Shown here piece after piece: positions 1-64,000 of a stretch of 64,000 nucleotides of DNA. The stretch comes from an uncultured Oscillospiraceae bacterium. Lineage in GTDB: Bacteria > Bacillota > Clostridia > Oscillospirales > Ruminococcaceae. The stretch covers positions 2,414-66,413 of the forward strand of contig CAZGFY010000007.1 of NCBI GenBank assembly GCA_964525015.1, read 5' to 3'. Numbering within the stretch: position 1 is the stretch's first letter; each line of letters starts with the position of its first letter. The notes under the pieces are model-generated. The model ran no database searches. It had not been told where the DNA came from and saw nothing but the letters and a program-made list of their open reading frames with translations. The position numbers and the translations under genes were made by a program.

Positions 1-651
1 AGTACATTGATAAGAACAATTAATCGTATGCATGATATAACTAGTGGATCTTTAACAGTTGATGGAACAGAAGTTATAAGTTTAAAAGGTAAGGCGCTTC
101 GTACTTTTAGGCGAAATATAGGCATGATTTTTCAGTCCTTTAATCTTGTAACAAGAACAACAGTTATTCGTAATGTATTAACTTCAAGAGTTCCAGAGCT
201 TCCTTTATGGCGCAATTTACTTGGTGTTTTTAGTAAAGAAGATACTGTGCTTGCACTAGAAGCGCTAGATAAAGTGGGGATTTTGGAAAAAGCATATACA
301 AGGGTGGATCAACTTTCAGGCGGACAACAACAACGTGTTGCGCTTGCAAGGACTTTAGCACAAAATCCAAATATTATTCTTGCAGACGAGCCAGTTGCAG
401 CTCTTGACCCAGTTACGGCGAATCAAGTGATGGATGATTTTAAACAAATTAACAAAGATATGAATATCACAGTTGTTATAAATATTCACCATGTAGATTT
501 AGCACTTAAATACGCTCAAAGAGTTGTGGGTATTAAAGCAGGTAAAATCGTGTACGATGGACCAAGCGATAAAGTTACAAAAGATATTTTAAATAACATT
601 TACGACAATAAAGAGATAGACACTTTAGAGGAGGAGCTGTTAAATGTTTAA
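1..651 (+). CDS. phnC: Phosphonate ABC transporter ATP-binding protein PhnC, 5-prime end cut by window edge
   Basis: The frame is open back to base 1, so the true start lies upstream. ABC signature LSGGQQQRVALARTL, Walker B IILADEP, H-loop INIHH, PhnC-like RRNIGMIFQSFNLV. Followed by two PhnE-type permease genes. Confidence 0.85.
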   Translation, partial: STLIRTINRMHDITSGSLTVDGTEVISLKGKALRTFRRNIGMIFQSFNLVTRTTVIRNVLTSRVPELPLWRNLLGVFSKEDTVLALEALDKVGILEKAYTRVDQLSGGQQQRVALARTLAQNPNIILADEPVAALDPVTANQVMDDFKQINKDMNITVVINIHHVDLALKYAQRVVGIKAGKIVYDGPSDKVTKDILNNIYDNKEIDTLEEELLNV

Positions 652-1459
652 AAATATTTTTAAACCTAAGATTATAACACTCTCAAATGGTAAATCAATT
701 CAGCAAAAACGTTCGTCTGTTCCTATAATAATTATTATACTTATAATAAGTACAATAATTTGTGCACAGATGACAGATTTTGACCTTGGCATTTTGATTG
801 ATAGGGGAGATGAGTTTTTTAAATATTTTGCAAGAATGATACCAGTTACCATAGAATATTTTCCTAAAATAATAGACCCACTTTTAGATACAATAAAAAT
901 GTCGTTACTTGGCTCAGTTCTTGGAGCTGTACTAGCAATACCAATTGCAGTAATTTCAGCAGGTAATATTATGAAAAATCCTGTGATACTATGGACAGCT
1001 CGCTTGATTTTAAGTGTTGTGCGAACAATACCTACACTTGTAATTGCACTTGTTGCAACATTTGTTTTAGGGCTTGGTACGCTTGCGGGTACAACTGCTA
1101 TAACAGCGTTTACATTTTCTTACATAGGTAAATTACTTTATGAGCAAATTGAAACAGCAGATATGGGAGCATTTGAAGCGATGGAATCTATGGGGGCAAC
1201 TAAAACTCAAGCGTTTATTGGGGCAATAGTTCCGCAAATTTTACCAACATATATTGCAAATTGTCTTTTTAATTTCGAGGGTAATGTGAGATATGCTTCG
1301 ATATTAGGGTTTGTTGGTGCCGGTGGTTTAGGACTTATTATCAACGAAAAAATCGACTGGCAAGAGTATGGCAGTGTGGGAATGATATTAATTGTGCTAT
1401 TTATAGCTGTTGCAATTATTGAGGCAGTAAGCCATTATATAAGAAAAAAATTAACTTAA
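644..1459 (+). CDS. phnE: Phosphonate ABC transporter permease PhnE (copy 1)
   Basis: ATG 644 overlaps the phnC stop and is preceded by GGAGGAG. Polytopic membrane protein with a PhnE-type cytoplasmic loop (ETADMGAFEAMESMGATKTQAF) and VGAGGLGLIINEKI near the C-terminus. Confidence 0.8.
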   Translation: MFKNIFKPKIITLSNGKSIQQKRSSVPIIIIILIISTIICAQMTDFDLGILIDRGDEFFKYFARMIPVTIEYFPKIIDPLLDTIKMSLLGSVLGAVLAIPIAVISAGNIMKNPVILWTARLILSVVRTIPTLVIALVATFVLGLGTLAGTTAITAFTFSYIGKLLYEQIETADMGAFEAMESMGATKTQAFIGAIVPQILPTYIANCLFNFEGNVRYASILGFVGAGGLGLIINEKIDWQEYGSVGMILIVLFIAVAIIEAVSHYIRKKLT

Positions 1460-1475
1460 CAAGGAGGCAATAATT

Positions 1476-2285
1476 ATGAGCGAAATTATACTTAGACAGT
1501 ATGAGAAAAAACCAAATATTATTAAAAAGCAAATTATTGTGTCTGCAATTATGTTTTTTTTGATGGTATGGTCTGCAACTGCACTTAATTTTGATAATAT
1601 CTCAGATGATGGCAGTGCAATAGTAAGCGGAATTTTACAAGGTTTGGCAAATCCGGATTTGGAGTTTTTATTTGATTTAACAGAGCAAGGAGTGCCGTTT
1701 TTGCTAATTCAAACAATTGCAATTGCATTTCTTGGTACATTAGTGGGTGCAATTATAGCGATACCCCTTTCTTTTTTAAGTGCATCAAATATTGTGCCAA
1801 AAATCGTAGCTATTATTTTTAGAACAATTATTATGATGATTAGAACAGTTCCTGTTTTTATCTATGGTATAATTTTTGTTAGGGTGGCAGGGCCTGGTCC
1901 ATTTGCAGGATTATTAACTATGTCGTTTTCATCAATTGGTATGGTTTGTAAGCTTTACATAGAATCTATTGAAGATTTAGATAATAAAATATTGGAATCA
2001 CTTGATGCTTCTGGCTGTAATCTTTTTCAAAAAATACAATACGGCATATTACCACAATTAATGCCAGATTTTTTATCAGCTATAATATATAGATTTGATA
2101 TGAATGTACGTGATGCAACAGTTTTAGGGCTAGTTGGGGCAGGTGGCGTTGGTGCACCACTTATTTTTGCAATGAACTCATATCGCTGGAGCGAGGTTAG
2201 TTCTATTTTAATAGGGCTTATTGTATTGGTGCTAATAGTTGAATATTTCTCAACAAAAATAAGAAAAAAACTTGCAAGAGGCTAA
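1476..2285 (+). CDS. phnE: Phosphonate ABC transporter permease PhnE (copy 2)
   Basis: Paralogue of 644..1459 with the same loop and C-terminal motif (ESLDASGCNLFQ; VGAGGVGAPLIFAMN). AGGAGG lies upstream of the ATG. Confidence 0.8.
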   Translation: MSEIILRQYEKKPNIIKKQIIVSAIMFFLMVWSATALNFDNISDDGSAIVSGILQGLANPDLEFLFDLTEQGVPFLLIQTIAIAFLGTLVGAIIAIPLSFLSASNIVPKIVAIIFRTIIMMIRTVPVFIYGIIFVRVAGPGPFAGLLTMSFSSIGMVCKLYIESIEDLDNKILESLDASGCNLFQKIQYGILPQLMPDFLSAIIYRFDMNVRDATVLGLVGAGGVGAPLIFAMNSYRWSEVSSILIGLIVLVLIVEYFSTKIRKKLARG

Positions 2286-2293
2286 AAAATTAA

Positions 2294-2336
2294 GGCTGTC
2301 GCAAATGATTTAAATCATTGCGACAGCCTTTTTATA
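2294..2336 (+). terminator. Intrinsic terminator after the phn transporter genes
   Basis: Stem GGCTGTCGCAATGATT / AATCATTGCGACAGCC (one bulged A in the left arm), followed by TTTTTAT. Confidence 0.8.
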
Positions 2337-2492
2337 TTGCGTAAATTAAAAAAATACTACTATATCGGATACTCTAGCCTTACTCACATAATCCGAACCG
2401 CCTAAAATCGGATAATTTTTCTCTAAAACTTGAGTTTAATTCACTTATAAGGCAAAAGTGGAGATTTAATTATAAGATGTATAAATAAGAGT

Positions 2493-3533
2493 TTATCTTG
2501 TTGTGCCACGATTAATAAAAGATGGGGTCATATATGTTTTTGAAATAGCACGAAGTTTACTTAAATTTGGATTTAAATTAATTTTTGTTTGAAGTGAATA
2601 GACAGCTGAAATTCCTAAATCTTCTTTTGAGCATTTAATTGTTGATAAACTTGGCTCACACATTGTTGCAATGGGAATATCATCAAAACCTATAATAGAA
2701 ACATCGTTAGGAACAGAATATCCAGCAGATTTAATTGCCCTTAATGCAGCGATGGCTAAAACATCATTATCTGCAAAAAAAGCATCAGGTAAGCTAGGAT
2801 TTTCATTTAACCAGTTTTCAACATCAGTGTAGGCATCTGTTGAAGAAAGTCCGATATCAAGTGTTGTGAATAATGATAGATTGTTTTTTGAAAGTTCGTT
2901 TATTAATCCAGCCTCACGCTCATCGAAATTTAAAAGTCTGGTTTTTGATTTTAAATATCCAATGGTTTTACACCCAGAGCGAAGTAAAGATTTTACAGCA
3001 AGTGCACCACCTGAAAAATTATCATTACCAATACTATCCTCTTCGCCAGCTAAAATCATTGTATCGATAATTACTTTAGGTATATCTTTTGTTATATCCA
3101 TAAGTTTTCGCATATCGCTTGCAGTTTCGCTATTTACGTCGGTTGCAAGGATAATAAGCCCGTCAACATTAGTTACAAGTTCTATTGTGCTTTGATTTAA
3201 AATATTTTTAACATCTATATATTTTACCAAAGTGTTGTATCCTATTTCTTGGGCGGCTGTGTCAACTCCATATAAAACACAACTTTCAAACATACTATGT
3301 TCTCCACTTTTAACATAGCTATCTGTTATAACAAGATAGCAGATAGTTTTACTTTGTGAAGAATTTTTTGTATCATTATTTTGAGGTAAACGCATACCGT
3401 GTTCAATTGCAGACTTTAAAACTATTTCTCTAGTTTTCTTGCTAACACCATCCTTACCATTTAAAGCAAGGGAGACAGCAGCGGCTGATATTCCGAGTTT
3501 TTTTGCTAATTCTTTAGCTGTTAACTGTTCCAT
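2493..3533 (-). CDS. LacI-family transcriptional regulator
   Basis: N-terminal HTH LTAKELAKKLGISAAAVSLALNGKDGVSKKTRE plus a periplasmic-binding-fold sugar domain (IIGFDDIPIA). Divergent from the sugar ABC operon. Confidence 0.85.
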   Translation of the reverse strand: MEQLTAKELAKKLGISAAAVSLALNGKDGVSKKTREIVLKSAIEHGMRLPQNNDTKNSSQSKTICYLVITDSYVKSGEHSMFESCVLYGVDTAAQEIGYNTLVKYIDVKNILNQSTIELVTNVDGLIILATDVNSETASDMRKLMDITKDIPKVIIDTMILAGEEDSIGNDNFSGGALAVKSLLRSGCKTIGYLKSKTRLLNFDEREAGLINELSKNNLSLFTTLDIGLSSTDAYTDVENWLNENPSLPDAFFADNDVLAIAALRAIKSAGYSVPNDVSIIGFDDIPIATMCEPSLSTIKCSKEDLGISAVYSLQTKINLNPNLSKLRAISKTYMTPSFINRGTTR

Positions 3534-3823
3534 ATTAAACTCCTTAACTAAATATTAAGTTAATATTTAGTGATTATTAATTTGATTATATACTAATATT
3601 TATTTAAAATCAAGCATAAATTAATTAAAATAAATATTTCTAAAATATTAATTAAAAAATAATATTTTATTAAGTAACTTACAGAATTAGCCTTAAACTA
3701 GATAATATATACTAAAATAATCAACATTAAGGGTGTCTATTGACGAAATACACAAATTAAATATTAATAAATTGAGTCTATATACAAAATTTTGGTAAAT
3801 GGCAAAAATTAGCTAATTTTCAC

Positions 3824-3853
3824 TTGACTAAACGATGCTTATTGATTTATTAT
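3824..3853 (+). promoter_or_regulatory. Candidate sigma-A promoter of the sugar ABC operon
   Basis: TTGACT at 3824-3829, with TATTAT/TATATA-like -10 hexamers 17-18 nt downstream. AT-rich context, so weak support. Confidence 0.3.
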
Positions 3854-3899
3854 ATAAATAAGTTAAGGGGAATTAAGTTGATTTCCTAAATCTTTAAAA

Positions 3900-5036
3900 A
3901 TGAAAGGACAAAAGAAAATGAAAAAACTGATTGCATTAATTTTAGCGGCAGCATTATCTCTAAGTCTTGCTGCATGTAGCTCTTCAACAGAAACAACAAC
4001 AACTGAAGAAGAAACTACTACAACAACAACAACGGAAGGTACTGAAGGTGAAGGCACAGGTCTTATCGGCGTTGCAATGCCTACTAAAGATCTTCAAAGA
4101 TGGAACCAAGATGGTACAAATATGGAAGCTCAACTAGTTGAAGCTGGATATGAAGTTGACCTGCAATATGCAGCTAATGATATTGCAACACAAGTTAGCC
4201 AAATTGAAAATATGATTTCAAATGGCGTAGAAGTTTTAGTTGTTGCTTCAATCGACGGCTCAGCTCTTGGAACAGTTATGTCACAAGCTAAAGAAGCAGG
4301 AATTCCTGTTATCGCTTATGATAGATTAATTATGGACTCAGATGCAGTTTCATACTATGCAACATTTGATAACTATGATGTTGGTGTAAAACAAGGTTTA
4401 TACATTGAAGAAGCATTAGATTTAAAAAATGCTGGTGATAAAACATACAATATCGAATTTATTACTGGTGACCCAGGGGATAATAATATCAACTTCTTCT
4501 TTGGTGGTGCTATGAGTATTCTTCAGCCTTACCTAGACGCTGGCACATTAGTTTGTCCATCAGGTCAAACAGAACAATCAGCAGTTGCAACAGCTAACTG
4601 GGCAACAGATGCAGCTCAATCTCGTTTTGAAAACATTTTATCTTCATACTACTCAGATGGAACTCAATTAGATGCAGTTTTAGCTTCTAACGACTCAACT
4701 GCTATTGGTGTAGCGAATGCTTTAGCTTCTTCATACACAGGCGAATACCCAGTTCTAACTGGTCAAGACTGTGATATCGTTGCAGTTCAAAACATCGTTG
4801 ATGGAAAACAATCAATGTCAGTATTTAAAGATACTCGTGACTTAGCAGAAAAAACAGTTGAAATGGTTGATGCTATTATGAAAGGCAGTGAACCACCAGT
4901 AAACGATACAGAAACTTATGACAATGGAACAGGCGTTGTGCCATCATACCTATGTGAACCAGTTGTTGGAACACTTGACAATTACGAAGAATTATTAATT
5001 GAATCTGGATACTACACAGCAGATCAAATCCAATAA
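3900..5036 (+). CDS. CUT2 sugar ABC transporter substrate-binding lipoprotein (ChvE/XylF-like)
   Basis: Lipobox LSLAAC, a Thr/Glu-rich linker, then GVAMPTKDLQRWNQDG, VIAYDRLI and SYYATFDN blocks typical of ChvE-type multiple-sugar binding proteins. ATG 3918 is an alternative start. Confidence 0.85.
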   Translation: MKGQKKMKKLIALILAAALSLSLAACSSSTETTTTEEETTTTTTTEGTEGEGTGLIGVAMPTKDLQRWNQDGTNMEAQLVEAGYEVDLQYAANDIATQVSQIENMISNGVEVLVVASIDGSALGTVMSQAKEAGIPVIAYDRLIMDSDAVSYYATFDNYDVGVKQGLYIEEALDLKNAGDKTYNIEFITGDPGDNNINFFFGGAMSILQPYLDAGTLVCPSGQTEQSAVATANWATDAAQSRFENILSSYYSDGTQLDAVLASNDSTAIGVANALASSYTGEYPVLTGQDCDIVAVQNIVDGKQSMSVFKDTRDLAEKTVEMVDAIMKGSEPPVNDTETYDNGTGVVPSYLCEPVVGTLDNYEELLIESGYYTADQIQ

Positions 5037-5055
5037 TAAAACCTTGACTCCATAA

Positions 5056-5102
5056 TCGTCGGGCAAGAAGGATGAGTCCGCCTTGCCTGGCGATTTATTT
5101 TT
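5056..5102 (+). terminator. Intercistronic hairpin/attenuating terminator after the binding-protein gene
   Basis: 12-bp stem TCGTCGGGCAAG / CTTGCCTGGCGA (2 G-U pairs) followed by TTTATTTTT. The usual arrangement giving excess binding-protein mRNA in ABC operons. Confidence 0.6.
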
Positions 5103-5132
5103 AAAAGGAGCTAAAGGAAGGGAGGAAAAAAG

Positions 5133-6668
5133 ATGTCTGAATACATTTTAGAAATGAAAGATATCACAAAAACTTTTGGACCAGTTAGGGCGCTAGATAC
5201 TGTTAATCTTAAAGTTAAAAAAGGGCATATACACGCATTAGTTGGCGAAAATGGTGCAGGAAAATCCACTCTTATGAACGTGCTTTCAGGAGTTTATGCT
5301 CACGGAAGCTACACAGGGGATATTATTTATGAGGGTGATGTCTGTAAATTTTCAAAAATACATGATAGTGAAAATAAGGGAATTATAATTATTCACCAAG
5401 AACTCGCTTTAATACCTGAAATGTCGATTGGTGAAAATATGTTTTTAGGAAATGAAAAAGGCAAAAAAATGGCAATCGACTGGGATAATACATATAGTGA
5501 AGCCGATAAATACCTAAAAACAGTTGGCTTAAAAGAGCCTTCAAGAACTAAAGTTAGCGAACTAGGTGTTGGTAAACAGCAACTAGTTGAAATAGCAAAA
5601 GCTTTAGCTAAAAATGCAAAACTACTTATCTTAGATGAACCAACTTCATCTTTAAATGAGGCTGATTCATTGGCACTTCTTGAATTGTTATTACAATTTA
5701 AAGAGGAAGGAATGACATCGATTATAATATCTCATAAATTAAATGAGGTATCATATGTTGCAGATGAGATAACTGTTATTCGTGATGGTCAAAGTATTGA
5801 AACAATTGAAAAAGGAAATACTTCAATTGACGAAAACCGTATTATTAAAGGTATGGTTGGCAGAGAATTATCTGATAGATTCCCAAAAAGGCTAGAAAAT
5901 TATGTCACAGATGAAGTGGCTTTAAAAGTTGATAATTGGTCGGTTATTCATCCAATTTATCGCGATAGAAAAGTTGTTGATGATGTGTCTTTTAATATTA
6001 AAAAAGGTGAAGTTGTTGGTTTTTCAGGGCTTCAAGGAGCAGGAAGAACAGAGCTTGTTATGAGTTTGTTTGGAAAAAGCTATGGCCAGTATGCTGGTGG
6101 GAAAATGAGCATTCTAGGAAATGAAGTTTCACCTAAAAATGAAAAAGAAGCCATTAAAATGGGTCTTGCCTATGTAACAGAGGATAGAAAAGGCAATGGA
6201 CTGATTTTAAGTAATCCAATAAGAATAAACACAACTTTAGCAAATCTTACTGGAGTTTCTAAAAATAGCGTTATTGATATTGATATGGAGCATAAAGTTT
6301 CAAAAGAATATGTTGAAAAAATGCACACTAAATGTTCTGGAGTAGAGCAAAATGTTGGAAACTTATCTGGTGGTAATCAGCAAAAGGTATTGCTTTCAAA
6401 ATGGATGTTTTCAAATCCAGAAGTGCTGATATTAGATGAGCCAACTAGGGGTATCGATGTTGGTGCAAAATATGAAATCTACTGCATTATCAATGATTTA
6501 GTTTCAATGGGGAAATCAGTTATTATAATTTCATCTGAAATGCCTGAAGTTTTAGGGATGAGTGATAGAATTTATGTTATGAATGAAGGCAAAATTGTTG
6601 GCGAATTCAAAACAGAAGATGCAACTCAAGAAAAAATTATGGCAAGTATCTTAAAATCAGGTGCATAA
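5133..6668 (+). CDS. Sugar ABC transporter ATP-binding protein, duplicated cassette (GguA/XylG-like)
   Basis: Two ABC cassettes: GENGAGKST / LGVGKQQLVEIAKAL / LILDEP, and GLQGAGRTE / LSGGNQQKVLLSKW / LILDEPTRGIDVGAK. Confidence 0.9.
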   Translation: MSEYILEMKDITKTFGPVRALDTVNLKVKKGHIHALVGENGAGKSTLMNVLSGVYAHGSYTGDIIYEGDVCKFSKIHDSENKGIIIIHQELALIPEMSIGENMFLGNEKGKKMAIDWDNTYSEADKYLKTVGLKEPSRTKVSELGVGKQQLVEIAKALAKNAKLLILDEPTSSLNEADSLALLELLLQFKEEGMTSIIISHKLNEVSYVADEITVIRDGQSIETIEKGNTSIDENRIIKGMVGRELSDRFPKRLENYVTDEVALKVDNWSVIHPIYRDRKVVDDVSFNIKKGEVVGFSGLQGAGRTELVMSLFGKSYGQYAGGKMSILGNEVSPKNEKEAIKMGLAYVTEDRKGNGLILSNPIRINTTLANLTGVSKNSVIDIDMEHKVSKEYVEKMHTKCSGVEQNVGNLSGGNQQKVLLSKWMFSNPEVLILDEPTRGIDVGAKYEIYCIINDLVSMGKSVIIISSEMPEVLGMSDRIYVMNEGKIVGEFKTEDATQEKIMASILKSGA

Positions 6669-6795
6669 AAAGAAATAAAAAGTTTGAAAAATAAAAGTCA
6701 AACTTATAAGTTTTGTGTTTTACTTAAGTAATAAATTAATAAAAATACAAATTTAAAATTAATTATGGCAAAAAACACAAAACATAGAGAAAGGA

Positions 6796-8052
6796 ATGGT
6801 TATTATTATGAATAAATTAGCTGAAAAATCTCCAGTAGAAAATAAAAAAGCTAAAGGCAATTTACCAATAGGAGAATTAGTGCAAAAATACACAATGGTG
6901 ATTATCCTAGTTTTGGTTATAGCTTTTTTTACATGGGGGACAGATGGTAAGTTATTACTTCCACAGAATGTTACTAACTTAATTTCGCAAAATGCGTATG
7001 TGTTTGTATTAGCAGTTGGTATGCTACTTTGTATATTAACTGGTGGTAATATCGATTTATCCGTTGGCTCGGTTGCTGCGTTTGTTGGCGCTGTTGGTGC
7101 TATTATGATGCAAGATGGTGTTAATGTGTGGGCAGCTTGTATAACAATGCTTTTAATAGGGCTTGGTATCGGCGTTTGGCAAGGATTTTGGATTGCCTAT
7201 GTAAGAGTTCCACCTTTTATCGTAACTTTAGCAGGGATGCTCGTTTTTAGAGGTCTTGCAAACGTTGTTTTAGAAGGTATGACAGTTGCTATAAAAAGCG
7301 ATGTATTCGTTAGCACTTTTGGTGGTGGTGCAAGCCCTTATATTCCTGATATATTCGGCGGTGGTATCACTATGATGGTTTCAGGAAAAGAAACAGAACT
7401 TAATACTTTAACACTAGTAGTTGGCGCTGTTGGGATTATTATTTACTTAATATCACAATTAAATGCAAGAAAAACAAGAATTAAAAAAGGATATGAAGTT
7501 GAGTCAATGGCTGCAATGGCTGGAAAATCAGCTTTAATTATAGCTACTATACTATTCTTTACAATTAAATTAAGCCAATACAAAGGTATTCCAACATCAT
7601 TAATATGGGTTGCTGTTATTATAGCTATATATGCGTATATAACATCTAAAACAACTGTTGGTAGACATTTCTATGCAGTTGGTGGTAATGAAAAAGCAGC
7701 AAAACTTTCAGGTATAGACACAAATAAAATCTACTTTATGGCTTATGCAAATATGGGGCTTTTATCAGCTTTAGCAGGTATGCTAACAATAGCTAGGATG
7801 ACATCAGCACAGCCTACATATGGTCAAAACTATGAAATGGACGCTATTGGTTCTTGCTTTATCGGTGGTGCATCTGCATACGGTGGTATAGGAACCGTTC
7901 CAGGGGTAATTGTTGGTGCTTTACTAATGGGTGTAATAAATCTTGGTATGAGTATTATGGGCGTTGATGCAAACTATCAAAGAGTTGTAAAAGGTTTAGT
8001 TCTTTTAGCAGCTGTTATATTTGATGTTGTGTCTAAAAAACGCAAAGCTTAA
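6796..8052 (+). CDS. Sugar ABC transporter permease (GguB/XylH-like)
   Basis: Polytopic membrane protein with FYAVGGNEKAAKLSGI and the ARMTSAQP loop typical of CUT2 permeases. The likely real start is ATG 6808, because the SD is too close to 6796. Confidence 0.85.
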   Translation: MVIIMNKLAEKSPVENKKAKGNLPIGELVQKYTMVIILVLVIAFFTWGTDGKLLLPQNVTNLISQNAYVFVLAVGMLLCILTGGNIDLSVGSVAAFVGAVGAIMMQDGVNVWAACITMLLIGLGIGVWQGFWIAYVRVPPFIVTLAGMLVFRGLANVVLEGMTVAIKSDVFVSTFGGGASPYIPDIFGGGITMMVSGKETELNTLTLVVGAVGIIIYLISQLNARKTRIKKGYEVESMAAMAGKSALIIATILFFTIKLSQYKGIPTSLIWVAVIIAIYAYITSKTTVGRHFYAVGGNEKAAKLSGIDTNKIYFMAYANMGLLSALAGMLTIARMTSAQPTYGQNYEMDAIGSCFIGGASAYGGIGTVPGVIVGALLMGVINLGMSIMGVDANYQRVVKGLVLLAAVIFDVVSKKRKA

Positions 8053-8076
8053 TTAATAAAAAGGAATTAATGTATT

Positions 8077-8700
8077 ATGAAAATTAAATCAGTATTTGAG
8101 CCAGCATTTTTAGAATATGGTCAGGTTGTTACTGGGTATGATTTTTCTTTGGTGCTAGATATTTTAGAAAATAAAACAGAACTACCAGAAGGAGTTATCT
8201 ATGTTCCTTCCGAGCCACTTTTAGAAGAAACAGAAGTTTTTTTAGAAGTTCAAAACAATGCTTTTGGGGGTATGCCAATACAATTTGGATATTGTAATGG
8301 GCACAATACAAAACTAAACTGCCTTGAATATCACAGAGATAGCGAAATTAATATAGGCACTCGTGATTTTGTTCTTCTTTTAGCAAAGCAAACTAATATT
8401 TCAAATGGAAAACTACACACATCTACTGTTGAAGCGTTTAGCTGTCCAGCAGGAGTAGCAGTTGAACTATTTGCAACATCACTTCACTATGCACCTTGCA
8501 AAACTGATGGTGGATTTAAGGTTATGGTAGTGTTACCAAAGGGAACTAACACAGATAAACCAGAAATTAAAGCTAAAAATCAAGATGACTTAAGACTTTT
8601 TGCAAAAAATAAATGGCTACTTGCGCATAAAGATACTAGCGAAGCTGAAAATGGGGCTTACGTTGGATTAGAAGGAAAAAATATAGATATTAGTCTATAA
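8077..8700 (+). CDS. DUF4867-like protein (small cupin-like, function unknown)
   Basis: The block FGGMPIQFGYCNGHNTKLNCLEYHRDSEINIG and LHYAPCK match my recollection of the DUF4867 family, which often neighbours FucI-like isomerase/FGGY kinase genes. Not verified by search. Confidence 0.55.
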   Translation: MKIKSVFEPAFLEYGQVVTGYDFSLVLDILENKTELPEGVIYVPSEPLLEETEVFLEVQNNAFGGMPIQFGYCNGHNTKLNCLEYHRDSEINIGTRDFVLLLAKQTNISNGKLHTSTVEAFSCPAGVAVELFATSLHYAPCKTDGGFKVMVVLPKGTNTDKPEIKAKNQDDLRLFAKNKWLLAHKDTSEAENGAYVGLEGKNIDISL

Positions 8701-8722
8701 CTAACAAATTTAAAATATTGAA

Positions 8723-10213
8723 ATGGAGAAAAATATTATGCTACAAAATATGCCTGAAGTAAAACTTGGTATTATAGGGGTTTCAAGAGATTGTTTCCCA
8801 GCTTCTTTAACAGAAAGAAGACGCAAAGCAATATGCGATATTTATGGTGCAGAGTTATATCAATGTCCAATAACTGTTGAAACAGAATTAGATGCAAAAA
8901 AAGCAGTTGAAGATGTTAAAAATAATGGAGTAAACTCTCTAGTTGTATTCCTTGGCAACTTTGGCCCAGAAACACCAGAAACAATGATAACTGATTGGTT
9001 TACAGGGCCAATTATGTATGTTGCTGCTTCTGAGGGTGATGGAGATTTAATAGATGGTAGGGGTGATGCATACTGTGGTATGCTAAACTGTAGCTATAAT
9101 CTTGGAATTAGAGGTAAAACTGCATATATTCCAGAATTCCCAGTTGGAACAGCTAAAGAAATTGTAGGTAAAATTAATGATTTTAAATCAATTGCAAGAG
9201 CAGTTTTAGGCGTTAAAAACCTAAAAGTTATAACATTTGGTCCACGTCCGAGCGACTTTTTGGCGTGTAATGGCCCAATTAAAGGCTTATATGATTTAGG
9301 CGTTGAAGTTGAAGAAAATAGCGAACTTGATTTACTAGCAGCATTTAATGCACACGCTGGTGATGAAAGAATAGATGCTATCCTAGATGATATGCAAAAA
9401 GAATTAGGTGCCGAAAATAAATATGCTGGTATCCTGCCAAAACTTGCACAATTTGAGTTAACATTATTAGACTGGATGGAAAGCCATAAAGGGGCAAGAG
9501 ATTATGTAGTGTTTGCAAATAAATGCTGGCCATCATTCCAAACTGAATTTGGATTTGTGCCTTGCTATGTGAATTCACGCCTAACAGGTAGAGGAATTCC
9601 AGTTTCTTGCGAAGTTGATATTTATGGTGCTTTATCAGAATACATAGGTCAATGCGTTTCAAATGGGGCAGTAACACTTTTAGATATTAATAACACAGTT
9701 CCAGATAGTATGTATCAAGAGTCAATTAAAGATAAATACGATATCAGACTAGACGAAACATTTATGGGCTTCCACTGTGGAAACACTTGCTCAGATTTAC
9801 TAAGAAATCCACATATGAGCTATCAAAGAATTATGAAACGTGGACTTGAGCCAGACCTTGCTGAGCCGAATATTTCAAGAGGAACACTTGAAGGAGATAT
9901 TAAAGCTGGCGAAGTTACAATTTATCGCCTGCAAAGTGGAGCTGATACATCATTAAAAGCATATATTGCTCAAGGTGAAGTACTAGATGTTGAAACTCAA
10001 AGTTTTGGTGGTATTGGTATTATTGCAGTTCCAGAAATGGATAGATTCTATCGCCATGTTTTAATTGCAAAACAATATCCACACCACGCAGCGGTTGCAT
10101 TTGGCAAACACGGAAAATTAATATTTGAAGTATTTAAATATCTTGGAATTAAAGATATTTCATACAATCAACCAAAACACTTACCATACCCAGGTGAAAA
10201 TCCTTTTGCTTAA
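8723..10213 (+). CDS. L-fucose/L-arabinose isomerase-family protein (short FucI-like, substrate unknown)
   Basis: 496 aa. N-terminal LGIIGVSRDCFP and overall length are like the COG2407 FucI-like family, not canonical AraA or 591-aa FucI. The likely start is ATG 8738, with GGAG 8 nt upstream. Confidence 0.65.
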   Translation: MEKNIMLQNMPEVKLGIIGVSRDCFPASLTERRRKAICDIYGAELYQCPITVETELDAKKAVEDVKNNGVNSLVVFLGNFGPETPETMITDWFTGPIMYVAASEGDGDLIDGRGDAYCGMLNCSYNLGIRGKTAYIPEFPVGTAKEIVGKINDFKSIARAVLGVKNLKVITFGPRPSDFLACNGPIKGLYDLGVEVEENSELDLLAAFNAHAGDERIDAILDDMQKELGAENKYAGILPKLAQFELTLLDWMESHKGARDYVVFANKCWPSFQTEFGFVPCYVNSRLTGRGIPVSCEVDIYGALSEYIGQCVSNGAVTLLDINNTVPDSMYQESIKDKYDIRLDETFMGFHCGNTCSDLLRNPHMSYQRIMKRGLEPDLAEPNISRGTLEGDIKAGEVTIYRLQSGADTSLKAYIAQGEVLDVETQSFGGIGIIAVPEMDRFYRHVLIAKQYPHHAAVAFGKHGKLIFEVFKYLGIKDISYNQPKHLPYPGENPFA

Positions 10214-10238
10214 TAGCTAGGAAAGGAATAACTTAATT

Positions 10239-11699
10239 ATGTATTATATAGGAATTGATGTTGGAACATCTGCCACTAAAATGCTTTTGATGCATAAAAG
10301 TGGTGAAATTAAAAATATTGTTAGTAGAGATTATCCTCTTTTAATGCCAAATACAGGATGGTCGGAGCAATCGCCAGAAGATTGGTGGAAAGCAGTTGTA
10401 GATGGTATGGGTGAATTAATTTCACCCATAGACGCTAGCGAAATTAAGGGAATTAGCTTTGGTGGGCAAATGCACGGTCTTGTTATTTTAGATAAAGATG
10501 ATAATGTTATCCGTCCGGCAATTTTATGGAATGATGGCAGAACAGGAAAAGAAACGGAATATTTAAATAATGTAGTAGGCACAGAAAAATTAGCAAAACT
10601 CACAGCTAATATTGCCTTTGCAGGATTTACTGCACCTAAAATTCTATGGGTGAAAGAGAACGAACCAGAAAACTTTAGTAAGATTGATAAGATTATGCTA
10701 CCAAAAGATTATCTAGCTTATAAAATGACAGGTGTTCATAGCTGTGATTACTCAGATGCAGCAGGAACTTTGCTTTTAGATGTTGAAAAAAGAGAATGGT
10801 CGAGCGAAATGCTCAAAATTTGTTCAGTACAAGAAAAGCAAATGCCTAAATTATTTTACTCTTATGAGTGTACAGGAACTATTTTAGAAGATGTTGCAAA
10901 ACAGCTAGGACTACCAAAAGACGTTAAGATTATGGCTGGTGCAGGGGATAATGCTGCTGCTGCCGTTGGAACTGGAACTGTTTCAAATGGGAGCTGTAAT
11001 ATATCTCTTGGAACTTCTGGAACTGTATTTATATCAAGCGATAAGTTTAGCTTACCAGATAACAATGCAATTCACGCATTCAATCATGTTAATGAAAATT
11101 ATCATTTGCTTGGCTGTATATTAAGTGCTGCTTCTTGTAATAAATGGTGGAGTGAAGATATTCTAGGCACTAAAGATTTTAATTCTCTTCAAAAAGATTT
11201 TGTTCCAGCTGGTGAGAATAAAGTGTTTTTTGCACCATATTTAATGGGAGAGAGAACGCCACATAATAATCCAAACGTTAGAGGTGCGTTTTTTGGTTTA
11301 TCAATGGATACAACAAAAGGTATGATGACTCAAAGTATAATGGAGGGCGTAACTTTTGCAGTTAGAGATAGTGTTGAAATTGCAAGAGAGCAAGGTACTG
11401 ATATTAAAATGACTAAAATTTGTGGTGGTGGTGCGAAAAGTCCAGTTTGGCGACAAATGGTTGCTGATATAATGAATTTACCAGTGCAAACAATAGAATC
11501 AGAAGAAGGCCCAGGCCTTGGAGCTGCTATGCTTGCAGCGGTTGGATGTAATGAATATAAAAGCGTTGAAGATTGTGTAAATGCAATAGTAAAAGTAACT
11601 GATACGATTTATCCAAATGATGAGTCAGTTAAAAAATATGAACAATCATACCAAATTTTTAAAAAATTATATAAGGCTGTTTTAAGTGTTGATATTTAA
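10239..11699 (+). CDS. xylB: FGGY-family sugar kinase, xylulokinase-like
   Basis: YIGIDVGTSATK, GGQMHG, ILWNDGR, GERTPH and GGGAKSPVWRQMVADI are motifs typical of XylB-type FGGY kinases. Confidence 0.8.
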   Translation: MYYIGIDVGTSATKMLLMHKSGEIKNIVSRDYPLLMPNTGWSEQSPEDWWKAVVDGMGELISPIDASEIKGISFGGQMHGLVILDKDDNVIRPAILWNDGRTGKETEYLNNVVGTEKLAKLTANIAFAGFTAPKILWVKENEPENFSKIDKIMLPKDYLAYKMTGVHSCDYSDAAGTLLLDVEKREWSSEMLKICSVQEKQMPKLFYSYECTGTILEDVAKQLGLPKDVKIMAGAGDNAAAAVGTGTVSNGSCNISLGTSGTVFISSDKFSLPDNNAIHAFNHVNENYHLLGCILSAASCNKWWSEDILGTKDFNSLQKDFVPAGENKVFFAPYLMGERTPHNNPNVRGAFFGLSMDTTKGMMTQSIMEGVTFAVRDSVEIAREQGTDIKMTKICGGGAKSPVWRQMVADIMNLPVQTIESEEGPGLGAAMLAAVGCNEYKSVEDCVNAIVKVTDTIYPNDESVKKYEQSYQIFKKLYKAVLSVDI

Positions 11700-11734
11700 A
11701 TAAAATTGAATAAAACTTAGTGCTTATAAAGAAT

Positions 11735-11768
11735 AAACGTCAACTTTTTAGTTGACGTTTATTTTTTT
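11735..11768. terminator. Bidirectional intrinsic terminator between convergent genes
   Basis: AAACGTCAAC / GTTGACGTTT 10-bp stem, A-run upstream and T-run downstream. Confidence 0.8.
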
Positions 11769-11790
11769 ATTTATAATAATTACATATATA

Positions 11791-13131
11791 CTAATTTAAA
11801 GAATAATTTTCCATTTCAGTAATTGATTCTAAAACTCTACCATAGATTGATTTATCTTCATTTATAGCGATATTTTTTATTTCTTGAATATCTAATTTAT
11901 CAAAATCAGTTAGTGTGTTTTTAATTACTTTAAAAGAATAATGAACAACTTTAGCATAATCAAGTTCTGCTCGAAATCTTTTTTGGAGATATGAAATATT
12001 GCCACTTTCGCCTAAAATCCAAATGGTGCTTTTTCTCATATTTATTGTATCTATTAAAACATCTTCAGAATTTTCCATTAGATTATCTTGAATATTTTTA
12101 GCATTCACCATATTTTTTATAAACATCATCCTTGCAATACTAAAATTTAAATGCCCTTTAAAAAGGATATCATCCATAGAAAGCTCTAAAGCATTTGAGA
12201 AAGCTGTGATGGCTAAATTAGAATAATGGATAATCTCTTCTCTTGCTTTTTCAAAATCAATATTTGAAATATTTAAAATATTACTTATTATGAATTCATC
12301 CTTAGTATTGCCCGTGTATTTTGAAATAAGCTTTGATGCTCTTGCTTTATATTCAAGGCCAAGATAGTTGTAATAAGCAGCTCTTGCAACAGGATTAATT
12401 AAAATTCCCTGTCTTATATCAAGAATTTTAATGCTATCTCCATAGTTTTTAGCATTATTTTGTCTTGAATGTTGATAATATAATATTTTTTCTATTAACT
12501 TAATATTCTCATCAATAACAAATATAGTACCATTGTTTATTTCATTAAATTTTTCATTATTTTTCTTTAATGCTGGAATAATTTTAGATGATAGACTTTC
12601 TATATCATTGCTAAAATATGCAAACCAAATTAAATTATCTATTACATATTGAATTGCTCGAGTAAACTCCATACAGGTTTTATAATCTTTATCAACCTTT
12701 TTTTCAATATCATTAAAAATATAGTTTTGAAGCTCGATGTTAGTTAAAAGATTGGTATCGTTTTCTATACCACACAGTTCTCTAATTTTTTCGCTGTAAT
12801 TAACAGAATAATTTTCATTTTCTAAAACATTACCCTCCATTGATGTTATCTTATTTAAAACATCTATTGAAGAATATGTTTTAATTGCTATACCTAGTGC
12901 TAAAATAGATATACCCCAAGAACTAAATAGTATAACAAAATCATTAATAGCAAAATTATTTGTTGAAATAAAAGTTAAAACATCTCCATTTAATAAAGCT
13001 GATAGTGCGTCTTCATCAGGAAAATTAGTTACAAAAAAGCTGTAAACTCCATAAAATAATGCAAAAGCAATTATTAAAATACCAACTAGAATAAAAATAT
13101 TATCCCATAAATTTTTAAATGTTTTATTCAT
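11791..13131 (-). CDS. Hypothetical membrane-anchored helical-repeat protein
   Basis: ORF track 11791..13164. ATG 13131 is preferred because GGAGGC lies 8 nt upstream. Two N-terminal TM segments (IFILVGILIIAFALFYGVYSFF; FVILFSSWGISILALGIAI), then ~350 aa that look all-helical with TPR-like stretches (AAYYNYLGLEYKARASKL). No family recognised. Confidence 0.6.
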   Translation of the reverse strand: MNKTFKNLWDNIFILVGILIIAFALFYGVYSFFVTNFPDEDALSALLNGDVLTFISTNNFAINDFVILFSSWGISILALGIAIKTYSSIDVLNKITSMEGNVLENENYSVNYSEKIRELCGIENDTNLLTNIELQNYIFNDIEKKVDKDYKTCMEFTRAIQYVIDNLIWFAYFSNDIESLSSKIIPALKKNNEKFNEINNGTIFVIDENIKLIEKILYYQHSRQNNAKNYGDSIKILDIRQGILINPVARAAYYNYLGLEYKARASKLISKYTGNTKDEFIISNILNISNIDFEKAREEIIHYSNLAITAFSNALELSMDDILFKGHLNFSIARMMFIKNMVNAKNIQDNLMENSEDVLIDTINMRKSTIWILGESGNISYLQKRFRAELDYAKVVHYSFKVIKNTLTDFDKLDIQEIKNIAINEDKSIYGRVLESITEMENYSLN

Positions 13132-13154
13132 TATGTGAGCCTCCATTTCATAAA

Positions 13155-14786
13155 TTAAAAACAAGCAATATTGCTATCTGTTCTGCTTTCAGTTCCACCA
13201 ACTAAAACCCCATTTTGAAGTTTTATAATTATTTGACCACGTCCGAAAGAAACATTATCTAGTGCAACTTCAATTTTATGTCCCTTAGCTGATAATTGTT
13301 TTGCAATTTCATTTGAAAAGCTATCCTCTACTATAAATGAAGTATCTTTTGTCCATTGCCATCTAGGTGCGTCAAGTGCCTGCTGTGGATTTAAATTAAA
13401 ATCAATTAAATTCATAGCTACTTGAACGTGTGCCTGTGGCTGCATATACCCACCCATAACGCCAAAAGGTGCAATCGCTTCACCATCTTTTTTAATAAAG
13501 CCAGGGATTATGGTGTGGTAAGTTTTTTTACCACCTTTAAGCGAGTTTGCAGCATTTTCATCTAAAGAAAAATCAGCACCACGATTTTGCATTGATATAC
13601 CAGTATCTGAAACTACAATTCCTGAGCCAAAGCCCATATAATTACTTTGAATAAGTGAAACCATATTTCCTTCGCCATCGGCAGTACAAAGATAAACTGT
13701 CCCACTTTTAGGTGGAAGTTCAGGACAAGGAGATTGAACTTCATCAGTTATTTGTTTTGCTCGATGTTTTCCGTATTCATCGCTTATTAAATCTTTGTAG
13801 TCAAAAGTCATAAAGGCAGGGTCGGTTATGTGTTTTTTTCCATCAGCAAAAGCAATTTTAATGGCTTCAAATTGTTTGTGGAATGTATCAACGCTTTCTT
13901 TTTCTTTAAAATCAAATTCTTTAAGCATATTAAGTGCCATTAAAGCAACAATACCTTGTCCGTTAGGTGGGATTTCGCAAATATCATATCCTTTATAATT
14001 AACTGAAATAGGTTCAACCCAGCTCGGCGAATAGTTTATAAAATCATCTTTAGTGAAAAAGCCACCATGTTTTTCGCTTTCTTCAACGATTTTTTCCATT
14101 AGATTTCCTTGATAAAAGGATTTTGCGTTTGTTTTTCCGATTTCTTCAAGTGTGCTTGCATGGTAAGGAAGCGTGATTATATCGCCAGCTAATGGGATTT
14201 TATTATTTGGCACAAAGGTGTTAAACCAGTTTTTAAATTCTTCTTTGTCTTTTAGTACATCATTGAATTTAAGAGTTGCCCTTTTCCACATCTTTGCAAG
14301 ATTTGCAGAAGCCGGATAACCGTATCTTGCATAATTAATAGCCGGTTTTAATGTTTCATCAAGGCTTAATTTACCAAACTTTCTATTCATCTCTGCCCAG
14401 CCAGCAGGCGCACCAGGAACCATTGTTGCACTCCAGCCGTATAAAGGCATTTTATCCCCCTCGATTTCTTCGCCGTGTTTATCACGAATTTTTTTAATAG
14501 AAATATTTTTTGGAGAAATTCCACTTGCATTAAGTCCATATAATTTTTTTTCTTTTTCAATCCAAATAAGTGCAAAACAATCTCCACCTATTCCATTTGC
14601 ACTAGGTTCTGTAACTGTTAAGGTGGTTGCAGTTGCAATAGCTGCATCAATAGCATTTCCGCCATTTTGAAGTATTGAAAGCCCAGCAGATGCTGCTTGA
14701 GAAGATGAAGAGCAAACCATTCCATTTTTTGCATAAATAGGATAACGAATTGATTTGTAAGGCTGATATGTAGGGATAAAATTCAT
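13155..14786 (-). CDS. ggt: Gamma-glutamyltransferase family protein without signal peptide (YwrD-like)
   Basis: TEPSANGIGGDCFAL, SGTVYLCTADGEGNMVSLIQSNYMGFGSGIV (autoprocessing Thr region) and FGVMGGYMQPQ. The ORF-track start at 14801 is a TTG inside the SD (TTGGAGGA). ATG 14786 is preferred. Confidence 0.85.
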   Translation of the reverse strand: MNFIPTYQPYKSIRYPIYAKNGMVCSSSSQAASAGLSILQNGGNAIDAAIATATTLTVTEPSANGIGGDCFALIWIEKEKKLYGLNASGISPKNISIKKIRDKHGEEIEGDKMPLYGWSATMVPGAPAGWAEMNRKFGKLSLDETLKPAINYARYGYPASANLAKMWKRATLKFNDVLKDKEEFKNWFNTFVPNNKIPLAGDIITLPYHASTLEEIGKTNAKSFYQGNLMEKIVEESEKHGGFFTKDDFINYSPSWVEPISVNYKGYDICEIPPNGQGIVALMALNMLKEFDFKEKESVDTFHKQFEAIKIAFADGKKHITDPAFMTFDYKDLISDEYGKHRAKQITDEVQSPCPELPPKSGTVYLCTADGEGNMVSLIQSNYMGFGSGIVVSDTGISMQNRGADFSLDENAANSLKGGKKTYHTIIPGFIKKDGEAIAPFGVMGGYMQPQAHVQVAMNLIDFNLNPQQALDAPRWQWTKDTSFIVEDSFSNEIAKQLSAKGHKIEVALDNVSFGRGQIIIKLQNGVLVGGTESRTDSNIACF

Positions 14787-14961
14787 AAAAATGTCCTCCA
14801 ATTAAGCGTTTTAATATATATTAATATTATATACATAGATTTAAAGTTTTACAAGAAATTATTTATTTAATATTTATATTGCAAATTATAGATTAGAATG
14901 ATAGAATAATTAAAAGGGAATATATTAAATAGCTTTTAAATGACGAGAGGAAGTAAGTATT

Positions 14962-16197
14962 ATGGATTTGAAAAATCCGATGATGGATAGCAGATTTAAT
15001 ATTAAGAGTTATGATCAATATCTAATTGATTTAAAAGAGAAAAAATTTAATAAACTATGCATGACCGAAGTTATGAATGCTGATATGATGATAGCTCATT
15101 TTGGCGAAGAAAGTTATAATAAAACTTGTAGTGACATATTAGAAATGGGGAATATAGGATATAAACAGATGGGAATAGACCATTTAATCCATGTTTATGC
15201 TAGAGATTATAAATCATTTATGGCTGTTGCTAATGATGATATGTCAAACGAAGATTTTTATAATTTAATGAGAGCTTCATATGAATATTATGAAATTTCA
15301 TCATCAAAAGAAACAGAACTTGGAGGAGTATCAAGATTTGTTTTAGCTTTTGGAGATAATTTAGTTAATAAAGCTAGAAGTGCAAGCTATTTTAATAAAG
15401 ACTTACAGAATAATTTTATAGTGGCATCTGATGAAACTGAAAAATTAAAAGAAGAACGAGAAGAGAATTTAAAGATATTTAATTTGCTAGATTATGCTAT
15501 TAAAAATGATAAAGTAGTTCCTTTTTATCAAGGTATTCATAATAATAAACTAAATAAAATAACAAAGTATGAAGCTTTAATGCGCGTATATGATGAAAAT
15601 GATAAAATTTGTCCACCGGGTGTTTTTTTAGAGATATCAAAAAAACTGAAGATGTATTTAACTCTAAGTAAGATAATTGTGGATAAAGCATTAAAAGATT
15701 TTGAAAATAAAGAAATAGAGGTTAGTTTAAATATTTCGCTATTTGATATAGAATCAGAAGATTTTAGAAACTGGTTTATTCAAAGGATTAAAGAGCATAA
15801 AAATCCAAATAAAATTATAGTTGAATTTGTTGAAACAGAAAACTATAATGGAAACAGGCAAATGATTGATTTTTTACAAGAAATTAGAGAATTAGGCTGT
15901 AAAATAGCAGTAGACGACTTTGGTGTTGGATTTGCAACATATTCTTCAATAATATCTTTAAAGCCAGATATTATTAAAATTGATGGTGATATTATTAAAA
16001 AAATCACTAAGAATGAAGAGAGTAAGATAATATTAGATTCAATTTGCTATATGGCAAAGTTGATAAAATCTGAAATAGTTGCAGAATTTGTGGAAAATGA
16101 GAAAATACAAAAAATGTTATACGATAGTGATATTGAATATTCACAAGGGTATTATTTCTCAAAACCAAGGAATATTAGCGAATTAGATATAAAATAA
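14962..16197 (+). CDS. EAL-domain c-di-GMP phosphodiesterase with uncharacterised N-terminal domain
   Basis: The C-terminal half has an intact catalytic set: YEALMRV, NISLFD, EFVETE, AVDDFGVGFAT, KIDG, EFVENE, QGYYFSKP. The N-terminal ~190 aa is unassigned. Confidence 0.85.
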   Translation: MDLKNPMMDSRFNIKSYDQYLIDLKEKKFNKLCMTEVMNADMMIAHFGEESYNKTCSDILEMGNIGYKQMGIDHLIHVYARDYKSFMAVANDDMSNEDFYNLMRASYEYYEISSSKETELGGVSRFVLAFGDNLVNKARSASYFNKDLQNNFIVASDETEKLKEEREENLKIFNLLDYAIKNDKVVPFYQGIHNNKLNKITKYEALMRVYDENDKICPPGVFLEISKKLKMYLTLSKIIVDKALKDFENKEIEVSLNISLFDIESEDFRNWFIQRIKEHKNPNKIIVEFVETENYNGNRQMIDFLQEIRELGCKIAVDDFGVGFATYSSIISLKPDIIKIDGDIIKKITKNEESKIILDSICYMAKLIKSEIVAEFVENEKIQKMLYDSDIEYSQGYYFSKPRNISELDIK

Positions 16198-16200
16198 TAA

Positions 16201-16237
16201 AAAATCGATTTTCATTATTTGAAAATCGATTTTTTTA
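16201..16237. terminator. Bidirectional terminator
   Basis: AAAATCGATTTTC / GAAAATCGATTTT stem followed by a T-run. Lies between convergent genes. Confidence 0.75.
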
Positions 16238-16252
16238 TAGTTATAATATAAT

Positions 16253-16714
16253 TTAAAATTGAACAAGTAATACTAAGCCAATAATAATTAAGCTAATTCC
16301 AATAAGTAATAAAACAGACCCAGCAGAATTTGTTTGGTTAATTAAAGATTGGGAATCAATAATTGCAGTTTGAGCATCTTCGTTATATACTCTTATTTTA
16401 ATTTCATCGCCAGTTGCAAATTTTTTACCGTCTTTTTTTTCGCTAAGTTTCCTTATACTTATCCCCATATTACTTTTAATAAGGTGTGAGGTTCCATTAA
16501 AATCAAATTCTAAAACAGGGTAGTGATATACTGGCTTTTTCTTTGTGTAGCTTGTTTGAGCTTCTTGGCTAACTATTTCAGAAATTTTGCCATAAGCTGT
16601 TTTATAATGCTGTGAGTTTAGAGAATTTGTTCTTCTTAAAACAAATATTCCAAGGCTAAAAAATACAAGACCTATAATTATAGATACGAATGCTAAAAAA
16701 GTGAATGCTATCAT
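16253..16714 (-). CDS. DUF3592-like membrane protein (paralogue 3 of 3)
   Basis: N-terminal TM, ~100-aa beta-type domain (YHYPVLEFDFNGTSH ... GDEIKIRVYNEDAQTAIID), C-terminal TM. This is the layout I associate with DUF3592. Confidence 0.65.
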   Translation of the reverse strand: MIAFTFLAFVSIIIGLVFFSLGIFVLRRTNSLNSQHYKTAYGKISEIVSQEAQTSYTKKKPVYHYPVLEFDFNGTSHLIKSNMGISIRKLSEKKDGKKFATGDEIKIRVYNEDAQTAIIDSQSLINQTNSAGSVLLLIGISLIIIGLVLLVQF

Positions 16715-16739
16715 TGTGAAAAACCTCTCTAATTGTATA

Positions 16740-17213
16740 TTATTGTAATAATAAAATATTTACGATAAGAAATATTAACCCCAAAACAGTGAAAAGTCCA
16801 CCGATGCTCATAAAGATAATTGCCCCAGTTTTTGCAACATTTAAAACTTTTGGTGAATCGATAATAACAGAGTTAATATCATTATGATAAATCCTTGCTG
16901 TAACCCTATCTCCAATTGAAAAAGTGTCGGGAGAATAAGAAGTGCTTGTTTTATTATAAGGGATATTGGTATTACTTTTAACAGAGTAATTATATCCATT
17001 ATAAACAAAATCTAAAACAGCGAAGTAATATGTGTTTCTAATTTTTGAAGAGCCACTGCTTTTTTTCTCGATAATATCCGTAATAGTTGCAGATACAGAA
17101 TCGTATTTTTCATTTTTTAAATTATTGCTATGTTTAAATAAGGTTATACCCGTTAAAAGAACGATACCCCCTATTAAAATAAAGGCTATTGATAGTATAG
17201 TGAATGCGAGCAT
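16740..17213 (-). CDS. DUF3592-like membrane protein (paralogue 2 of 3)
   Basis: Same architecture: YYFAVLDFVYNGYNY ... GDRVTARIYHNDINSVIID, flanked by TM segments. Confidence 0.65.
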   Translation of the reverse strand: MLAFTILSIAFILIGGIVLLTGITLFKHSNNLKNEKYDSVSATITDIIEKKSSGSSKIRNTYYFAVLDFVYNGYNYSVKSNTNIPYNKTSTSYSPDTFSIGDRVTARIYHNDINSVIIDSPKVLNVAKTGAIIFMSIGGLFTVLGLIFLIVNILLLQ

Positions 17214-17232
17214 TATAGTTTCCTTTCAAATT

Positions 17233-17688
17233 TTATAGTAGTTGCAGGGCAATTCCAATTATAATTAAGAAAACGCCATACATTAGTAAAGATTTAATAT
17301 CAGATTTTTTACTATTTAAAATATCATCCGAATTAATCATTGCAGTTTTTATATCATTTTGATAAATACGAATACTAACTTCATCATCGATCTTTATTAA
17401 ATTAACATTTGATTTAAGATGTTTTTTATTAGTTGGAAGACTAATTCCACTTTGAACGTGGTATTCAGTATTATTAAAACTAAAATTTAATACAGGATAT
17501 TTAAAAGTTTTCGTATTTGGTTCTTTCCCCTTAATAATAGTTGTTACATCTTCAATTGTTCCAGATACAAGAGTGAACTCTTTAGAAGAATATTTTTTTA
17601 AGGCTTTGCTAGAGATAATAAATGCAAATATTCCTATAAATCCACCGGCTAAAGATAGCAGGCTAACGATAAAAAATAATATATCCAT
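17233..17688 (-). CDS. DUF3592-like membrane protein (paralogue 1 of 3)
   Basis: Same architecture: FKYPVLNFSFNNTEY ... DDEVSIRIYQNDIKTAMIN, flanked by TM segments. Confidence 0.65.
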   Translation of the reverse strand: MDILFFIVSLLSLAGGFIGIFAFIISSKALKKYSSKEFTLVSGTIEDVTTIIKGKEPNTKTFKYPVLNFSFNNTEYHVQSGISLPTNKKHLKSNVNLIKIDDEVSIRIYQNDIKTAMINSDDILNSKKSDIKSLLMYGVFLIIIGIALQLL

Positions 17689-17833
17689 TTAAATACTCCT
17701 TTCTGCATTAAAAAAATATAATAATAGTACGATTTTATTATTTTAACATTTTTAAAAAGATTTTGCAATCAAATATATGATTATTATATATTATATGGTA
17801 TAATAGTATAAAATTAAAAAAGGAGTTAAGAAA

Positions 17834-18181
17834 ATGAATATACCAAACTGCCCAAATTGCAATTGTGATTACACATACGAAGATGGAAATTTAATTATTT
17901 GCCCAAACTGCTTGCACGAATGGGATAAAAATACTGTGATAGAAAACAATGATGAAAGCCCAGTGATAAAAGACGCTAGTGGAAATGTTTTATCAGATGG
18001 CGACAGTGTAACTTTAGTTAAAACACTAAAAGTTAAAGGTGCGCAAGGAGATTTAAAAATCGGAACAAAGGTTAAAAATATACGCCTTGTTTATGATAGT
18101 AAAGATGATCACGATATAGAATGTAAGATAGATGGATTTGGAGCAATGAAATTAAAATCCTCAGTTGTGAAAAAAGCATAA
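17834..18181 (+). CDS. phnA: PhnA/YjdM zinc-ribbon protein
   Basis: N-terminal [21 protein letters not shown] zinc ribbon and C-terminal [20 protein letters not shown] ... [23 protein letters not shown], typical of YjdM/PhnA. Confidence 0.85.
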
Positions 18182-18184
18182 TTA

Positions 18185-18215
18185 AAAAACTCGACTATTA
18201 ATAGTCGAGTTTTTA
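18185..18215. terminator. Bidirectional terminator
   Basis: CTCGACTA-TTAA-TAGTCGAG hairpin with an A-run upstream and a T-run downstream. Confidence 0.8.
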
Positions 18216-18226
18216 TTTTAAAAATA

Positions 18227-19969
18227 TTAGCCAATATATTCAATAGCTGAATTAGCAGCAATTCTACCAAATACAACAATATCTGTTACAGCATTACCAC
18301 CGATTCTATTACCACCGTGTATGCCACCAGTAACTTCGCCAGCAGCATATAAACCAGGGATAACCTCGCCTTCAGTTGAGATAACTTCTGCACTTGTGTT
18401 TATAGTAACACCACCCATTGTGTGATGAACACCAGGAGCGATTTGAATTGCATAGTAAGGAGCAACTTCAGCTTTAACTTCCATACCAGTTGTTCTGCCA
18501 AATGCTTCATCAACTTGAGTGTCAACAGCTGTGTTCCAGCCTTCAACTGAAGCTGAAAGAGTAGCAGCGTCTGCACCGATTAATGCAGCTAATTCTTCAA
18601 CAGTTTGAGCTTCAACAGTTAAACCACCATTAACGTATTTTTCAATAGCTGATAAACCATCTCTAACCTGTTGGTCAAATACAAGGTAAGCATATCCACC
18701 TTCTTGCGCTAAAATACCAGCAGAAACAACGTCACGAGTTTCAAGTTCGTTTATAAATCTTGCACCAGTTTGATTTACTAATATAGCACCACCACCACGA
18801 ACAGATTCAGTAATCATAATTGTTGATTCTTGGTGAACAGTTGGGTGAATTTGAACTTGTTCTATATCTGTTAATGATGCACCAGCATTTTCAGCCATAA
18901 CAATACCTTCGCCTAATGCGCCAGCGTGATTTGTTGTAACAAAGCCTTCTAAGTCAGGGCGATACTGAGTGAATAACTCGCTATTAGCACCAAAACCACC
19001 AGTAGCAAGGATAACAGCAGAAGCATTAACAGTGTAGTCAACTTCATTTGAAGAAGCAATAACACCAGTTGCAACGCCATCCGTCATAATAACTTCAGTT
19101 GCAGTTGTGTTGTATAAAATTTCGATTTCTAACTCATTAACAACTTCCATTAAGTTTGTAACCAGATAGTCGCCCACACCAGCACCACCTTCTGGACGGT
19201 GAATTCTTTTATTTGTAGCACCACCTGAGAATGAAACTTCAGGAAGTGGAGCGCCAAGTTCAGCTAGCCAATCAATAGCTTCTGCTGAATTTTCAGCCAT
19301 AGTTGTGATTAAATCAATATTGCCAACTTCGTATCCGCCAGCATATGTATCATCGATAAATGTTTGGATGCTATCTTCGATTTCAAGAGTTGCTTGAACG
19401 CTTGTTTCAGCAGCATTCATACCACCAGTTGCACGAACAGTGTTACCACCAGCAAAAGGCATTTTTTCTAAAACTAAAACTGATTTACCAGCTTGTGTAG
19501 CTTCGATAGCAGCTGTAATACCAGCACCACCAGCACCAACAATAACTAAATCAACTTCTTTAGTTTCAGCTGTTTTTTCTACTGTTTCAGTAGATGTGTT
19601 CATAAAATCCTCTGAAGTGTATCCACCAGAAGTTAAAGCAGTATCAACAGCTTCTAAAAATGCAACAGAAGACATAGTTGCGCCTGCAATAGCATCAACT
19701 CCAACATTTTGAGTTTCTAATATTGTGCTAGTTAAAGTATCGATTGCAGCACCACCAATTGTAGGTGTTTCTTCGTGCTCGGCTGTTAAAGATGTGATTT
19801 TGCCATCTTCAACAGATAAATTAACGGTAATTGCAACAGATTTGTTGTATCCGTTTTCGCTAGAGCCAGTTAATGTTTGATTTTCTGCAGATGTGTCAGT
19901 GCTTGAAGAGCAAGCCGCAAGTGAAAACATTAAAGCTGAGCTTAGTAATAATGAAATAATTTTTTTCAT
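18227..19969 (-). CDS. Extracytoplasmic flavoprotein reductase lipoprotein (FMN_bind domain + FAD-binding fumarate/urocanate-reductase-like domain)
   Basis: Lipobox LAAC. FMN_bind-type flavinylation motif DAIAGATMS (19676-19696). FAD dinucleotide fold VVGAGGAGITAA. Fcc3-type active-site blocks QIHPT, ESVRGGGAILVN, HHTMGGV, GGNRIGGNA. Confidence 0.8.
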   Translation of the reverse strand: MKKIISLLLSSALMFSLAACSSSTDTSAENQTLTGSSENGYNKSVAITVNLSVEDGKITSLTAEHEETPTIGGAAIDTLTSTILETQNVGVDAIAGATMSSVAFLEAVDTALTSGGYTSEDFMNTSTETVEKTAETKEVDLVIVGAGGAGITAAIEATQAGKSVLVLEKMPFAGGNTVRATGGMNAAETSVQATLEIEDSIQTFIDDTYAGGYEVGNIDLITTMAENSAEAIDWLAELGAPLPEVSFSGGATNKRIHRPEGGAGVGDYLVTNLMEVVNELEIEILYNTTATEVIMTDGVATGVIASSNEVDYTVNASAVILATGGFGANSELFTQYRPDLEGFVTTNHAGALGEGIVMAENAGASLTDIEQVQIHPTVHQESTIMITESVRGGGAILVNQTGARFINELETRDVVSAGILAQEGGYAYLVFDQQVRDGLSAIEKYVNGGLTVEAQTVEELAALIGADAATLSASVEGWNTAVDTQVDEAFGRTTGMEVKAEVAPYYAIQIAPGVHHTMGGVTINTSAEVISTEGEVIPGLYAAGEVTGGIHGGNRIGGNAVTDIVVFGRIAANSAIEYIG

Positions 19970-20343
19970 TGTTTGATTCTCCTTATTAGGTTGTAGTAAA
20001 AAATGTTAAGATAATTTTTTATCGAATGTTATTATACTATATTAGTGCAATAAATTCAATATGCAAATTGTTAAAAAAAATATAAACAATAATGAAAGAA
20101 AATTTACATATTAATCAAATGTGAAATATATGTGAAAAATATAAAGGGCTAAATGTAACATTTTGCTTCAAAAAAATGTTAAAATATGGTAATTTGTTCA
20201 ATGTGAATAAAACATATATAAATATTTGTGTAAAAAGCTACTGCAAATGTATTAAATAAAGTACAGACTTTATAAATTGATAAAAAAATATCGCTATATT
20301 GATTTTGTGTAATTGAGATGTAACAATTTTATAGTATGATTAA

Positions 20344-23300
20344 TTGAATAAAAATATAAATCCATCTTACAATTTAGAAAATATAGGAAAGGACTTCTTC
20401 GATATGAAACATTTAAATATTTTAATTAAAGATATTAATGATATTAAAATTAATTCAGAGATAAAACAATTTTTAAATCAAGAAAATTGTTTAGTTAGAA
20501 TCCATGTTTCAAGTGCTGATACAAATTTTGCATTAGATTTAGCAAAAGAAATTAGAAATATACTACCTAAATCAAATATTATGGGAACAGCAGTTGATGG
20601 AGTTCTTTTTAATGGCGAAATTTATGATGATTTTCATTTAATATCAATAATTTCATTTGATAAAGCAAAAATTTTTACAAAACTTATTTCAGGTAATGAA
20701 TTAAAAGTAAATGAGCTTTCACATGCCATTTCAAATACAGTTTTAAATTATGAGCCATCTACAATATTTTTGTTTTTAGGTGATGAAAATAAAGAAATAC
20801 ATAAAATATGCCAGCATCTTAGCAAAAAAGCAAACAAGGCGTCATTTGTTGGTGGGGTTTCTGGATATTTAAATAAAAAAACAGGTGAAGTTACAAATTA
20901 TGTTTTTGATGATAAAAAGCTAATTAAAAATGGCTGTGTTTTAGCTGGTGTAAGTAAAGAGTATATATTATCTTATACTAATGCTGTTGTGGGTCATGAA
21001 GCTATTTCTAAAATTTACACTATAACAGATACAACCGATACCTATATAAATGAAATTGACAATCAAAATGCCAATGATTGGATGAGAGAAAATTTAGGAT
21101 TTGATAAATTATACAAAAACGATGATAAAGCACTTGAGAACGATGTATTAATAAGGCTGCCATTCGTTTTGGAAAACGAAGATGGTGCTAGTAGAATTTT
21201 AGCTTTTAATGAAAAAGAAAAGAAATTCACACCAAATTATACTCTACTAGATAAAAATCAAAAGTTTCGAGTTGGCTATTTAAGTACTCTTAAAAGCGTT
21301 GAAGAGTGGCAGAATGTATGCTTTGATTTAGAAAACACATCAGTTGAATATATGTTTACCTATTCCTGTTTATATAGAAGAATTTATTTAGAAAATCTTT
21401 CAAAAATCGAAATGAGTCTATTTAAAGATACAGAAATTGCAGGCGCATTTTTGCGTGGTGAAATAGGCACAAAAAATGGAGTTACTAGATATTATAACGG
21501 AACGTGTAGTTTGGTAACTTTGGCTGATGAAGAAAAATATATTGATATAAATTTTTCGGCTTTTCAATCTATATTGCAGTTAAATGATTCAATTAAATTA
21601 GAAGAAAATTTAAAAGCAGTTTCAGCAAATAAAAACTTATTAATTAGCAGTTTAATATTAGATGAATTAAATAATATAAAAGATGAATCAAATGAAAACA
21701 CAATGCTAACCTTTGTTAAAGACAATAAAAAGGATGAATATTCAAAAGTTTGTCTTATAAATAATAAAGTTTTTGATTTGAATTTTAATGAAATACTGGG
21801 TGCAAAGCAAAAAGAAGTATCTGAAAAAATGCTCAAAAGTGCACAGATGTTTTTACAAGATGAGTATAAAAATGTTGCTTTAGATATTTATAGATATAAT
21901 AAAGATAGCTTTTTTGTTTTGATAAATGAAATTAAAAATGATGCTAAAGTTATTGAGATTACTCAAAGGCTATACAATCATCTAAATAAAATTGCTGTTT
22001 TAGATAAAGAGTTTAAGATATTTAATAATATAACTATTGCTTTAAAATTTGAAAGAATACAAAAACTTGTGTTAAGCCAAAAAAATGAAGGCGAAGAAAA
22101 ATTTAAAAATAATTTTAATATATTTAGTGAAAAAGATGAGAGTTTAAGTTTGCAAGAAGAATTTGAACTTGTTGCAAATTTAAAAGAAGTTGTTAAAAAT
22201 GAAAGCGTTATGCCATATGTTCAAGGAATTTATGATAACATAAATGGTGGATTTTATGCATATGAAGTTATAATGCGCCTTATGGCATCTTCTGGTGAAG
22301 TTTTGTTTCCAGAGCATTTTTTACCAATAGCAAAAAAACACGATGTATATTTAGATTTAAGTTATATATTAGTAGAAAAAGTTTTAGATTTTGTAAAATT
22401 TAAAAATGAAAAAATATTAATTAATATATCTGTTAAAGACGTTGAGTCGGATAAGTTTTGCAAAATGGTTTTTTCAAAATTGAGTGAGATGGAAAAACCA
22501 AGCAATATAATATTTGAAGTTTGTGATTTAAATCAAATTTTATATATTGAAAAACTTAAACTTTTCCTTTTTAAATTAGAGCAATTAAATATGAAGTTTG
22601 CAATTGATAATTTTGAAATTGCAGATTATGATATTGTAAGAGAAAATGAAATTAAGGTAAGCTATATAAAAATTACTAGTAGCTATCTAAGCGATATAAG
22701 CGAGCAAAGCAGTGTGGATAATATTTTTACATCAGCTAAAAAAATGAATGCACAGCTTATGGTAAAGCATGTTGAAACAGCAGGAATGCAAAAACAGGTT
22801 TTATCCTACTCAATTAAATACACTCAAGGATTTTTCTTTTCTCGCCCAGTTTCTATTGAAGAACCTAATGCAATGATGCAAAATGATACTTCAAAAGAGA
22901 ATGTTGCGGATATAAGCGACAAGGAAGAACTATCAGATAAAACAAATAAAAAATCAAAAAATCTTGTGTATTTTGGAATTCTTACATTTATTATTATAGC
23001 AGTTATTGCTACAATAAATTTTACAAGCGAAAATTTAAAGCTTGTTTCTAATATGAATGATATATTTTTAACAGAGCTTGCAAGTGGGCTTTCTGAACAG
23101 GTTTCGGATAAAATGAATGACTCAAAAGAATTTTTAATTTTAGCTAGTGATTTTGTGGTAAGTGATGGATACGAAAAAGAAGATTTAATTAAAAATCTAG
23201 GCGATATGTCTAATCAAACAACCTTTGATGAAATTTACATCTCTTTTAATGGTCAAACCGCTGTGAATTATAATGATGAGGAACTTTTAATTGATATCAA

Positions 23301-24435
23301 TAGCGTTTATGGAAGTGCAACAAAGGATGAAGTAGTTATTTCATCCCCAATAAAAATATTAAATCGAAGCTTAAATACTGAGCTGTTTATTCTTAGCTAT
23401 CCAATACTTGATGGCGATGAAAAAATAGGAGAGATATACGGAGTTTATTATACAAATAGTTTTTCAGAAGTATTAGATTTAACGGTTTTTGGTGGAGAAG
23501 CATTTTTTCATATATGCGAAGTTGATGGAACTGCAGTTGTAATTAGTGGTGATAATAATAATTTGTTTTCCGGTGGAGATATGTATACCTTTATTGATTC
23601 CCTAGATATGACAAATGATAATACATCTCAAAGCATTAGACTAGATATGGAAAACTCAAACCCAGCTTTACTAAAATATGAAATAGCAGGTCAAGAAAGA
23701 ACAGCAGTAATGCTAAGAATTAAGGGTACTGATTGGTGTGCTATTAGCATAGTTGTAGATGAAACGGTTAATACCATGCAAACAGATATTACTTCAAATA
23801 CATTTAATTTTGTTGCTTTTGTATTGGTAATGATTATTTTATACAGTGTTTTACTAATCGAAATTGAAAGAAGAAATAAAAAGGAACTATTAAAAGCCTT
23901 AGAATCAAGCAATCTTTTAGCAAATTCACTTCAGACAAATATGGAAATGGATTCTCTTACAAGAACATTTAGCCGTTCTGCAATCGAAGAGAAAATTTCA
24001 AATATTATAGACAAACCTCAAGAAAGTCAAAAGAGTGCAGTAGTTTTACTTGATGTGGATAATTTTAAAACTGTAAATGATACATATGGACATAAAACAG
24101 GGGATTTATTCCTTCAAGAATTAACCTCAGCTGTAAAACGCAGTTTGAGAGGCGGAGATATGATTGGAAGAATTGGTGGCGATGAATTTGTTATTTTATT
24201 AAATGATATAGTTGATTTGGAGATAACAAAATCAATTTTAACAAGAATACTTTCTAATGTTAATAAAATTGAAATTAAAGGAGTTTCTTTAGAAGAGGTT
24301 TCAATTAGTGCGGGCGTAGCTATTGTTCCAAAAGAAGGTATTGATTACGATGAAATAAGCACAAAAGCAGATAGAGCACTATATCTTGCAAAACTTGCAG
24401 GAAAAAATAAATTTATGATATATGATGAATTATAG
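20344..24435 (+). CDS. Composite c-di-GMP signalling protein: N-terminal sensor-like region, degenerate GGDEF, degenerate EAL, TM, Cache-like ectodomain, TM, intact GGDEF
   Basis: The C-terminus has RGGD-MIGRI-GGDEF, i.e. an I-site RxxD 5 residues before GGDEF (24175-24189). The EAL-like domain (~22201-22860) has EVI for EAL and AIDNFE for DDFG. YRYNKDSFFVLI resembles a decayed GGDEF. TM segments lie near 22964 and 23803. The TTG 20344 start is doubtful. ATG 20404 has GGAAAGGA upstream. Confidence 0.75.
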   Translation: MNKNINPSYNLENIGKDFFDMKHLNILIKDINDIKINSEIKQFLNQENCLVRIHVSSADTNFALDLAKEIRNILPKSNIMGTAVDGVLFNGEIYDDFHLISIISFDKAKIFTKLISGNELKVNELSHAISNTVLNYEPSTIFLFLGDENKEIHKICQHLSKKANKASFVGGVSGYLNKKTGEVTNYVFDDKKLIKNGCVLAGVSKEYILSYTNAVVGHEAISKIYTITDTTDTYINEIDNQNANDWMRENLGFDKLYKNDDKALENDVLIRLPFVLENEDGASRILAFNEKEKKFTPNYTLLDKNQKFRVGYLSTLKSVEEWQNVCFDLENTSVEYMFTYSCLYRRIYLENLSKIEMSLFKDTEIAGAFLRGEIGTKNGVTRYYNGTCSLVTLADEEKYIDINFSAFQSILQLNDSIKLEENLKAVSANKNLLISSLILDELNNIKDESNENTMLTFVKDNKKDEYSKVCLINNKVFDLNFNEILGAKQKEVSEKMLKSAQMFLQDEYKNVALDIYRYNKDSFFVLINEIKNDAKVIEITQRLYNHLNKIAVLDKEFKIFNNITIALKFERIQKLVLSQKNEGEEKFKNNFNIFSEKDESLSLQEEFELVANLKEVVKNESVMPYVQGIYDNINGGFYAYEVIMRLMASSGEVLFPEHFLPIAKKHDVYLDLSYILVEKVLDFVKFKNEKILINISVKDVESDKFCKMVFSKLSEMEKPSNIIFEVCDLNQILYIEKLKLFLFKLEQLNMKFAIDNFEIADYDIVRENEIKVSYIKITSSYLSDISEQSSVDNIFTSAKKMNAQLMVKHVETAGMQKQVLSYSIKYTQGFFFSRPVSIEEPNAMMQNDTSKENVADISDKEELSDKTNKKSKNLVYFGILTFIIIAVIATINFTSENLKLVSNMNDIFLTELASGLSEQVSDKMNDSKEFLILASDFVVSDGYEKEDLIKNLGDMSNQTTFDEIYISFNGQTAVNYNDEELLIDINSVYGSATKDEVVISSPIKILNRSLNTELFILSYPILDGDEKIGEIYGVYYTNSFSEVLDLTVFGGEAFFHICEVDGTAVVISGDNNNLFSGGDMYTFIDSLDMTNDNTSQSIRLDMENSNPALLKYEIAGQERTAVMLRIKGTDWCAISIVVDETVNTMQTDITSNTFNFVAFVLVMIILYSVLLIEIERRNKKELLKALESSNLLANSLQTNMEMDSLTRTFSRSAIEEKISNIIDKPQESQKSAVVLLDVDNFKTVNDTYGHKTGDLFLQELTSAVKRSLRGGDMIGRIGGDEFVILLNDIVDLEITKSILTRILSNVNKIEIKGVSLEEVSISAGVAIVPKEGIDYDEISTKADRALYLAKLAGKNKFMIYDEL

Positions 24436-24449
24436 ATATTTATAAACGA

Positions 24450-24486
24450 AAGTGGGTAGTTTAGCTACTCACTTTTGCTTTTTTGT
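24450..24486 (+). terminator. Intrinsic terminator
   Basis: AGTGGGTAG / CTACTCACT stem (one G-U pair) followed by TTTTGCTTTTTT. Confidence 0.65.
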
Positions 24487-24548
24487 AATATATCATTCAT
24501 TGACTTAGATAGCTTGATTTGATATTATTAGATTAATAAAATAAGCGA

Positions 24549-25523
24549 ATGAAAGGAAAGGATATTAAAATGTTAAGTAGATTATTTATTTTATGCCTTA
24601 TGATAATATCTTCATTAAGTCTATCAGCATGTTCTATAGGAGCTGATATTGAAATAGAAAGCTCTTCTAGTAATATAACTCAAAGTGAGGATCAGATATC
24701 AGAAAGTGAAGAAGTTTTAACTCAAAGTAAGGGGGAATTAGAAGACACTGCTTCAACTTCTAATATGAGTAAAGAAGAGCAACAGATAATTAAAGATAAG
24801 ATGATAAATATTATTAATAACTCAGATAAAGTTGAGGTTGTTGATAATTTAATCCTGACTTTAAAAGATGAAGATAAACTGGAAATAATAAATATTTTAA
24901 ATTTAGAAGAAAAAGAGGTTATATCTTCTGATAATTCTTTTGGAGCTTTTGGAATTAAACTTCTGACGGATAATAGCGATGATTATATGCTTTTTACAAG
25001 CGTTAGCGAAAGTGAATATATAATAATTATAGATGCTATTTATAGAGTTTATCTAGATGAGGATACTGTGAATGCTGTTTCGGATTTCTTTTTTAATCTT
25101 GGAGATGAAAGCATTAAAAATGGAAATGAAAAATTGGAAGAAGATGTTTTTAATATATTAAAAAATCTTGCACTTGAAGATATTATTTATTCATATGAAG
25201 TATCGCCTGAGCAGATAAAAGAGCTCTCTAGTGAAGAAATTCAAAGTATAAAAGATGTTCTTAGTATTAATGATTGGAGAATTTACACGGGCAATTATTC
25301 ATTAATTCACCCGTATAAAGAAGATAGCATCACTTTTACAAATCAAGTTGATATAGGCTCAGGATACATTTTTAATCAAACGATTAATTTTGCTCACTAT
25401 GATGGAGTTTATGTAGCAAAAATAGTTTATTTAGATGGACCAGGGATGCAATTAGAATTATATATAACTCAAGAAATTTATGATAATTTAAAATCAGAGA
25501 TTTCAAAAATTCTAGGCGAATAA
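24549..25523 (+). CDS. Hypothetical acidic lipoprotein
   Basis: The likely start is ATG 24570 (AGGAAAGGA upstream). Signal peptide MLSRLFILCLMIISSLSLSAC with a lipobox. The rest is Glu/Asp-rich with no recognised family. Confidence 0.6.
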   Translation: MKGKDIKMLSRLFILCLMIISSLSLSACSIGADIEIESSSSNITQSEDQISESEEVLTQSKGELEDTASTSNMSKEEQQIIKDKMINIINNSDKVEVVDNLILTLKDEDKLEIINILNLEEKEVISSDNSFGAFGIKLLTDNSDDYMLFTSVSESEYIIIIDAIYRVYLDEDTVNAVSDFFFNLGDESIKNGNEKLEEDVFNILKNLALEDIIYSYEVSPEQIKELSSEEIQSIKDVLSINDWRIYTGNYSLIHPYKEDSITFTNQVDIGSGYIFNQTINFAHYDGVYVAKIVYLDGPGMQLELYITQEIYDNLKSEISKILGE

Positions 25524-25711
25524 GATAGCTGTACTTCGATGTTTTGTTAATAGTGCACAAAAATAACTATGAAAAATTTACGAAATAGATTTTTTGTACA
25601 GAAATTGTCCCTTTTTGTACTGTTTTCTATGTTTTAAATCTATATTAAAGTTGGTACAATAGTTAAAACTATAACATCAAACTAAGATGATGTTAAAAAA
25701 GGAGAAAATTT

Positions 25712-27073
25712 ATGTCACAAAAAAATACGAAAATGACTATGCTTGGTTGCGTTACAATGGCTATGGGCGCAATTATCGGAGCTGGTCTATTCACATCACT
25801 GCCAATGACCCTTGATATGGTTGGCTCAAATGTGGGCTGGGCACTAATTTTAACAACAATATTTATATGTTTAAAAACTCTGCCAAGCTTATATCTTCAA
25901 TCATCACTACCAGTTACAGGCTCAACTTATGTTTATATAGCAAGACTTATCCACCCAGCCGTTGGATATGTTCAAACTTTAAACTCTGTTATCGGCGCAC
26001 TTAACATTTCAATTATGTCGATGACATTTGCTAACTACTTTGTTGAACTATTTCCAGAAATAGCGCTAGACACAAAATTAGTTGCTGTTGCGTGTGCTTT
26101 AATCTTCACAGTTATCGGAACATTTGGTGCTAATGCAATCGGTAAATTCCAAAATATTATGATGGCTCTTTTATTAATCGCACTTGGCGTTTATATTTTC
26201 TTTGGTATTGGCGCTGTTGAAGTTGGTACAACTGTTCAAGATTTCATCGTTCCAACTGTTGATTTTGCAACTATGTGGGGTGCAATGGCAATACTAAACT
26301 ACTCACTTCAAGGTGGTGCGATTGTTTCTTCATTCGCAGACGAAGTTGAAAATCCAGGAAAAGTTATTCCTTTATCATTCTTCTTAGGAACCGTTTTAGT
26401 AATGGTGCTATACATAGTTATCGCATTTGTAACATACGGTGCAGGTCCTATTGATGGAGGCTACAATTTAGCTACTATCGCTGCAACATTTATGTCACCA
26501 ACTTTAGTTAGATTTTTCATTGTTGCAGGTGCTCTATTTGCAACTATCACAACTTTAAATGGCTCTTTAATGATTTACTCTCGTGTTCACTATGCTAGTG
26601 CAAAAGATGGTATCTGGCCAGAAGTTATTGCAAAAACTAACAAATACAATGTTCCATATGTAAGTTTATGGGTTTGCACTTTAATTGCAGTTGGCGTAAT
26701 GCTTACTGATATTGATTTAGGCTCAATTCTAAGAATTGTTTCTATCCCTGGACTTCTACTAGGTGTGGTTTTCTATATTCCACCACTAACTTTTGCTAAA
26801 AGATATCCAAATGCTGCAAAAAAATCATACTTTAAAATACCATTTGTTTTAAATGCAATTTTATGTGTGTTCTCAGTAGTTATGTCTTTTTATATGGGTT
26901 GGAGTCTGCTTATGGATATAGGCTCTAGAGCTATTCCAATGGCTATATTCTACGTTGGCGGATATGTTTACTACTACTTCCGTTGGCAATATCTAAAAAA
27001 ACATAAAGGCATTGATATTATAGAAAGAACAAAAGGCTCACTACCACAATGGGACGAGTTAAACAAAGCATAA
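25712..27073 (+). CDS. APC-superfamily amino-acid permease
   Basis: About 12 predicted TM segments. N-terminal GAIIGAGLF motif typical of APC transporters. AGGAGAA SD. Confidence 0.8.
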   Translation: MSQKNTKMTMLGCVTMAMGAIIGAGLFTSLPMTLDMVGSNVGWALILTTIFICLKTLPSLYLQSSLPVTGSTYVYIARLIHPAVGYVQTLNSVIGALNISIMSMTFANYFVELFPEIALDTKLVAVACALIFTVIGTFGANAIGKFQNIMMALLLIALGVYIFFGIGAVEVGTTVQDFIVPTVDFATMWGAMAILNYSLQGGAIVSSFADEVENPGKVIPLSFFLGTVLVMVLYIVIAFVTYGAGPIDGGYNLATIAATFMSPTLVRFFIVAGALFATITTLNGSLMIYSRVHYASAKDGIWPEVIAKTNKYNVPYVSLWVCTLIAVGVMLTDIDLGSILRIVSIPGLLLGVVFYIPPLTFAKRYPNAAKKSYFKIPFVLNAILCVFSVVMSFYMGWSLLMDIGSRAIPMAIFYVGGYVYYYFRWQYLKKHKGIDIIERTKGSLPQWDELNKA

Positions 27074-27094
27074 AATAGATAAAAAATTATAATT

Positions 27095-27145
27095 AAAAAA
27101 GCTAATCTGGTTTATTAAAAATAAACAAAATGATTAGCTTTTTTC
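27095..27145 (+). terminator. Possible terminator after the permease gene
   Basis: AAAAAAGCTAATC / GATTAGCTTTTTT arms, but with a long 24-nt loop. Confidence 0.45.
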
Positions 27146-27223
27146 TTTGAAATTTTTCTATAAATTTTATGAATTATATGTTTTATCTAGTTAAATTTAA
27201 TAAATTTTGTACAAAATGCAGAA

Positions 27224-27270
27224 AAACAATATATTGGTGCTATACTCTTGTCTAACACAAGATATTGTTG
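27224..27270 (+). promoter_or_regulatory. Tandem NrdR boxes upstream of nrdD
   Basis: AAACAATATATTGGTG (27224-27239) and ACACAAGATATTGTTG (27255-27270) both resemble the NrdR-box palindrome acaCwAtATaTwGtgt. Their starts are 31 bp apart, the spacing described for NrdR operators. Confidence 0.7.
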
Positions 27271-27361
27271 TATAATAACTATATTGCAATAAATATTGTA
27301 CTATGCTATTTAAAAAATAAGATGTATTTATAGATAAATTAAAAAAAGAGGAGTGTAGAAA

Positions 27362-29509
27362 ATGGAAACAATCAAAGTTATTAAAAGAAATGGAAGACAG
27401 GTTGATTTTGATTCAGTGAAAATCGAGCAAGCAATACTAAAAGCGATGAAGTATGGCAGTGGTATTGTACACGAAAGATTAGCAAAAGAAATCGGAGAAA
27501 ACTTTTCAACTGATAAAACAATAATAACTATTAAAGAAATCGAAGACTATGTTTACAAATCATTAGTTGAGGCAGATGATACTCTAACAGCAAAATGCTA
27601 TGAAGCTTATAGAGCAGTTAGAGAATATCAAAGACAAAAAAATACAATTGATAATAAAGTTATTGGACTTATAAATGGTGAGAATAAAGAAGCTTTAATG
27701 GAAAACTCTAATAAGCAAGAACAGTTAATTTCAACTCAAAGAGATTTAGTTGCAGAAGAGGTTTCAAAAGACGTTGCTAAAAGAATGATGCTACCACCAC
27801 ACATTGCACAAGCTCATGATAATGGACTAATTCATATTCACGATTTAGGACATTATTTAAACCCATCTTTTAACTGCTGTTTAGTTAATCTAAAAGATAT
27901 GCTAGAAAACGGAACGGTTATCAACGGAAAATTAATTGAAAAACCAAAAACATTTAGAACTGCTTGCACTATTGCAACTCAAATTATTGCACAAGTTGCA
28001 TCAGGTCAATTTGGCGGACAAACTATTTCACTAGCTCACCTATCACCTTTTGTTAGAATTTCTGAAGAAAAAATCAGAAAACAATTAATAAAAGAATGGG
28101 GAGATAATGGATTTAGCTATACGCCTGAGCAATTAAAAAATGCTGTTGAAATAAGATTAAAAGAAGAAGTAAAATCTGGTATTCAAACAATTCAATACCA
28201 AGTTAACACTCTTCAAACTTCAAACGGGCAAAGCCCATTTTTAAGCGTGTTTATGTATATTTCAGAATATCCAGAATACGAAAAAGAAACAGTGATGCTT
28301 ATAAAAGAAGTGTTAGAGCAAAGAATTCAAGGCATTAAAAATGAAGTGGGTGCTTGGATTACTCCAGCATTCCCAAAACTTCTATATGTTACAGATGAAA
28401 ATAATATACACGAAGATAGTCAGTATTATGAATTAACTCAAATTGCTTCTGTTTGCGTTTCAAAAAGAATGATGCCAGACTTTATTAGTGCAAAACACAT
28501 GAAGCAAAACTATGAAGGAAATGTTTTTGGCTGTATGGGTTGTAGAGCATGGCTTTCACCATATACAGGTGATATTAATAACGTTGAAGGTGAATACAGA
28601 TGGTATGGCAGATTTAATATGGGCGTAACATCTTTAAATCTTGCCGATGTTGGGCTTTCAGCGCAAGGCGATATTAAAAAATTCTGGAATATTCTTGAGG
28701 ATAGATTAGATTTAGTTAAAGAAAGCTTAATGCTAAGATATGATAAGCTAAAAGATATCACAAGCGATGTTTCTCCAATCCACTGGCAACACGGGGCAAT
28801 TGCTCGACTTAAAAAGCATGAGCCAATCGGACCACTTCTTCAAGATGGATATGCAACTATTACTCTAGGCTATATCGGATTATACGAATGTGTTTTAGGA
28901 TTAATCGGCGAAAGCCATACAACCCAAAAAGGTGAAGCGCTTGCAGTTGATATCATGAATCACTTAAAAGCTAAAATTGTTCTTTGGAAACGCCAAACAG
29001 GGCTTGGATTTGCTTTATACGGAACACCAAGTGAAAGTTTAACTGAAAGATTTGCAAAATGCCTAAGAGCTCGTTTTGGTGTAATTGAAGGGATAACTGA
29101 TAGAGATTATCTAACAAACTCATACCATGTATTTGTTGGAGAAGAAATAGATGCATTTGAAAAATTAAAATTTGAATCTAAATTCCAGCAAATATCTTCA
29201 GGAGGTGCAATTAGCTATGTTGAACTTCCAAACCTTGCAAACAATCCTGAAGTTATCCTAAATTTAATTAAATATATGTATGATAACGTTCAGTATGCTG
29301 AAATGAATACAAAGCTTGATTTCTGTATGGAGTGTGGATATGAAGGCGAAATTCTTTGCGATGAAAAATTAGAATGGTATTGTCCAAACTGCTCAAATAG
29401 AGATAGAGATAGAATGAACGTTGTTAGAAGAACTTGCGGATACCTTGGCGAAAACTACTGGAACGAAGGCAGAACTCAAGAGATAAAAGAAAGAGTAATG
29501 CATTTATAA
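27362..29509 (+). CDS. nrdD: Anaerobic ribonucleoside-triphosphate reductase
   Basis: N-terminal ATP-cone (VIKRNGRQVDFDSVKI), a C-terminal Zn-ribbon (CMECGYEGE ... CPNCSN) and the glycyl-radical motif RRTCGYLG. Confidence 0.95.
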   Translation: METIKVIKRNGRQVDFDSVKIEQAILKAMKYGSGIVHERLAKEIGENFSTDKTIITIKEIEDYVYKSLVEADDTLTAKCYEAYRAVREYQRQKNTIDNKVIGLINGENKEALMENSNKQEQLISTQRDLVAEEVSKDVAKRMMLPPHIAQAHDNGLIHIHDLGHYLNPSFNCCLVNLKDMLENGTVINGKLIEKPKTFRTACTIATQIIAQVASGQFGGQTISLAHLSPFVRISEEKIRKQLIKEWGDNGFSYTPEQLKNAVEIRLKEEVKSGIQTIQYQVNTLQTSNGQSPFLSVFMYISEYPEYEKETVMLIKEVLEQRIQGIKNEVGAWITPAFPKLLYVTDENNIHEDSQYYELTQIASVCVSKRMMPDFISAKHMKQNYEGNVFGCMGCRAWLSPYTGDINNVEGEYRWYGRFNMGVTSLNLADVGLSAQGDIKKFWNILEDRLDLVKESLMLRYDKLKDITSDVSPIHWQHGAIARLKKHEPIGPLLQDGYATITLGYIGLYECVLGLIGESHTTQKGEALAVDIMNHLKAKIVLWKRQTGLGFALYGTPSESLTERFAKCLRARFGVIEGITDRDYLTNSYHVFVGEEIDAFEKLKFESKFQQISSGGAISYVELPNLANNPEVILNLIKYMYDNVQYAEMNTKLDFCMECGYEGEILCDEKLEWYCPNCSNRDRDRMNVVRRTCGYLGENYWNEGRTQEIKERVMHL

Positions 29510-29524
29510 TATTTAAAAAAATAA

Positions 29525-29563
29525 ATACTACAAAAGGGGCGATTTCGCCCTTTTTGTAGTATT
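29525..29563 (+). terminator. Intrinsic terminator/attenuator between nrdD and nrdG
   Basis: GC core GGGGCG-ATTT-CGCCC followed by TTTTT. Flanking A/T tracts extend the stem to ~18 bp. Confidence 0.65.
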
Positions 29564-29592
29564 AAAATATTGTATAAAGGAATATAAAAGGT

Positions 29593-30084
29593 ATGAACTA
29601 TGCACAGATAAGACAATTTGATGTAGCAAATGGAGTTGGAATTCGCTCAACTTTATTTGTTAGTGGATGTCATTTTAAATGTGAAAATTGTTTCAATGAA
29701 GAATATTGGTCCTATACTTATGGTCAAAAATACACCGATGAGGTAATGGAGAGTTATATTAAAATGGGAGAAAACAAAAATGTTGAGGGGTATTCTATTT
29801 TAGGTGGCGAACCAATGGGGCAAAATGATGATATGGTTTTAAAAACGGTTAAAACTATAAAAGAGAGAACTGGTAAAAGTATTTGGATGTGGACAGGCTA
29901 TTTATTCGAAGAGTTAAACGAAAAGCAAAAAGAAATACTAAAATATATAGATGTTTTAAAAGATGGTCAGTTTATAGAAGAAAAAAAAGATTTAACCTTA
30001 TTATTTAGGGGAAGTAGTAATCAAAGATTAATTGATGTTAAAAAAAGTTTAGAAGAAAATAAAGTTGTGCTTTGGCACAGATAA
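29593..30084 (+). CDS. nrdG: Anaerobic ribonucleotide reductase activating protein (radical SAM)
   Basis: [10 protein letters not shown] (CxxxCxxC cluster), ~160 aa, directly downstream of nrdD. Confidence 0.9.
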
Positions 30085-30100
30085 AATAGGGGAAACAAAA

Positions 30101-30529
30101 ATGGAAATTAAAATTAAATATTTCAGTGATGATATAGAAAAAGTAAAGCCAATTTCAAAAGGGGATTGGATAGATTTAAGAGCAAGTGAGAGTGTTGAAT
30201 TAAAGCAGGGAGAATTTCGCTTAATTCCACTAGGTGTAGCAATGGAGCTTCCAAAAGGATATGAAGCTCATATTCTGCCACGCTCTTCAACATTTAAGAA
30301 CTTTGGAATTATCCAAACAAATTCAATGGGAATTGTTGATAATTCATATTGTGGAGATAATGATCAGTGGTTTTTTCCAGCGTTTGCTTTAAGAGATACA
30401 AAAATAGAAAAAAATGATAGAATTTGCCAGTTTAGAATAATGAGTATTCAAGAGCCTGTTAATATAAATTTCGTTGAGAGTTTAGATAATGAAGATAGAG
30501 GTGGGCACGGCTCAACTGGAGTTAAATAA
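30101..30529 (+). CDS. dut: dUTP diphosphatase
   Basis: dUTPase motifs [24 protein letters not shown] and C-terminal RGGHGSTG. The ORF-track TTG 30065 overlaps nrdG. ATG 30101 is preferred. Confidence 0.85.
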
Positions 30530-30637
30530 ATTATGAAATATTTGGATTTTCCTATATTTACTTGAAAAGTATTAGAAAAAATGATATAATTATATCCTAA
30601 ATTATTACTAAATTTAAAAATAAAAAAGTAGAAAGGG

Positions 30638-31852
30638 ATGGTATTAGTTATGATTACAAGAACATATGTAATTGGTTTTATTTTATTTTTTATACATTCC
30701 TATTTATTTACACTTTTAGCAAAAAACTACACGGATAAAGAAAGATTTCCAGTCTTTGTAAGGATTGCAGTTTGCATTTTTAATGCCTGCCTATCGGGAT
30801 TTATTATAAATTTGCTTTTTGAAAATCAATCTTTAGCTTATACGATTATATCAATAATAATTATAGCTGAAGTTATATTTTTATTTGAAGATCATATCTG
30901 GGGGCTAGTAGGGATAGCCTTTAGCATTTTAATACATTTTTCGGCAAGCCGTTCGATAATTTTAGGCACACACTCTATTTTTATAGATAATTCAATGTAT
31001 AATATTGTAAATTCTTACGATTTATCCTTATTAAATACATACCTAGTTATAGCTTTTCATATTATGCTAATTTTTACAGTTATAGTGGTTATTCCAGTTT
31101 CGGCTGTTAGAGTTATTGTGAAAAGTCGTGTGTTTTTGCCTTATATTTTAATTATTATGCTGGTGCTACAAGCGTTCTTTATATTTAATGTTACAATATT
31201 TAGTATTAATATACACAATAATGAGCTAACTCTTCAGCAAATAATTCTTCCTTGTTTACTGCTTGGAATATTCTATGTTGTTTTGATATTTATGATAATG
31301 CTAATAAAAGCAGAAAATTATCGGAAAATAATAGCAGAACTTGAAAGCAAAACAGAGATAGATGAATTAACAGGTGCATATAATAAAGCAGCCATTAAAA
31401 CAAGGGTTTCACAAAGCTTAAACGATGGAAAAATGGGCGCATTATTCGTTTTTGATATAGATAATTTCAAATCTATAAACGATACTCTAGGGCACGCATA
31501 CGGAGATAAAATGCTAAGTGAGGTACACGAAAGTATTAAATCAATCGTTAGAAGAGAAGATTTTATAGGCAGATTTGGCGGCGATGAATTCGTAGTGTTT
31601 GTAAAAGAATGTGTAGATGTTGAAAAGATATCTAGAATTGGTTCGGCTTTCTGTCGTGTGCTTGAAAAAATTCACACTAGCCCTACTGGAGAAGATATTA
31701 TTGTTTCAGCATCTATTGGAATTGCAGTTTCTCCAAAAGACGGAAAAACTTACGATGAACTTTTTATAAATGCAGATACAGCATTATATATATCAAAAAA
31801 TAAAGGCAAGAATACATTTACTATATATGAAAAAGGAATGAAAGCCTTTTAA
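30638..31852 (+). CDS. Membrane-bound diguanylate cyclase (multi-TM N-terminus + GGDEF)
   Basis: About 7 TM segments, then RRED-FIGRF-GGDEF (I-site plus active site). ATG 30650 is the more likely start. Confidence 0.85.
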   Translation: MVLVMITRTYVIGFILFFIHSYLFTLLAKNYTDKERFPVFVRIAVCIFNACLSGFIINLLFENQSLAYTIISIIIIAEVIFLFEDHIWGLVGIAFSILIHFSASRSIILGTHSIFIDNSMYNIVNSYDLSLLNTYLVIAFHIMLIFTVIVVIPVSAVRVIVKSRVFLPYILIIMLVLQAFFIFNVTIFSINIHNNELTLQQIILPCLLLGIFYVVLIFMIMLIKAENYRKIIAELESKTEIDELTGAYNKAAIKTRVSQSLNDGKMGALFVFDIDNFKSINDTLGHAYGDKMLSEVHESIKSIVRREDFIGRFGGDEFVVFVKECVDVEKISRIGSAFCRVLEKIHTSPTGEDIIVSASIGIAVSPKDGKTYDELFINADTALYISKNKGKNTFTIYEKGMKAF

Positions 31853-31870
31853 AAAGCTAATATTAAATAA

Positions 31871-31911
31871 AAAAATGCAATGTGTAATCATAATATCACA
31901 TTGCATTTTTA
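31871..31911 (+). terminator. Intrinsic terminator
   Basis: AAAAATGCAATGTG / CACATTGCATTTTT stem plus T-run. Confidence 0.8.
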
Positions 31912-32091
31912 TTATTAATAAAATATTCATAGATTAGCAATTTATTTATAAATTTGATAATATATAATTAAGATATAAACTCACTAAACTCTTTTAATTA
32001 AAAGTATCTTTTAAGATTAAAAATTTATTTATATTTTAATTAAAGGTATTTAGTTTACTCATTTAATATTATAGAAAGGCTGGGAGTTAGT

Positions 32092-32337
32092 ATGAAAGGT
32101 ATAACATTTGATTTGCAAATAAGGGTAGCGCTTATAATTGGTGTGATTGGTTTTATTATGGCAATTGTAACACAGAATAGTATAGTTTTAAATTTAGCTT
32201 GTGTATTTTATGGTATGATGTTTGTAACTAATCCTGTTGTGCCAGATATAATGCTAAAATACAAGAATTCACAAAGAATGGTTAGATTATTTGGGGTTAT
32301 AATTGTTGCACTAGCTATTTTAATTAAATTTAATTAG
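32092..32337 (+). CDS. Small hypothetical membrane protein (81 aa, 3 TM)
   Basis: GGGAG SD 8 nt upstream. Three hydrophobic segments. No family recognised. Confidence 0.5.
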   Translation: MKGITFDLQIRVALIIGVIGFIMAIVTQNSIVLNLACVFYGMMFVTNPVVPDIMLKYKNSQRMVRLFGVIIVALAILIKFN

Positions 32338-32346
32338 ATTTTAAAT

Positions 32347-32380
32347 TAAAAAATCCGATTTTTAAAAATCGGATTTTTTA
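32347..32380. terminator. Bidirectional terminator
   Basis: ATCCGATTT-TTAA-AAATCGGAT hairpin flanked by A- and T-runs. Confidence 0.8.
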
Positions 32381-32388
32381 GTTATAGA

Positions 32389-33498
32389 TTAATCATTAAA
32401 TAAATTGATTTTAGGAATATCTCTATCATTAACAAAGGTTTCGGTATTGTATAAAAATAATATATTTGTAAAATCTTCTTTTTTTATTATAGCATCAAGC
32501 CCTTCGTTTAAATATCGTAAATCAATAACGTGTATTTTAGCAAAATCTTCAGTTAAAAAAGGAACAAAAGAATTTGCATAGCTATCTTTAATAACTAATA
32601 TACTACCCTCGCCATTGCCTTGGATTTCAGAATATCCAGCATTACCTCTTAAAAACATTGAATATTTATCACGAGTTTCAAGTTTTTCGATTTCATAAAT
32701 ACTATCAGTGTTTTCGCCGATAGTTATCATAGCATTATTCTCTATATAGCTTAAAGTATCAGGGATAACATTAAATGATTTTGCTTTAGAATAGTGCGTA
32801 CCTAAAAAGTTTTCAACATTTATTAGTTCCGTTGTCGATAAATCACGGGGCTCTCTATTAATACTAAGCATATAATCACTATATGCATAATATGCACCAA
32901 GAGTTGTCCAGTGATGATCGGTGCGATAGTAGATGTATTCATCATTCTTACTTTGAAGTAAGGCTAGTAAATCGATTGAATTTTCTTTTGGGATAATATT
33001 GTAAACAGTATCAAGAACTAGCTGATTATCAATAACTGGTGAATGAGATTTAACGTTTTCAATCATAACACCAGGTGCTGTTGGTGCAAGTGCAACAATT
33101 ATATTTCTATCGGAGTGTCTTTTAATAAATTCATTGATAGCATTAGCATTTTTATTAGTTAGCTCTAAATCAAGACTGCTCATTTTTGTGAACATATATC
33201 CATCAGTTCCATAAACAATATTATTGTTTTCACCTTTTAAAAGAAGTGATTCCGAAACGCTTTTAAGTGAAATCCAGCTATTTCTTAAAATGAAATGGTC
33301 AGTTGTGAATTCTTCGATTTTTGGGGTGTATTCGTTCTCGATTAAATCATTTAAAGAGAATTTAGGGAAATCAGAAAGCTCTCTATTTTCAAGCTCAGAA
33401 CGCTCATAAGTAGGAGAAAATAAATCCATAACACTAATTGCATAAAGTAAAGCTGCAAAAAAGATAATCAAAGGATATTTTTTTAAAGTTTGTATCAT
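32389..33498 (-). CDS. DHHW-family protein (membrane-anchored, SGNH/AlgX-like partner of MBOAT)
   Basis: N-terminal TM anchor and the family-defining motif YYRTDHHWTTLGAYYAY. Lies immediately downstream of an MBOAT gene. Confidence 0.8.
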   Translation of the reverse strand: MIQTLKKYPLIIFFAALLYAISVMDLFSPTYERSELENRELSDFPKFSLNDLIENEYTPKIEEFTTDHFILRNSWISLKSVSESLLLKGENNNIVYGTDGYMFTKMSSLDLELTNKNANAINEFIKRHSDRNIIVALAPTAPGVMIENVKSHSPVIDNQLVLDTVYNIIPKENSIDLLALLQSKNDEYIYYRTDHHWTTLGAYYAYSDYMLSINREPRDLSTTELINVENFLGTHYSKAKSFNVIPDTLSYIENNAMITIGENTDSIYEIEKLETRDKYSMFLRGNAGYSEIQGNGEGSILVIKDSYANSFVPFLTEDFAKIHVIDLRYLNEGLDAIIKKEDFTNILFLYNTETFVNDRDIPKINLFND

Positions 33499-33516
33499 AT
33501 AAATTTCCTCCTTTAA

Positions 33517-34899
33517 TTAAAATCTAAAATAAATAAATGGGTTATAGCTAGAATCTACAAGATATGCGATTGATATAAAGAATATAAAGGTTAAAACAAT
33601 TCCCATAACTATATTATTATCTTTGTATTTCTCATAAAATTTCATTGGAAGTGTTGTAGATAATAATACACCAATCACAATACTAATAATATAGCTAGAG
33701 AAATAATAAGTAGCACTAATACCATTAGTAGGGATAAATAATCTAGCAATAAAGGTTTGTAGCATTGATAAATCAGTTATATAAAATAGTGCCCAGCCAA
33801 CTAAGAATGCAAGAATAGTGTAAACTCGTGCAAATATTTTATGCTTTTCTAAAAAAGATAGTAGGAAAGCTTTTTCAATAGCTAAAAGGATAAAATAATA
33901 TAGCCCCCAAAGTATAAAGTTCCAATCGGCACCATGCCAAAAACCTGTTAAAAACCACACAACAAGCATATTAAAAACCTGTCTTTTAAGGCCTTTTCTA
34001 TTACCACCTAGTGGGATATAAACATACTCTCTAAACCATCCACCTAAAGTCATATGCCATCTTCTCCAAAATTCAGTGATACTTTTTGAAATATAAGGCA
34101 GATTAAAGTTTTGAGGGAAATCAAAGCCAAGCATCTTGCCCAGCCCGATTGCCATTAATGAGTAGCCAGAGAAATCAAAATAAATTTGAAGTGCATAAGC
34201 TATAATTCCAAGCCAAGCAAGTGGAGTTGAGATATTATCAAATCCTAAAAGCTCGATATCCGTCCATAAAGCGCCAACATTATTAGCAATTAAAACTTTT
34301 TTTCCAAGGCCGAATATAAATAGCTTTATCCCTTCGTTTATCCCATCAAGGGTTATTCTATTTTTATTATTATTTAATTTTTCGTTTATATCAGTGTATT
34401 TAACGATAGGCCCTGCTATTAACTGCGGAAACATTGTTACAAAGGCAGAAAAATTGATAATATTTTTTTCAGCTTTTACCTTACCACAGTATACATCAAT
34501 AGTATATGACATTGTTTGGAAGGTGTAAAAAGAAATGCCAAGTGGCAGAGTGATTTTAAGTAAGTCAAAATCTGTTCCAGCAAAGGTATTTAAATTAGTA
34601 AGGAAGAAATCGGTGTATTTGAAAAATAAAAGCATTCCTAAATTAAAAACCATAGAAAAAAGCAGTGCAAATTTTCTAATATTTTGTTTATCAGAATTTT
34701 TTTCAATAACCTGTCCACAAGTAAAATCAACTATTGTGCTAGCTAGCATAATAGGAAAGTACTTAACCTCTCCCCAAGAGTAGAATATTAAACTGAATAT
34801 TGTTATTGTAACATTCTTATATTTATATGGAAGAATGTAGTAGAGCAAAAGAACAATAGGCAAAAACCTAAAAATAAAAAATATATTACTAAAAACCAA
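33517..34899 (-). CDS. MBOAT-family O-acyltransferase (AlgI/DltB/PatA-like)
   Basis: FWRRWHMTLGGWFREYVYIPLGGNR and GFWHGADWNFILWG, the conserved His-containing MBOAT blocks. Polytopic. Confidence 0.9.
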   Translation of the reverse strand: MVFSNIFFIFRFLPIVLLLYYILPYKYKNVTITIFSLIFYSWGEVKYFPIMLASTIVDFTCGQVIEKNSDKQNIRKFALLFSMVFNLGMLLFFKYTDFFLTNLNTFAGTDFDLLKITLPLGISFYTFQTMSYTIDVYCGKVKAEKNIINFSAFVTMFPQLIAGPIVKYTDINEKLNNNKNRITLDGINEGIKLFIFGLGKKVLIANNVGALWTDIELLGFDNISTPLAWLGIIAYALQIYFDFSGYSLMAIGLGKMLGFDFPQNFNLPYISKSITEFWRRWHMTLGGWFREYVYIPLGGNRKGLKRQVFNMLVVWFLTGFWHGADWNFILWGLYYFILLAIEKAFLLSFLEKHKIFARVYTILAFLVGWALFYITDLSMLQTFIARLFIPTNGISATYYFSSYIISIVIGVLLSTTLPMKFYEKYKDNNIVMGIVLTFIFFISIAYLVDSSYNPFIYFRF

Positions 34900-34932
34900 A
34901 ACGGTACCTCACTTAATTTTAATATTTAAAAA

Positions 34933-34952
34933 GACGGAGAAAAAACTCCGTC
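34933..34952 (-). terminator. Hairpin between the lipoprotein gene and the MBOAT gene
   Basis: GACGGAG-AAAAAA-CTCCGTC. On the minus strand it is followed by TTTTTAAATATT. Probably attenuating rather than absolute. Confidence 0.5.
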
Positions 34953-34965
34953 CTTTATTATACTA

Positions 34966-35550
34966 TTATTTAAAGAATTCATCAATAGCTATATCGATAT
35001 TTTCATAAACTTCATCAATATTTACTTCTGTATTATCAGCTAAATCAACAGCTACAACAAATATAACATAATTACCCTTAGAAACAATCCTTGCATTTTC
35101 AATTTTTTCAAATAGACTAGGGAAATCAGCAGCGTATAATTCTTGTGAAGATATTAGATAATCTTTATAATCATTTAAAATAGTTTCAACTTCGCCAGCT
35201 TTTCCTTCATTTGCTTCCACAACTAAGTTTATACCAGCACCAGGCTCTAGTTTTAGTATTGTTCCAGCAAATGATTTATATAAAGATGAATCTAATCCCA
35301 TAACCACTAGATTATCTTCAACCATAGCAGCAGTGTAATCATTCATAACATTTGCAGTGTTAATTGCAGCGAGTGCATCATTCACATCGTATGGTGAATC
35401 TTGAGTGGTTTCTGTTGCATCTTCTGTTTGAGTGCTTTCAGTTGTTGTTTGCGTTGTATCTTCGCTAGTTGTTTCTTCTTCAGAGGAAGAGCAAGCAGTT
35501 AACGTTAAAAGCATAGTAGCCACAAGGCTAAGTGCAATAAATTTTTTCAT
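34966..35550 (-). CDS. DUF4358-like lipoprotein
   Basis: The start is taken at ATG 35550 (MKKFIALSLVATMLLTLTAC, lipobox). A Thr/Glu-rich linker, then a domain resembling my recollection of DUF4358 (VVEANEGKAGEVETILNDYKDYL ... ARIVSKGNYVIFVVA). Unverified. Confidence 0.55.
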   Translation of the reverse strand: MKKFIALSLVATMLLTLTACSSSEEETTSEDTTQTTTESTQTEDATETTQDSPYDVNDALAAINTANVMNDYTAAMVEDNLVVMGLDSSLYKSFAGTILKLEPGAGINLVVEANEGKAGEVETILNDYKDYLISSQELYAADFPSLFEKIENARIVSKGNYVIFVVAVDLADNTEVNIDEVYENIDIAIDEFFK

Positions 35551-35647
35551 ATATTTAAAGGCTCCTTGAATTTTTGTTATTAATATATTTGGCATATTTA
35601 ATTATAATATGCACAAAATAAGAAATTTGTAAAAAAATAATATTTAA

Positions 35648-36127
35648 TTAGTTTGCATTATTTTCAATTAAGCTTGTTTCACTTTCGCCTGAGTATGCAT
35701 TTAGCATAGCTTGAGTAGCTAAAGCTTTAAAGCTATCAGTTGCATCAGTAGCACCAGCCACAACGTCTATACTATCAACTGATTCTCCAGCTATAAATTG
35801 ATTAATTAAATCCTGATTGTATTTTGCAGGATATGTACCTATATGGGCAGCTTCCATTTGAGCTTTATAAGATTCATCTTCGCTTTTTAATTCTCCATCT
35901 TCATTAAGAGAATCAAAAACAACTTGTGATAATTCACTATCTGTAACTGTAACTTCGATATAATCTTTCCAGCCAAGAGAGTCGTAATCGCTGAATTCAA
36001 CACGGTAAGTGCCATCTACTAATTCGATTTCTGAAAGCTCAACATTTGAAATATCAGCACCAGCACAGCCAGTTAAAAAAGAAACAGATAGTGCAAAAGA
36101 TGAAACTAAAGTAATAATTTTTTTCAT
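35648..36127 (-). CDS. FMN-binding-domain lipoprotein
   Basis: Lipobox LTGC and the FMN_bind flavinylation-type motif DVVAGATDATDSF near the C-terminus. Confidence 0.7.
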   Translation of the reverse strand: MKKIITLVSSFALSVSFLTGCAGADISNVELSEIELVDGTYRVEFSDYDSLGWKDYIEVTVTDSELSQVVFDSLNEDGELKSEDESYKAQMEAAHIGTYPAKYNQDLINQFIAGESVDSIDVVAGATDATDSFKALATQAMLNAYSGESETSLIENNAN

Positions 36128-36303
36128 AATATAGTAATTCCTTTGTTAGAATATTTTTATTTGTAAATTTAGTGTAAAAAATACACTGCTAATATTATAT
36201 ATTTTTTAACAAAAAAAGTCAATTTTTTAACAGTGTTTTGTAATAAAAGCGTAACTTTATTACCACAAACTATAATATATAGCACAAACAAATGCCGTAA
36301 AGC

Positions 36304-36332
36304 TTGACATAATGCCCTAAAAAAATTAAAAT
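36304..36332 (+). promoter_or_regulatory. Candidate promoter for Gx-transporter/groESL transcription
   Basis: TTGACA 36304-36309, a 17-nt spacer, TAAAAT 36327-36332. Confidence 0.35.
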
Positions 36333-36401
36333 ATTATATAGTTATTATTTTAGCTTAATAAAATAGCTTAAAGAAGAATTTAATAAAGAATTGAGTGTAA
36401 G

Positions 36402-36899
36402 ATGAGAAAAACAAAAAAAATCACAACAATTGCAATGCTTTTTGCATTAGCTATGGTGCTATCGCTTTTTGAGGGGATGATTGTGCCATTATTTGCTTTG
36501 CCTCCAGGGATAAAACTCGGGCTTGCAAATATAGTTGTTATGTATTGTATGGTTTATATAGGATTTTCAAGTGCATTACAATTAAATTTATTAAAGGCAA
36601 TATTTGTGCTTATAACAAGAACTCCAACATCAGGCTTTTTAAGCCTTTTAGGCGGCGTGTTCTCGCTATTGATAATGGTCTTATTAAGTAAATTATTAAA
36701 AGATAAAATCAACTACTATACTTTATCAGTGTTTGGAGCTTTATTTTTTAATATAGGACAGCTTATAGGTGCATCTATTATATTAAGCAGCCCTTTTACG
36801 ATTTATTATCTTCCAGTTTTGGCTGTTTCAGCAGTGGTAACTGGAATTGTCACGGGTGCAATATTAACTGTTGTAATACCAGCATTAAAAAAGTTTTAA
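36402..36899 (+). CDS. Gx transporter family protein (Hpre_diP_synt_I-like small membrane protein)
   Basis: 165 aa, about 5 TM, GIKLGLANIVV motif. Resembles the family formerly called heptaprenyl diphosphate synthase component I (from recollection). Confidence 0.6.
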   Translation: MRKTKKITTIAMLFALAMVLSLFEGMIVPLFALPPGIKLGLANIVVMYCMVYIGFSSALQLNLLKAIFVLITRTPTSGFLSLLGGVFSLLIMVLLSKLLKDKINYYTLSVFGALFFNIGQLIGASIILSSPFTIYYLPVLAVSAVVTGIVTGAILTVVIPALKKF

Positions 36900-36929
36900 A
36901 TTAAATATAATATAAAGGAGTATTAAATT

Positions 36930-37217
36930 ATGAATATCAAGCCATTATTTGATAAGGTGGTTTTAAAACCAGCTAAAAAACAAGAAACAAGCAAAAGTGG
37001 GATAATATTATCTTCACAAGCTCAAGAAACACCAGACTTTTTAGAAGTTGTTGCTGTTGGAGAGGGTAAAATAATTGATGGAGCATTAGTTCCAGTTAGC
37101 GTTAAAGTTGGAGATAAGGTGCTAATGGCAAAATATACAGGTACACAAGTTAAGCTTGAAAATGATGAATACACAATCGTTTCTCAAGATGATATTTTAG
37201 CAGTTATAGAGGATTAA
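36930..37217 (+). CDS. groES: Co-chaperonin GroES
   Basis: IKPLFDKVVLKP ... GIILSSQAQE ... AVGEG, 95 aa, directly upstream of groEL. Confidence 0.97.
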   Translation: MNIKPLFDKVVLKPAKKQETSKSGIILSSQAQETPDFLEVVAVGEGKIIDGALVPVSVKVGDKVLMAKYTGTQVKLENDEYTIVSQDDILAVIED

Positions 37218-37229
37218 TATATAGTATAA

Positions 37230-38882
<1,653 letters not shown>

Positions 38883-38946
38883 AAATCTTTTGATTTTTAA
38901 TATCCTAGTTTTACTAACAGTAATATTGAAAGAAAAAATAACAAAT

Positions 38947-38995
38947 AAAAAGGCTGTACCAAGCGTTAATATATGCAAGGTGTAGCCTTTTTGTT
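38947..38995. terminator. Terminator between groEL and the convergent peptidase gene
   Basis: AGGCTGTACC / GGTGTAGCCT stem (2 G-U pairs), an 18-nt loop, and TTTTTG downstream. Confidence 0.55.
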
Positions 38996-38999
38996 GTTT

Positions 39000-39686
39000 T
39001 TATAAGTATTTATTTAAATTATCATTCAATAGTTCGTGTTTTAATATATTACCATTATCGTTTTTAATAATATAGGCACGGGATTTATTATCTGATTTAA
39101 TAATACTGAATTCACCATCGATTTTAGCTAAGGCTGTATTATCTTCTAAAGCAATGCCGATTTCTTGATTAGTTAACATTTTATCAAACGTATGATTTTC
39201 AATTTCGTTGTAATGAGGGCAATGGGCAAAGTTTAAAAGGCTTAATCCCAAAAATTGATTAGGATAAAGAAAAGCGCTATAACCCCTGTTAAACCAGCAA
39301 AGTGCTCCAGCACTAAGCCCGGATAAAACAATTCCTTTTTCATAAGCTAATTTTAAAAGATTATTAGTGCCAGTATTTTGCCACACTTCCATCATTGTAT
39401 TAACATTCCCGCCACCAACATAGATAATATCAGTGTTTAGAATTTTATCTTTAATTTCATCATAAGATAAATTTTTACTAACTAAACACAAACTATCAAC
39501 AACACAGTTTAAAGCTGTAAAGTGTTTAGAAACACTCTCGATGTACCCTTGTGCATCACTTGAGGCAGTTGGAATGAATAAGAGTTTTGGTGTTTCTTTT
39601 TTTGCTAAACTGACTATAAATTTATCTATTAAAAGCGTTTCGCCTTTTGCAATTTCGCCACCACCAATAGCAACTATTTTTCCCAT
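39000..39686 (-). CDS. Peptidase E / S51-family (class-I glutamine amidotransferase-like) protein
   Basis: MGKIVAIGGGE start, IYVGGGN, and LSGLSAGALCW (nucleophile Ser context) typical of S51 dipeptidase E. Confidence 0.7.
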   Translation of the reverse strand: MGKIVAIGGGEIAKGETLLIDKFIVSLAKKETPKLLFIPTASSDAQGYIESVSKHFTALNCVVDSLCLVSKNLSYDEIKDKILNTDIIYVGGGNVNTMMEVWQNTGTNNLLKLAYEKGIVLSGLSAGALCWFNRGYSAFLYPNQFLGLSLLNFAHCPHYNEIENHTFDKMLTNQEIGIALEDNTALAKIDGEFSIIKSDNKSRAYIIKNDNGNILKHELLNDNLNKYL

Positions 39687-39727
39687 TTTAATAACCAGTC
39701 CTTTCTTTGAGCTTTTTGTTTTTATAA

Positions 39728-40240
39728 TTATAAATATAGCTTATAGCTAAATCCAAGCTTTGTTTTTTCTTGTTTAATAAAGCCAACGCTCTCAAACATT
39801 TTTTGAGAAGCGATGTTGTGCTCGTAAATCTCTTTGATATGAAGAGAAGAGAGTCCAAGTGATTTTCCGTAATCAATTAAAGAAAGGATAACTTTTTTAC
39901 CTATGCCTTTCCTTTGATAAGATATATCACCTATCACAATTGGCATATCTAACTCTGAAAAAGATACATCACCAATTGGCAAAAACTCACCATTATCTAA
40001 TATTTCAATAAAAAATAATTCCATATTTTCGTTAAGATAATTATACATTTGATTTAATTTATCTTTACTATATGGCTTTTTTACACCATCAACCATAAAA
40101 ACCGTATCTAAATTTTGATACCATTTAAGTGCGAAACAATGATTTCCATCGTATTTTCTTAATCTTAAATTATCATCTATTTTTATAATTTCAATTTTAC
40201 ATTGATTATCATTCACGCACATATAGTATCTCTCTTTCAT
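39728..40240 (-). CDS. GNAT-family N-acetyltransferase
   Basis: Acetyl-CoA loop YQRKGIGKKVILSLIDYGK and a C-terminal NIASQKMFESVGF motif. Confidence 0.8.
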   Translation of the reverse strand: MKERYYMCVNDNQCKIEIIKIDDNLRLRKYDGNHCFALKWYQNLDTVFMVDGVKKPYSKDKLNQMYNYLNENMELFFIEILDNGEFLPIGDVSFSELDMPIVIGDISYQRKGIGKKVILSLIDYGKSLGLSSLHIKEIYEHNIASQKMFESVGFIKQEKTKLGFSYKLYL

Positions 40241-40597
40241 ATATCAAATTCAGATAAATTAAACTTATATTTCTTAGGAAAAAGCTTTTTTAAACCTTTA
40301 ACAATTAATTTATCTTTTTTAAAAGCAATTTAAATTGCTCTGTTTTAATAAAAATACAAGTAGGACCTGATTTTAAGTCATTAAGCGAAATATTATTATC
40401 TAAAATTATTTCTTTTATAATTTTAGCATTAAGTTTACTTATAATTTTTATCCTTAATATCTATAATTTACTTTATACTAATTATACAAAAACTAAAAGA
40501 TATTTTCAAGATGTATAAATTTATGGTAAAATATTAAAAAAGGTGTTGACATTAACGCTTCGTAATAGTGTATCTTTATAAATAGGGGGTGAAGAAA

Positions 40598-41344
40598 ATG
40601 AATTATAAAACAAGTGAAATAGCGAAAATATCAGGAGTTTCATCGAGAACTTTAAGATACTATGATGAGATAAACCTACTAAGACCAAACAAAGTTGATG
40701 CTAATGGATATCGAGTTTACACAGATAATGAAGTAGATAAACTGCAGATGATACTTTTTTATCGTGAAATGGGTATGCCACTTGAAGAAATAAAAATGCT
40801 TATATCTTCAGATAATTTTGATAAAGAAAAGGCATTAGAATCTCATTTAAAAATTTTATATGAGAAGAAAAGTTTGCTTGAAGAAATGATTCTAAACGTT
40901 ACCCAAACAATAAAATCACAGAAAGAAGGTATACAAATGTCAAACAGTGAAAAATTTAAAGGATTAGAATTAATAGCTGAAAATGAATCAAAGTATGGAA
41001 AAGAGCTAAGAGAAAAATATGGCGATGAAGTTATAAATAAATCTTTTGAAAAAATTAAAAAAGGCAATTTTGATGATATTAAAAAAGCAACAGAAATATT
41101 GAATGATAGCCTAGTAACTGCTTTTAAAACAAATGATGCATCATCTAATGAAGCAGTAATCGCTTGCGATAATCATAAAAATTTACTACTGCTCACTTGG
41201 CCGGATGGAACTTATTCAAAGGAAAGTCAGCTAGCGTTAGTTGAAAGCTTTACAGAAGATGAAAGATTTACAAGTTATTATGAAAATATAGAAAAAGGCT
41301 TGATGGATTTTTTCTATAAGGCAACAAAAAATTATTGCAAATAA
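40598..41344 (+). CDS. MerR-family transcriptional regulator with TipAS-like C-terminal domain
   Basis: HTH YKTSEIAKISGVSSRTLRYYDEINLLRP ... GYRVYTDNEVDKLQMILFYREMGMPLEEIK. GGGGG SD. The ORF-track start at 40589 is a GTG inside the SD. TTGACA at 40546 has a 19-nt spacer to TATCTT, which would fit a MerR-type promoter (weak). Confidence 0.85.
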   Translation: MNYKTSEIAKISGVSSRTLRYYDEINLLRPNKVDANGYRVYTDNEVDKLQMILFYREMGMPLEEIKMLISSDNFDKEKALESHLKILYEKKSLLEEMILNVTQTIKSQKEGIQMSNSEKFKGLELIAENESKYGKELREKYGDEVINKSFEKIKKGNFDDIKKATEILNDSLVTAFKTNDASSNEAVIACDNHKNLLLLTWPDGTYSKESQLALVESFTEDERFTSYYENIEKGLMDFFYKATKNYCK

Positions 41345-41370
41345 AATTGATGAAATATATTATTAAATTA

Positions 41371-41418
41371 AAAAAACACAAATGCTAATTTTAAAAAAAT
41401 CGGCATTTGTGTTTTTTA
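41371..41418. terminator. Bidirectional terminator
   Basis: AAAAACACAAATGC / GCATTTGTGTTTTT. Confidence 0.8.
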
Positions 41419-41438
41419 TATAATTAAAATATAGTTAT

Positions 41439-42515
41439 TTATTTTTCGTTATAAACTGTGAATGTTTGGAATGCAAAGTCGGTGTTTTCTTTTTCAACTA
41501 TATCCATAATTATATACTGAACTTTTTCTTTTAAAAGTAGGTGTTCCGGAAGTGCGATAGGGAATGAATGATACTGAACTAATATATCAAGGCTTGACGC
41601 TGAATAATTATCAAAACGAACTATAATTGTGTCTGATTTTATTTCAGGAATTAATTTTAATTCTTCATTTATTTTATCAATAACAGTTTGCATTGTTTCC
41701 TTACTAGTTGAATAAATTAAACCAATGCTTATTTTTGTTCTTCTTAAATTCATTAAAGTCCAGTTTGTTATGCTATCATTGCTTAGTTTATTATTTGGAA
41801 CAGTGATTAAAGCGTTATCAAAAGTTCTAACTCTTGAAGAACGGAAATTAATCTCTTCCACAACCCCTTCAATACTACCAGTTGAAATCCAATCGCCGAT
41901 TTTAAAAGGTTTATCCATTAAAATCATAACACCAGAAAAGAAGTTTGAGGCTGTGTCTTGTGCTGCTAATGCAAATGTTAAACCGGTTAGCCCAAGGCCT
42001 GTAATAAGTCCTGCCACATCAAAATTAAGCTGGTCTAATATCATAACAACAGTTAGTGCGATAACTAATGCTTTAACTATATTAATAAAAAATCTTGAAA
42101 GTGTTTTGCTTTTATCCTCTAAGGCTTTTGCAAGATTAGGAAAAAAAATATTATAGTAGTTAATAAGATTTAATAATGAAACACAGATAAGCAAAACGCT
42201 CACTATATCAATAAAATCACCTGCTAATATGCTAATAATTTGTGAAATAGCAGATGGTAGAGGGAAGATTGCTAATAATAAATAAATACCAAAAGCTTTT
42301 AAACTGTATAATATTGGCTTTCTAAAGCTTTCAACAAAAGCGTTTTGGAATTCAGTAGATTTTTTGCGAAAAAACTTTGGAACAATTTTTAAAATTAAGT
42401 TTGTGATAGATTTTGCACCATAAAAAAATATAACAAATAAAAGTAAAGCAGTAGCTACACTTACCAATGAAAAACTAGTGATTAAATCCATCAATGCGTT
42501 GGTGACATAAAACAT
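41439..42515 (-). CDS. MscS-family mechanosensitive channel
   Basis: DKPFKIGDWISTGSIEGVVEEINFRSSRVRTFDNALITVPNNKL is the conserved MscS beta-domain block. N-terminal TM helices. Confidence 0.9.
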   Translation of the reverse strand: MFYVTNALMDLITSFSLVSVATALLLFVIFFYGAKSITNLILKIVPKFFRKKSTEFQNAFVESFRKPILYSLKAFGIYLLLAIFPLPSAISQIISILAGDFIDIVSVLLICVSLLNLINYYNIFFPNLAKALEDKSKTLSRFFINIVKALVIALTVVMILDQLNFDVAGLITGLGLTGLTFALAAQDTASNFFSGVMILMDKPFKIGDWISTGSIEGVVEEINFRSSRVRTFDNALITVPNNKLSNDSITNWTLMNLRRTKISIGLIYSTSKETMQTVIDKINEELKLIPEIKSDTIIVRFDNYSASSLDILVQYHSFPIALPEHLLLKEKVQYIIMDIVEKENTDFAFQTFTVYNEK

Positions 42516-42597
42516 AAAATATCTCCTTTTGATATATAATAAAGTATGGAATATAGTAACACCTAATTAAAAAAAAGTCAAATTTTAATAAAAACAC

Positions 42598-42626
42598 TTG
42601 ATTTTTTGTTTAAAATGAATTATACT
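42598..42626 (+). promoter_or_regulatory. Promoter of the FMN riboswitch/ribU transcript
   Basis: TTGATT 42598-42603, a 17-nt spacer, TATACT 42621-42626. Confidence 0.55.
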
Positions 42627-42639
42627 AAATTTGTAAACA

Positions 42640-42770
42640 AAGTCTGTTTCAGGGCGAGGTGTAATTCCTCACCGGTGGTTATAGTCCACGAGCTGGAAAA
42701 TATTTCTGGTTGATTTGGTGAAACTCCAAAACCGACGGTATAGTCCGGATGAAAGAAACAAGCATTTTTT
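42640..42770 (+). promoter_or_regulatory. FMN riboswitch (RFN element)
   Basis: Conserved RFN blocks AGGGCGAGGTGTAATTCCTCACCGGTGGT, ATAGTCCACGAGC, GATTTGGTGAAACTCCAAAACCGACGGT and ATAGTCCGGATGAAAGAAAC. P1 pairs GTTTC with GAAAC. Confidence 0.93.
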
Positions 42771-42784
42771 TGTGCAATAATTTT

Positions 42785-42827
42785 CGCCCTATTTAAGATT
42801 TTTTGATTTTAAATAGGGTGTTTTTTG
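42785..42827 (+). terminator. Expression-platform terminator of the FMN riboswitch
   Basis: CGCCCTATTTAA / TTAAATAGGGTG stem followed by TTTTTT. Confidence 0.85.
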
Positions 42828-42893
42828 TTTTCAAAATAAATACTTGCAAAGAAACAAGACATAATAATTATTATTGTATTTATGGAGGAAATT

Positions 42894-43493
42894 ATGAGTA
42901 CACAATCAAAAAGAAAACCAATGGACACAAGAAGACTAACAGGAACAGCTATGCTTGCGGCATTAGCGTCTGTTTTAATGTTTATTAACTTTGTGCCCCC
43001 GTTAATGCCAAGTTTTATCAAAATGGATTTTTCAGAAATGCCAGCCCTGCTTGCAACTTTTGCTTATGGGCCTATGTATGGCGTTGCCGTTTCATTAATT
43101 AAAAATCTAGTGAACTTACTATCAACTTCAACTGGTGGTGTTGGCGAATTATCAAACTTTATTTTAAGTATCACATTTATTATCCCAGCAGGGCTTATCT
43201 ATCAAAGAAATAAAAGCAAAAAAGGTGCTATAATTGCAGCTTTAGTTGGTGGGATTTTAATGGCTCTTATGAGCGTTCCGTCTAATTTATATGTTGTTTA
43301 TCCGATATACACAGCGTTTTTGCCGATGGAAGCTATTATTGGAATGTATCAAGCAATACTTCCAAGCGTTGATAATTTATTAGAAGCTTTACTAATTTTT
43401 AATATGCCATACACATTTATTAAAGCTATGCTTAATTTATTAATAGTTAGCCTTATATATAAGCCACTATCACCTATACTTCACAAAAGATAG
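42894..43493 (+). CDS. ribU: ECF-type riboflavin transporter S component RibU
   Basis: GGAGG 8 nt upstream of ATG 42894. About 190 aa, 5-6 TM, LTGTAMLAALASVLMFI N-terminus. Controlled by the FMN riboswitch. Confidence 0.85.
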   Translation: MSTQSKRKPMDTRRLTGTAMLAALASVLMFINFVPPLMPSFIKMDFSEMPALLATFAYGPMYGVAVSLIKNLVNLLSTSTGGVGELSNFILSITFIIPAGLIYQRNKSKKGAIIAALVGGILMALMSVPSNLYVVYPIYTAFLPMEAIIGMYQAILPSVDNLLEALLIFNMPYTFIKAMLNLLIVSLIYKPLSPILHKR

Positions 43494-43495
43494 GC

Positions 43496-43525
43496 TTGAC
43501 AAAATATTATAATTAATGATATAAT
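43496..43525 (+). promoter_or_regulatory. Promoter of the SAM riboswitch/metK transcript
   Basis: TTGACA 43496-43501, an 18-nt spacer ending in TGa, TATAAT 43520-43525 (extended -10). Confidence 0.6.
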
Positions 43526-43548
43526 ATTACACGAAAAGTAAATACTAC

Positions 43549-43650
43549 ACTTATAAAGAATGGCAGAGGGACTGGCCCTATGAAGCCTAGCAACCTATCT
43601 AAATTAATAGAAAAGGTGCTAAATCCAGCGGTGAAACCGAGAGATAAGTA
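43549..43650 (+). promoter_or_regulatory. SAM-I riboswitch (S-box)
   Basis: CTTATAAAGAATGGCAGAGGGACTGGCCCTATGAAGCCTAGCAACC ... AAGGTGCTAAATCCAGC ... GAGAGATAAG. All S-box core blocks are present. P1 pairs CTTAT with ATAAG. Confidence 0.93.
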
Positions 43651-43659
43651 GCTTATAAA

Positions 43660-43688
43660 GCCCAAGGTTTTGCCTTGGGCATTTTTTA
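43660..43688 (+). terminator. Expression-platform terminator of the SAM riboswitch
   Basis: GCCCAAGG-TTTTG-CCTTGGGC followed by ATTTTTT. Confidence 0.85.
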
Positions 43689-43710
43689 TGCAAAAGAAAG
43701 GAATTTTAAA

Positions 43711-44862
43711 ATGAGAAAAGAATTTTTTACATCTGAATCAGTTACAGAAGGGCATCCAGATAAAATCGCAGACCAAATTTCAGACGCTGTGCTAGATGCT
43801 ATATTAGAAAACGACCCAGACGGGCGTGTTGCTTGCGAAACCTGCGTTACAACGGGGCTTGTAATGTGTATGGGCGAAATTACAACAAATTGCTATGTTG
43901 ATATTCCAAAGCTTGCAAGAAATGTTATAAGAGATATTGGATACACAAGAGCAAAATTTGGCTTTGATAGCGAAACTTGCGCTGTTATGACAACGATTGA
44001 TGAGCAATCAGTTGATATTGCACTTGGAACAAATGATGAAGTTGGTGGAGCAGGCGATCAGGGTATGATGTTTGGTTTTGCTTGCGATGAAACTAAAGAA
44101 TTAATGCCACTTCCAATTTCACTAGCTCATAAATTATCAAAAAGGCTAACTGACGTTAGAAAAGATGGAACTTTAGAATATCTAAGACCAGATGGTAAAA
44201 CACAAGTTACAGTTGAGTATGATGATGGCGTGCCAACTAGAATTGATACAGTTGTTGTATCTTCACAGCACGGGCCAGAAGTATCTTTAGAAAAATTAAG
44301 AGAAGATATTATAAACACTGTTGTAAAACCAATCATTCCAGCTAATCTACTTGATGAAAACACAAAATATCACATAAACCCAACTGGGCGTTTTGTGGTT
44401 GGTGGACCACAAGGGGATAGCGGATTAACAGGAAGAAAAATCATAGTAGACACTTACGGCGGATATGCTCGTCACGGTGGCGGTGCCTTTTCAGGCAAAG
44501 ACCCAACTAAGGTTGATAGAAGTGCAGCTTATGCAGCAAGATATGTTGCGAAAAATATAGTTGCAGCTGGATTTGCTAAAAAATGCGAAGTTCAATTAGC
44601 TTATGCAATCGGCGTGAAAGAGCCAGTTTCAATTTTAGTTGAAACTTTTGGCACTAACACAGTTGAAGTTGAAAAAATCGAAAAAGCAGTTGCACAAACT
44701 TTTGATTTAACACCAAAAGGAATTATCGACACGCTAGAACTTAGAAAACCAATCTATCGTAAGTTGGCAGCTTACGGACATATCGGAAGAGAAGACCTAG
44801 GCGTTAAATGGGAACTAACAGATAAAGCAGAAGAACTAAAAACAGCAGTAGCTGGTATGTAA
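43711..44862 (+). CDS. metK: S-adenosylmethionine synthetase
   Basis: [46 protein letters not shown]. The ORF-track start at 43675 lies inside the riboswitch terminator. ATG 43711 is preferred. Confidence 0.97.
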
Positions 44863-44939
44863 TAAAATTAATTGATATTTAAAAAGTCGAAAATATAAAG
44901 TTTTCGACTTTTTTTGATAAAAAACGACATTTTATTAAT
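44548..44939 (+). repeat. Direct repeat A, copy 1 (metK 3-prime 315 nt + terminator + 23 nt)
   Basis: Compared by eye base for base with 46781-47172 (offset 2233). No difference found over 392 bp. Confidence 0.9.
44881..44916 (+). terminator. metK terminator
   Basis: AGTCGAAAA-TATAAAG-TTTTCGACT followed by a T-run. Confidence 0.85.
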
Positions 44940-45069
44940 GATATGTTAATATAGAATATTATATATATTAACATATATTGGGTATAATAATATTGTAACT
45001 AGTTATAATGCGATAACAATTAATTATTTAAAACAATTATTAGAAATTTATTTGATGGAGGTAATAGTT

Positions 45070-45780
45070 ATGAAAAAATTAGTCAGTATTTTAATTGCTC
45101 TATCTATGGTGGTTGGATTATCACCGTCTGTTTTTGCTAATTCAAGTGGAAGCACTATTGTACTGAAAAGTGATGGCATTACACTCGATAAAACATTTGA
45201 AGTTTTTCCAGAGGTTGAAAAAATATCTAATATGTATAAATCGAATATCGGGAATATTCTTCAAGCTCAAGTATTTGATTCAAACTACAATATTGTATTA
45301 GATACTATTGAAGTTTATTCACAAGAAAAAATTATATTAGAAGATGAAATAATTTATGAGTATAAAGTTAGTGTTGAGTCAAATGGAGATATAAATATTG
45401 CGAGAGTATTTGGGCCAAAAACAACATTGTCTGGAGGGTGGGAATACTACTCATTTGGGAAGAGTCTAAGAAATGGTATAGCTCAATTTACAGGACATAA
45501 TGGAAATGGTCAACCAGTACATGTGATATTGTCAAATGTATACATATCAATATACAATGGTGTGAACGTTCCAGATACTTTACCTGCTACAGGTCACTTT
45601 ATTGGAGGTTCTGTAGGTAGTTCATTTATAGGAGCTGGCTTTGAAAGTGGATATAATATAAACGAATTAAGGTCAGAGTTTGTTATACGTGAGACGGATG
45701 TAGATGCATACGCTAAATTTGGGGATGTAGCAAGATTTCGAGTAGGAGATGATACATGGAAATTCGATGTGTTTCTATAA
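45070..45780 (+). CDS. Secreted hypothetical protein, cassette 1 (X1)
   Basis: GGAGG 8 nt before ATG 45070. Sec signal peptide MKKLVSILIALSMVVGLSPSVFA. Paralogue of 47311..48003 with shared blocks YEYK..V..NG..NIARVFG, GGW.YYS, NGIA and DTW.F. Family not recognised. Confidence 0.7.
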   Translation: MKKLVSILIALSMVVGLSPSVFANSSGSTIVLKSDGITLDKTFEVFPEVEKISNMYKSNIGNILQAQVFDSNYNIVLDTIEVYSQEKIILEDEIIYEYKVSVESNGDINIARVFGPKTTLSGGWEYYSFGKSLRNGIAQFTGHNGNGQPVHVILSNVYISIYNGVNVPDTLPATGHFIGGSVGSSFIGAGFESGYNINELRSEFVIRETDVDAYAKFGDVARFRVGDDTWKFDVFL

Positions 45781-45865
45781 TAATTTTAGAAAATAAAAAT
45801 GTTCTTTACTGTAGTTAGATAGCCAAATATACTTTAGATATAGCTAATAAGTCAAGGAGGATATT

Positions 45866-46717
45866 ATGAAAAACCTTATCACAGTAAGTATAATATTATT
45901 AGTGATTTTAACTGGATGTACTTCGAGTGAAACATCAAAAGAGAATTTAACAGCTGATGAAAGTAGTGAAAAATTAGTTTATTTGCAAGAGATAAATTCA
46001 GCATTAGAAAAATCGAACGAATTTGAAACTATTGAAGTTCAGGGTGTTTACACTTTAAACGGGTATACACAAATGAGCACCAGATTATTTTCAAGAAATC
46101 CTAATATGTATTATCTTTATCCAACTAATAAAGAAGATGTACCATCTGGGGCATATTATGAAAATATCTATATAGAAGATGAAAACGTTATCGGAAGTAT
46201 AAGGGATGCATCATTTAATGGTGGTAAGGAAGGTGAGTTAGCATTTATTGAAACTGAGATTGATACTATTTTTATAGAAGGGGAATTTACTTCTAATATC
46301 TTTGATATGGGATTAACTCAAAGTATAGATTTTATAAAAAGTATAGAAAAGGAAGATAATGTTTACACTTTAATAGCTAGTGATGCTTATTTTGAAAATG
46401 TGCGTGAGAATACAATAGAAAATATTAAAGAGCAAGGAAAAGAATTGCCAGAAGAAATGCAAGGGATTGTTAGCCAAAATATTGCATATATCGAGAGCCA
46501 AGAAAGCCCAAAATTAACAGTTATAATAAATATTGAAGATGAAAAAGCTATAAAAATAGAGCAGATAAGCAGTATGATGGCTTCACAATTTGCAGAAAAT
46601 TATACAGTCACTCAGGAAAAATTCTTAACGGAAAGTAATACCAAAATGCTTGTAATAAGATTTAATGATGAAGAAATAAGAAATGAAATCTTAAAAGTTT
46701 ATGATATGTATAAATAA
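45866..46717 (+). CDS. Hypothetical acidic lipoprotein, cassette 1 (Y1)
   Basis: AAGGAGG SD. Lipobox LTGC. Paralogue of 48123..48974 with shared blocks YL.EIN.AL, FETIE, SIEK.DNVYT..ASD.YFE and an identical C-terminal IRFNDEEIRNEILKVYDMYK. Confidence 0.7.
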   Translation: MKNLITVSIILLVILTGCTSSETSKENLTADESSEKLVYLQEINSALEKSNEFETIEVQGVYTLNGYTQMSTRLFSRNPNMYYLYPTNKEDVPSGAYYENIYIEDENVIGSIRDASFNGGKEGELAFIETEIDTIFIEGEFTSNIFDMGLTQSIDFIKSIEKEDNVYTLIASDAYFENVRENTIENIKEQGKELPEEMQGIVSQNIAYIESQESPKLTVIINIEDEKAIKIEQISSMMASQFAENYTVTQEKFLTESNTKMLVIRFNDEEIRNEILKVYDMYK

Positions 46718-46786
46718 TGCTAAAAAGAGTGGCGAAAGTCACTCTTTTTTCATATAATAATTTAATAAATAAAAGAAAGGGCGAAA
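46659..46786 (+). repeat. Direct repeat B, copy 1 (lipoprotein-gene tail + terminator + 36 nt)
   Basis: Matches 48916-49044 except for one synonymous aat/aac change and one extra A in an A-run. Confidence 0.85.
46722..46750 (+). terminator. Terminator after Y1
   Basis: AGAGTGGC-GAAA-GTCACTCT (GNRA-type tetraloop) followed by TTTTT. Confidence 0.8.
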
Positions 46787-47095
46787 AATATAGTTGCAGC
46801 TGGATTTGCTAAAAAATGCGAAGTTCAATTAGCTTATGCAATCGGCGTGAAAGAGCCAGTTTCAATTTTAGTTGAAACTTTTGGCACTAACACAGTTGAA
46901 GTTGAAAAAATCGAAAAAGCAGTTGCACAAACTTTTGATTTAACACCAAAAGGAATTATCGACACGCTAGAACTTAGAAAACCAATCTATCGTAAGTTGG
47001 CAGCTTACGGACATATCGGAAGAGAAGACCTAGGCGTTAAATGGGAACTAACAGATAAAGCAGAAGAACTAAAAACAGCAGTAGCTGGTATGTAA
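46781..47095 (+). pseudogene. metK: metK 3-prime fragment (last 104 codons), duplicated copy lacking the N-terminal two thirds
   Basis: The ORF-track entry 46847..47095 is identical to the MetK C-terminus. Homology starts at 46781 ([12 protein letters not shown]...). There is no canonical start codon or SD of its own. Confidence 0.85.
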
Positions 47096-47113
47096 TAAAA
47101 TTAATTGATATTT

Positions 47114-47149
47114 AAAAAGTCGAAAATATAAAGTTTTCGACTTTTTTTG
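47114..47149 (+). terminator. Duplicated metK terminator
   Basis: Same hairpin as 44881-44916. Confidence 0.8.
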
Positions 47150-47310
47150 ATAAAAAACGACATTTTATTAATATAAAATTTAAAAAAAATTATTATTGTA
47201 GTTAAGTTTTTAACCTATAATATAAATGTAATCGATTACTTTTATATAGAACTTAATTTGTAATGGTTCTATGACATTTGGATGTATAGTGGGATAAGGG
47301 GGTAATTTCA

Positions 47311-48003
47311 ATGAAAAAGGTTATAAGTGTAATGATAATGATTTCGATATTTTTTATGATGTCTGCAACAACTTTTGCAACATCGGATATGAGTGTTGAT
47401 GAAATGAATGTAAAAGAGTTGACGTTTGATAAGGCATTTGAAATTTTTCCGCAAGCTGAGGTGATTTCAAATATTTATAAAGTAAATAATATACAAGTAC
47501 TTAGGAATGAGTTTACTACGCTAGAAAACCATTTGGGTTTAAATTATAATGAAGTGTATTCTGATCATAAAATAGTTGTAGAAGATGGTATAGTATACGA
47601 ATATAAAATAAATGTGAACAATAATGGTGAAGTTAATATAGCAAGAGTTTTTGGTAATAATTTAAATGGTGGATGGGCATATTATTCTGATAGAAAAACG
47701 CTATCAAATGGTATAGCAACTTATTTAGGTGGAACAGGAGATACAATTATATATGTTACTTTAATAAATATAAATTTTACTATTTATTATGGAGTGAGTA
47801 ATAAAGATTTCATTTCAAGCACACATTCTTTTGCGTCAGGTAGTATTGCAGGAACAGTTAATAATGTGGGAGGTCAAAATTTATTTAATGAGCGTACTGG
47901 ATTTAAGAAGGTAGAAACAAGTAGTAATGCATACGCTGCATATGCTGGAGTAGCAATGTTTGAGCTGGGTTCAGACACATGGAATTTTTATTACATTCCT
48001 TAA
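47311..48003 (+). CDS. Secreted hypothetical protein, cassette 2 (X2)
   Basis: GGGGG SD. Signal peptide MKKVISVMIMISIFFMMSATTFA. Diverged paralogue of X1. Confidence 0.7.
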   Translation: MKKVISVMIMISIFFMMSATTFATSDMSVDEMNVKELTFDKAFEIFPQAEVISNIYKVNNIQVLRNEFTTLENHLGLNYNEVYSDHKIVVEDGIVYEYKINVNNNGEVNIARVFGNNLNGGWAYYSDRKTLSNGIATYLGGTGDTIIYVTLININFTIYYGVSNKDFISSTHSFASGSIAGTVNNVGGQNLFNERTGFKKVETSSNAYAAYAGVAMFELGSDTWNFYYIP

Positions 48004-48122
48004 GTATTAAATGTTGATGAAGTTTTATTTATATTAATAATTTATTAACATAAAACCATTAAAATGCAAATGTGTAAATGTTATAATATATAATATAAAT
48101 GAAATGATTGGAGGAAACTAAT

Positions 48123-48974
48123 ATGAAAAAACTAGTTGTTTTTAACGTTTTATTATTTTTGGTTTTAGTCGGATGTTCGCAAGATGAAATAAGTGTTGAA
48201 ACTACTGCAAATGTGGGTCAAGGTGTAAACCTTGAATATTTAGAAGAAATAAACACAGCACTTACGAATAGCGAAAATTTTGAAACTATTGAGTTAGAAA
48301 GAAATTCAAGCTTTAATCAGTCAAGTCAAAAGCATATAACATTGATTTCAAAAGGTCCGAATATGGGATATAGTTATCCGGTGTATGAAGATGAAAGTAT
48401 GATGCAGTATTATTATGGAGATATCTACATAGAAGAAGATAATTTTATTGCTTGGATTGTTTCGATGGATGATGATAAAGAACTTACTATAATGCCTCAA
48501 GAAGAAAATTATTTTTATCTCAATGGGGAGGTTAAGTCTGATTATTTCAAAATTAGTTTATTAGAAAATCCTGAATTTATTCAAAGTATAGAAAAGAAAG
48601 ACAATGTTTATACTGTTGTGGCAAGTGATAAATATTTTGAGTACACTTTAGAAGAAACGATTAAAAATATACAAGAAATAACCGACAAGGCTCCAGAAGA
48701 CGGTAAAGAATCAGCACAAGCAAGTGCTAATCAGTTTATAGAATACAATCAAAATTTAGAAGAACAAAAATTAACGATTGAAATAATAGTTGAGAACGAT
48801 ATGGTTGTGAGCTACTATGCTCTATCTAGTATGATGGCACCACAATATACCAATGATTTTAAAGTAACTAAAAAAAAATACTATTCAGAAACTGGTAGTA
48901 AAATAGAGATAATCCGATTTAATGATGAAGAAATAAGAAACGAAATCTTAAAAGTTTATGATATGTATAAATAA
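48123..48974 (+). CDS. Hypothetical acidic lipoprotein, cassette 2 (Y2)
   Basis: GGAGG 8 nt before ATG 48123 (the ORF-track TTG 48108 is part of the SD region). Lipobox LVGC. Diverged paralogue of Y1. Confidence 0.7.
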   Translation: MKKLVVFNVLLFLVLVGCSQDEISVETTANVGQGVNLEYLEEINTALTNSENFETIELERNSSFNQSSQKHITLISKGPNMGYSYPVYEDESMMQYYYGDIYIEEDNFIAWIVSMDDDKELTIMPQEENYFYLNGEVKSDYFKISLLENPEFIQSIEKKDNVYTVVASDKYFEYTLEETIKNIQEITDKAPEDGKESAQASANQFIEYNQNLEEQKLTIEIIVENDMVVSYYALSSMMAPQYTNDFKVTKKKYYSETGSKIEIIRFNDEEIRNEILKVYDMYK

Positions 48975-49044
48975 TGCTAAAAAAGAGTGGCGAAAGTCAC
49001 TCTTTTTTCATATAATAATTTAATAAATAAAAGAAAGGGCGAAA
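48916..49044 (+). repeat. Direct repeat B, copy 2
   Basis: See 46659-46786. Confidence 0.85.
48979..49008 (+). terminator. Terminator after Y2
   Basis: Same GAAA-tetraloop hairpin as 46722-46750. Confidence 0.8.
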
Positions 49045-49047
49045 GAT

Positions 49048-49347
49048 ATGTTTTATCATTTATTAAATATTATATACGCAGCCTTTTTTACGCTAGGGGT
49101 TTATTTTGTGTTTGAGATGATTTTAAAATCTTTTCAAAAGCAAAATATTCCAAAATCTATAACGATAATTTTAGAGGAAACAGAAAAAGAAACAAATAGA
49201 AATATAAGATTTTTAAAGAGTAATTTAATAAATCATAATATAGTTTTAATTTCTTATAAAGAAAATGATGAAGATAAAGAGATAAAAAGAATAAAAAAAG
49301 AAGATTTACACAAATTTATCTTAAATGAATTATTTACAAATACCTAG
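49048..49347 (+). CDS. Small hypothetical membrane protein (99 aa)
   Basis: One N-terminal TM (IIYAAFFTLGVYFVFEMIL) and a Lys/Glu-rich tail. Its SD (AAAGGG) lies inside repeat B. Confidence 0.5.
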   Translation: MFYHLLNIIYAAFFTLGVYFVFEMILKSFQKQNIPKSITIILEETEKETNRNIRFLKSNLINHNIVLISYKENDEDKEIKRIKKEDLHKFILNELFTNT

Positions 49348-49420
49348 AATTAGCTTATAATATATAGGATATAGGCATATTTAAGCTTATATTAATCATT
49401 TTTTATAAAGAGAGATAATT

Positions 49421-51625
49421 TTGCAGGAACTTTTAAAGCTAGAAGGCGATATAGTTAATATAACTTTTAGAAGTAGCGAAACTGGATTTACTGTTTTAGA
49501 ACTTCTATCAGGTGATGAATATATAACAGCAGTAGGCGAGATGGCAGAAGTAGCAGCAGGACAAAAACTTGTGGTTTTTGGCTCCTATGTAAGCCATCCT
49601 TCTTTTGGTATGCAATTTAAAATCCAAAGCTATGAAGTTGTTTTTCCATCTAGCGTTAATGCGATACTTACATATCTTTCAAGTGGGATTATTAAAGGGA
49701 TAGGCCCTGTGACAGCTAAAAGAATAGTTGACACCTTTTTAGAAGACACTTTTTTAATACTAGACGCTCACCCTGAAAAACTAGGCGAGATTAAAGGGTT
49801 ATCCTATAAAAAGGCGCTTGAAATACAAAGCGAATTTAAAAGAATATATGGAGTACAAGATGCAATAAGGGAATTTTCAGCGTTTGATATCAGTGCTTCT
49901 GAGGCTATAAATTTATACACTCAGTATGGCGCAGATGTTGTTGTGAAAATTAAAGAAAATCCGTATTTAATCTGCTTTGCGCCTTGCTTTCTTCCTTTTG
50001 AAAAGGCAGAAGAAATTGCAAACACCCTAACTTTTGAGTATGATGCAAAAGAAAGAATAGACGGTGCAGTTTTATATGTTTTAAATCACAACACCCAAAA
50101 AGGACACACCTGTGTGCCAAGAAAAAAACTTATAAAAACTGTTTCGGCTTTTATATCTGTTGAAGAGGATAAAATTGATAGCTATATAAATGAGATGCTA
50201 GATGAAAATAAAATTATCTTAGAAGAAATTAATAGCGAAGAATTTATTTTTATTCCAGAATTATATTCAGCTGAAATGATAGGTGCACAAAAGATTTGCG
50301 ATTTGCTTTATAGAAAGGTGAGAGCGTATGAAAATTTTGAAGAAAAGATAAAAGATATTCAGTTTCTTCATAATATTCAGTATGCACCACTTCAAATTAA
50401 AGCTATAAAAACAGTTTTGGAAAATAATGTTTGCGTTATAACAGGCGGTCCTGGTACTGGTAAAACAACCTTGGTTAAAGGGATAATCAGCCTTTTTGAA
50501 TCAAGGGCAGATAGAGTTTTTTTATGTGCGCCAACTGGGAGGGCTGCAAAAAGACTTAGCGAATTATCAAAAAAAGAGGCAAAAACAATTCATCGTTTAT
50601 TAGGGTGCGAAAAAAGTGGGCGAGATGGCGTTAAATTTTCAAAGAATATGGAAAGTCCGCTTGATTGTGAAGTGCTAATTGTTGATGAATTTTCAATGGT
50701 GGACACTCTTTTATTCAGCCATTTAATAACGGCTGTTAAAGAAAACACAAGGGTAATTTTAGTTGGAGATTATAATCAGCTTCCAGCCGTTGGGGCAGGG
50801 AATATTTTAAAAGATTTAATTCAAAGTAATATAGTTCCAAAAGTGGAGCTCACTGAGATATTTCGCCAAGCTAGAGAGAGCGATATAATAGTTAATGCTC
50901 ACTCAATTAATAATGGAGAAATCCCAAAAACAACTAAAAAGCAATCCGATTATTATTTTATTAGCAGTAATGAAATGAATGCTGGAAATCTTATTTCGGA
51001 TTTAATAACTCAAAGACTTCCAAAGGCATATGGATTTGATACAAATGAAGATATACAAATTCTTTCTCCATCAAGAAAAAAACGAGGTGGAACTCAAAAT
51101 CTAAATGCTATTTTACAAGAGGTTATTAATCCGGAAAATAATTCTAAACATCAAATAAAAATAAACGGGATAACCTATCGCGTGGGCGATAAAGTTATGC
51201 AAACTAAGAATAATTATGATATTCAATACACTAAAGACGATGGCGAAAATGAAACAGGGGTTTTTAATGGTGATATTGGGTATATAATATCAATAGATAA
51301 GTTTAATAGGGAATTAAAAGTTAGGATTGAAGATAAGGTTTATGATTATCAGGGCGAAGATATACAGCAATTAGAGCACGCGTGGGTGATAACAGTGCAT
51401 AAAAGCCAAGGCTGTGAATTTAAAGCTGTTATATTAAGTATTCCAGACACTGTAAAAGAACTTCAATATAGAAACCTACTTTATACAGCATTTACAAGGG
51501 CAAAAGAGCTTTTAATAGTGGTTGGTAAACCTGAAATTTTATCTAATATGGTTAAAAATAATAAAACTCAATTAAGATATTCTGCGATAAAACATTTTAT
51601 GACGGAGTATTATTATGTTGATTAA
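49421..51625 (+). CDS. recD2: RecD2-type ATP-dependent DNA helicase
   Basis: TTG start. N-terminal FRSSETGFTVLEL OB-like region, Walker A GGPGTGKTT, Walker B VDEFSMVD, and SF1B blocks VGDYNQLPAVGAG and TVHKSQG. Confidence 0.9.
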   Translation: MQELLKLEGDIVNITFRSSETGFTVLELLSGDEYITAVGEMAEVAAGQKLVVFGSYVSHPSFGMQFKIQSYEVVFPSSVNAILTYLSSGIIKGIGPVTAKRIVDTFLEDTFLILDAHPEKLGEIKGLSYKKALEIQSEFKRIYGVQDAIREFSAFDISASEAINLYTQYGADVVVKIKENPYLICFAPCFLPFEKAEEIANTLTFEYDAKERIDGAVLYVLNHNTQKGHTCVPRKKLIKTVSAFISVEEDKIDSYINEMLDENKIILEEINSEEFIFIPELYSAEMIGAQKICDLLYRKVRAYENFEEKIKDIQFLHNIQYAPLQIKAIKTVLENNVCVITGGPGTGKTTLVKGIISLFESRADRVFLCAPTGRAAKRLSELSKKEAKTIHRLLGCEKSGRDGVKFSKNMESPLDCEVLIVDEFSMVDTLLFSHLITAVKENTRVILVGDYNQLPAVGAGNILKDLIQSNIVPKVELTEIFRQARESDIIVNAHSINNGEIPKTTKKQSDYYFISSNEMNAGNLISDLITQRLPKAYGFDTNEDIQILSPSRKKRGGTQNLNAILQEVINPENNSKHQIKINGITYRVGDKVMQTKNNYDIQYTKDDGENETGVFNGDIGYIISIDKFNRELKVRIEDKVYDYQGEDIQQLEHAWVITVHKSQGCEFKAVILSIPDTVKELQYRNLLYTAFTRAKELLIVVGKPEILSNMVKNNKTQLRYSAIKHFMTEYYYVD

Positions 51626-52262
51626 TTTTATTAAAAGTTTAGTTGTGCCAAATAGGTGCCCAGCTTGCCAAAAATTTATAGAAAATGAAGAAAATATCTG
51701 CTTTGATTGTAAAGAAGATATAAAAAATCAAAAGGTGCATTCTTTAGATAAGAAGATAGAATTTTCAAATAAGGTGTATTCATCATACTATTACTATGGT
51801 AAAATAAGAGATATTGTGCTTTTTGCAAAGTATAAATCGCCTATATATTTTACGAAGTTTTTTATTGATAATGTTGGGAATGATATATTAAACCTTATAA
51901 AAGAAAATGATATAGATTATGTTATATCTGCCCCTTTTCATAAATCAAAGCTTTATAAATATGAGTATGATTTACCTAGCGAAATACTAAAATCGCTATC
52001 TGAAAAATTAAATGTAAAAACAATTGATGCAGTAAGAAAAAATGTAAAAACTCAAAAGCAACAAGATTTAAGCGAAGAAGAAAGAAAAGTAAATCTTATT
52101 AATGCATTTTTAGTTATAAAAGATATTAAAGATAAAAATATCCTACTGCTTGATGATATAATAACAACAGGAAACACAATTTCTCAGCTTTCTTTAGTTT
52201 TAAAAGAAGCAGGGGCAAACAAGGTTATAGCATATAGCTTTGCAATAAGAAAGGAAGAATAA
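51615..52262 (+). CDS. comFC: ComF-family protein (ComFC, phosphoribosyltransferase-like)
   Basis: N-terminal CPACQ ... CFDC zinc finger and a C-terminal PRTase loop ILLLDDIITTGNT. Overlaps the recD2 stop. Confidence 0.85.
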   Translation: MLINFIKSLVVPNRCPACQKFIENEENICFDCKEDIKNQKVHSLDKKIEFSNKVYSSYYYYGKIRDIVLFAKYKSPIYFTKFFIDNVGNDILNLIKENDIDYVISAPFHKSKLYKYEYDLPSEILKSLSEKLNVKTIDAVRKNVKTQKQQDLSEEERKVNLINAFLVIKDIKDKNILLLDDIITTGNTISQLSLVLKEAGANKVIAYSFAIRKEE

Positions 52263-52264
52263 AA

Positions 52265-53284
52265 ATGGCAAATAATGATATAGGAATAGATTTAGGAACC
52301 ACCAAAATAATGATATACGTTGATGGTGAAATAGTTTTAAATGAGCCGAGTGTTGTGGCTTATGATTCAAAAACAGGCGAGCCAATCGCATTTGGAAATG
52401 AAGCTTTTTCAATGGTTGGCAGAACTAATAATAAAATTTCAATTGAGTATCCATTAATTGATGGAGTTATCTCAAACTACACACTAACTAAAGAAATGGT
52501 ACGCCATTTTATTTTAAAAACTCATAAATCAAAAATAGTAAAGCCTAGAGTTTGTATCTGTATTCCCTCTGCCGTAACTGGTATAGAAGAAAACGCAGTT
52601 GTCGACGCTGCTATGAGTGCTGGCGCAAGACAGGTTTTCTTAATAGAAGAGCCAATTGCAGCGGCTATTGGAATGGGAATTGATGTTTTAAAAGCAAGAG
52701 GAAATATGATAGTTGATATCGGTGGTGGTACAACGGATATTGCGGTTGTTTCGCTTGGTGGTATTGTTTGCTCAAAATCAATAAAAGTTGCAGGAAACAC
52801 ATTTGATAGAGAAATTATAAAAACGCTAAAATCAAAATTCAGCTTTTTAATTGGACAAAAAACAGCTACATTACTAAAACATGAAACAGCTAACTGTATT
52901 GATGATGGCGAAGTGAATACATTTGAAGTTAAAGGGATAGATTTAGTTAAACGTCTACCAAAACGACTAGAACTTAACACAACTCAAATTTACCCAATTA
53001 TTCAGCCTATAATCGAAGATATGCTTTCTGCTATAAAACAAGTTTTAGAAATAACTCCACCAGAACTTTCAGGGGATATATATGATAACGGCATTATTTT
53101 AACTGGTGCTGGTGCAAAAATTAAAAACCTTGATAAATTTCTTTCAGAACACTTAGGAATTAAAGTTGTTTTAGCGCAAGAAAGCGAAAACTGCGTTGCA
53201 CTAGGGACTGGGAAATCCTTTGATTTTGAAGGAGAACTAGAATCAGGCTTTAGAAATGTAACTCCAGGATTATATAATAAATAA
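52265..53284 (+). CDS. mreB: MreB/Mbl-family actin-like protein
   Basis: IGIDLGTTKIMIYV, NEPSVVA, VDIGGGTTDIAV, ILTGAGAKI. There is no mreCD downstream, so this is a stand-alone paralogue. Confidence 0.9.
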   Translation: MANNDIGIDLGTTKIMIYVDGEIVLNEPSVVAYDSKTGEPIAFGNEAFSMVGRTNNKISIEYPLIDGVISNYTLTKEMVRHFILKTHKSKIVKPRVCICIPSAVTGIEENAVVDAAMSAGARQVFLIEEPIAAAIGMGIDVLKARGNMIVDIGGGTTDIAVVSLGGIVCSKSIKVAGNTFDREIIKTLKSKFSFLIGQKTATLLKHETANCIDDGEVNTFEVKGIDLVKRLPKRLELNTTQIYPIIQPIIEDMLSAIKQVLEITPPELSGDIYDNGIILTGAGAKIKNLDKFLSEHLGIKVVLAQESENCVALGTGKSFDFEGELESGFRNVTPGLYNK

Positions 53285-53483
53285 TAATAGCTAAAAAATA
53301 GTAGTGAGAACTGCTATTTTTTTTGTGACTAAAACACTAGGAAAGTTTTATAAAATATGATATACTAATAAAGTATATGTTTATATTATTGTTTAAGATA
53401 ATATAATTATAAAACTATGGTAATGAATATTGTTAATATCATTTTGAGATATCAAAAAATTAGTTTAAGGAAAACATAAAATA

Positions 53484-55850
53484 ATGGAAAAATATATAAA
53501 GCTCAGAAAAGAATATATAAATCAGCAATTTGAGCATTTAAATGAAATGCAAAGGCAGGCTGTTTTTAAAATTAAGGGCGCTGTTTTAATTCTAGCAGGG
53601 GCTGGAAGTGGTAAAACAAGCGTTTTAATAAACAGGATATCTAATATGGTTCGCTTTGGGGATAGCTATAATGTAGAGTATTTTCCGTTTGATTGCCCAG
53701 AAGCTGTTTTAAATTCTTTAGAAAAAGCAGTTGAAAATAAAACAAAGCTTTCTTTTTCGCAAGAAGAAATGATTTCGGCAAATAGAATTCGCCCTTATAA
53801 TATCCTAGCCATAACCTTTACGAATAAGGCAGCAGGAGAATTAAAACAAAGGCTAGAAACTTCGCTCGGCGAATATTCATACGATGTTATGGCGAGCACT
53901 TTTCACTCATTATGCGTTAGAATTTTAAGAAAATACGCAACTACTCTTGGATATAATCAAAATTTTACTATCTACGATTCAGACGACCAGAAAAGAATTG
54001 TTAGAGAAATAATGAAGGATTTAAATATTGATGATAAGTTTATTCAAATAAAAACAGTTATTAGTAGAATGTCGGGATATAAAGATAAACTAATATCACC
54101 ACAAAAGGCAGAAGAATATGCAAGTAATATTCACGAAAAACAGATAGTTGCTTGCTATAATGAGTATCAAAAAAGATTAAAATCTGCAAGCGCATTTGAT
54201 TTTGATGATTTAATTTATAAAACAGTTGAGCTATTTTCAAAAAATGAAGAAGCCCTGCTTTTTTATCAAAATAGATATAAATATATAATGGTTGATGAAT
54301 ATCAAGACACTTCAACGGCGCAGTTTGAATTAGTTCGCCTATTGAGTATGGGGCATAATAATATATGCGTTGTTGGGGATGATGACCAAAGTATTTATCG
54401 TTTTCGAGGGGCAACTATTGAAAATATCTTAAATTTTGAAAATCAATTCCAAGATACATTCACAATAAAGCTTGAAGAAAATTATCGCTCAACTTCAAAT
54501 ATTTTAAATGCTGCAAACTCTGTTATACAAAATAATAAAGGCAGAAAAGGCAAAACCTTATGGACGCAAAAGGAAGATGGCGAAAAGGTTTGCATTTATA
54601 ATTTTGAAAGAGAGTTTGATGAAAGTGCGAATGTTGTATCACAAATATTTGAAAATATAAAAAATGGTGCAAAACTATCCGATCACGCTGTTTTATACAG
54701 AATGAATATGCAATCTTCCTTAGTGGAAAATGCACTAGCTAGAAATGGCTTAGCTTATAAAGTTATCGGTGGGCAAAGATTCTATGATAGAGCAGAAATT
54801 AAGGATTTAACAGCGTATATGAACATAATTGTAAATCCTAGTGATGATTTAAGATTAAAAAGAATTATAAACACGCCAACGAGAAAAATAGGCGCTACCA
54901 CTATTCAAAAAATTCAAGATATCGCGACTGAAAAAGGGATATCGATGATTGAAGTACTATATAATATGTATGAATATCCATCACTTTCAAAATCTCTAAA
55001 TGCACTAAACAACTTTTTAATGATTTATAAAAGTCTTCAAGAATTATACAAAACAAGGCCACTTGAAGATTTTATTCCTAATTTAATTAAGATAACTGGA
55101 TATGAAAATATGCTTATCGAAATGGGAGAAGACGGAAAAACTAGACTTGAAAATATAGGGCAGTTAGATTCTAATATTAAAGCTTATGTAGACCAATATA
55201 AAGAAGAGGCAACTCTTGCATCATTTTTAGAAGAAGTTAGCTTAATAAGCGATTTAGATAGGCTAGATAGAGATGCCGACGCAGTAACTTTAATGACGAT
55301 TCACTCTTCTAAAGGCTTAGAATTTCCTTATGTATTTTTAGTTGGCGTTGAAGAAGGGATATTCCCTGGCGAGCAATCAAAATATAATAATGATGATTTA
55401 GAGGAAGAGCGCCGTTTATTTTACGTTGCAGTTACTCGTGCAGAAAAGGAAATTTATATTTCACACTGCAATGAAAGAATGGTTTTTGGGCAAACTAAAA
55501 GGCCACTTCGCTCAAGATTTTTAGAAGAAGTAGATAAGGATGTTTGCGAAGAAATCGATAGAAATCCAAATAGAACAACTGTTAATCTGTTTTCAAAACC
55601 TAGTGTTTCAGCAAAAACTCAAAGCTTTAATAATCAATCAACAATTAAAGGGGCAGGGGAAAAACCGCCTGTTAAAATTAATAAAGATTTTGATATTGGA
55701 GATAGAGTTTTGCATAAGGCTTTTGGCGAGGGTACTGTTTTAAAAATAACCCCACTTGCAAACGATGCTATGCTAGAAATAGATTTTGGTAGTAAAGGCA
55801 AGAAAAAAATTATGGTGAACTACACACCGATAACTAAAATTGAGGGATAA
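53484..55850 (+). CDS. pcrA: PcrA/UvrD-type ATP-dependent DNA helicase
   Basis: LNEMQRQAV, AGAGSGKT, TFTNKAAGELKQRL, VDEYQDT, VVGDDDQSIYRFRGA, TIHSSKGLEF. Confidence 0.93.
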   Translation: MEKYIKLRKEYINQQFEHLNEMQRQAVFKIKGAVLILAGAGSGKTSVLINRISNMVRFGDSYNVEYFPFDCPEAVLNSLEKAVENKTKLSFSQEEMISANRIRPYNILAITFTNKAAGELKQRLETSLGEYSYDVMASTFHSLCVRILRKYATTLGYNQNFTIYDSDDQKRIVREIMKDLNIDDKFIQIKTVISRMSGYKDKLISPQKAEEYASNIHEKQIVACYNEYQKRLKSASAFDFDDLIYKTVELFSKNEEALLFYQNRYKYIMVDEYQDTSTAQFELVRLLSMGHNNICVVGDDDQSIYRFRGATIENILNFENQFQDTFTIKLEENYRSTSNILNAANSVIQNNKGRKGKTLWTQKEDGEKVCIYNFEREFDESANVVSQIFENIKNGAKLSDHAVLYRMNMQSSLVENALARNGLAYKVIGGQRFYDRAEIKDLTAYMNIIVNPSDDLRLKRIINTPTRKIGATTIQKIQDIATEKGISMIEVLYNMYEYPSLSKSLNALNNFLMIYKSLQELYKTRPLEDFIPNLIKITGYENMLIEMGEDGKTRLENIGQLDSNIKAYVDQYKEEATLASFLEEVSLISDLDRLDRDADAVTLMTIHSSKGLEFPYVFLVGVEEGIFPGEQSKYNNDDLEEERRLFYVAVTRAEKEIYISHCNERMVFGQTKRPLRSRFLEEVDKDVCEEIDRNPNRTTVNLFSKPSVSAKTQSFNNQSTIKGAGEKPPVKINKDFDIGDRVLHKAFGEGTVLKITPLANDAMLEIDFGSKGKKKIMVNYTPITKIEG

Positions 55851-55914
55851 TTATTAAAAATTATATGTAAAAAAGTAATATAAGGCTTAAAAAGAGAAAG
55901 GAAATGTTATATTT

Positions 55915-56688
55915 ATGATGAAAGTTCAGTTATTAACCTATACACAAAATCCAGAAAAGGTGGTTGCAGCGGCGGCAAAATTATGCTACTCAAATGCAAA
56001 TATAGATAATTTACTAGAAGGCTTAACCGAAGAAAAAAGCAAAGATTTTGTTGAAATGCTTGCAAGCTTTGGCCATGCTAGCCCAACAGAGCACGTTAAT
56101 TTCACATTTGCAATTGAAGGCGTTTCAAGAGCTTTACTCGCTCAAATAACAAGGCATAGAATAGCATCATACTCCGTTCAAAGTCAGAGATATGTTAATT
56201 TAAAGGATTTTGAATTTGTAACCCCACCAGAAATTCAAAATGATGAAAAAGCCTTAGAAGAATTTAATAAATCAATGGAAATGGCTGGCGAAAATTATCT
56301 AAGAGTTACAGCTTTATTAAAAGAAACTCACTTAGCTAGAATGATTGCAGAAGGAATGGATGAAAAAGCTGCAAAAAGAGCTGCTGAAAAACAAGCCTTA
56401 GAAGATGCAAGATTTATTCTGCCAAACTCCTGCACAACTAAAATGATAGTGACAATGAACACAAGAAGTTTAAATAATTTCTTTGATCATAGATGCTGTA
56501 ATAGAGCTCAATGGGAAATTCAAACTCTAGCTGATAAAATGCTAGAGTTAGTATATGAAGTGGCACCATCATTATTTGTTCGCTCAGGTGCGCCTTGCTC
56601 ATACGGTCCGTGCCCAGAAGGGAAGATGACTTGTGGTAAAATGCAGGAAGTTAGAGAAAAATACAAACAAATTAAAAAACAAAAATAA
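55915..56688 (+). CDS. thyX: FAD-dependent thymidylate synthase ThyX
   Basis: ThyX signature RHRIASYSVQSQRY. Confidence 0.93.
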   Translation: MMKVQLLTYTQNPEKVVAAAAKLCYSNANIDNLLEGLTEEKSKDFVEMLASFGHASPTEHVNFTFAIEGVSRALLAQITRHRIASYSVQSQRYVNLKDFEFVTPPEIQNDEKALEEFNKSMEMAGENYLRVTALLKETHLARMIAEGMDEKAAKRAAEKQALEDARFILPNSCTTKMIVTMNTRSLNNFFDHRCCNRAQWEIQTLADKMLELVYEVAPSLFVRSGAPCSYGPCPEGKMTCGKMQEVREKYKQIKKQK

Positions 56689-56709
56689 CCTACATAAAGG
56701 AATAAATAT

Positions 56710-57372
56710 ATGGGTAAATTAATAGTTATAGAAGGGCTAGACGGCTCAGGAAAGGCAACTCAATCAAAACTTTTAGCCCAAAATTTAAAAAATCAAGGAA
56801 AAAAAGTTTTAAATATAACATTTCCTGATTATGATAGCGATTCGTCTGCTTTAGTGAAAATGTATCTTAAAGGGGATTTTGGGGATAAGCCAAGCGATGT
56901 TAATGCTTATACGGCATCCAGCTTTTACGCTGTGGATAGATTTGCAAGCTTTAAAACTCACTGGGAGAAAATGTATAATGATGATTATATAATTATCGCT
57001 GATAGATACACAACATCAAATGCCGTTCACCAATGCTCAAAACTTAGTGAAAATCAATGGAAAACTTTTTTAGATTGGCTATATGATTTTGAGTATAATA
57101 AAATAGGTATTCCAGAGCCAGATATGGTTGTATACCTTGATATGACGCCTAAAGTGTCGCAAGAGTTAATGACTAAGAGATATAAAGGCGATGAAACTAA
57201 AAAAGATATACACGAAAAGGATGAAATTTATTTAGATAAATCAAGAAAAGCTGCATACTTTTGCTTAAATGAGAATTTATGGCATAAAATAGAATGTGAT
57301 AATGGCAAAACAGCTTATAGCATTGAAGAAATATCTAATAAGGTTTTAAAAAAAGCGATGGAGATAATTTAA
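56710..57372 (+). CDS. tmk: Thymidylate kinase
   Basis: P-loop IVIEGLDGSGKATQ and the DRY motif (ADRYTTSN). Confidence 0.9.
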   Translation: MGKLIVIEGLDGSGKATQSKLLAQNLKNQGKKVLNITFPDYDSDSSALVKMYLKGDFGDKPSDVNAYTASSFYAVDRFASFKTHWEKMYNDDYIIIADRYTTSNAVHQCSKLSENQWKTFLDWLYDFEYNKIGIPEPDMVVYLDMTPKVSQELMTKRYKGDETKKDIHEKDEIYLDKSRKAAYFCLNENLWHKIECDNGKTAYSIEEISNKVLKKAMEII

Positions 57373-57395
57373 AAAAGGAAAGGAATGAATATCTT

Positions 57396-58298
57396 ATGCT
57401 AGAATTCCATAAATTAAAATTAGAAGACTACAAGGAAATAGATGCTATCTTAAAAAAAGATAGTATTGAAAATGCAGAGCACTGCTTTTTACCGATGTAT
57501 ATTTGGTCTTATATATATCCTGTTTGCGTTAGCATTTATCAAAACACTGTTTTTATGCGAACACACGATAAAGATTCAAATGCAGATTGGTATTTAGCAC
57601 CAGCTGGCGATTTAGACTTCGAAACTTCTCTAAAATTAATTATAGAAGATAATGAAAAAAGGGGATATAAGCTAGTGATTTACAGCTTATCCGAAAAGCA
57701 AGAAAAAATAATAAAAGAAAAATACCAAGACTCTTTTAATATAGAATATAATAGAGATAACGCCGACTATATTTATCTAACCGAAGATTTAACTAAATTA
57801 GAAGGCAAAAAATATCAAAAAAAACGAAACCATATATCAAGATTTAAAAGAGATAATCCAGAATATGAATTTGTTTTAATAAATAAAGATAATGCTATGG
57901 AAGCTGAAGAATTTGAAGATAGCTGGTTTGAAAGATATCAAAGTGAATATAGCGATGATTTAGCCGGAGAAAGAGAAGCTATCGATGTTGTTTTAGAAAA
58001 TTTTGAAGAGCTTGATTTAATGGGGGCTATGATTAAAGTTAATGGTGAAATAGTGGCGATGACTGTTGCCTGTGCTATTAGCGAAAATATGGTTGATATT
58101 ATTATTGAAAAGGCTATTCACGAAGTTAATGGGGCATATGCTATTATCAACAATGAGTTTGCAAAAAATTGCCTGCAAGGATTTAAATATATAAATCGTG
58201 AAGATGATTTAGGGGAAGAAGGCCTCAGAAAAGCAAAACTTTCCTACTATCCAATTGAAATTAGAGAGAAAATTAATATTGAATATATTAAAAATTAA
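57396..58298 (+). CDS. Free-standing DUF2156-like protein (MprF C-terminal aminoacyl-transferase-like, tandem GNAT fold)
   Basis: 300 aa and soluble. KKYQKKRNHISRFKR and the C-terminal NREDDLGEEGLRKAKLSYYP resemble the LPG_synthase_C/DUF2156 family (recollection, unverified). Confidence 0.55.
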   Translation: MLEFHKLKLEDYKEIDAILKKDSIENAEHCFLPMYIWSYIYPVCVSIYQNTVFMRTHDKDSNADWYLAPAGDLDFETSLKLIIEDNEKRGYKLVIYSLSEKQEKIIKEKYQDSFNIEYNRDNADYIYLTEDLTKLEGKKYQKKRNHISRFKRDNPEYEFVLINKDNAMEAEEFEDSWFERYQSEYSDDLAGEREAIDVVLENFEELDLMGAMIKVNGEIVAMTVACAISENMVDIIIEKAIHEVNGAYAIINNEFAKNCLQGFKYINREDDLGEEGLRKAKLSYYPIEIREKINIEYIKN

Positions 58299-58326
58299 TA
58301 TATAGCAGAAAGGAAAAATATATAGT

Positions 58327-59139
58327 ATGATTTTAACTACTGCAAAAAATGAAGATATAGATTATTTAAAAGCCTTATGGAACACAGCGTTTGATGATGG
58401 AACAAAAGGCTACTGCGATTTTGCCTTTACATTATGCGATATAGAAAATATTTATATCTTAAAAGTGGAAGAAAAAATTGTTTCGATGCTTATGGCAATC
58501 GAAGTTTTTATAAAAGGTGAAAAAGGGTATTATTTATATAGTGCTTGCACTGATAGAAATTATCGAAATAAGGGATATATGAAGGCTTTAATTGAATTTT
58601 CATATAAAGATAGGATAGAAAAAGGGGATAAATTCTGTATAACTAAGCCCGATAATGATACCTTATTTCCGTTTTATGAAAAGGTTGGCTTTACTAAAAA
58701 AACATATCTTCGAGAATTTGAAACTGTTATTAAAAAGAATATGTGGGCATCAGCTGAATTTGATATACTAACATCATCACGAATGAAGAGTATGCGAAAA
58801 GAAAAATGCGAGATGGCGTATGCTGATTTTTCAAGTAAAGGATATGAAAAATTTGCAGAATATATATATTCATTCGGTGGCTCAACAGCTGAAAATAAAA
58901 ATGGATACTGCATTTATTATATTGAAAATAATAAAATGTTTGTAAGAGAGTTATTCTCAAAAAGAACAATTCACGCACTAGAGCTCCTTGAAGCTATAAG
59001 AGAGCGAACAGGGGTTGAAAGAGCGAGAATATCATTAAATGAAAACTCTGATTTATTTTTAGGTGAAGGCGTTTTAAGGCCATACTGCTTAATTAGGGGC
59101 ATTGATGAAGAAGTATATGCAAACTTAATGTTTGATTAA
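58327..59139 (+). CDS. GNAT-family acyltransferase with extra C-terminal domain
   Basis: Acetyl-CoA loop YRNKGYMKALIEF in the N-terminal half. The ~120-aa C-terminal extension is unassigned. Confidence 0.6.
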   Translation: MILTTAKNEDIDYLKALWNTAFDDGTKGYCDFAFTLCDIENIYILKVEEKIVSMLMAIEVFIKGEKGYYLYSACTDRNYRNKGYMKALIEFSYKDRIEKGDKFCITKPDNDTLFPFYEKVGFTKKTYLREFETVIKKNMWASAEFDILTSSRMKSMRKEKCEMAYADFSSKGYEKFAEYIYSFGGSTAENKNGYCIYYIENNKMFVRELFSKRTIHALELLEAIRERTGVERARISLNENSDLFLGEGVLRPYCLIRGIDEEVYANLMFD

Positions 59140-59164
59140 TTAAAAGAAGGGAATACAAAATATA

Positions 59165-60238
59165 ATGAAAAAAATTATTAAATTTTTAGTTTTGCTAATA
59201 GTTGTAGTGGCTATTGGGATAGGTGCTTATGCATTTAGCGAAATTAATGGCAAAAGCGAAGGTGAAGAAGTGATTGTCTCAGTTCCTATGGGAAGTGGAA
59301 CAAGTGTGATTGCCGATATTTTAGAAGAAAATAATGTAATTGGAAACGCCTTAGTTTTTAAAATCTACACAAGAGTAAACCCAGTTGATGGTTTGCAATA
59401 TGGAGATTTTACGCTAAGAGAAGATATGAGCTATGATGAAGTTATAACAGCGCTTCAAAGTATTGCATCTGTTAAAGAAACAGTGAGCGTTACATTTCCA
59501 GAAGGATTTACCTTAATTCAAATGGCACAAAGGCTAGAAAATGAAGGCCTATGCACAGCAGAAGAATTTATCGAAACTGCAAATAATGGGGATTTCTCTC
59601 AATTTGAATTTTGGACTGCTATTAATGATAATCCAAATAAATTTATGAAAGCTGAAGGATATCTATTCCCTAGCACCTATGAATTTTACACAGATGAAAC
59701 AGTTTATAATATAGTAGAAAGATTATTCGCTGAATTTGATAAAAGAATAACTGATGAAATGTATTTTCAAATGGACGCTATCGGAATGAGCCTTGATGAA
59801 GTTATCACATTAGCATCTTTTGTTCAAGAAGAAGCAGGACACCCAGATAATCAGCCATATGTTGCAGCTGTTTTAATGAATAGAATAGTGCCAAACAATG
59901 TTGTAATGAGATTAGAATGCAATGTTTGTAGCCATATTAATGAGCCAGGAAACTATGTTTATGATTATATAGTGCCATACTATGGTGGAGAAAACAATGT
60001 GCCAGCTGGAATGATGGAAGCTTATAATACTTATAAAATTGAAGGACTTCCACCAAGCCCAATTTCAAACCCAGGTATTGATGCTATAACAAACACATTA
60101 TGGCCAGCAGAAGATTTTGAAGAATATTATTTCTTCTTAACAGATTTAACAGGAAAATACTACTACTCTAAGACAGTAGCTGAACACGACAGAAACTGGG
60201 ATATTGCTCTTAGTATAAATGCAGGATTAAAAAAATGA
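59165..60238 (+). CDS. mltG: Endolytic murein transglycosylase MltG (YceG-like)
   Basis: N-terminal TM anchor, catalytic region EGYLFPSTYEF, SIVEKE-equivalent LASFVQEEA, and C-terminal GLPPSPISNPG. Confidence 0.88.
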   Translation: MKKIIKFLVLLIVVVAIGIGAYAFSEINGKSEGEEVIVSVPMGSGTSVIADILEENNVIGNALVFKIYTRVNPVDGLQYGDFTLREDMSYDEVITALQSIASVKETVSVTFPEGFTLIQMAQRLENEGLCTAEEFIETANNGDFSQFEFWTAINDNPNKFMKAEGYLFPSTYEFYTDETVYNIVERLFAEFDKRITDEMYFQMDAIGMSLDEVITLASFVQEEAGHPDNQPYVAAVLMNRIVPNNVVMRLECNVCSHINEPGNYVYDYIVPYYGGENNVPAGMMEAYNTYKIEGLPPSPISNPGIDAITNTLWPAEDFEEYYFFLTDLTGKYYYSKTVAEHDRNWDIALSINAGLKK

Positions 60239-61461
60239 TAAATAAAAAACCAGAAATACTATCACCAGCAGGTGATATTGAAAGATTAGAATACGCCTTT
60301 ACTTATGGTGCAGATGCAGTTTATCTAGGAGCCGAGGAATTTGGAATGAGAACTTCTTCTAAAAATTTCTCGCTAGAAGAACTTGAAAAAGCTGTGCAAA
60401 TGGCTAATAGCTTAGATAAAAAAGTTTACCTAACTTTAAATACAGTGCCAACAAACGAAGACGTTAAAAAAATGCCTGAATTTATTAAAAAGGTTTATGA
60501 TATTGGAATTCACGCAGTTATCGTTGCAGATTTAGGCGTTTTATCTATGGTAAAAGAAGTTGCACCAGATTTAGAAGTTCATTTTTCAACGCAGGTAGGA
60601 ATTGTAAACTATACTGCTGCTAATATGGCATATAAATTAGGGGCAAAAAGAGTTGTTTTAGCTAGAGAGTTATCTTTTGAAGATATTATAACAATAAGAG
60701 AAAACACCCCAGAAGATTTAGATATCGAATGCTTTGTTCACGGGGCAATGTGTATGTCTTTTTCAGGCAGATGCCTATTATCCCACTACTTAACTGGTAG
60801 AGATGCAAACAAAGGGGAATGTGCTCAGCCTTGCAGATGGGAATGGACTTTAAGCGAGAAAAAAAGGCCGAATAAGTTTTTTGATATAGCTGAAGATGAA
60901 TATGGCTCAGCGTATATTATGAACGCCGATGATTTATGTATGGCACCATATATAGATTTACTTGTAAAAGCAGGGATAACTAGCCTTAAAATTGAAGGAC
61001 GCTCAAAAAGCTTTTACTATGTTGCATCAGTAACATCGGCTTATAGAAAAGCGCTAGACACCTATTTACAAGATACTGAAAACTTTGTTTGTCCAAATGA
61101 AGTGCTAGAAGAACTTACAAAAACTAGCCATAGAAACTATTCAACTGGATTTTACTTTGGAGCAGAAAACGCAACGCAAACAACTAATACTTCAAGCTAT
61201 ATAAGAGAATATGATTTATTAGCAGTTGTTTTAAGAACTGAAAATGGAACTTTATTCGCTCAGCAAAGGGGCAAATTTGAACTTGGAGATGAAATAGAAA
61301 TTTTACAGCCAAATGGAGAGAATATCCTATTTACTCCAGAAAAAATATTTGATGAAAAAGGAGAAGAAATATCTTCAACTCCACATTCAATGATGAATTT
61401 TAGCTTTAAAATAGACCTTGATATCCCAAGGCTGTCGATTATAAGAAGAAAAGCAAAGTAA
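60235..61461 (+). CDS. Peptidase U32 family protein
   Basis: The U32 signature ECFVHGAMCMSFSGRCLLS matches the PROSITE-type pattern E-x-F-x2-G-[SA]-[LIVM]-C-x4-G-x-C-x-[LIVM]-S. Confidence 0.9.
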   Translation: MINKKPEILSPAGDIERLEYAFTYGADAVYLGAEEFGMRTSSKNFSLEELEKAVQMANSLDKKVYLTLNTVPTNEDVKKMPEFIKKVYDIGIHAVIVADLGVLSMVKEVAPDLEVHFSTQVGIVNYTAANMAYKLGAKRVVLARELSFEDIITIRENTPEDLDIECFVHGAMCMSFSGRCLLSHYLTGRDANKGECAQPCRWEWTLSEKKRPNKFFDIAEDEYGSAYIMNADDLCMAPYIDLLVKAGITSLKIEGRSKSFYYVASVTSAYRKALDTYLQDTENFVCPNEVLEELTKTSHRNYSTGFYFGAENATQTTNTSSYIREYDLLAVVLRTENGTLFAQQRGKFELGDEIEILQPNGENILFTPEKIFDEKGEEISSTPHSMMNFSFKIDLDIPRLSIIRRKAK

Positions 61462-61477
61462 GAAAGGAATTTTAATT

Positions 61478-62029
61478 ATGAATGCAATTGAATTATTAAC
61501 CAAAAGAAGAAGTGTCAGAAGATACACAGAAACTCCTGTATCAAGCGAAGTTTTAAAAGAAATAGTTGATATTGCAAAGTTTTCTCCATCTTGGGCAAAC
61601 ACTCAAACAACAAGATACAACTTTGTGACTAGTGAAAATCTATTAAAAGAAATTGCCCAAAATGGCGTTAGAGGACATGTTTACAATAAAAAGGCTATTG
61701 ATAGAGCAAAAGGCATATTAGTTTTAACATATGTTGAAGGTGTAAGTGGCATTTTAGAAGGAAAAGTTGAAGATACAAACGGCGAAAACACTGCTAAATG
61801 GGAAGTGTTCGACGCTGGTATTGCTTGCCAAACTTTCTGCCTTGCAGCATATGAAAAAGGCGTTGGAACTTGTATTTTTGGCGTTATAGACGATGAGAAA
61901 ATTGCAAAAATAATTAATCTTCCTGAAAACGAAAAAGTTGCGGCAATTATAACTTATGGATATTTTGAAGATGAAGGAAAAGCTGCACCGCCAAGAAAAG
62001 AAACAGAAGAATTAATGAAAGTTCTATAA
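61478..62029 (+). CDS. Nitroreductase-family protein
   Basis: LLTKRRSVRRYT N-terminal FMN-binding motif, ~180 aa. Confidence 0.85.
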   Translation: MNAIELLTKRRSVRRYTETPVSSEVLKEIVDIAKFSPSWANTQTTRYNFVTSENLLKEIAQNGVRGHVYNKKAIDRAKGILVLTYVEGVSGILEGKVEDTNGENTAKWEVFDAGIACQTFCLAAYEKGVGTCIFGVIDDEKIAKIINLPENEKVAAIITYGYFEDEGKAAPPRKETEELMKVL

Positions 62030-62033
62030 AAAT

Positions 62034-62063
62034 AAAGCCTGCTAAAATTTTAGCAGGCTTTTT
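62034..62063 (+). terminator. Intrinsic terminator
   Basis: AAAGCCTGCTA / TAGCAGGCTTT stem followed by TTTG. Confidence 0.8.
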
Positions 62064-62101
62064 GTATGCGAAATATATTTTATATATAAATAAAAAAACT
62101 C

Positions 62102-62130
62102 TTGACAATATTAAAAAATGGTGATATCAT
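62102..62130 (+). promoter_or_regulatory. Strong sigma-A-type promoter in the amt leader
   Basis: TTGACA 62102-62107, a 17-nt spacer ending in TGa, TATCAT 62125-62130 (extended -10). Confidence 0.55.
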
Positions 62131-62154
62131 AAGTCCCATAAGATACAGCAAAGG

Positions 62155-62187
62155 CGCTGTGAACAATGTGGTTCACAGCGTTTTTTT
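62155..62187 (+). terminator. Leader terminator 1
   Basis: Perfect 10-bp stem CGCTGTGAAC / GTTCACAGCG, loop AATGTG, then TTTTTTT. Lies only ~20-50 nt downstream of the predicted transcription start. Confidence 0.75.
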
Positions 62188-62268
62188 GTATATTATAAGA
62201 TTTTTAAATAATTTTACTATATTTAGTATACCGGTTGCTATTTTAGTGAAATAACATTTAACACAAAG

Positions 62269-62324
62269 GTGTGTTCATTACAAGCTAATATTTTAGCTTG
62301 TAGTAAACACACTTTCTTTTTTTT
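62269..62324 (+). terminator. Leader terminator 2, abutting the amt SD
   Basis: Composite stem GTGTGTT..TTACAAGCTA / TAGCTTGTA..AACACAC followed by TTTCTTTTTTTT, then GGAGG at 62325. Confidence 0.65.
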
Positions 62325-62337
62325 GGAGGTTATGATT

Positions 62338-64000
62338 ATGAGTGAAGTTTCAGTAGCAGTTTTTGGAGTATGGTTTTTAATAGGTGCGGTTTTAGTTTTC
62401 TTTATGCAGGCTGGATTTGCAATGGTGGAAACAGGATTTACAAGAGCGAAAAATGCAGGGAATATCATTATGAAAAATCTAATGGATTTTTGTATTGGTA
62501 CAGTTATGTTCATTTTAATAGGTTACAGTTTATTGCTAGGTGAGGATTGGCTGGGGATAATTGGTTTGCCAAGTTTTGATATATTTAGTAATTATGAAAA
62601 CTTTAACTGGTCAGGGTTTATTTTTAATCTAGTGTTCTGCGCAACAACTGCAACAATCGTTTCAGGTGCTATGGCAGAACGTACAAAATTTATATCTTAT
62701 TGTGTTTACTCAGCTCTAATTAGTGGTATAGTATATCCGATTGAGGCGCACTGGATTTGGGGTGGTGGCTGGTTAGCACAAATGGGGTTTCACGATTTTG
62801 CAGGCTCAGCAGCTATACATATGGTTGGTGGTGTGGCAGCATTAATCGGTGCTAAAATTCTAGGTGCTAGAATAGGAAAGTTTTCAACAGATAAAAATGG
62901 GAAGGTGAATAAAGTTAACGCTATTCCAGGTCACTCACTAACTTTAGGTGCACTAGGTGTGTTTATCTTATGGTTTGGTTGGTATGGGTTTAACGGTGCA
63001 GCAGCAACTAGTGTTGAACAATTAGGCTCAATTTTTGTAACTACTACAATTGCACCAGCAGTTGCAGCAGTAGTTTGCATGGTAGTTACTTGGAAAATGT
63101 ATAAAAAACCAGATGTTTCTATGTGTTTGAATGCAGCCCTAGGTGGATTAGTAGGAATTACAGCTGGATGTAATGTTATGGATGCTATGGGCTCAATAAT
63201 AGTCGGTGCAGTGGCAGGTGTGTTAGTTATATTTGGTGTATGGCTATTAGACTATGTTCTTAATATAGACGACCCAGTTGGTGCAGTGGCTGTGCATATG
63301 ATGTGTGGCATATGGGGAACAGTAGCCGTAGGGTTATTTGCAACCCCGACAGCACCAGATTCAAGTATCACAGGGCTATTTTACGGTGGTGGGATAAGTC
63401 AGCTTATGGTTCAATTAATCGGAGTTGTGTCAGTGTGTGCATGGACAGCAGTAACAATGACAGCTGTGTTTTTCTTAATTAAAGCAACAGTTGGTCTGCG
63501 CGTTACAGCAGAAGAAGAAGTAGCTGGCTTAGATATGGAAGAACATGGGCTTGCTAGCAGTTATGCTGATTTTATGCCTGCGCCAATGGGCACAGATTTA
63601 AAGCCATATGTTACTGCTAGTGATATATCTTCAATTAATATGGATAAAGCAATTCCAGTGATAAATAAATCACAAGAAAATGCTAAAATGACAAAAGTAG
63701 TAGTGGTGACAAATCAAGCAAAATTCGAAAATTTAAAATCTGCTCTTGATGATATAGGTATCACAGGAATGACAGTTACACAGGTATTAGGTTACGGTGT
63801 TCAAAAAGGTGGAAACTACTATCGTGGGGTAGAAGTGGAAGCGAAATTAATGCCAAAAGTAAAAGTTGAAATTGTAATAAGTAAAATCCCAGTAGCACTA
63901 TTAGTGGAAACGGTTAAAAAAGCGTTATACACTGGTAGTATGGGGGATGGTAAAATATTTATCTACGATGTTGAGGAAGTTGTTAGAATTAGCACTGGTG
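62338..64000 (+). CDS. amt: Ammonium transporter (Amt) fused in frame to a C-terminal P-II (GlnB/GlnK-like) domain, 3-prime end beyond window
   Basis: Not in the ORF track because no stop occurs before the window end. Own translation gives MSEVSVAVFGVWFLIGAVLVFFMQAGFAMVETGF, FHDFAGSAAIHMVGGVAALIGA and DDPVGAVAVHMMCGIWGT (Amt). After a ~45-aa linker it continues MTKVVVVTNQAKFENLKSALDDIGITGMTVTQVLGYGVQKGG ... GSMGDGKIFIYDVEEVVRISTG (P-II). ATG 62338 and codon 63688 share a frame. I translated 63481-64000 and saw no stop. Confidence 0.8.
   Translation, partial: MSEVSVAVFGVWFLIGAVLVFFMQAGFAMVETGFTRAKNAGNIIMKNLMDFCIGTVMFILIGYSLLLGEDWLGIIGLPSFDIFSNYENFNWSGFIFNLVFCATTATIVSGAMAERTKFISYCVYSALISGIVYPIEAHWIWGGGWLAQMGFHDFAGSAAIHMVGGVAALIGAKILGARIGKFSTDKNGKVNKVNAIPGHSLTLGALGVFILWFGWYGFNGAAATSVEQLGSIFVTTTIAPAVAAVVCMVVTWKMYKKPDVSMCLNAALGGLVGITAGCNVMDAMGSIIVGAVAGVLVIFGVWLLDYVLNIDDPVGAVAVHMMCGIWGTVAVGLFATPTAPDSSITGLFYGGGISQLMVQLIGVVSVCAWTAVTMTAVFFLIKATVGLRVTAEEEVAGLDMEEHGLASSYADFMPAPMGTDLKPYVTASDISSINMDKAIPVINKSQENAKMTKVVVVTNQAKFENLKSALDDIGITGMTVTQVLGYGVQKGGNYYRGVEVEAKLMPKVKVEIVISKIPVALLVETVKKALYTGSMGDGKIFIYDVEEVVRISTG

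Follow-up and report, generated by a model that had tools for sequence, protein, structure and literature searches.

Several kinds of loci are known in which ancient alleles lie between homogenised flanks, e.g., agr specificity groups, capsule and O-antigen loci, and fungal mating-type idiomorphs. The boundaries of these alleles are abrupt and sometimes fall within coding sequence. Tandem duplications with short junctions, formed independently of RecA, have reportedly been described in Salmonella and E. coli by Reams, Roth and colleagues. Binary-capsulated transformants of pneumococcus and Haemophilus were reportedly obtained by Austrian and Bernheimer in 1959 and by Bernheimer and Wermundsen in 1969. 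To our knowledge, the structures of these classical binary strains were never resolved.

Merodiploids made by transformation and binary-capsule pneumococci are a precedent for the locus described here (Johnston et al. 2013, PMC3784515). The duplications of that study were 100-900 kb in size, and alternative homologous pairing of long IS repeats had created their joints (PMC3784515). In homology-facilitated illegitimate recombination (de Vries & Wackernagel 2002; Prudhomme et al. 2002; both cited in PMC6382021), joints are formed at relatively GC-rich microhomology of 3-10 bp. The lpl and csa1 clusters of S. aureus consist of lipoprotein paralogues that stand in tandem and diverge rapidly (Tsuru & Kobayashi 2008, PMC2568036; Belikova et al. 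2020 'gene accordions', PMC7360770).

The present locus was found in a 64-kb window, i.e., the whole stretch of DNA that was analysed, and all of its features are on the forward strand. In intact metK (S-adenosylmethionine synthetase, 43711-44862), each of the three Pfam S-AdoMet synthetase domains was detected (E 1e-44 to 1e-69), and the gene is preceded by a SAM riboswitch leader at 43548-43650 (Rfam RF00162, 81 bits). From the 3' end of metK onward, two units stand head to tail at 44548-46780 and 46781-49038, each composed of a flank A, a core and a flank B. The right-hand border of this variable interval is orf99 (49048-49347), a gene for a conserved small membrane protein. It is followed by the recD2 helicase gene at 49421-51625 (Pfam AAA_30, HHH_RecD2, SH3_13, and OB_YrrC).

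Flank A copy 1 (44548-44939) and copy 2 (46781-47172) were identical at 392 of 392 nt, and the identity did not extend leftward. The flank starts with GCGAAA and contains the last 104 metK codons, the stop codon, a terminator hairpin (44881-44913 in copy 1) and 26 nt past the hairpin. Its edge is sharp, i.e., identity per 100 columns falls from 100 to about 50 past 44939. No difference was found in the 312 coding bases, where dozens would be expected at the synonymous divergence of the core. Chance is far from able to account for so strong a difference between flank and core. The 80 non-coding bases were also 100% identical. Copy 2 is a 3' fragment of metK with the metK terminator, and it has neither promoter nor start codon of the gene. 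The sole in-frame start, a GTG at 46847, lacks a good ribosome-binding site, and the fragment is probably non-functional.

Flank B copy 1 (46659-46786) contains the last 19 lipoprotein codons, a terminator hairpin at 46722-46750, a TATAAT with a ribosome-binding region, i.e., the sequence that normally precedes orf99, and GCGAAA at its end. Copy 2 (48916-49044) also ends with GCGAAA, and GATATGTT, in which orf99 has its start codon, comes immediately after it. The copies were 98.4% identical (2/128 differences). They differ by a synonymous AAT/AAC substitution and by an indel in an A run (5 versus 6 A), both in the core-proximal half of the flank. The edge toward the core is sharp, with identity per 30 nt climbing from 18-22 to 29-30 at about 46659. 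The terminator and downstream box of flank B are kept in both relatives used below, i.e., the sister species L001 and the relative L002. The first-pass annotation had read flank A as identical over 392 bp, including the last 104 metK codons, and had listed the same two changes in flank B. Both readings agree with the alignments, as does its claim that the flanks are more conserved than the cores (100% and 98.4% versus 52-56% DNA identity).

Core 1 (44940-46658) was recognized by its ORFs, signal peptide and lipobox LTGC. It contains a promoter region homologous to that of L001 with a -10 TATAAT at 44983-44988, the secreted protein gene sec1 (45070-45780), and most of the lipoprotein gene lipo1, which spans 45866-46717. 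Core 2 (47173-48915) is the divergent allele with its own promoter region, sec2 (47311-48003), and most of lipo2 (48123-48974). Its -10 TATAAT (47216-47221) begins 43 nt past the end of flank A, the same offset as in unit 1, and the -10 region, TATAATATAAATGTA, is homologous and common to L001. The layout is common to both cassettes, i.e., promoter, secreted protein, lipoprotein, and terminator. Signal peptides, lipoboxes and ribosome-binding sites are intact in both, and the base composition is native, with the GC3 of core 2 (0.19-0.215) at genome background. Each module has its own promoter and terminator, and both are probably expressed. The DNA identity of the two cores was about 52-56%, and it was 54-56% in the comparison that gave a dN of about 0.55 and a dS of 1.5-2.2 (saturated). 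The secreted proteins shared 95 of 232 amino acids (41%) and the lipoproteins 119 of 287 (41%), close to the 40-45% estimated earlier by eye. Plain tandem duplication with uniform drift afterwards cannot account for such a mosaic of flanks and cores, as was argued at the outset.

The B-to-A join occurs once, at GCGAAA (46781-46786), a microhomology common to the end of flank B and to Ala-Lys codons of metK. The hexamer was found at 44548 in metK, at 46781 in the join and at 49039 before orf99, the three sites already named in the annotation. The junction parents match in register at 10 of 11 positions (GCGAAAnATAT). At the equivalent metK site of L002 GCGAAA is replaced by GCAAAA, and the hexamer is not in the orf99 leaders of L001 and L002. 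The presence of the GCGAAA pair only in this lineage, compared with L001 and L002, argues for a young joint. The motif GATATGTT occurs only six times on this strand in 64 kb, and three of the six abut boundaries, i.e., 44540, 44940, and 49045. At two of these three boundaries, it is ordinary coding or leader sequence. Its contact with GCGAAA in metK and after flank B copy 2, found at 44540 and 49045 as previously noted, had been considered a possible coincidence. This is only partly so, since the junction parents share the extended in-register match.

In a search of the whole window for repeats of at least 45 nt, flanks A and B were the only ones found, and none of that length was inverted. 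The neighbours at 36-56 kb encode GroEL, peptidase S51, GNAT, MerR/TipAS, MscS, RibU, MetK, RecD2, ComFC, MreB, and PcrA. Among the genes of about 36-56 kb, no recombinase, integrase, transposase or IS was found, so the earlier statement that no integrase, transposase or IS end lies nearby holds for this range. No tRNA was found near the locus, nor any similarity to phage or plasmid sequences. The only competence-related gene nearby was the ComFC-like gene (51615-52262), and recD2 is also near.

The metK-to-recD2 interval was compared across relatives, as had been proposed, using metagenome-assembled genomes from co-assemblies. The metK product is 91% identical to that of L002, and the orf99 product is 81% identical in L001 and 78% in L002. 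Between metK and orf99, L001 encodes the lipoprotein only, and L002 encodes unrelated proteins of 86 aa and 155 aa. Because these contents differ, the interval is a variable slot. The lipoprotein of L001 is 65% identical to lipo1 and 36% to lipo2. By sequence identity, cassette 1 is the orthologue of the single lipoprotein at the sister-species locus, and cassette 2 is placed outside the clade of cassette 1 and the sister-species gene (36-41%). Since housekeeping dS between these species is only 0.5-1.0, these identities, with 41% between lipo1 and lipo2, indicate that the cores are older than the species split. The flanks, unlike the cores, coalesce essentially now. In L002, neither cassette, nor the A repeat, nor the joint with a metK fragment was found in the metK-orf99 region. 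The L001 contig begins 22 nt downstream of the A-start equivalent in metK, and the comparison of the joint is limited to the downstream part there. In metagenome and genome scans, the cassette genes were found in one assembly only, with one contig per protein cluster.

We tentatively read the locus as a recent heteroallelic merodiploid, in which two old alleles were united by an illegitimate joint and a homologous exchange in a flank; its chance is put at a little below even. Two highly diverged alleles, C1 and C2, would have existed between near-identical flanks at the metK-orf99 slot, and we infer a population polymorphism of this kind. In an ancestor, DNA with one allele would have been added beside the resident allele without replacing it. 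One end of the added DNA would have recombined homologously within a flank, and the other would have been joined illegitimately, i.e., GCGAAA(n)ATAT upstream of orf99 with GCGAAA(A)ATAT inside metK. The product would be metK-A-C1-B joined to A'-C2-B-orf99, with the dead metK 3' fragment as a scar. This may have been a single event of the homology-facilitated illegitimate recombination type. It would not differ topologically from the Campbell-type insertion of a circle that had been closed at GCGAAA. An uncultured gut-type Firmicute would thus have kept both alleles of a hypervariable locus, head to tail after metK.

The same gene order, the homologous -10 at the 43-nt offset and the native GC3 suggest that C2 is an allele of the same locus and not foreign cargo. 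A conspecific donor is implied by the flank that is 100% identical up to its boundary, because a donor diverged by about 13-15%, i.e., similar to L001 or L002, would leave SNPs. The capture of an allelic cassette, one of two routes offered in the first-pass annotation, is therefore the best supported, given collinearity, promoter offset, composition and the position of cassette 2 outside the clade. Its circle is not distinguishable from the other routes, since a circle closed at GCGAAA, a linear illegitimate integration with one anchor, and a duplication with allele replacement give the same final structure. If RecA recombined the A copies (392 bp), C2 alone would remain, and if it recombined the B copies (128 bp), C1 alone. 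The state would therefore be metastable and able to revert to either allele. The removal of cassette 1 with metK intact had been predicted correctly, and B x B would remove cassette 2.

The process behind tandem alleles is already known in principle, and this locus is a natural example resolved at the sequence level in one assembly. As in homology-facilitated illegitimate recombination, to the extent that PMC6382021 describes it, there would be one illegitimate joint in the 3-10 bp range (6 bp exact here) and DNA added in a single event. The anchor here would be flank B copy 2 with its downstream sequence or metK with flank A copy 1, and the crossover is invisible because both are identical or nearly so. 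In the classical case, as set out in the same source, the illegitimate end has no recipient homologue, whereas the metK sequence here is identical to the resident flank A. This counts against the merodiploid model; the metK end of the donor had a homologous partner, and plain allele replacement would be expected far more often. The classical case also involves RecA-dependent uptake by transformation, whereas the locus here is known from sequence alone.

As in the binary-capsule transformants and merodiploids, two cassette alleles with shared flanks stand side by side without mobile-element enzymes. Those strains are unstable and segregate to either allele, and by analogy the same would be expected here. 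The 100-900 kb duplications at IS repeats described by Johnston et al. differ from the 2.2-kb unit and 6-bp microhomology joint of this locus. Short-junction duplications share the head-to-tail units and the novel join at a few bp of microhomology present in both parental sites. Their units are identical when formed, whereas the present ones have identical edges and cores that differ by about 45% in DNA. At agr, capsule, O-antigen and mating-type loci, one allele per genome is normal; here two were found in one assembly, and C1 and C2 may segregate. The lpl and csa1 clusters are similar in having short, highly conserved recombination segments, a copy number that may grow or shrink, and an evolutionary unit that is not the ORF. 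No sequence or Pfam relationship to them was detected (no DUF576 match). Their conserved segment is central in each ORF, whereas here it forms the unit edges, i.e., a housekeeping gene end and a terminator. Unlike those clusters, the unit here has only two copies, each with a secreted-protein gene as well.

The merodiploid reading was weighed against other histories. A two-step origin, in which 44548-46780 was duplicated at GCGAAA by a RecA-independent short-junction event and one core was later swapped by homologous recombination with crossovers in A and B, is unlikely but deserves attention. It predicts the same final structure and microhomology joint, the two differences in the core-proximal half of flank B fit a crossover inside B, and loci of this kind are expected to exchange alleles by replacement via their conserved flanks. 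Tandem paralogues of the lipoprotein family also exist elsewhere, i.e., two adjacent copies in another genome (L005). However, two rare events would be needed in one lineage, the intermediate with two identical 2.2-kb repeats would be very unstable unless selected, and no trace of a homoallelic duplication was found in any relative compared. Less likely than the merodiploid, and improbable by our estimate, is a tandem duplication that predates the species split, with flanks homogenised by repeated conversion, i.e., the metK fragment from live metK and flank B copy 1 from copy 2. Conversion of the flanks had been offered as the second route, and it is a possible but weaker option. Sharp boundaries are expected where conversion tracts end at the homology edge, L001 could have lost C2 by B x B deletion, and the start of its contig 22 nt past the A-start equivalent might mark a repeat boundary there too. 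Yet the recombination that homogenises a useless 392-bp direct repeat around 1.8 kb should also delete that repeat, and L002 has no cassette and no A repeat. The L001 genome yielded no further lipoprotein of the cassette type, and the paralogues found at its other loci are distant. Moreover, the microhomology is lineage-specific, and the perfect identity of the non-coding bases implies a coalescence time of essentially zero.

An artefact of assembly or sample would leave C2 only in the chromosome, with the A-C1-B loop derived from chimeric reads, from a strain in the co-assembly or from a separate molecule, namely a 2.2-kb circle, excised or free. The structure is known from a single assembly, the relatives are co-assembled genomes and the window may be one too, and an exact 392-bp repeat is hard to resolve with short reads. 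But a two-strain bubble has no B-to-A k-mers, and a 6-bp overlap cannot make that edge. In the assembly graph, the joint goes with the B1 variant and orf99 with the B2 variant, so the tandem order is forced unless a free circle exists. Any chromosome with C1 must exit via A-C2, because the two B copies are distinguishable and each has its own exit. The 2.2-kb loop has no replication gene, and a circle is the expected excision product of the tandem. This explanation is likewise less likely than the merodiploid and doubtful to about the same degree as the ancient duplication. Hardly credible is a site-specific mobile cassette, by which unit 1 would be non-autonomous and inserted at the metK 3' end by a recombinase encoded elsewhere, carrying a copy of that end, with GATATGTT or GCGAAA as the core site. 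The rarity of GATATGTT in the window and its position at 44540, 44940, and 49045 would fit, as would a relative that carries the secreted-protein/lipoprotein module at an unrelated locus between 46-nt inverted repeats. However, no integrase, transposase or att-like inverted repeat (45 nt or more) was found in the window, a perfect 392-bp 'att' is far longer than known cores, and flank B, its terminator and the promoter region are orthologous chromosomal sequence in L001 and L002. The GATATGTT copy at 44940, the boundary of flank A copy 1 and core 1, is not kept in L001. Its position exactly there is left unexplained by the merodiploid model.

A further idea, which we regard as a long shot, is that the locus serves as a device for stacking and switching alleles without a recombinase. 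The pair would be a specificity module under balancing selection, with idiomorph-like alleles between A and B, e.g., a toxin paired with its immunity lipoprotein, or a receptor on the surface and the partner of that receptor. If so, heteroallelic tandems would recur at the metK/orf99 microhomology and resolve by A x A or B x B. Clonal populations would contain C1, C2, and C1+C2 cells, and the GATATGTT motifs would be footprints of recurrent events.

The secreted-protein/lipoprotein pair is a conserved but uncharacterised module. Its members are predicted as a Sec-secreted beta-rich protein and a LolA-like lipoprotein, the latter on low-confidence fold matches. The lipoproteins have a Sec signal with lipoboxes LTGC and LVGC at residues 15-18, and C18 is nearly invariant in 13 family members. 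No sequence match of the lipoprotein was found in Pfam or PDB searches, and none of the 13 members matched Pfam at E<=0.1, including DUF576 (S. aureus Lpl/Csa). The LolA/LprG-like fold is an unclosed beta-barrel under a helical lid. The predicted lipoprotein model had a pLDDT of 53.7, and its top Foldseek matches were LolA, LprG, LolB, and RseB at TM of only 0.2-0.4. The Csa1 and SAOUHSC_02783 structures were also among the weak fold matches.

Downstream of metK, two units stand in tandem on the + strand, with identical ends and strongly diverged cores. The intact metK gene (43711-44862), preceded by a SAM riboswitch, is closed by a terminator hairpin (44881-44913). Unit 1 then carries a -10 box (TATAAT, 44983), a secreted-protein gene, sec1 (45070-45780, signal peptide ending in VFA), a lipoprotein gene, lipo1 (45866-46717, lipobox LTGC), and a terminator (46722-46750). 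Between this terminator and the hexamer GCGAAA at 46781-46786, i.e., the joint of the two units, lie a TATAAT box and a ribosome-binding stretch that normally stand 5' of orf99, a small membrane-protein gene. After the joint, a 3' fragment of metK follows, without a start codon but with its terminator. Unit 2 repeats the arrangement with a TATAAT box (47216), sec2 (47311-48003) and lipo2 (48123-48974), again ended by a terminator, and leads into orf99 (49048-49347), recD2, a comFC-like gene, mreB and pcrA. The distance from the end of the metK-derived repeat (flank A) to the -10 box is exactly 43 nt in both units. Each of the four cassette genes possesses a good ribosome-binding site and an intact export signal, so that each unit is a self-contained expression module.

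The repeat structure reported in the first-pass annotation was confirmed, and its interpretation was largely correct in kind. By repeat search and base comparison, the two copies of flank A (44548-44939 and 46781-47172) formed an exact run of 392 nt without leftward extension. The copies of flank B, i.e., the lipoprotein 3' end and terminator (46659-46786 and 48916-49044), differed by one synonymous change (AAT/AAC) and one additional A in an A-run. No other repeats of at least 45 nt were found within the 64-kb window. In the global alignment of the two units, identity per 100 columns was 100% through 44847, 95% in the block containing the boundary, and 44-65% in the core, so the flanks are indeed more conserved than the cores. 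At 46659, the identity per 30 nt climbed from 18-22 to 29-30. The secreted proteins shared 41% identity (95/232) and the lipoproteins 41% (119/287), in agreement with the 40-45% estimated by eye. Codon-level estimates for the cores were dN of about 0.55 and dS of 1.5-2.2, i.e., saturated. Between-species housekeeping genes gave dS of 0.5-1.0; core dS was at least 1.5, and flank A held no change.

The possibility that cassette 2 is foreign by composition was rejected; its GC and GC3 equal the background (GC3 0.19-0.215 versus 0.204 +/- 0.022). A -10 region, TATAATATAAATGTA, is common to cassette 2 and the corresponding locus of a sister species (L001, GCA_964571025.1), and cassettes 1 and 2 are collinear. 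Therefore, cassette 2 is considered an old allele or paralogue of the same locus and not outside cargo. The lipoprotein of the sister species (P0002) was 65% identical to lipo1 and 36% to lipo2, and lipo1 and lipo2 were 41% identical to each other, which places cassette 2 as the outgroup to cassette 1 and the sister-species gene. Because flank A is identical up to the divergence boundary, the donor of the second unit was probably conspecific. A donor like the sister species, or like a third Oscillospiraceae species (L002), is disfavoured, since such divergence would have put SNPs into the flank.

The interval between metK and orf99 differed in content among these genomes. In the sister species, the metK 3' end showed 87.6% nucleotide identity; the promoter region behind it is a homologue of the unit 1 promoter region and leads directly to the lipoprotein gene, a B-type terminator, orf99 and recD2; the secreted-protein gene was absent from this interval. 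In the metagenome-assembled genome of the third species, the flanking DNA was about 81-85% identical, and metK was followed by a reverse-strand 86-aa zinc-ribbon ORF (7770-8030), a 155-aa membrane-anchored protein (8285-8752, + strand), the conserved terminator and box, orf99 and recD2. Both of these interposed ORFs are unrelated to the cassette genes. The interval is thus a variable slot with conserved borders. The 155-aa protein and the secreted proteins were tried as relatives of the lipoprotein family and rejected (hhalign probability 2-3%). In a collection of 5.8 billion clusters, lipo1 matched three proteins only, i.e., lipo1, lipo2 and P0002, on one contig each. Exact-protein look-ups with MetK, lipo1 and orf99 found no further same-species assemblies on record, and metagenome scans with the B-flank pattern and with the lipoprotein profile gave no match.

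The orf99 gene was conserved and invariably placed directly upstream of recD2 in all three genomes (1425-1724 in the sister species, 8827-9126 in the third). Its product has 99 aa with one N-terminal hydrophobic helix and received no family assignment; the genome scan for it returned the third-species locus as the sole match. The terminator and TATAAT box 5' of orf99 were 92% conserved, above the surrounding DNA. In the sister species, recD2 (1796-3998) was called as ORFs of 283 and 449 aa, whereas it is a single 734-aa gene in the window and the third species; the split is a frameshift, a pseudogene or a sequencing error.

The parental sites of the joint are AAAGGGCGAAAGATATGTTTT before orf99 and TATGTTGCGAAAAATATAGTT in metK, and the product is AAAGGGCGAAAAATATAGTT. 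The microhomology is exact over 6 bp and holds at 10 of 11 positions in register (GCGAAAnATAT), which is typical of illegitimate recombination. The 6 bp lie inside the range of 3-10 bp that is quoted for homology-facilitated illegitimate recombination (PMC6382021). At the same metK site the third species has GCAAAA, and GCGAAA is missing from the orf99 leaders of both relatives. The microhomology pair is therefore lineage-specific, which favours a young joint.

The simplest account is that two pre-existing alleles were united in a single event, by homologous exchange in one flank and an illegitimate join at GCGAAA. The product would be a heteroallelic merodiploid carrying a dead metK fragment as its scar. 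The capture of a circle closed at GCGAAA and inserted by Campbell integration, as proposed in the first-pass annotation, is topologically equal to this event, and the sequence cannot tell the two apart. A rival route in two steps, i.e., self-duplication through a short junction and then allele replacement via the flanks, would give the same product but requires an unstable intermediate. A duplication of ancient date whose flanks were later homogenised is disfavoured: no duplication was found in the third species and no second cassette-type lipoprotein in the sister genome, the microhomology is lineage-specific, and a perfect 392-bp direct repeat is expected to be unstable. One point on its side is the start of the sister-species contig, which corresponds to window 44570 and lies within metK, only 22 nt past the counterpart of the flank A start; this position may be a coincidence or may reflect the edge of a repeat or a branch point at that place in the sister genome.

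That the contig is a chimera assembled from two strains is unlikely. A simple two-strain bubble was rejected on logic, because the B-to-A k-mers would be absent from it and the two B copies are distinguishable. As each B copy is tied to its own exit, a chromosome with cassette 1 must run through flank A into cassette 2. The artefact that is left to consider is a free 2.2-kb circle; such a circle lacks a replication gene, and excision from the tandem would itself produce it. As the first-pass annotation predicted, recombination between the A copies would remove unit 1 and leave intact metK with cassette 2. Recombination between the B copies would instead remove the metK fragment and cassette 2 and keep cassette 1. 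The genotype would thus be able to segregate to either parental allele.

In outcome, the locus is nearest to binary-capsulated pneumococcal and Haemophilus transformants and to merodiploids made by transformation (PMC3784515). In the chemistry of the joint it is nearest to homology-facilitated illegitimate recombination and to short-junction duplications, and in gene type to the lpl and csa1 tandem lipoprotein clusters of S. aureus, which change in copy number by way of their conserved segments (PMC2568036, PMC7360770). However, it is not a plain duplication, because the units are not copies of each other; nor classical homology-facilitated illegitimate recombination, because the illegitimate end had a homologue; nor a mobile cassette, because a recombinase is absent. 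The lipoproteins are not Lpl/Csa members, since a DUF576 match is absent. The most fitting label for the locus is a new natural case of heteroallelic merodiploidy. Illegitimate recombination, merodiploidy and flank-mediated allele exchange are already established as general mechanisms. Provided that the assembly is correct, the locus is a natural case, in one genome and resolved to the base pair, of both alleles of a hypervariable locus retained in tandem, which was hitherto known mostly through classical genetics. It would also show how one microhomology joint can convert allele replacement into allele addition, with the housekeeping-gene fragment left behind as a datable scar.

The cassette genes form a previously undescribed two-gene envelope module of very narrow distribution, i.e., a secreted beta-rich protein and a lipoprotein with a predicted LolA-like fold. 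Past the signal peptide, neither protein had a sequence match in Pfam, NCBIfam, PHROGs, PADLOC or PDB. An exhaustive profile search of 1.84 billion proteins found only 12 representatives of the lipoprotein family. Each has a lipobox and the motif RFNDNENIxNEI, conserved at the C-terminus, and their genes occupy diverse loci in a small number of related metagenome-assembled genomes. At one of these (L005), two paralogues are adjacent (3283-4182 and 4233-4694, the second ending at the contig edge), so the family forms tandem arrays elsewhere. AlphaFold models were poor (pLDDT 53.7 for the lipoprotein, 36.4 for the secreted protein). The best structural matches of the lipoprotein model were LolA, LprG, LolB and RseB-type lipid- or lipoprotein-binding folds and staphylococcal Csa1-type lipoproteins, at TM-scores of 0.2-0.4, which hints at a LolA-like fold without an assignment.

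At another locus of the sister-species genome (L008, contig 41), a secreted protein of 220 aa with homology to sec1 and sec2 (hhalign probability 99.1%, E 1.5e-18) is encoded directly upstream of a lipoprotein paralogue, P0012. With this repeated pairing, at a locus unrelated to the variable slot beside metK, the two genes form a conserved module with a putative envelope role. The module changes rapidly in amino-acid sequence while under purifying selection (dN/dS roughly 0.25-0.4, with dS saturated). The L008 module has an SNF-family transporter on one side and a Crp-like regulator on the other, and is bracketed by inverted copies of a terminator hairpin of about 46 nt (3549-3595 and 5455-5500, 43/46 matches).

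A short motif, GATATGTT, occurs in six copies on the + strand of the 64 kb, and three of them are placed at boundaries, i.e., directly before the first copy of flank A (44540-44547), directly after it (44940) and directly after the second copy of flank B (49045-49052). Its position beside GCGAAA had been noted as a possible coincidence; it arises in part because the two parental sites of the junction resemble each other, in register, beyond the hexamer. An internal near-repeat of metK, ATATGTTGC / ATATAGTTGC, also accounts for part of the boundary pattern. The copy at 44940 is unaccounted for by either and is not conserved in the sister species. The next 7 nt, AATATAG, also stand directly after GCGAAA in metK, so that 44940-44954 equals metK 44540-44560 minus GCGAAA. 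Neither metK nor orf99 was significantly similar to the 50 nt around 44940. A relic of metK or of the orf99 5' end at 44940-44985 was rejected, as other AT-rich promoter regions ranked above it in local alignment over the whole window.

The neighbours over about 36-56 kb are housekeeping genes, i.e., those for GroEL, peptidase S51, GNAT, MerR/TipAS, MscS, RibU, MetK, RecD2, ComFC, MreB and PcrA. In this region no integrase, transposase or IS was found near the cassettes, as the first-pass annotation had stated, and no tRNA. The cassette proteins had zero matches among phage, plasmid (tblastn) and viral collections. Directly upstream of the SAM-riboswitch-controlled metK, an FMN riboswitch (42641-42764) precedes the gene of an ECF-type S component, RibU-like (42882-43493). 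A segment of about 2.5 kb (38886-41437) separates groEL from the MscS gene and encodes the peptidase S51, GNAT acetyltransferase and MerR/TipAS regulator. This segment is missing in the otherwise collinear third-species locus and represents another between-species indel.

Follow-up and report, generated by a model that had tools for sequence, protein, structure and literature searches.

Two X-Y units are stacked beside metK

Adjoining metK in this uncultured Clostridia-type bacterium are two stacked units, each running from a promoter-like region through a gene designated X and a gene designated Y to a terminator (Table 1; the window is the whole 64,000-nucleotide stretch of DNA analyzed, and positions are counted from its first letter). 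A first-pass annotation of the window had described a two-gene module here, and we found its open reading frames where they had been placed, each with a ribosome-binding site of its own: GGAGG upstream of the ATG codons of X1 and Y2, AAGGAGG upstream of Y1, and AAGGGGG upstream of X2. The regions 5' of X1 and X2, and that 5' of a Y gene in a related genome (L001, below), have a −10 and leader motif in common (GGTATAAT..TGTA.CTAGTTA). A terminator scan identified a hairpin and T-run after Y1 (46722-46750) and after Y2 (48979-49008), and none between X and Y in either unit, so that both units do possess the separate promoter-like region and terminator ascribed to them; Y2 also has a promoter-like site of its own at 48059-48087. 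The locus thus consists of an autonomous two-gene cassette, made up of promoter, X, Y, and terminator, in two allelic versions. It is preceded by a SAM riboswitch upstream of metK (43548-43650; Rfam SAM match) and followed by a gene for a 99-residue protein with no family match, 3' of which lie a recD2-like gene (49421-51625), comF, and mreB.

Table 1. Features of the two units and their flanks, in window coordinates.
Feature	Position	Strand	Description
metK (S-adenosylmethionine synthetase)	43711..44862	+	Intact left flank; open reading frame and translation
Left conserved block, copy 1	44548..44939	+	Last 315 nt of metK, metK terminator, and ~26 nt beyond
Unit 1 promoter-like region and leader	44940..45069	+	−10 TATAAT 44983-44988; SD GGAGG 45058-45062
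X1	45070..45780	+	Sec-type signal peptide, cleavage after VFA; 213-aa acidic, Cys-free, β-rich mature protein
Y1	45866..46717	+	Lipoprotein, lipobox LTGC; mature part 266 aa, pI 4.2
Right conserved block, copy 1	46659..46791	+	Last 59 nt of Y1, hairpin 46722-46750, spacer to junction
Junction between units	46781..46791	+	11-nt microhomology GCGAAAAATAT; equals metK 44548-44558
Left conserved block, copy 2	46781..47172	+	Promoterless metK 3' fragment and copied metK terminator
Unit 2 promoter-like region and leader	47173..47310	+	−10 TATAAT 47216-47221; SD AAGGGGG
X2	47311..48003	+	Signal peptide, cleavage after TFA; 207-aa mature protein
Y2	48123..48974	+	Lipoprotein, lipobox LVGC
Right conserved block, copy 2	48916..49049	+	Y2 3' end, terminator 48979-49008, microhomology site 49039-49049
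99-aa N-terminally anchored protein	49048..49347	+	Right flank of variable slot; 78-81% identical in L001 and L002

X and Y are exported proteins by sequence and exist in two diverged versions

Signal peptides and lipoboxes, which were judged by eye, are carried by all four proteins as the annotation had it, and extend to the relatives described below. The four X proteins have Sec/signal peptidase I-type cleavage sites (VFA/N, TFA/T, AFA/T, and LSA/N), and the five Y proteins have lipoboxes preceded by an MKK-type n-region, as in Lgt/Lsp substrates (LTGC in Y1, LVGC in Y2, LTGC in L001, LTAC in L003, and LSGC in the truncated L004 fragment). A C-terminal sortase motif is absent from all four X proteins, and Pfam searches gave no match to LPXTG, SLH, CWB2, or LysM, leaving X with no wall- or membrane-anchoring motif. 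From these features X is predicted to be exported by Sec and released, and Y to be fixed by a lipid anchor on the outside of the cytoplasmic membrane. The mature proteins are acidic, with a pI of ~4.7 for X (213 residues in X1 and 207 in X2) and ~4.2 for Y (266 residues in each), and their sole cysteine is that of the lipobox.

X1 and X2 are 41% identical (E 3e-55), as are Y1 and Y2 (E 2e-68), similarities far above chance that agree with the annotation's description of two diverged alleles; every conserved block listed there was recovered in the X1/X2 and Y1/Y2 alignments. X1 and X2 differ along their entire length, and the last 20 residues of Y1 and Y2 are identical.

Conserved flanks and a probable recombination scar between the units

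The 3' end of metK is duplicated between the units: 44548-44939 and 46781-47172 are identical over all 392 nt. The second copy holds the last 105 codons of metK, ending at 47097 (an 82-residue open reading frame at 46847-47095 is the MetK C-terminus), and the metK terminator at 44881-44913, which recurs at 47114-47146. The two right-hand blocks are ~98% identical, with three differences, and between left and right blocks identity drops sharply to ~50%. Alleles stacked between conserved flanks, as first described, are therefore what is present.

The joint between the units is an 11-nt microhomology. Its sequence, GCGAAAAATAT, matches that at 49039-49049 (GCGAAAGATAT), a site overlapping the 99-residue gene's start codon, at 10 of 11 bases; at the mismatch (46787 A versus 49045 G), the junction bears the metK-type base. 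A 392-nt copy of metK joined at such a site points to addition of the second cassette by combined illegitimate and homologous recombination. X-Y alleles circulating in the population would ordinarily be exchanged by homologous recombination in the conserved flanks, namely the 3' end of metK and the 3' end of Y with its terminator. In the present genome, the incoming allele appears to have been gained in addition to the resident one rather than exchanged for it: its right end would have joined homologously, and its left end, inside metK, illegitimately at the microhomology just 5' of the 99-residue gene, the promoterless metK fragment being the probable scar. Such an event would amount to homology-facilitated illegitimate recombination (HFIR) or an equivalent duplication plus replacement. 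In HFIR during natural transformation, as summarized in PMC6382021 (citing de Vries & Wackernagel 2002 and Prudhomme et al. 2002), a homologous anchor and a microhomology join together add foreign DNA, and joins at 3-10 bp beside the anchor are a described outcome; likewise, the 10/11-base junction here lies directly beside the homologous right flank, although, unlike those cases, the event is deduced solely from its end product. The same structure would be expected if tandem duplication had preceded allelic replacement, or if a circularized fragment had undergone Campbell-type integration.

The same identical flanks would also be expected if the alleles that two strains carry at a single-copy locus had been concatenated during assembly, the real genome having one X-Y unit, and the relatives are themselves metagenome-assembled genomes. 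We regard this artefact, which would touch the tandem arrangement and leave the genes themselves unaffected, as highly unlikely: a strain bubble makes no new junction; where the region of the Y terminator meets the inside of metK, only 6+4 bases (46781-46791) are shared, far below the length of a k-mer mis-join; and the metK-type base at the mismatch is as expected from a true crossover.

X and Y have native base composition and occupy a variable chromosomal slot

The X and Y genes have 28.5-32.8% GC and a GC3 of 18.6-21.5%, compared with means of 31.9 ± 3.4% and 20.4 ± 2.6% for the genes of the window. The low-GC anomaly noted in the first-pass annotation exists locally, as a 60-nt minimum of 17% GC, but at gene level GC and GC3 are within the norm of the window; the base composition is native, and the hint of a foreign one is not supported. 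A search by tblastn gave no relative on plasmids or phages, and none was found in viral contigs. With housekeeping genes as neighbors (metK, recD2, comF, mreB, and pcrA), these results led us to reject cargo of a mobile element.

Relatives are exceedingly rare. Among ~15 billion proteins, the family comprises seven singletons, X1 itself included, with two relatives of X and two of Y beyond the window; the additional X proteins (L003 and L004) came from an exhaustive HMMER scan. Co-occurrence was judged on five loci, in which all four X genes are followed by a lipoprotein gene; their surroundings are of three unrelated kinds: the metK slot, an SNF-transporter/Crp locus (L003), and a DUF6487 locus (L004). 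The lipoprotein that follows X in L003 is a homolog of Y (hhalign probability 98.4%, E 7e-15), and that in L004 is truncated. X and Y are thus a real, conserved gene pair.

The remaining locus, L001, has a Y but no X beside metK (metK, Y, and the 99-residue gene). Its Y is 65% identical to Y1, compared with only 41% between Y1 and Y2, and lies behind an X-type −10, leader, and Shine-Dalgarno sequence, with the shift to Y-like sequence exactly at ATGAAAAA. Because an X-type promoter and ribosome-binding site precede this Y, its solitude suggests secondary loss of X rather than independence: X was apparently deleted. The lone Y goes partway toward the independent occurrence of X and Y that the annotation had named as refuting its hypothesis, and its pattern resembles that of orphan immunity or resistance genes. 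In L002, a DUF6487 gene and a gene for a 155-residue protein take the place of X and Y, so that the contents of the slot between metK and the 99-residue gene differ among three related genomes; the MetK proteins of L001 and L002 are 88-91% identical to that of the window.

Synonymous divergence (dS) is 2.2 for X1-X2 and 1.3 for Y1-Y2; for flanking genes of the window set against those of L001, it is 0.5-0.74. Since these values exceed those of the flanks and Y1 is closer to the Y of L001 than to Y2, the split between alleles predates that between species. Mean dN/dS for X and Y is 0.2-0.4, below 1 and similar to that of neighboring comF, and positive selection is therefore not evident.

Family searches and predicted structures

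X and Y could not be placed in a known family by the first-pass annotation, and our searches concur: neither matched Pfam, NCBIfam, PHROG, PADLOC, or PDB sequences, and no toxic, enzymatic, or pore-forming domain was detected in X with Pfam to E ≤ 10. A BSAP-type toxin was rejected in the absence of a MACPF or any other Pfam match at that threshold. A Firmicutes polymorphic toxin (LXG/type VII secretion, or Rhs/CDI by analogy) was rejected because X has no LXG, WXG100, or RHS-type domain, its divergence is spread over the whole protein, and the neighbors are housekeeping genes. Staphylococcal tandem lipoproteins (Lpl/Csa, DUF576) were also set aside, as Y has no Pfam match and only faint Foldseek similarity to Csa1A/B (E 0.01-0.07).

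Structure prediction gave no usable model of X (pLDDT 36), whose Foldseek matches are noise; the AlphaFold2 model of Y, itself of low confidence (pLDDT 53.7, pTM 0.42), has weak matches of LolA/LprG-like fold. The LolA-like (PLLLF) fold is an unclosed antiparallel β-barrel of ~11 strands in which a helical element serves as lid or plug, and Y is predicted to have an N-terminal helix followed by ~12 strands. Its matches are dominated by LolA, LolB, LprG, RseB, DUF1329, and staphylococcal Csa1 lipoproteins, with E values of 9e-4 to 5e-2 and probabilities up to 0.99 on this poor model, but TM scores of only 0.2-0.46 and RMSDs of 10-16 Å; LolA, LprG, LolB, and RseB are consistently the top PDB entries. 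At E ≤ 10, the four Y proteins gave no match to LolA, LppX_LprAFG, MucB_RseB, DUF4367, or similar Pfam families. One might imagine Y as a LolA-like lipoprotein that licenses X by binding it, X being a secreted enzyme directed at a substrate or at the envelope of the cell itself, in parallel with GerS, which activates the amidase CwlD in Clostridioides difficile. PLLLF (SSF89392) lipoproteins of monoderm spore-formers, such as GerS and SsdC, work via protein partners (bioRxiv 10.1101/2025.01.13.632879), and Y similarly is a lipoprotein of a Clostridia-type monoderm, is linked genetically to a secreted partner, and may, judging from the weak model, resemble those folds. Unlike Y, however, GerS and SsdC are conserved sporulation and germination factors that are not hypervariable, stacked, or patchy, and a housekeeping or developmental role suits neither stacked alleles of 41% identity nor absence from L002. 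X, moreover, matches neither Amidase_3 nor any other enzyme profile. We rejected a pair of the GerS-CwlD type on the last two grounds and consider a licensing role for Y improbable.

A possible role in strain competition

Our preferred reading, to which we give a probability of roughly 0.35, is that X and Y form a strain-competition module in which the surface lipoprotein Y counters its cognate secreted X; it is drawn purely from architecture and population pattern. X would diffuse to related cells and antagonize them at the envelope, and Y would be the cognate protective partner on the producer's surface, either as an immunity protein that binds X or as a form of X's surface target that is not susceptible. 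With stacked units, a cell would produce two effectors and be shielded from each. The topology of the proteins, the order of the genes, and the lone Y of L001 argue for this reading, as do the mosaic flanks, the age of the alleles, the variable slot, and the narrow, patchy distribution; the microhomology with its metK-type base at 46787 favors the accompanying origin by HFIR. Counting against it are the lack of a toxin-type domain and the low pLDDT of X, the acidity of X, which is unlike most membrane-active bacteriocins, the like acidity of Y, with which no charge complementarity is evident, and the size of Y, which exceeds that of X, as is unusual in immunity proteins. The dN/dS below 1, the small number of loci, and the single assembly on which the tandem depends also weigh against it.

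Nearly as likely is a non-toxic surface complex in which Y docks or chaperones X at the cell surface, the pair diversifying because phages or host antibodies encounter it (for example, as a receptor or antigen) and the stacked alleles altering the surface repertoire. Topology, gene linkage, and the mosaic and ancient-allele pattern apply equally to such a complex, and it fits a sizeable Y that keeps a function alone in L001, the acidic, Cys-free character that X and Y have in common with many exported Gram-positive surface proteins, and the lack of a toxin domain. It explains less naturally why X should be lost and Y kept, X has no anchoring motif in the Pfam search, and the pair, missing from the close relative L002 and from nearly all sequenced bacteria, must be dispensable.

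If X and Y do serve competition, several known systems offer comparisons. Sec-dependent large (class III) bacteriocins are proteins of >20 kDa with an immunity gene downstream and a strain-specific distribution, and those known bear recognizable peptidoglycan-hydrolase or other catalytic domains. X resembles them in its Sec signal peptide, size of >20 kDa, immediately 3' partner gene, and strain specificity, but has no detectable catalytic domain. Gene order, the lack of an internal terminator, the Y-only locus, and the variable slot make X-Y a candidate bacteriocin/immunity pair.

In the TelC/TipC system and other Firmicute loci, the protective protein is likewise fixed to the membrane on its outer face, TipC being a membrane-anchored extracytoplasmic immunity protein (PMC6193138). 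Diverged paralogs are stacked in Firmicute immunity loci also, and conserved 5' and 3' blocks drive recombination of tandem immunity paralogs (PMC9484751), much as the identical 3' ends of Y1 and Y2 would. However, TelC is an LXG toxin exported by type VII secretion, whereas X carries a Sec signal peptide and lacks an LXG/WXG domain; in TipC, a transmembrane helix stands in place of a lipobox; and those loci multiply immunity genes only, whereas here whole units with their own promoters are stacked.

The Bacteroidales secreted antimicrobial proteins BSAP-1 and BSAP-2 offer a further comparison. There, the gene for a secreted toxin adjoins one for a divergent, non-targeted version of the surface molecule, a replaced ortholog (PMC4999547); strains vary at a fixed chromosomal site, and the surface gene occurs elsewhere without the toxin gene, as in Y-only L001. 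Unlike X, which has no Pfam domain, BSAPs carry MACPF, occur in diderm Bacteroidales, and target an outer-membrane protein or LPS. A more specific and rather unlikely version of the competition reading is that X and Y represent a class of antibacterial protein not described before, secreted via Sec by gut-type Clostridia and given its specificity by a LolA-like surface lipoprotein Y, Y being the target in sensitive strains and, as the cognate allele, the protection in producers, with alleles older than the species kept by frequency-dependent selection and accumulated by HFIR. If true, this would make X and Y a monoderm counterpart of the toxin and replaced-receptor logic of the BSAPs.

Two diverged X-Y units between metK and a conserved 99-aa gene

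The genes for the secreted proteins X1 and X2 and for the lipoproteins Y1 and Y2 sit on the + strand within a housekeeping backbone, at exactly the coordinates reported in the first-pass annotation (see the table). The proteins are diverged alleles, as had been proposed, with 41% identity both between X1 and X2 (E 3e-55) and between Y1 and Y2 (E 2e-68), and all of the conserved blocks quoted for them were recovered. The X proteins have signal peptides of the MKK-hydrophobic-AXA layout, and the Y proteins have the expected LTGC and LVGC lipoboxes. Mature X comprises 207-213 aa with a pI of ~4.7 and mature Y comprises 266 aa with a pI of ~4.2; the lipid-attachment residue is the only cysteine. 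Each of the four genes does have its own ribosome-binding site, and each unit its own promoter and terminator, making the X-Y unit autonomous; terminator hairpins are located 3' of Y1, Y2 and metK, and none was found between X and Y in either unit. The X2-Y2 spacer contains a promoter-like TTAAAA-17-TATAAT with TG upstream; this part of the spacer repeats the promoter region 5' of X2 at 78% identity, and hence Y2 may be transcribed independently of X2.

The low GC content previously noted for a 60-nt sample of X1 did not hold up at gene level: the X and Y genes have 28.5-32.8% GC and a GC3 of 18.6-21.5%, within the gene distribution of the window (31.9 +/- 3.4% and 20.4 +/- 2.6%, respectively), and with these native values a foreign origin judged by composition was rejected.

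Coordinates of features in the window and in related loci
Feature	Sequence	Position	Strand	Description
FIST-EAL-GGDEF protein	window	20344-24435		1363 aa; cyclic-di-GMP signalling
FMN riboswitch	window	42641-42764	+	113 bits; upstream of RibU-like 203-aa membrane protein
SAM riboswitch	window	43548-43650	+	81 bits; upstream of metK
metK	window	43711-44862	+	left neighbour of X-Y units
X1	window	45070-45780	+	GGAGG-type ribosome-binding site
Y1	window	45866-46717	+	GGAGG-type ribosome-binding site
X2	window	47311-48003	+	GGAGG-type ribosome-binding site
Y2	window	48123-48974	+	GGAGG-type ribosome-binding site
99-aa gene	window	49048-49347	+	conserved anchored protein; right neighbour of X-Y units
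recD2-like, comF, mreB, pcrA, thyX, tmk	window	beyond 99-aa gene	+	
Unit A	window	44548-46791		
Unit B	window	46781-49049		
Zone 1, 392 nt	window	44548-44939 = 46781-47172		100% identical
Zone 3, 133 nt	window	46659-46791 = 48916-49049		~98% identical
Unit junction	window	46781-46791		GCGAAAAATAT
Junction 11-mer within metK	window	44548-44558		identical to junction
Junction 11-mer at 99-aa gene	window	49039-49049		GCGAAAGATAT; one mismatch
Promoter region 5' of X2	window	47201-47232		
Region in X2-Y2 spacer	window	48059-48105		promoter-like
recD2-like gene	L001	1796-3998		called as two genes
DUF6487 zinc-ribbon gene	L002	7770-8030	-	
Small ORF	L003	5670-5840		56 aa
Small ORF	L003	5890-6033		47 aa
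DUF6487 zinc-ribbon gene	L004	1504-1734		

A microhomology junction separates the two units

When unit A was aligned to unit B, three zones were apparent. The first, a perfectly identical run, spans the final 315 nt of metK, the metK terminator and a few more bases. Identity then drops sharply to ~50% across the promoter, X and most of Y, before the third zone, which spans the final 59 nt of Y, the terminator and the spacer; because this block takes in the end of Y, the last 20 residues of Y1 and Y2 are identical. The two units meet at an 11-mer that occurs in identical form within metK and recurs with one mismatch at the beginning of the 99-aa gene, whose start codon it overlaps; where the two versions differ, the junction has the metK-type base.

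We infer as the simplest history of this stack that DNA bearing the other allele came in from a conspecific strain, that its right end would have undergone homologous recombination, and that its left end, within metK, would have joined at the junction microhomology, adding a second cassette instead of replacing the first and leaving a promoterless metK fragment behind. Homology-facilitated illegitimate recombination (HFIR) yields joins of 3-10 bp beside a homologous anchor (PMC6382021), and by analogy the stack has the structure that would be expected as its product. The structure would also arise if a tandem duplication were followed by allelic replacement, or if a circularised fragment integrated in the Campbell manner. 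The stack is unlikely to be an assembly artefact, because a strain bubble makes no new junction and the 6+4 shared bases are too few for a k-mer mis-join.

Relatives are rare and occupy several genomic contexts

Among 5.8 billion proteins searched through a word index, X1 matched itself alone, and the Y query matched only Y1, Y2 and P0003, a 65% identical Y from locus L001. The X1+X2 profile was also run exhaustively with HMMER against 1.84 billion cluster representatives (the Y search was the word-indexed one), which identified two further X relatives, P0006 (E 1e-12) and P0007 (E 6e-8). All seven X and Y proteins are singletons among ~15 billion sequences. Alignments of X and Y found no relatives among JGI metagenome contigs and viral contigs, tblastn found none on plasmids or phages, and the family is confined to uncultured organisms.

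P0006 (locus L003, in the same assembly as L001) is flanked by genes for a transporter of the SNF family and a regulator of the Crp type, and the 295-aa lipoprotein (LTAC) encoded after it is, by profile comparison, a true Y homologue (hhalign probability 98.4%, E 7e-15 against the Y profile). After P0007 (locus L004), a lipoprotein gene (LLSGC) begins but runs off the contig. The order of X then lipoprotein is conserved in three contexts. A lipoprotein follows X in 4/4 cases, and Y stands without X in one case, L001, where P0003 alone fills the slot between metK and the 99-aa gene. The MAG of a third relative, an uncultured Oscillospiraceae bacterium (L002), has neither X nor Y in this slot, which is occupied there by a DUF6487 zinc-ribbon gene and a 155-aa anchored protein; the latter was compared with Y as a possible degenerate copy and is unrelated. 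The slot is a variable site among related species, the flanking genes of which are 86-98% identical. A further small DUF6487 gene lies immediately 5' of the X-like gene of L004, and none is present in the window. Directly after the X-Y pair of L003, ahead of the Crp-family regulator and a GH3 gene, are two paralogous small ORFs (35% identical, E 2e-7) for which no family was found.

The lone Y of L001 is preceded by the -10/leader motif GGTATAATATAAATGTAGCTAGTTAC that also precedes X1 and X2, and its ribosome-binding site is the X-type GGGGTAATA, not the Y-type AAGGAGGATATT or TGGAGGAAACT; beginning with the shared ATGAAAAA, the L001 sequence is Y1-like. This succession would be accounted for if the stretch between the X and Y start codons had been deleted, and on these short motifs the L001 Y looks like the survivor of X loss.

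Age and divergence of the alleles

Against a baseline dS of 0.5-0.74 for flanking genes between the window and L001, dN and dS were 0.22 and 1.0 for Y1 versus the L001 Y, 0.51 and 1.3 for Y1 versus Y2, and 0.54 and 2.2 for X1 versus X2. Since Y1 is closer to the L001 Y of another species (65% identity) than to Y2 of its own genome (41%), with dS above that of the flanks, the two allele lineages either are older than the species split or were exchanged laterally inside the clade; their native base composition shows that neither was recently acquired from a distant source. The average omega of 0.2-0.4 is above that of metK, recD2 and mreB and similar to that of comF; with dS saturated, it is uninformative, and positive selection was not demonstrated by dN/dS.

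Family and fold of X and Y

The inability of the first-pass annotation to place X or Y in a known family was borne out: no X or Y has a significant match in Pfam, NCBIfam, PHROGs or PADLOC, for which matches were at the signal-peptide level or far under curated cut-offs. The profiles matched no PDB sequence, and the LXG, MACPF, DUF576, Amidase_3 and LolA sequence profiles were all tested and gave no match. Neither family is classified, and both are close to being orphans.

From a 2-sequence alignment, AF2 modelled X at a pLDDT of just 36; the model suggests no more than an N-terminal helix and then ~12 strands, and its Foldseek matches were noise. The model of Y is weak (pLDDT 53.7, pTM 0.42), and its best PDB matches belong almost all to one structural class (LolA, LolB, LprG, RseB, DUF1329, staphylococcal Csa1 and SAOUHSC_02783), with E from 9e-4 to 5e-2 and probabilities up to 0.99 at TM-scores of just 0.2-0.46; Foldseek returned no viral structure. 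A fold of the LolA-like superfamily (PLLLF) for Y is a lead from a model, not a result. X and Y were also considered as a LolA/LolB-like paralogous pair, and their profiles are unrelated (probability 6.7%).

Possible functions of the X-Y pair

X and Y probably work together outside the membrane. By analogy, the architecture of the pair is like that of known effector/protection cassettes, and it lacks the hallmarks of each named family. We rank first, at a probability of about 0.35, a module for inter-strain antagonism, in which X would be a diffusible effector and Y its cognate protection, either binding X or being a non-susceptible version of the surface target of X. Precedents lend support to antagonism: the immunity protein TipC is extracytoplasmic and tethered to the membrane (PMC6193138); genes for BSAP toxins adjoin replaced target orthologues, with strains lacking the toxin retaining the target (PMC4999547); and immunity paralogues arranged in tandem recombine through conserved blocks at their ends (PMC9484751). 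It is weakened because X has no detectable toxin domain and is acidic, because Y is larger than X, and because just five loci exist. Nearly as likely, though itself tentative, is a non-toxic X-Y complex at the cell surface that diversifies under pressure from phages or the host. PLLLF lipoproteins of monoderm spore-formers act via protein partners, and one of them, GerS, activates the amidase CwlD (bioRxiv 10.1101/2025.01.13.632879). A GerS-like pair of activator and enzyme is a less likely reading of X-Y, since stacked alleles of 41% identity and a patchy distribution are a poor fit for a housekeeping role.

The reach of the finding is limited whichever reading holds, the family being extremely rare and the organisms uncultured. 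Antagonism, if true, would make X-Y a new pair of protein families serving contact-independent competition between strains of uncultured, Oscillospiraceae-like gut Clostridia, in which, to our knowledge, almost nothing is known of protein-based antagonism, and also a clean natural example of a second allele stacked via a microhomology join. A diversifying surface complex, if true, would mark a metK-adjacent hotspot of strain-level surface variation.

Neighbouring genes and regulatory elements

The FMN and SAM riboswitches of the window are ordinary cis-regulators; a riboswitch or leader RNA within the X leaders was considered and has no Rfam match. The 99-aa protein has no family match; it has a single N-terminal hydrophobic helix and is 78-81% conserved in L001 and L002. 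The recD2-like gene of L001 is split by undetermined bases (XXXX in translation), which is an assembly gap and not a genuine disruption. The window also encodes a large FIST-EAL-GGDEF protein.
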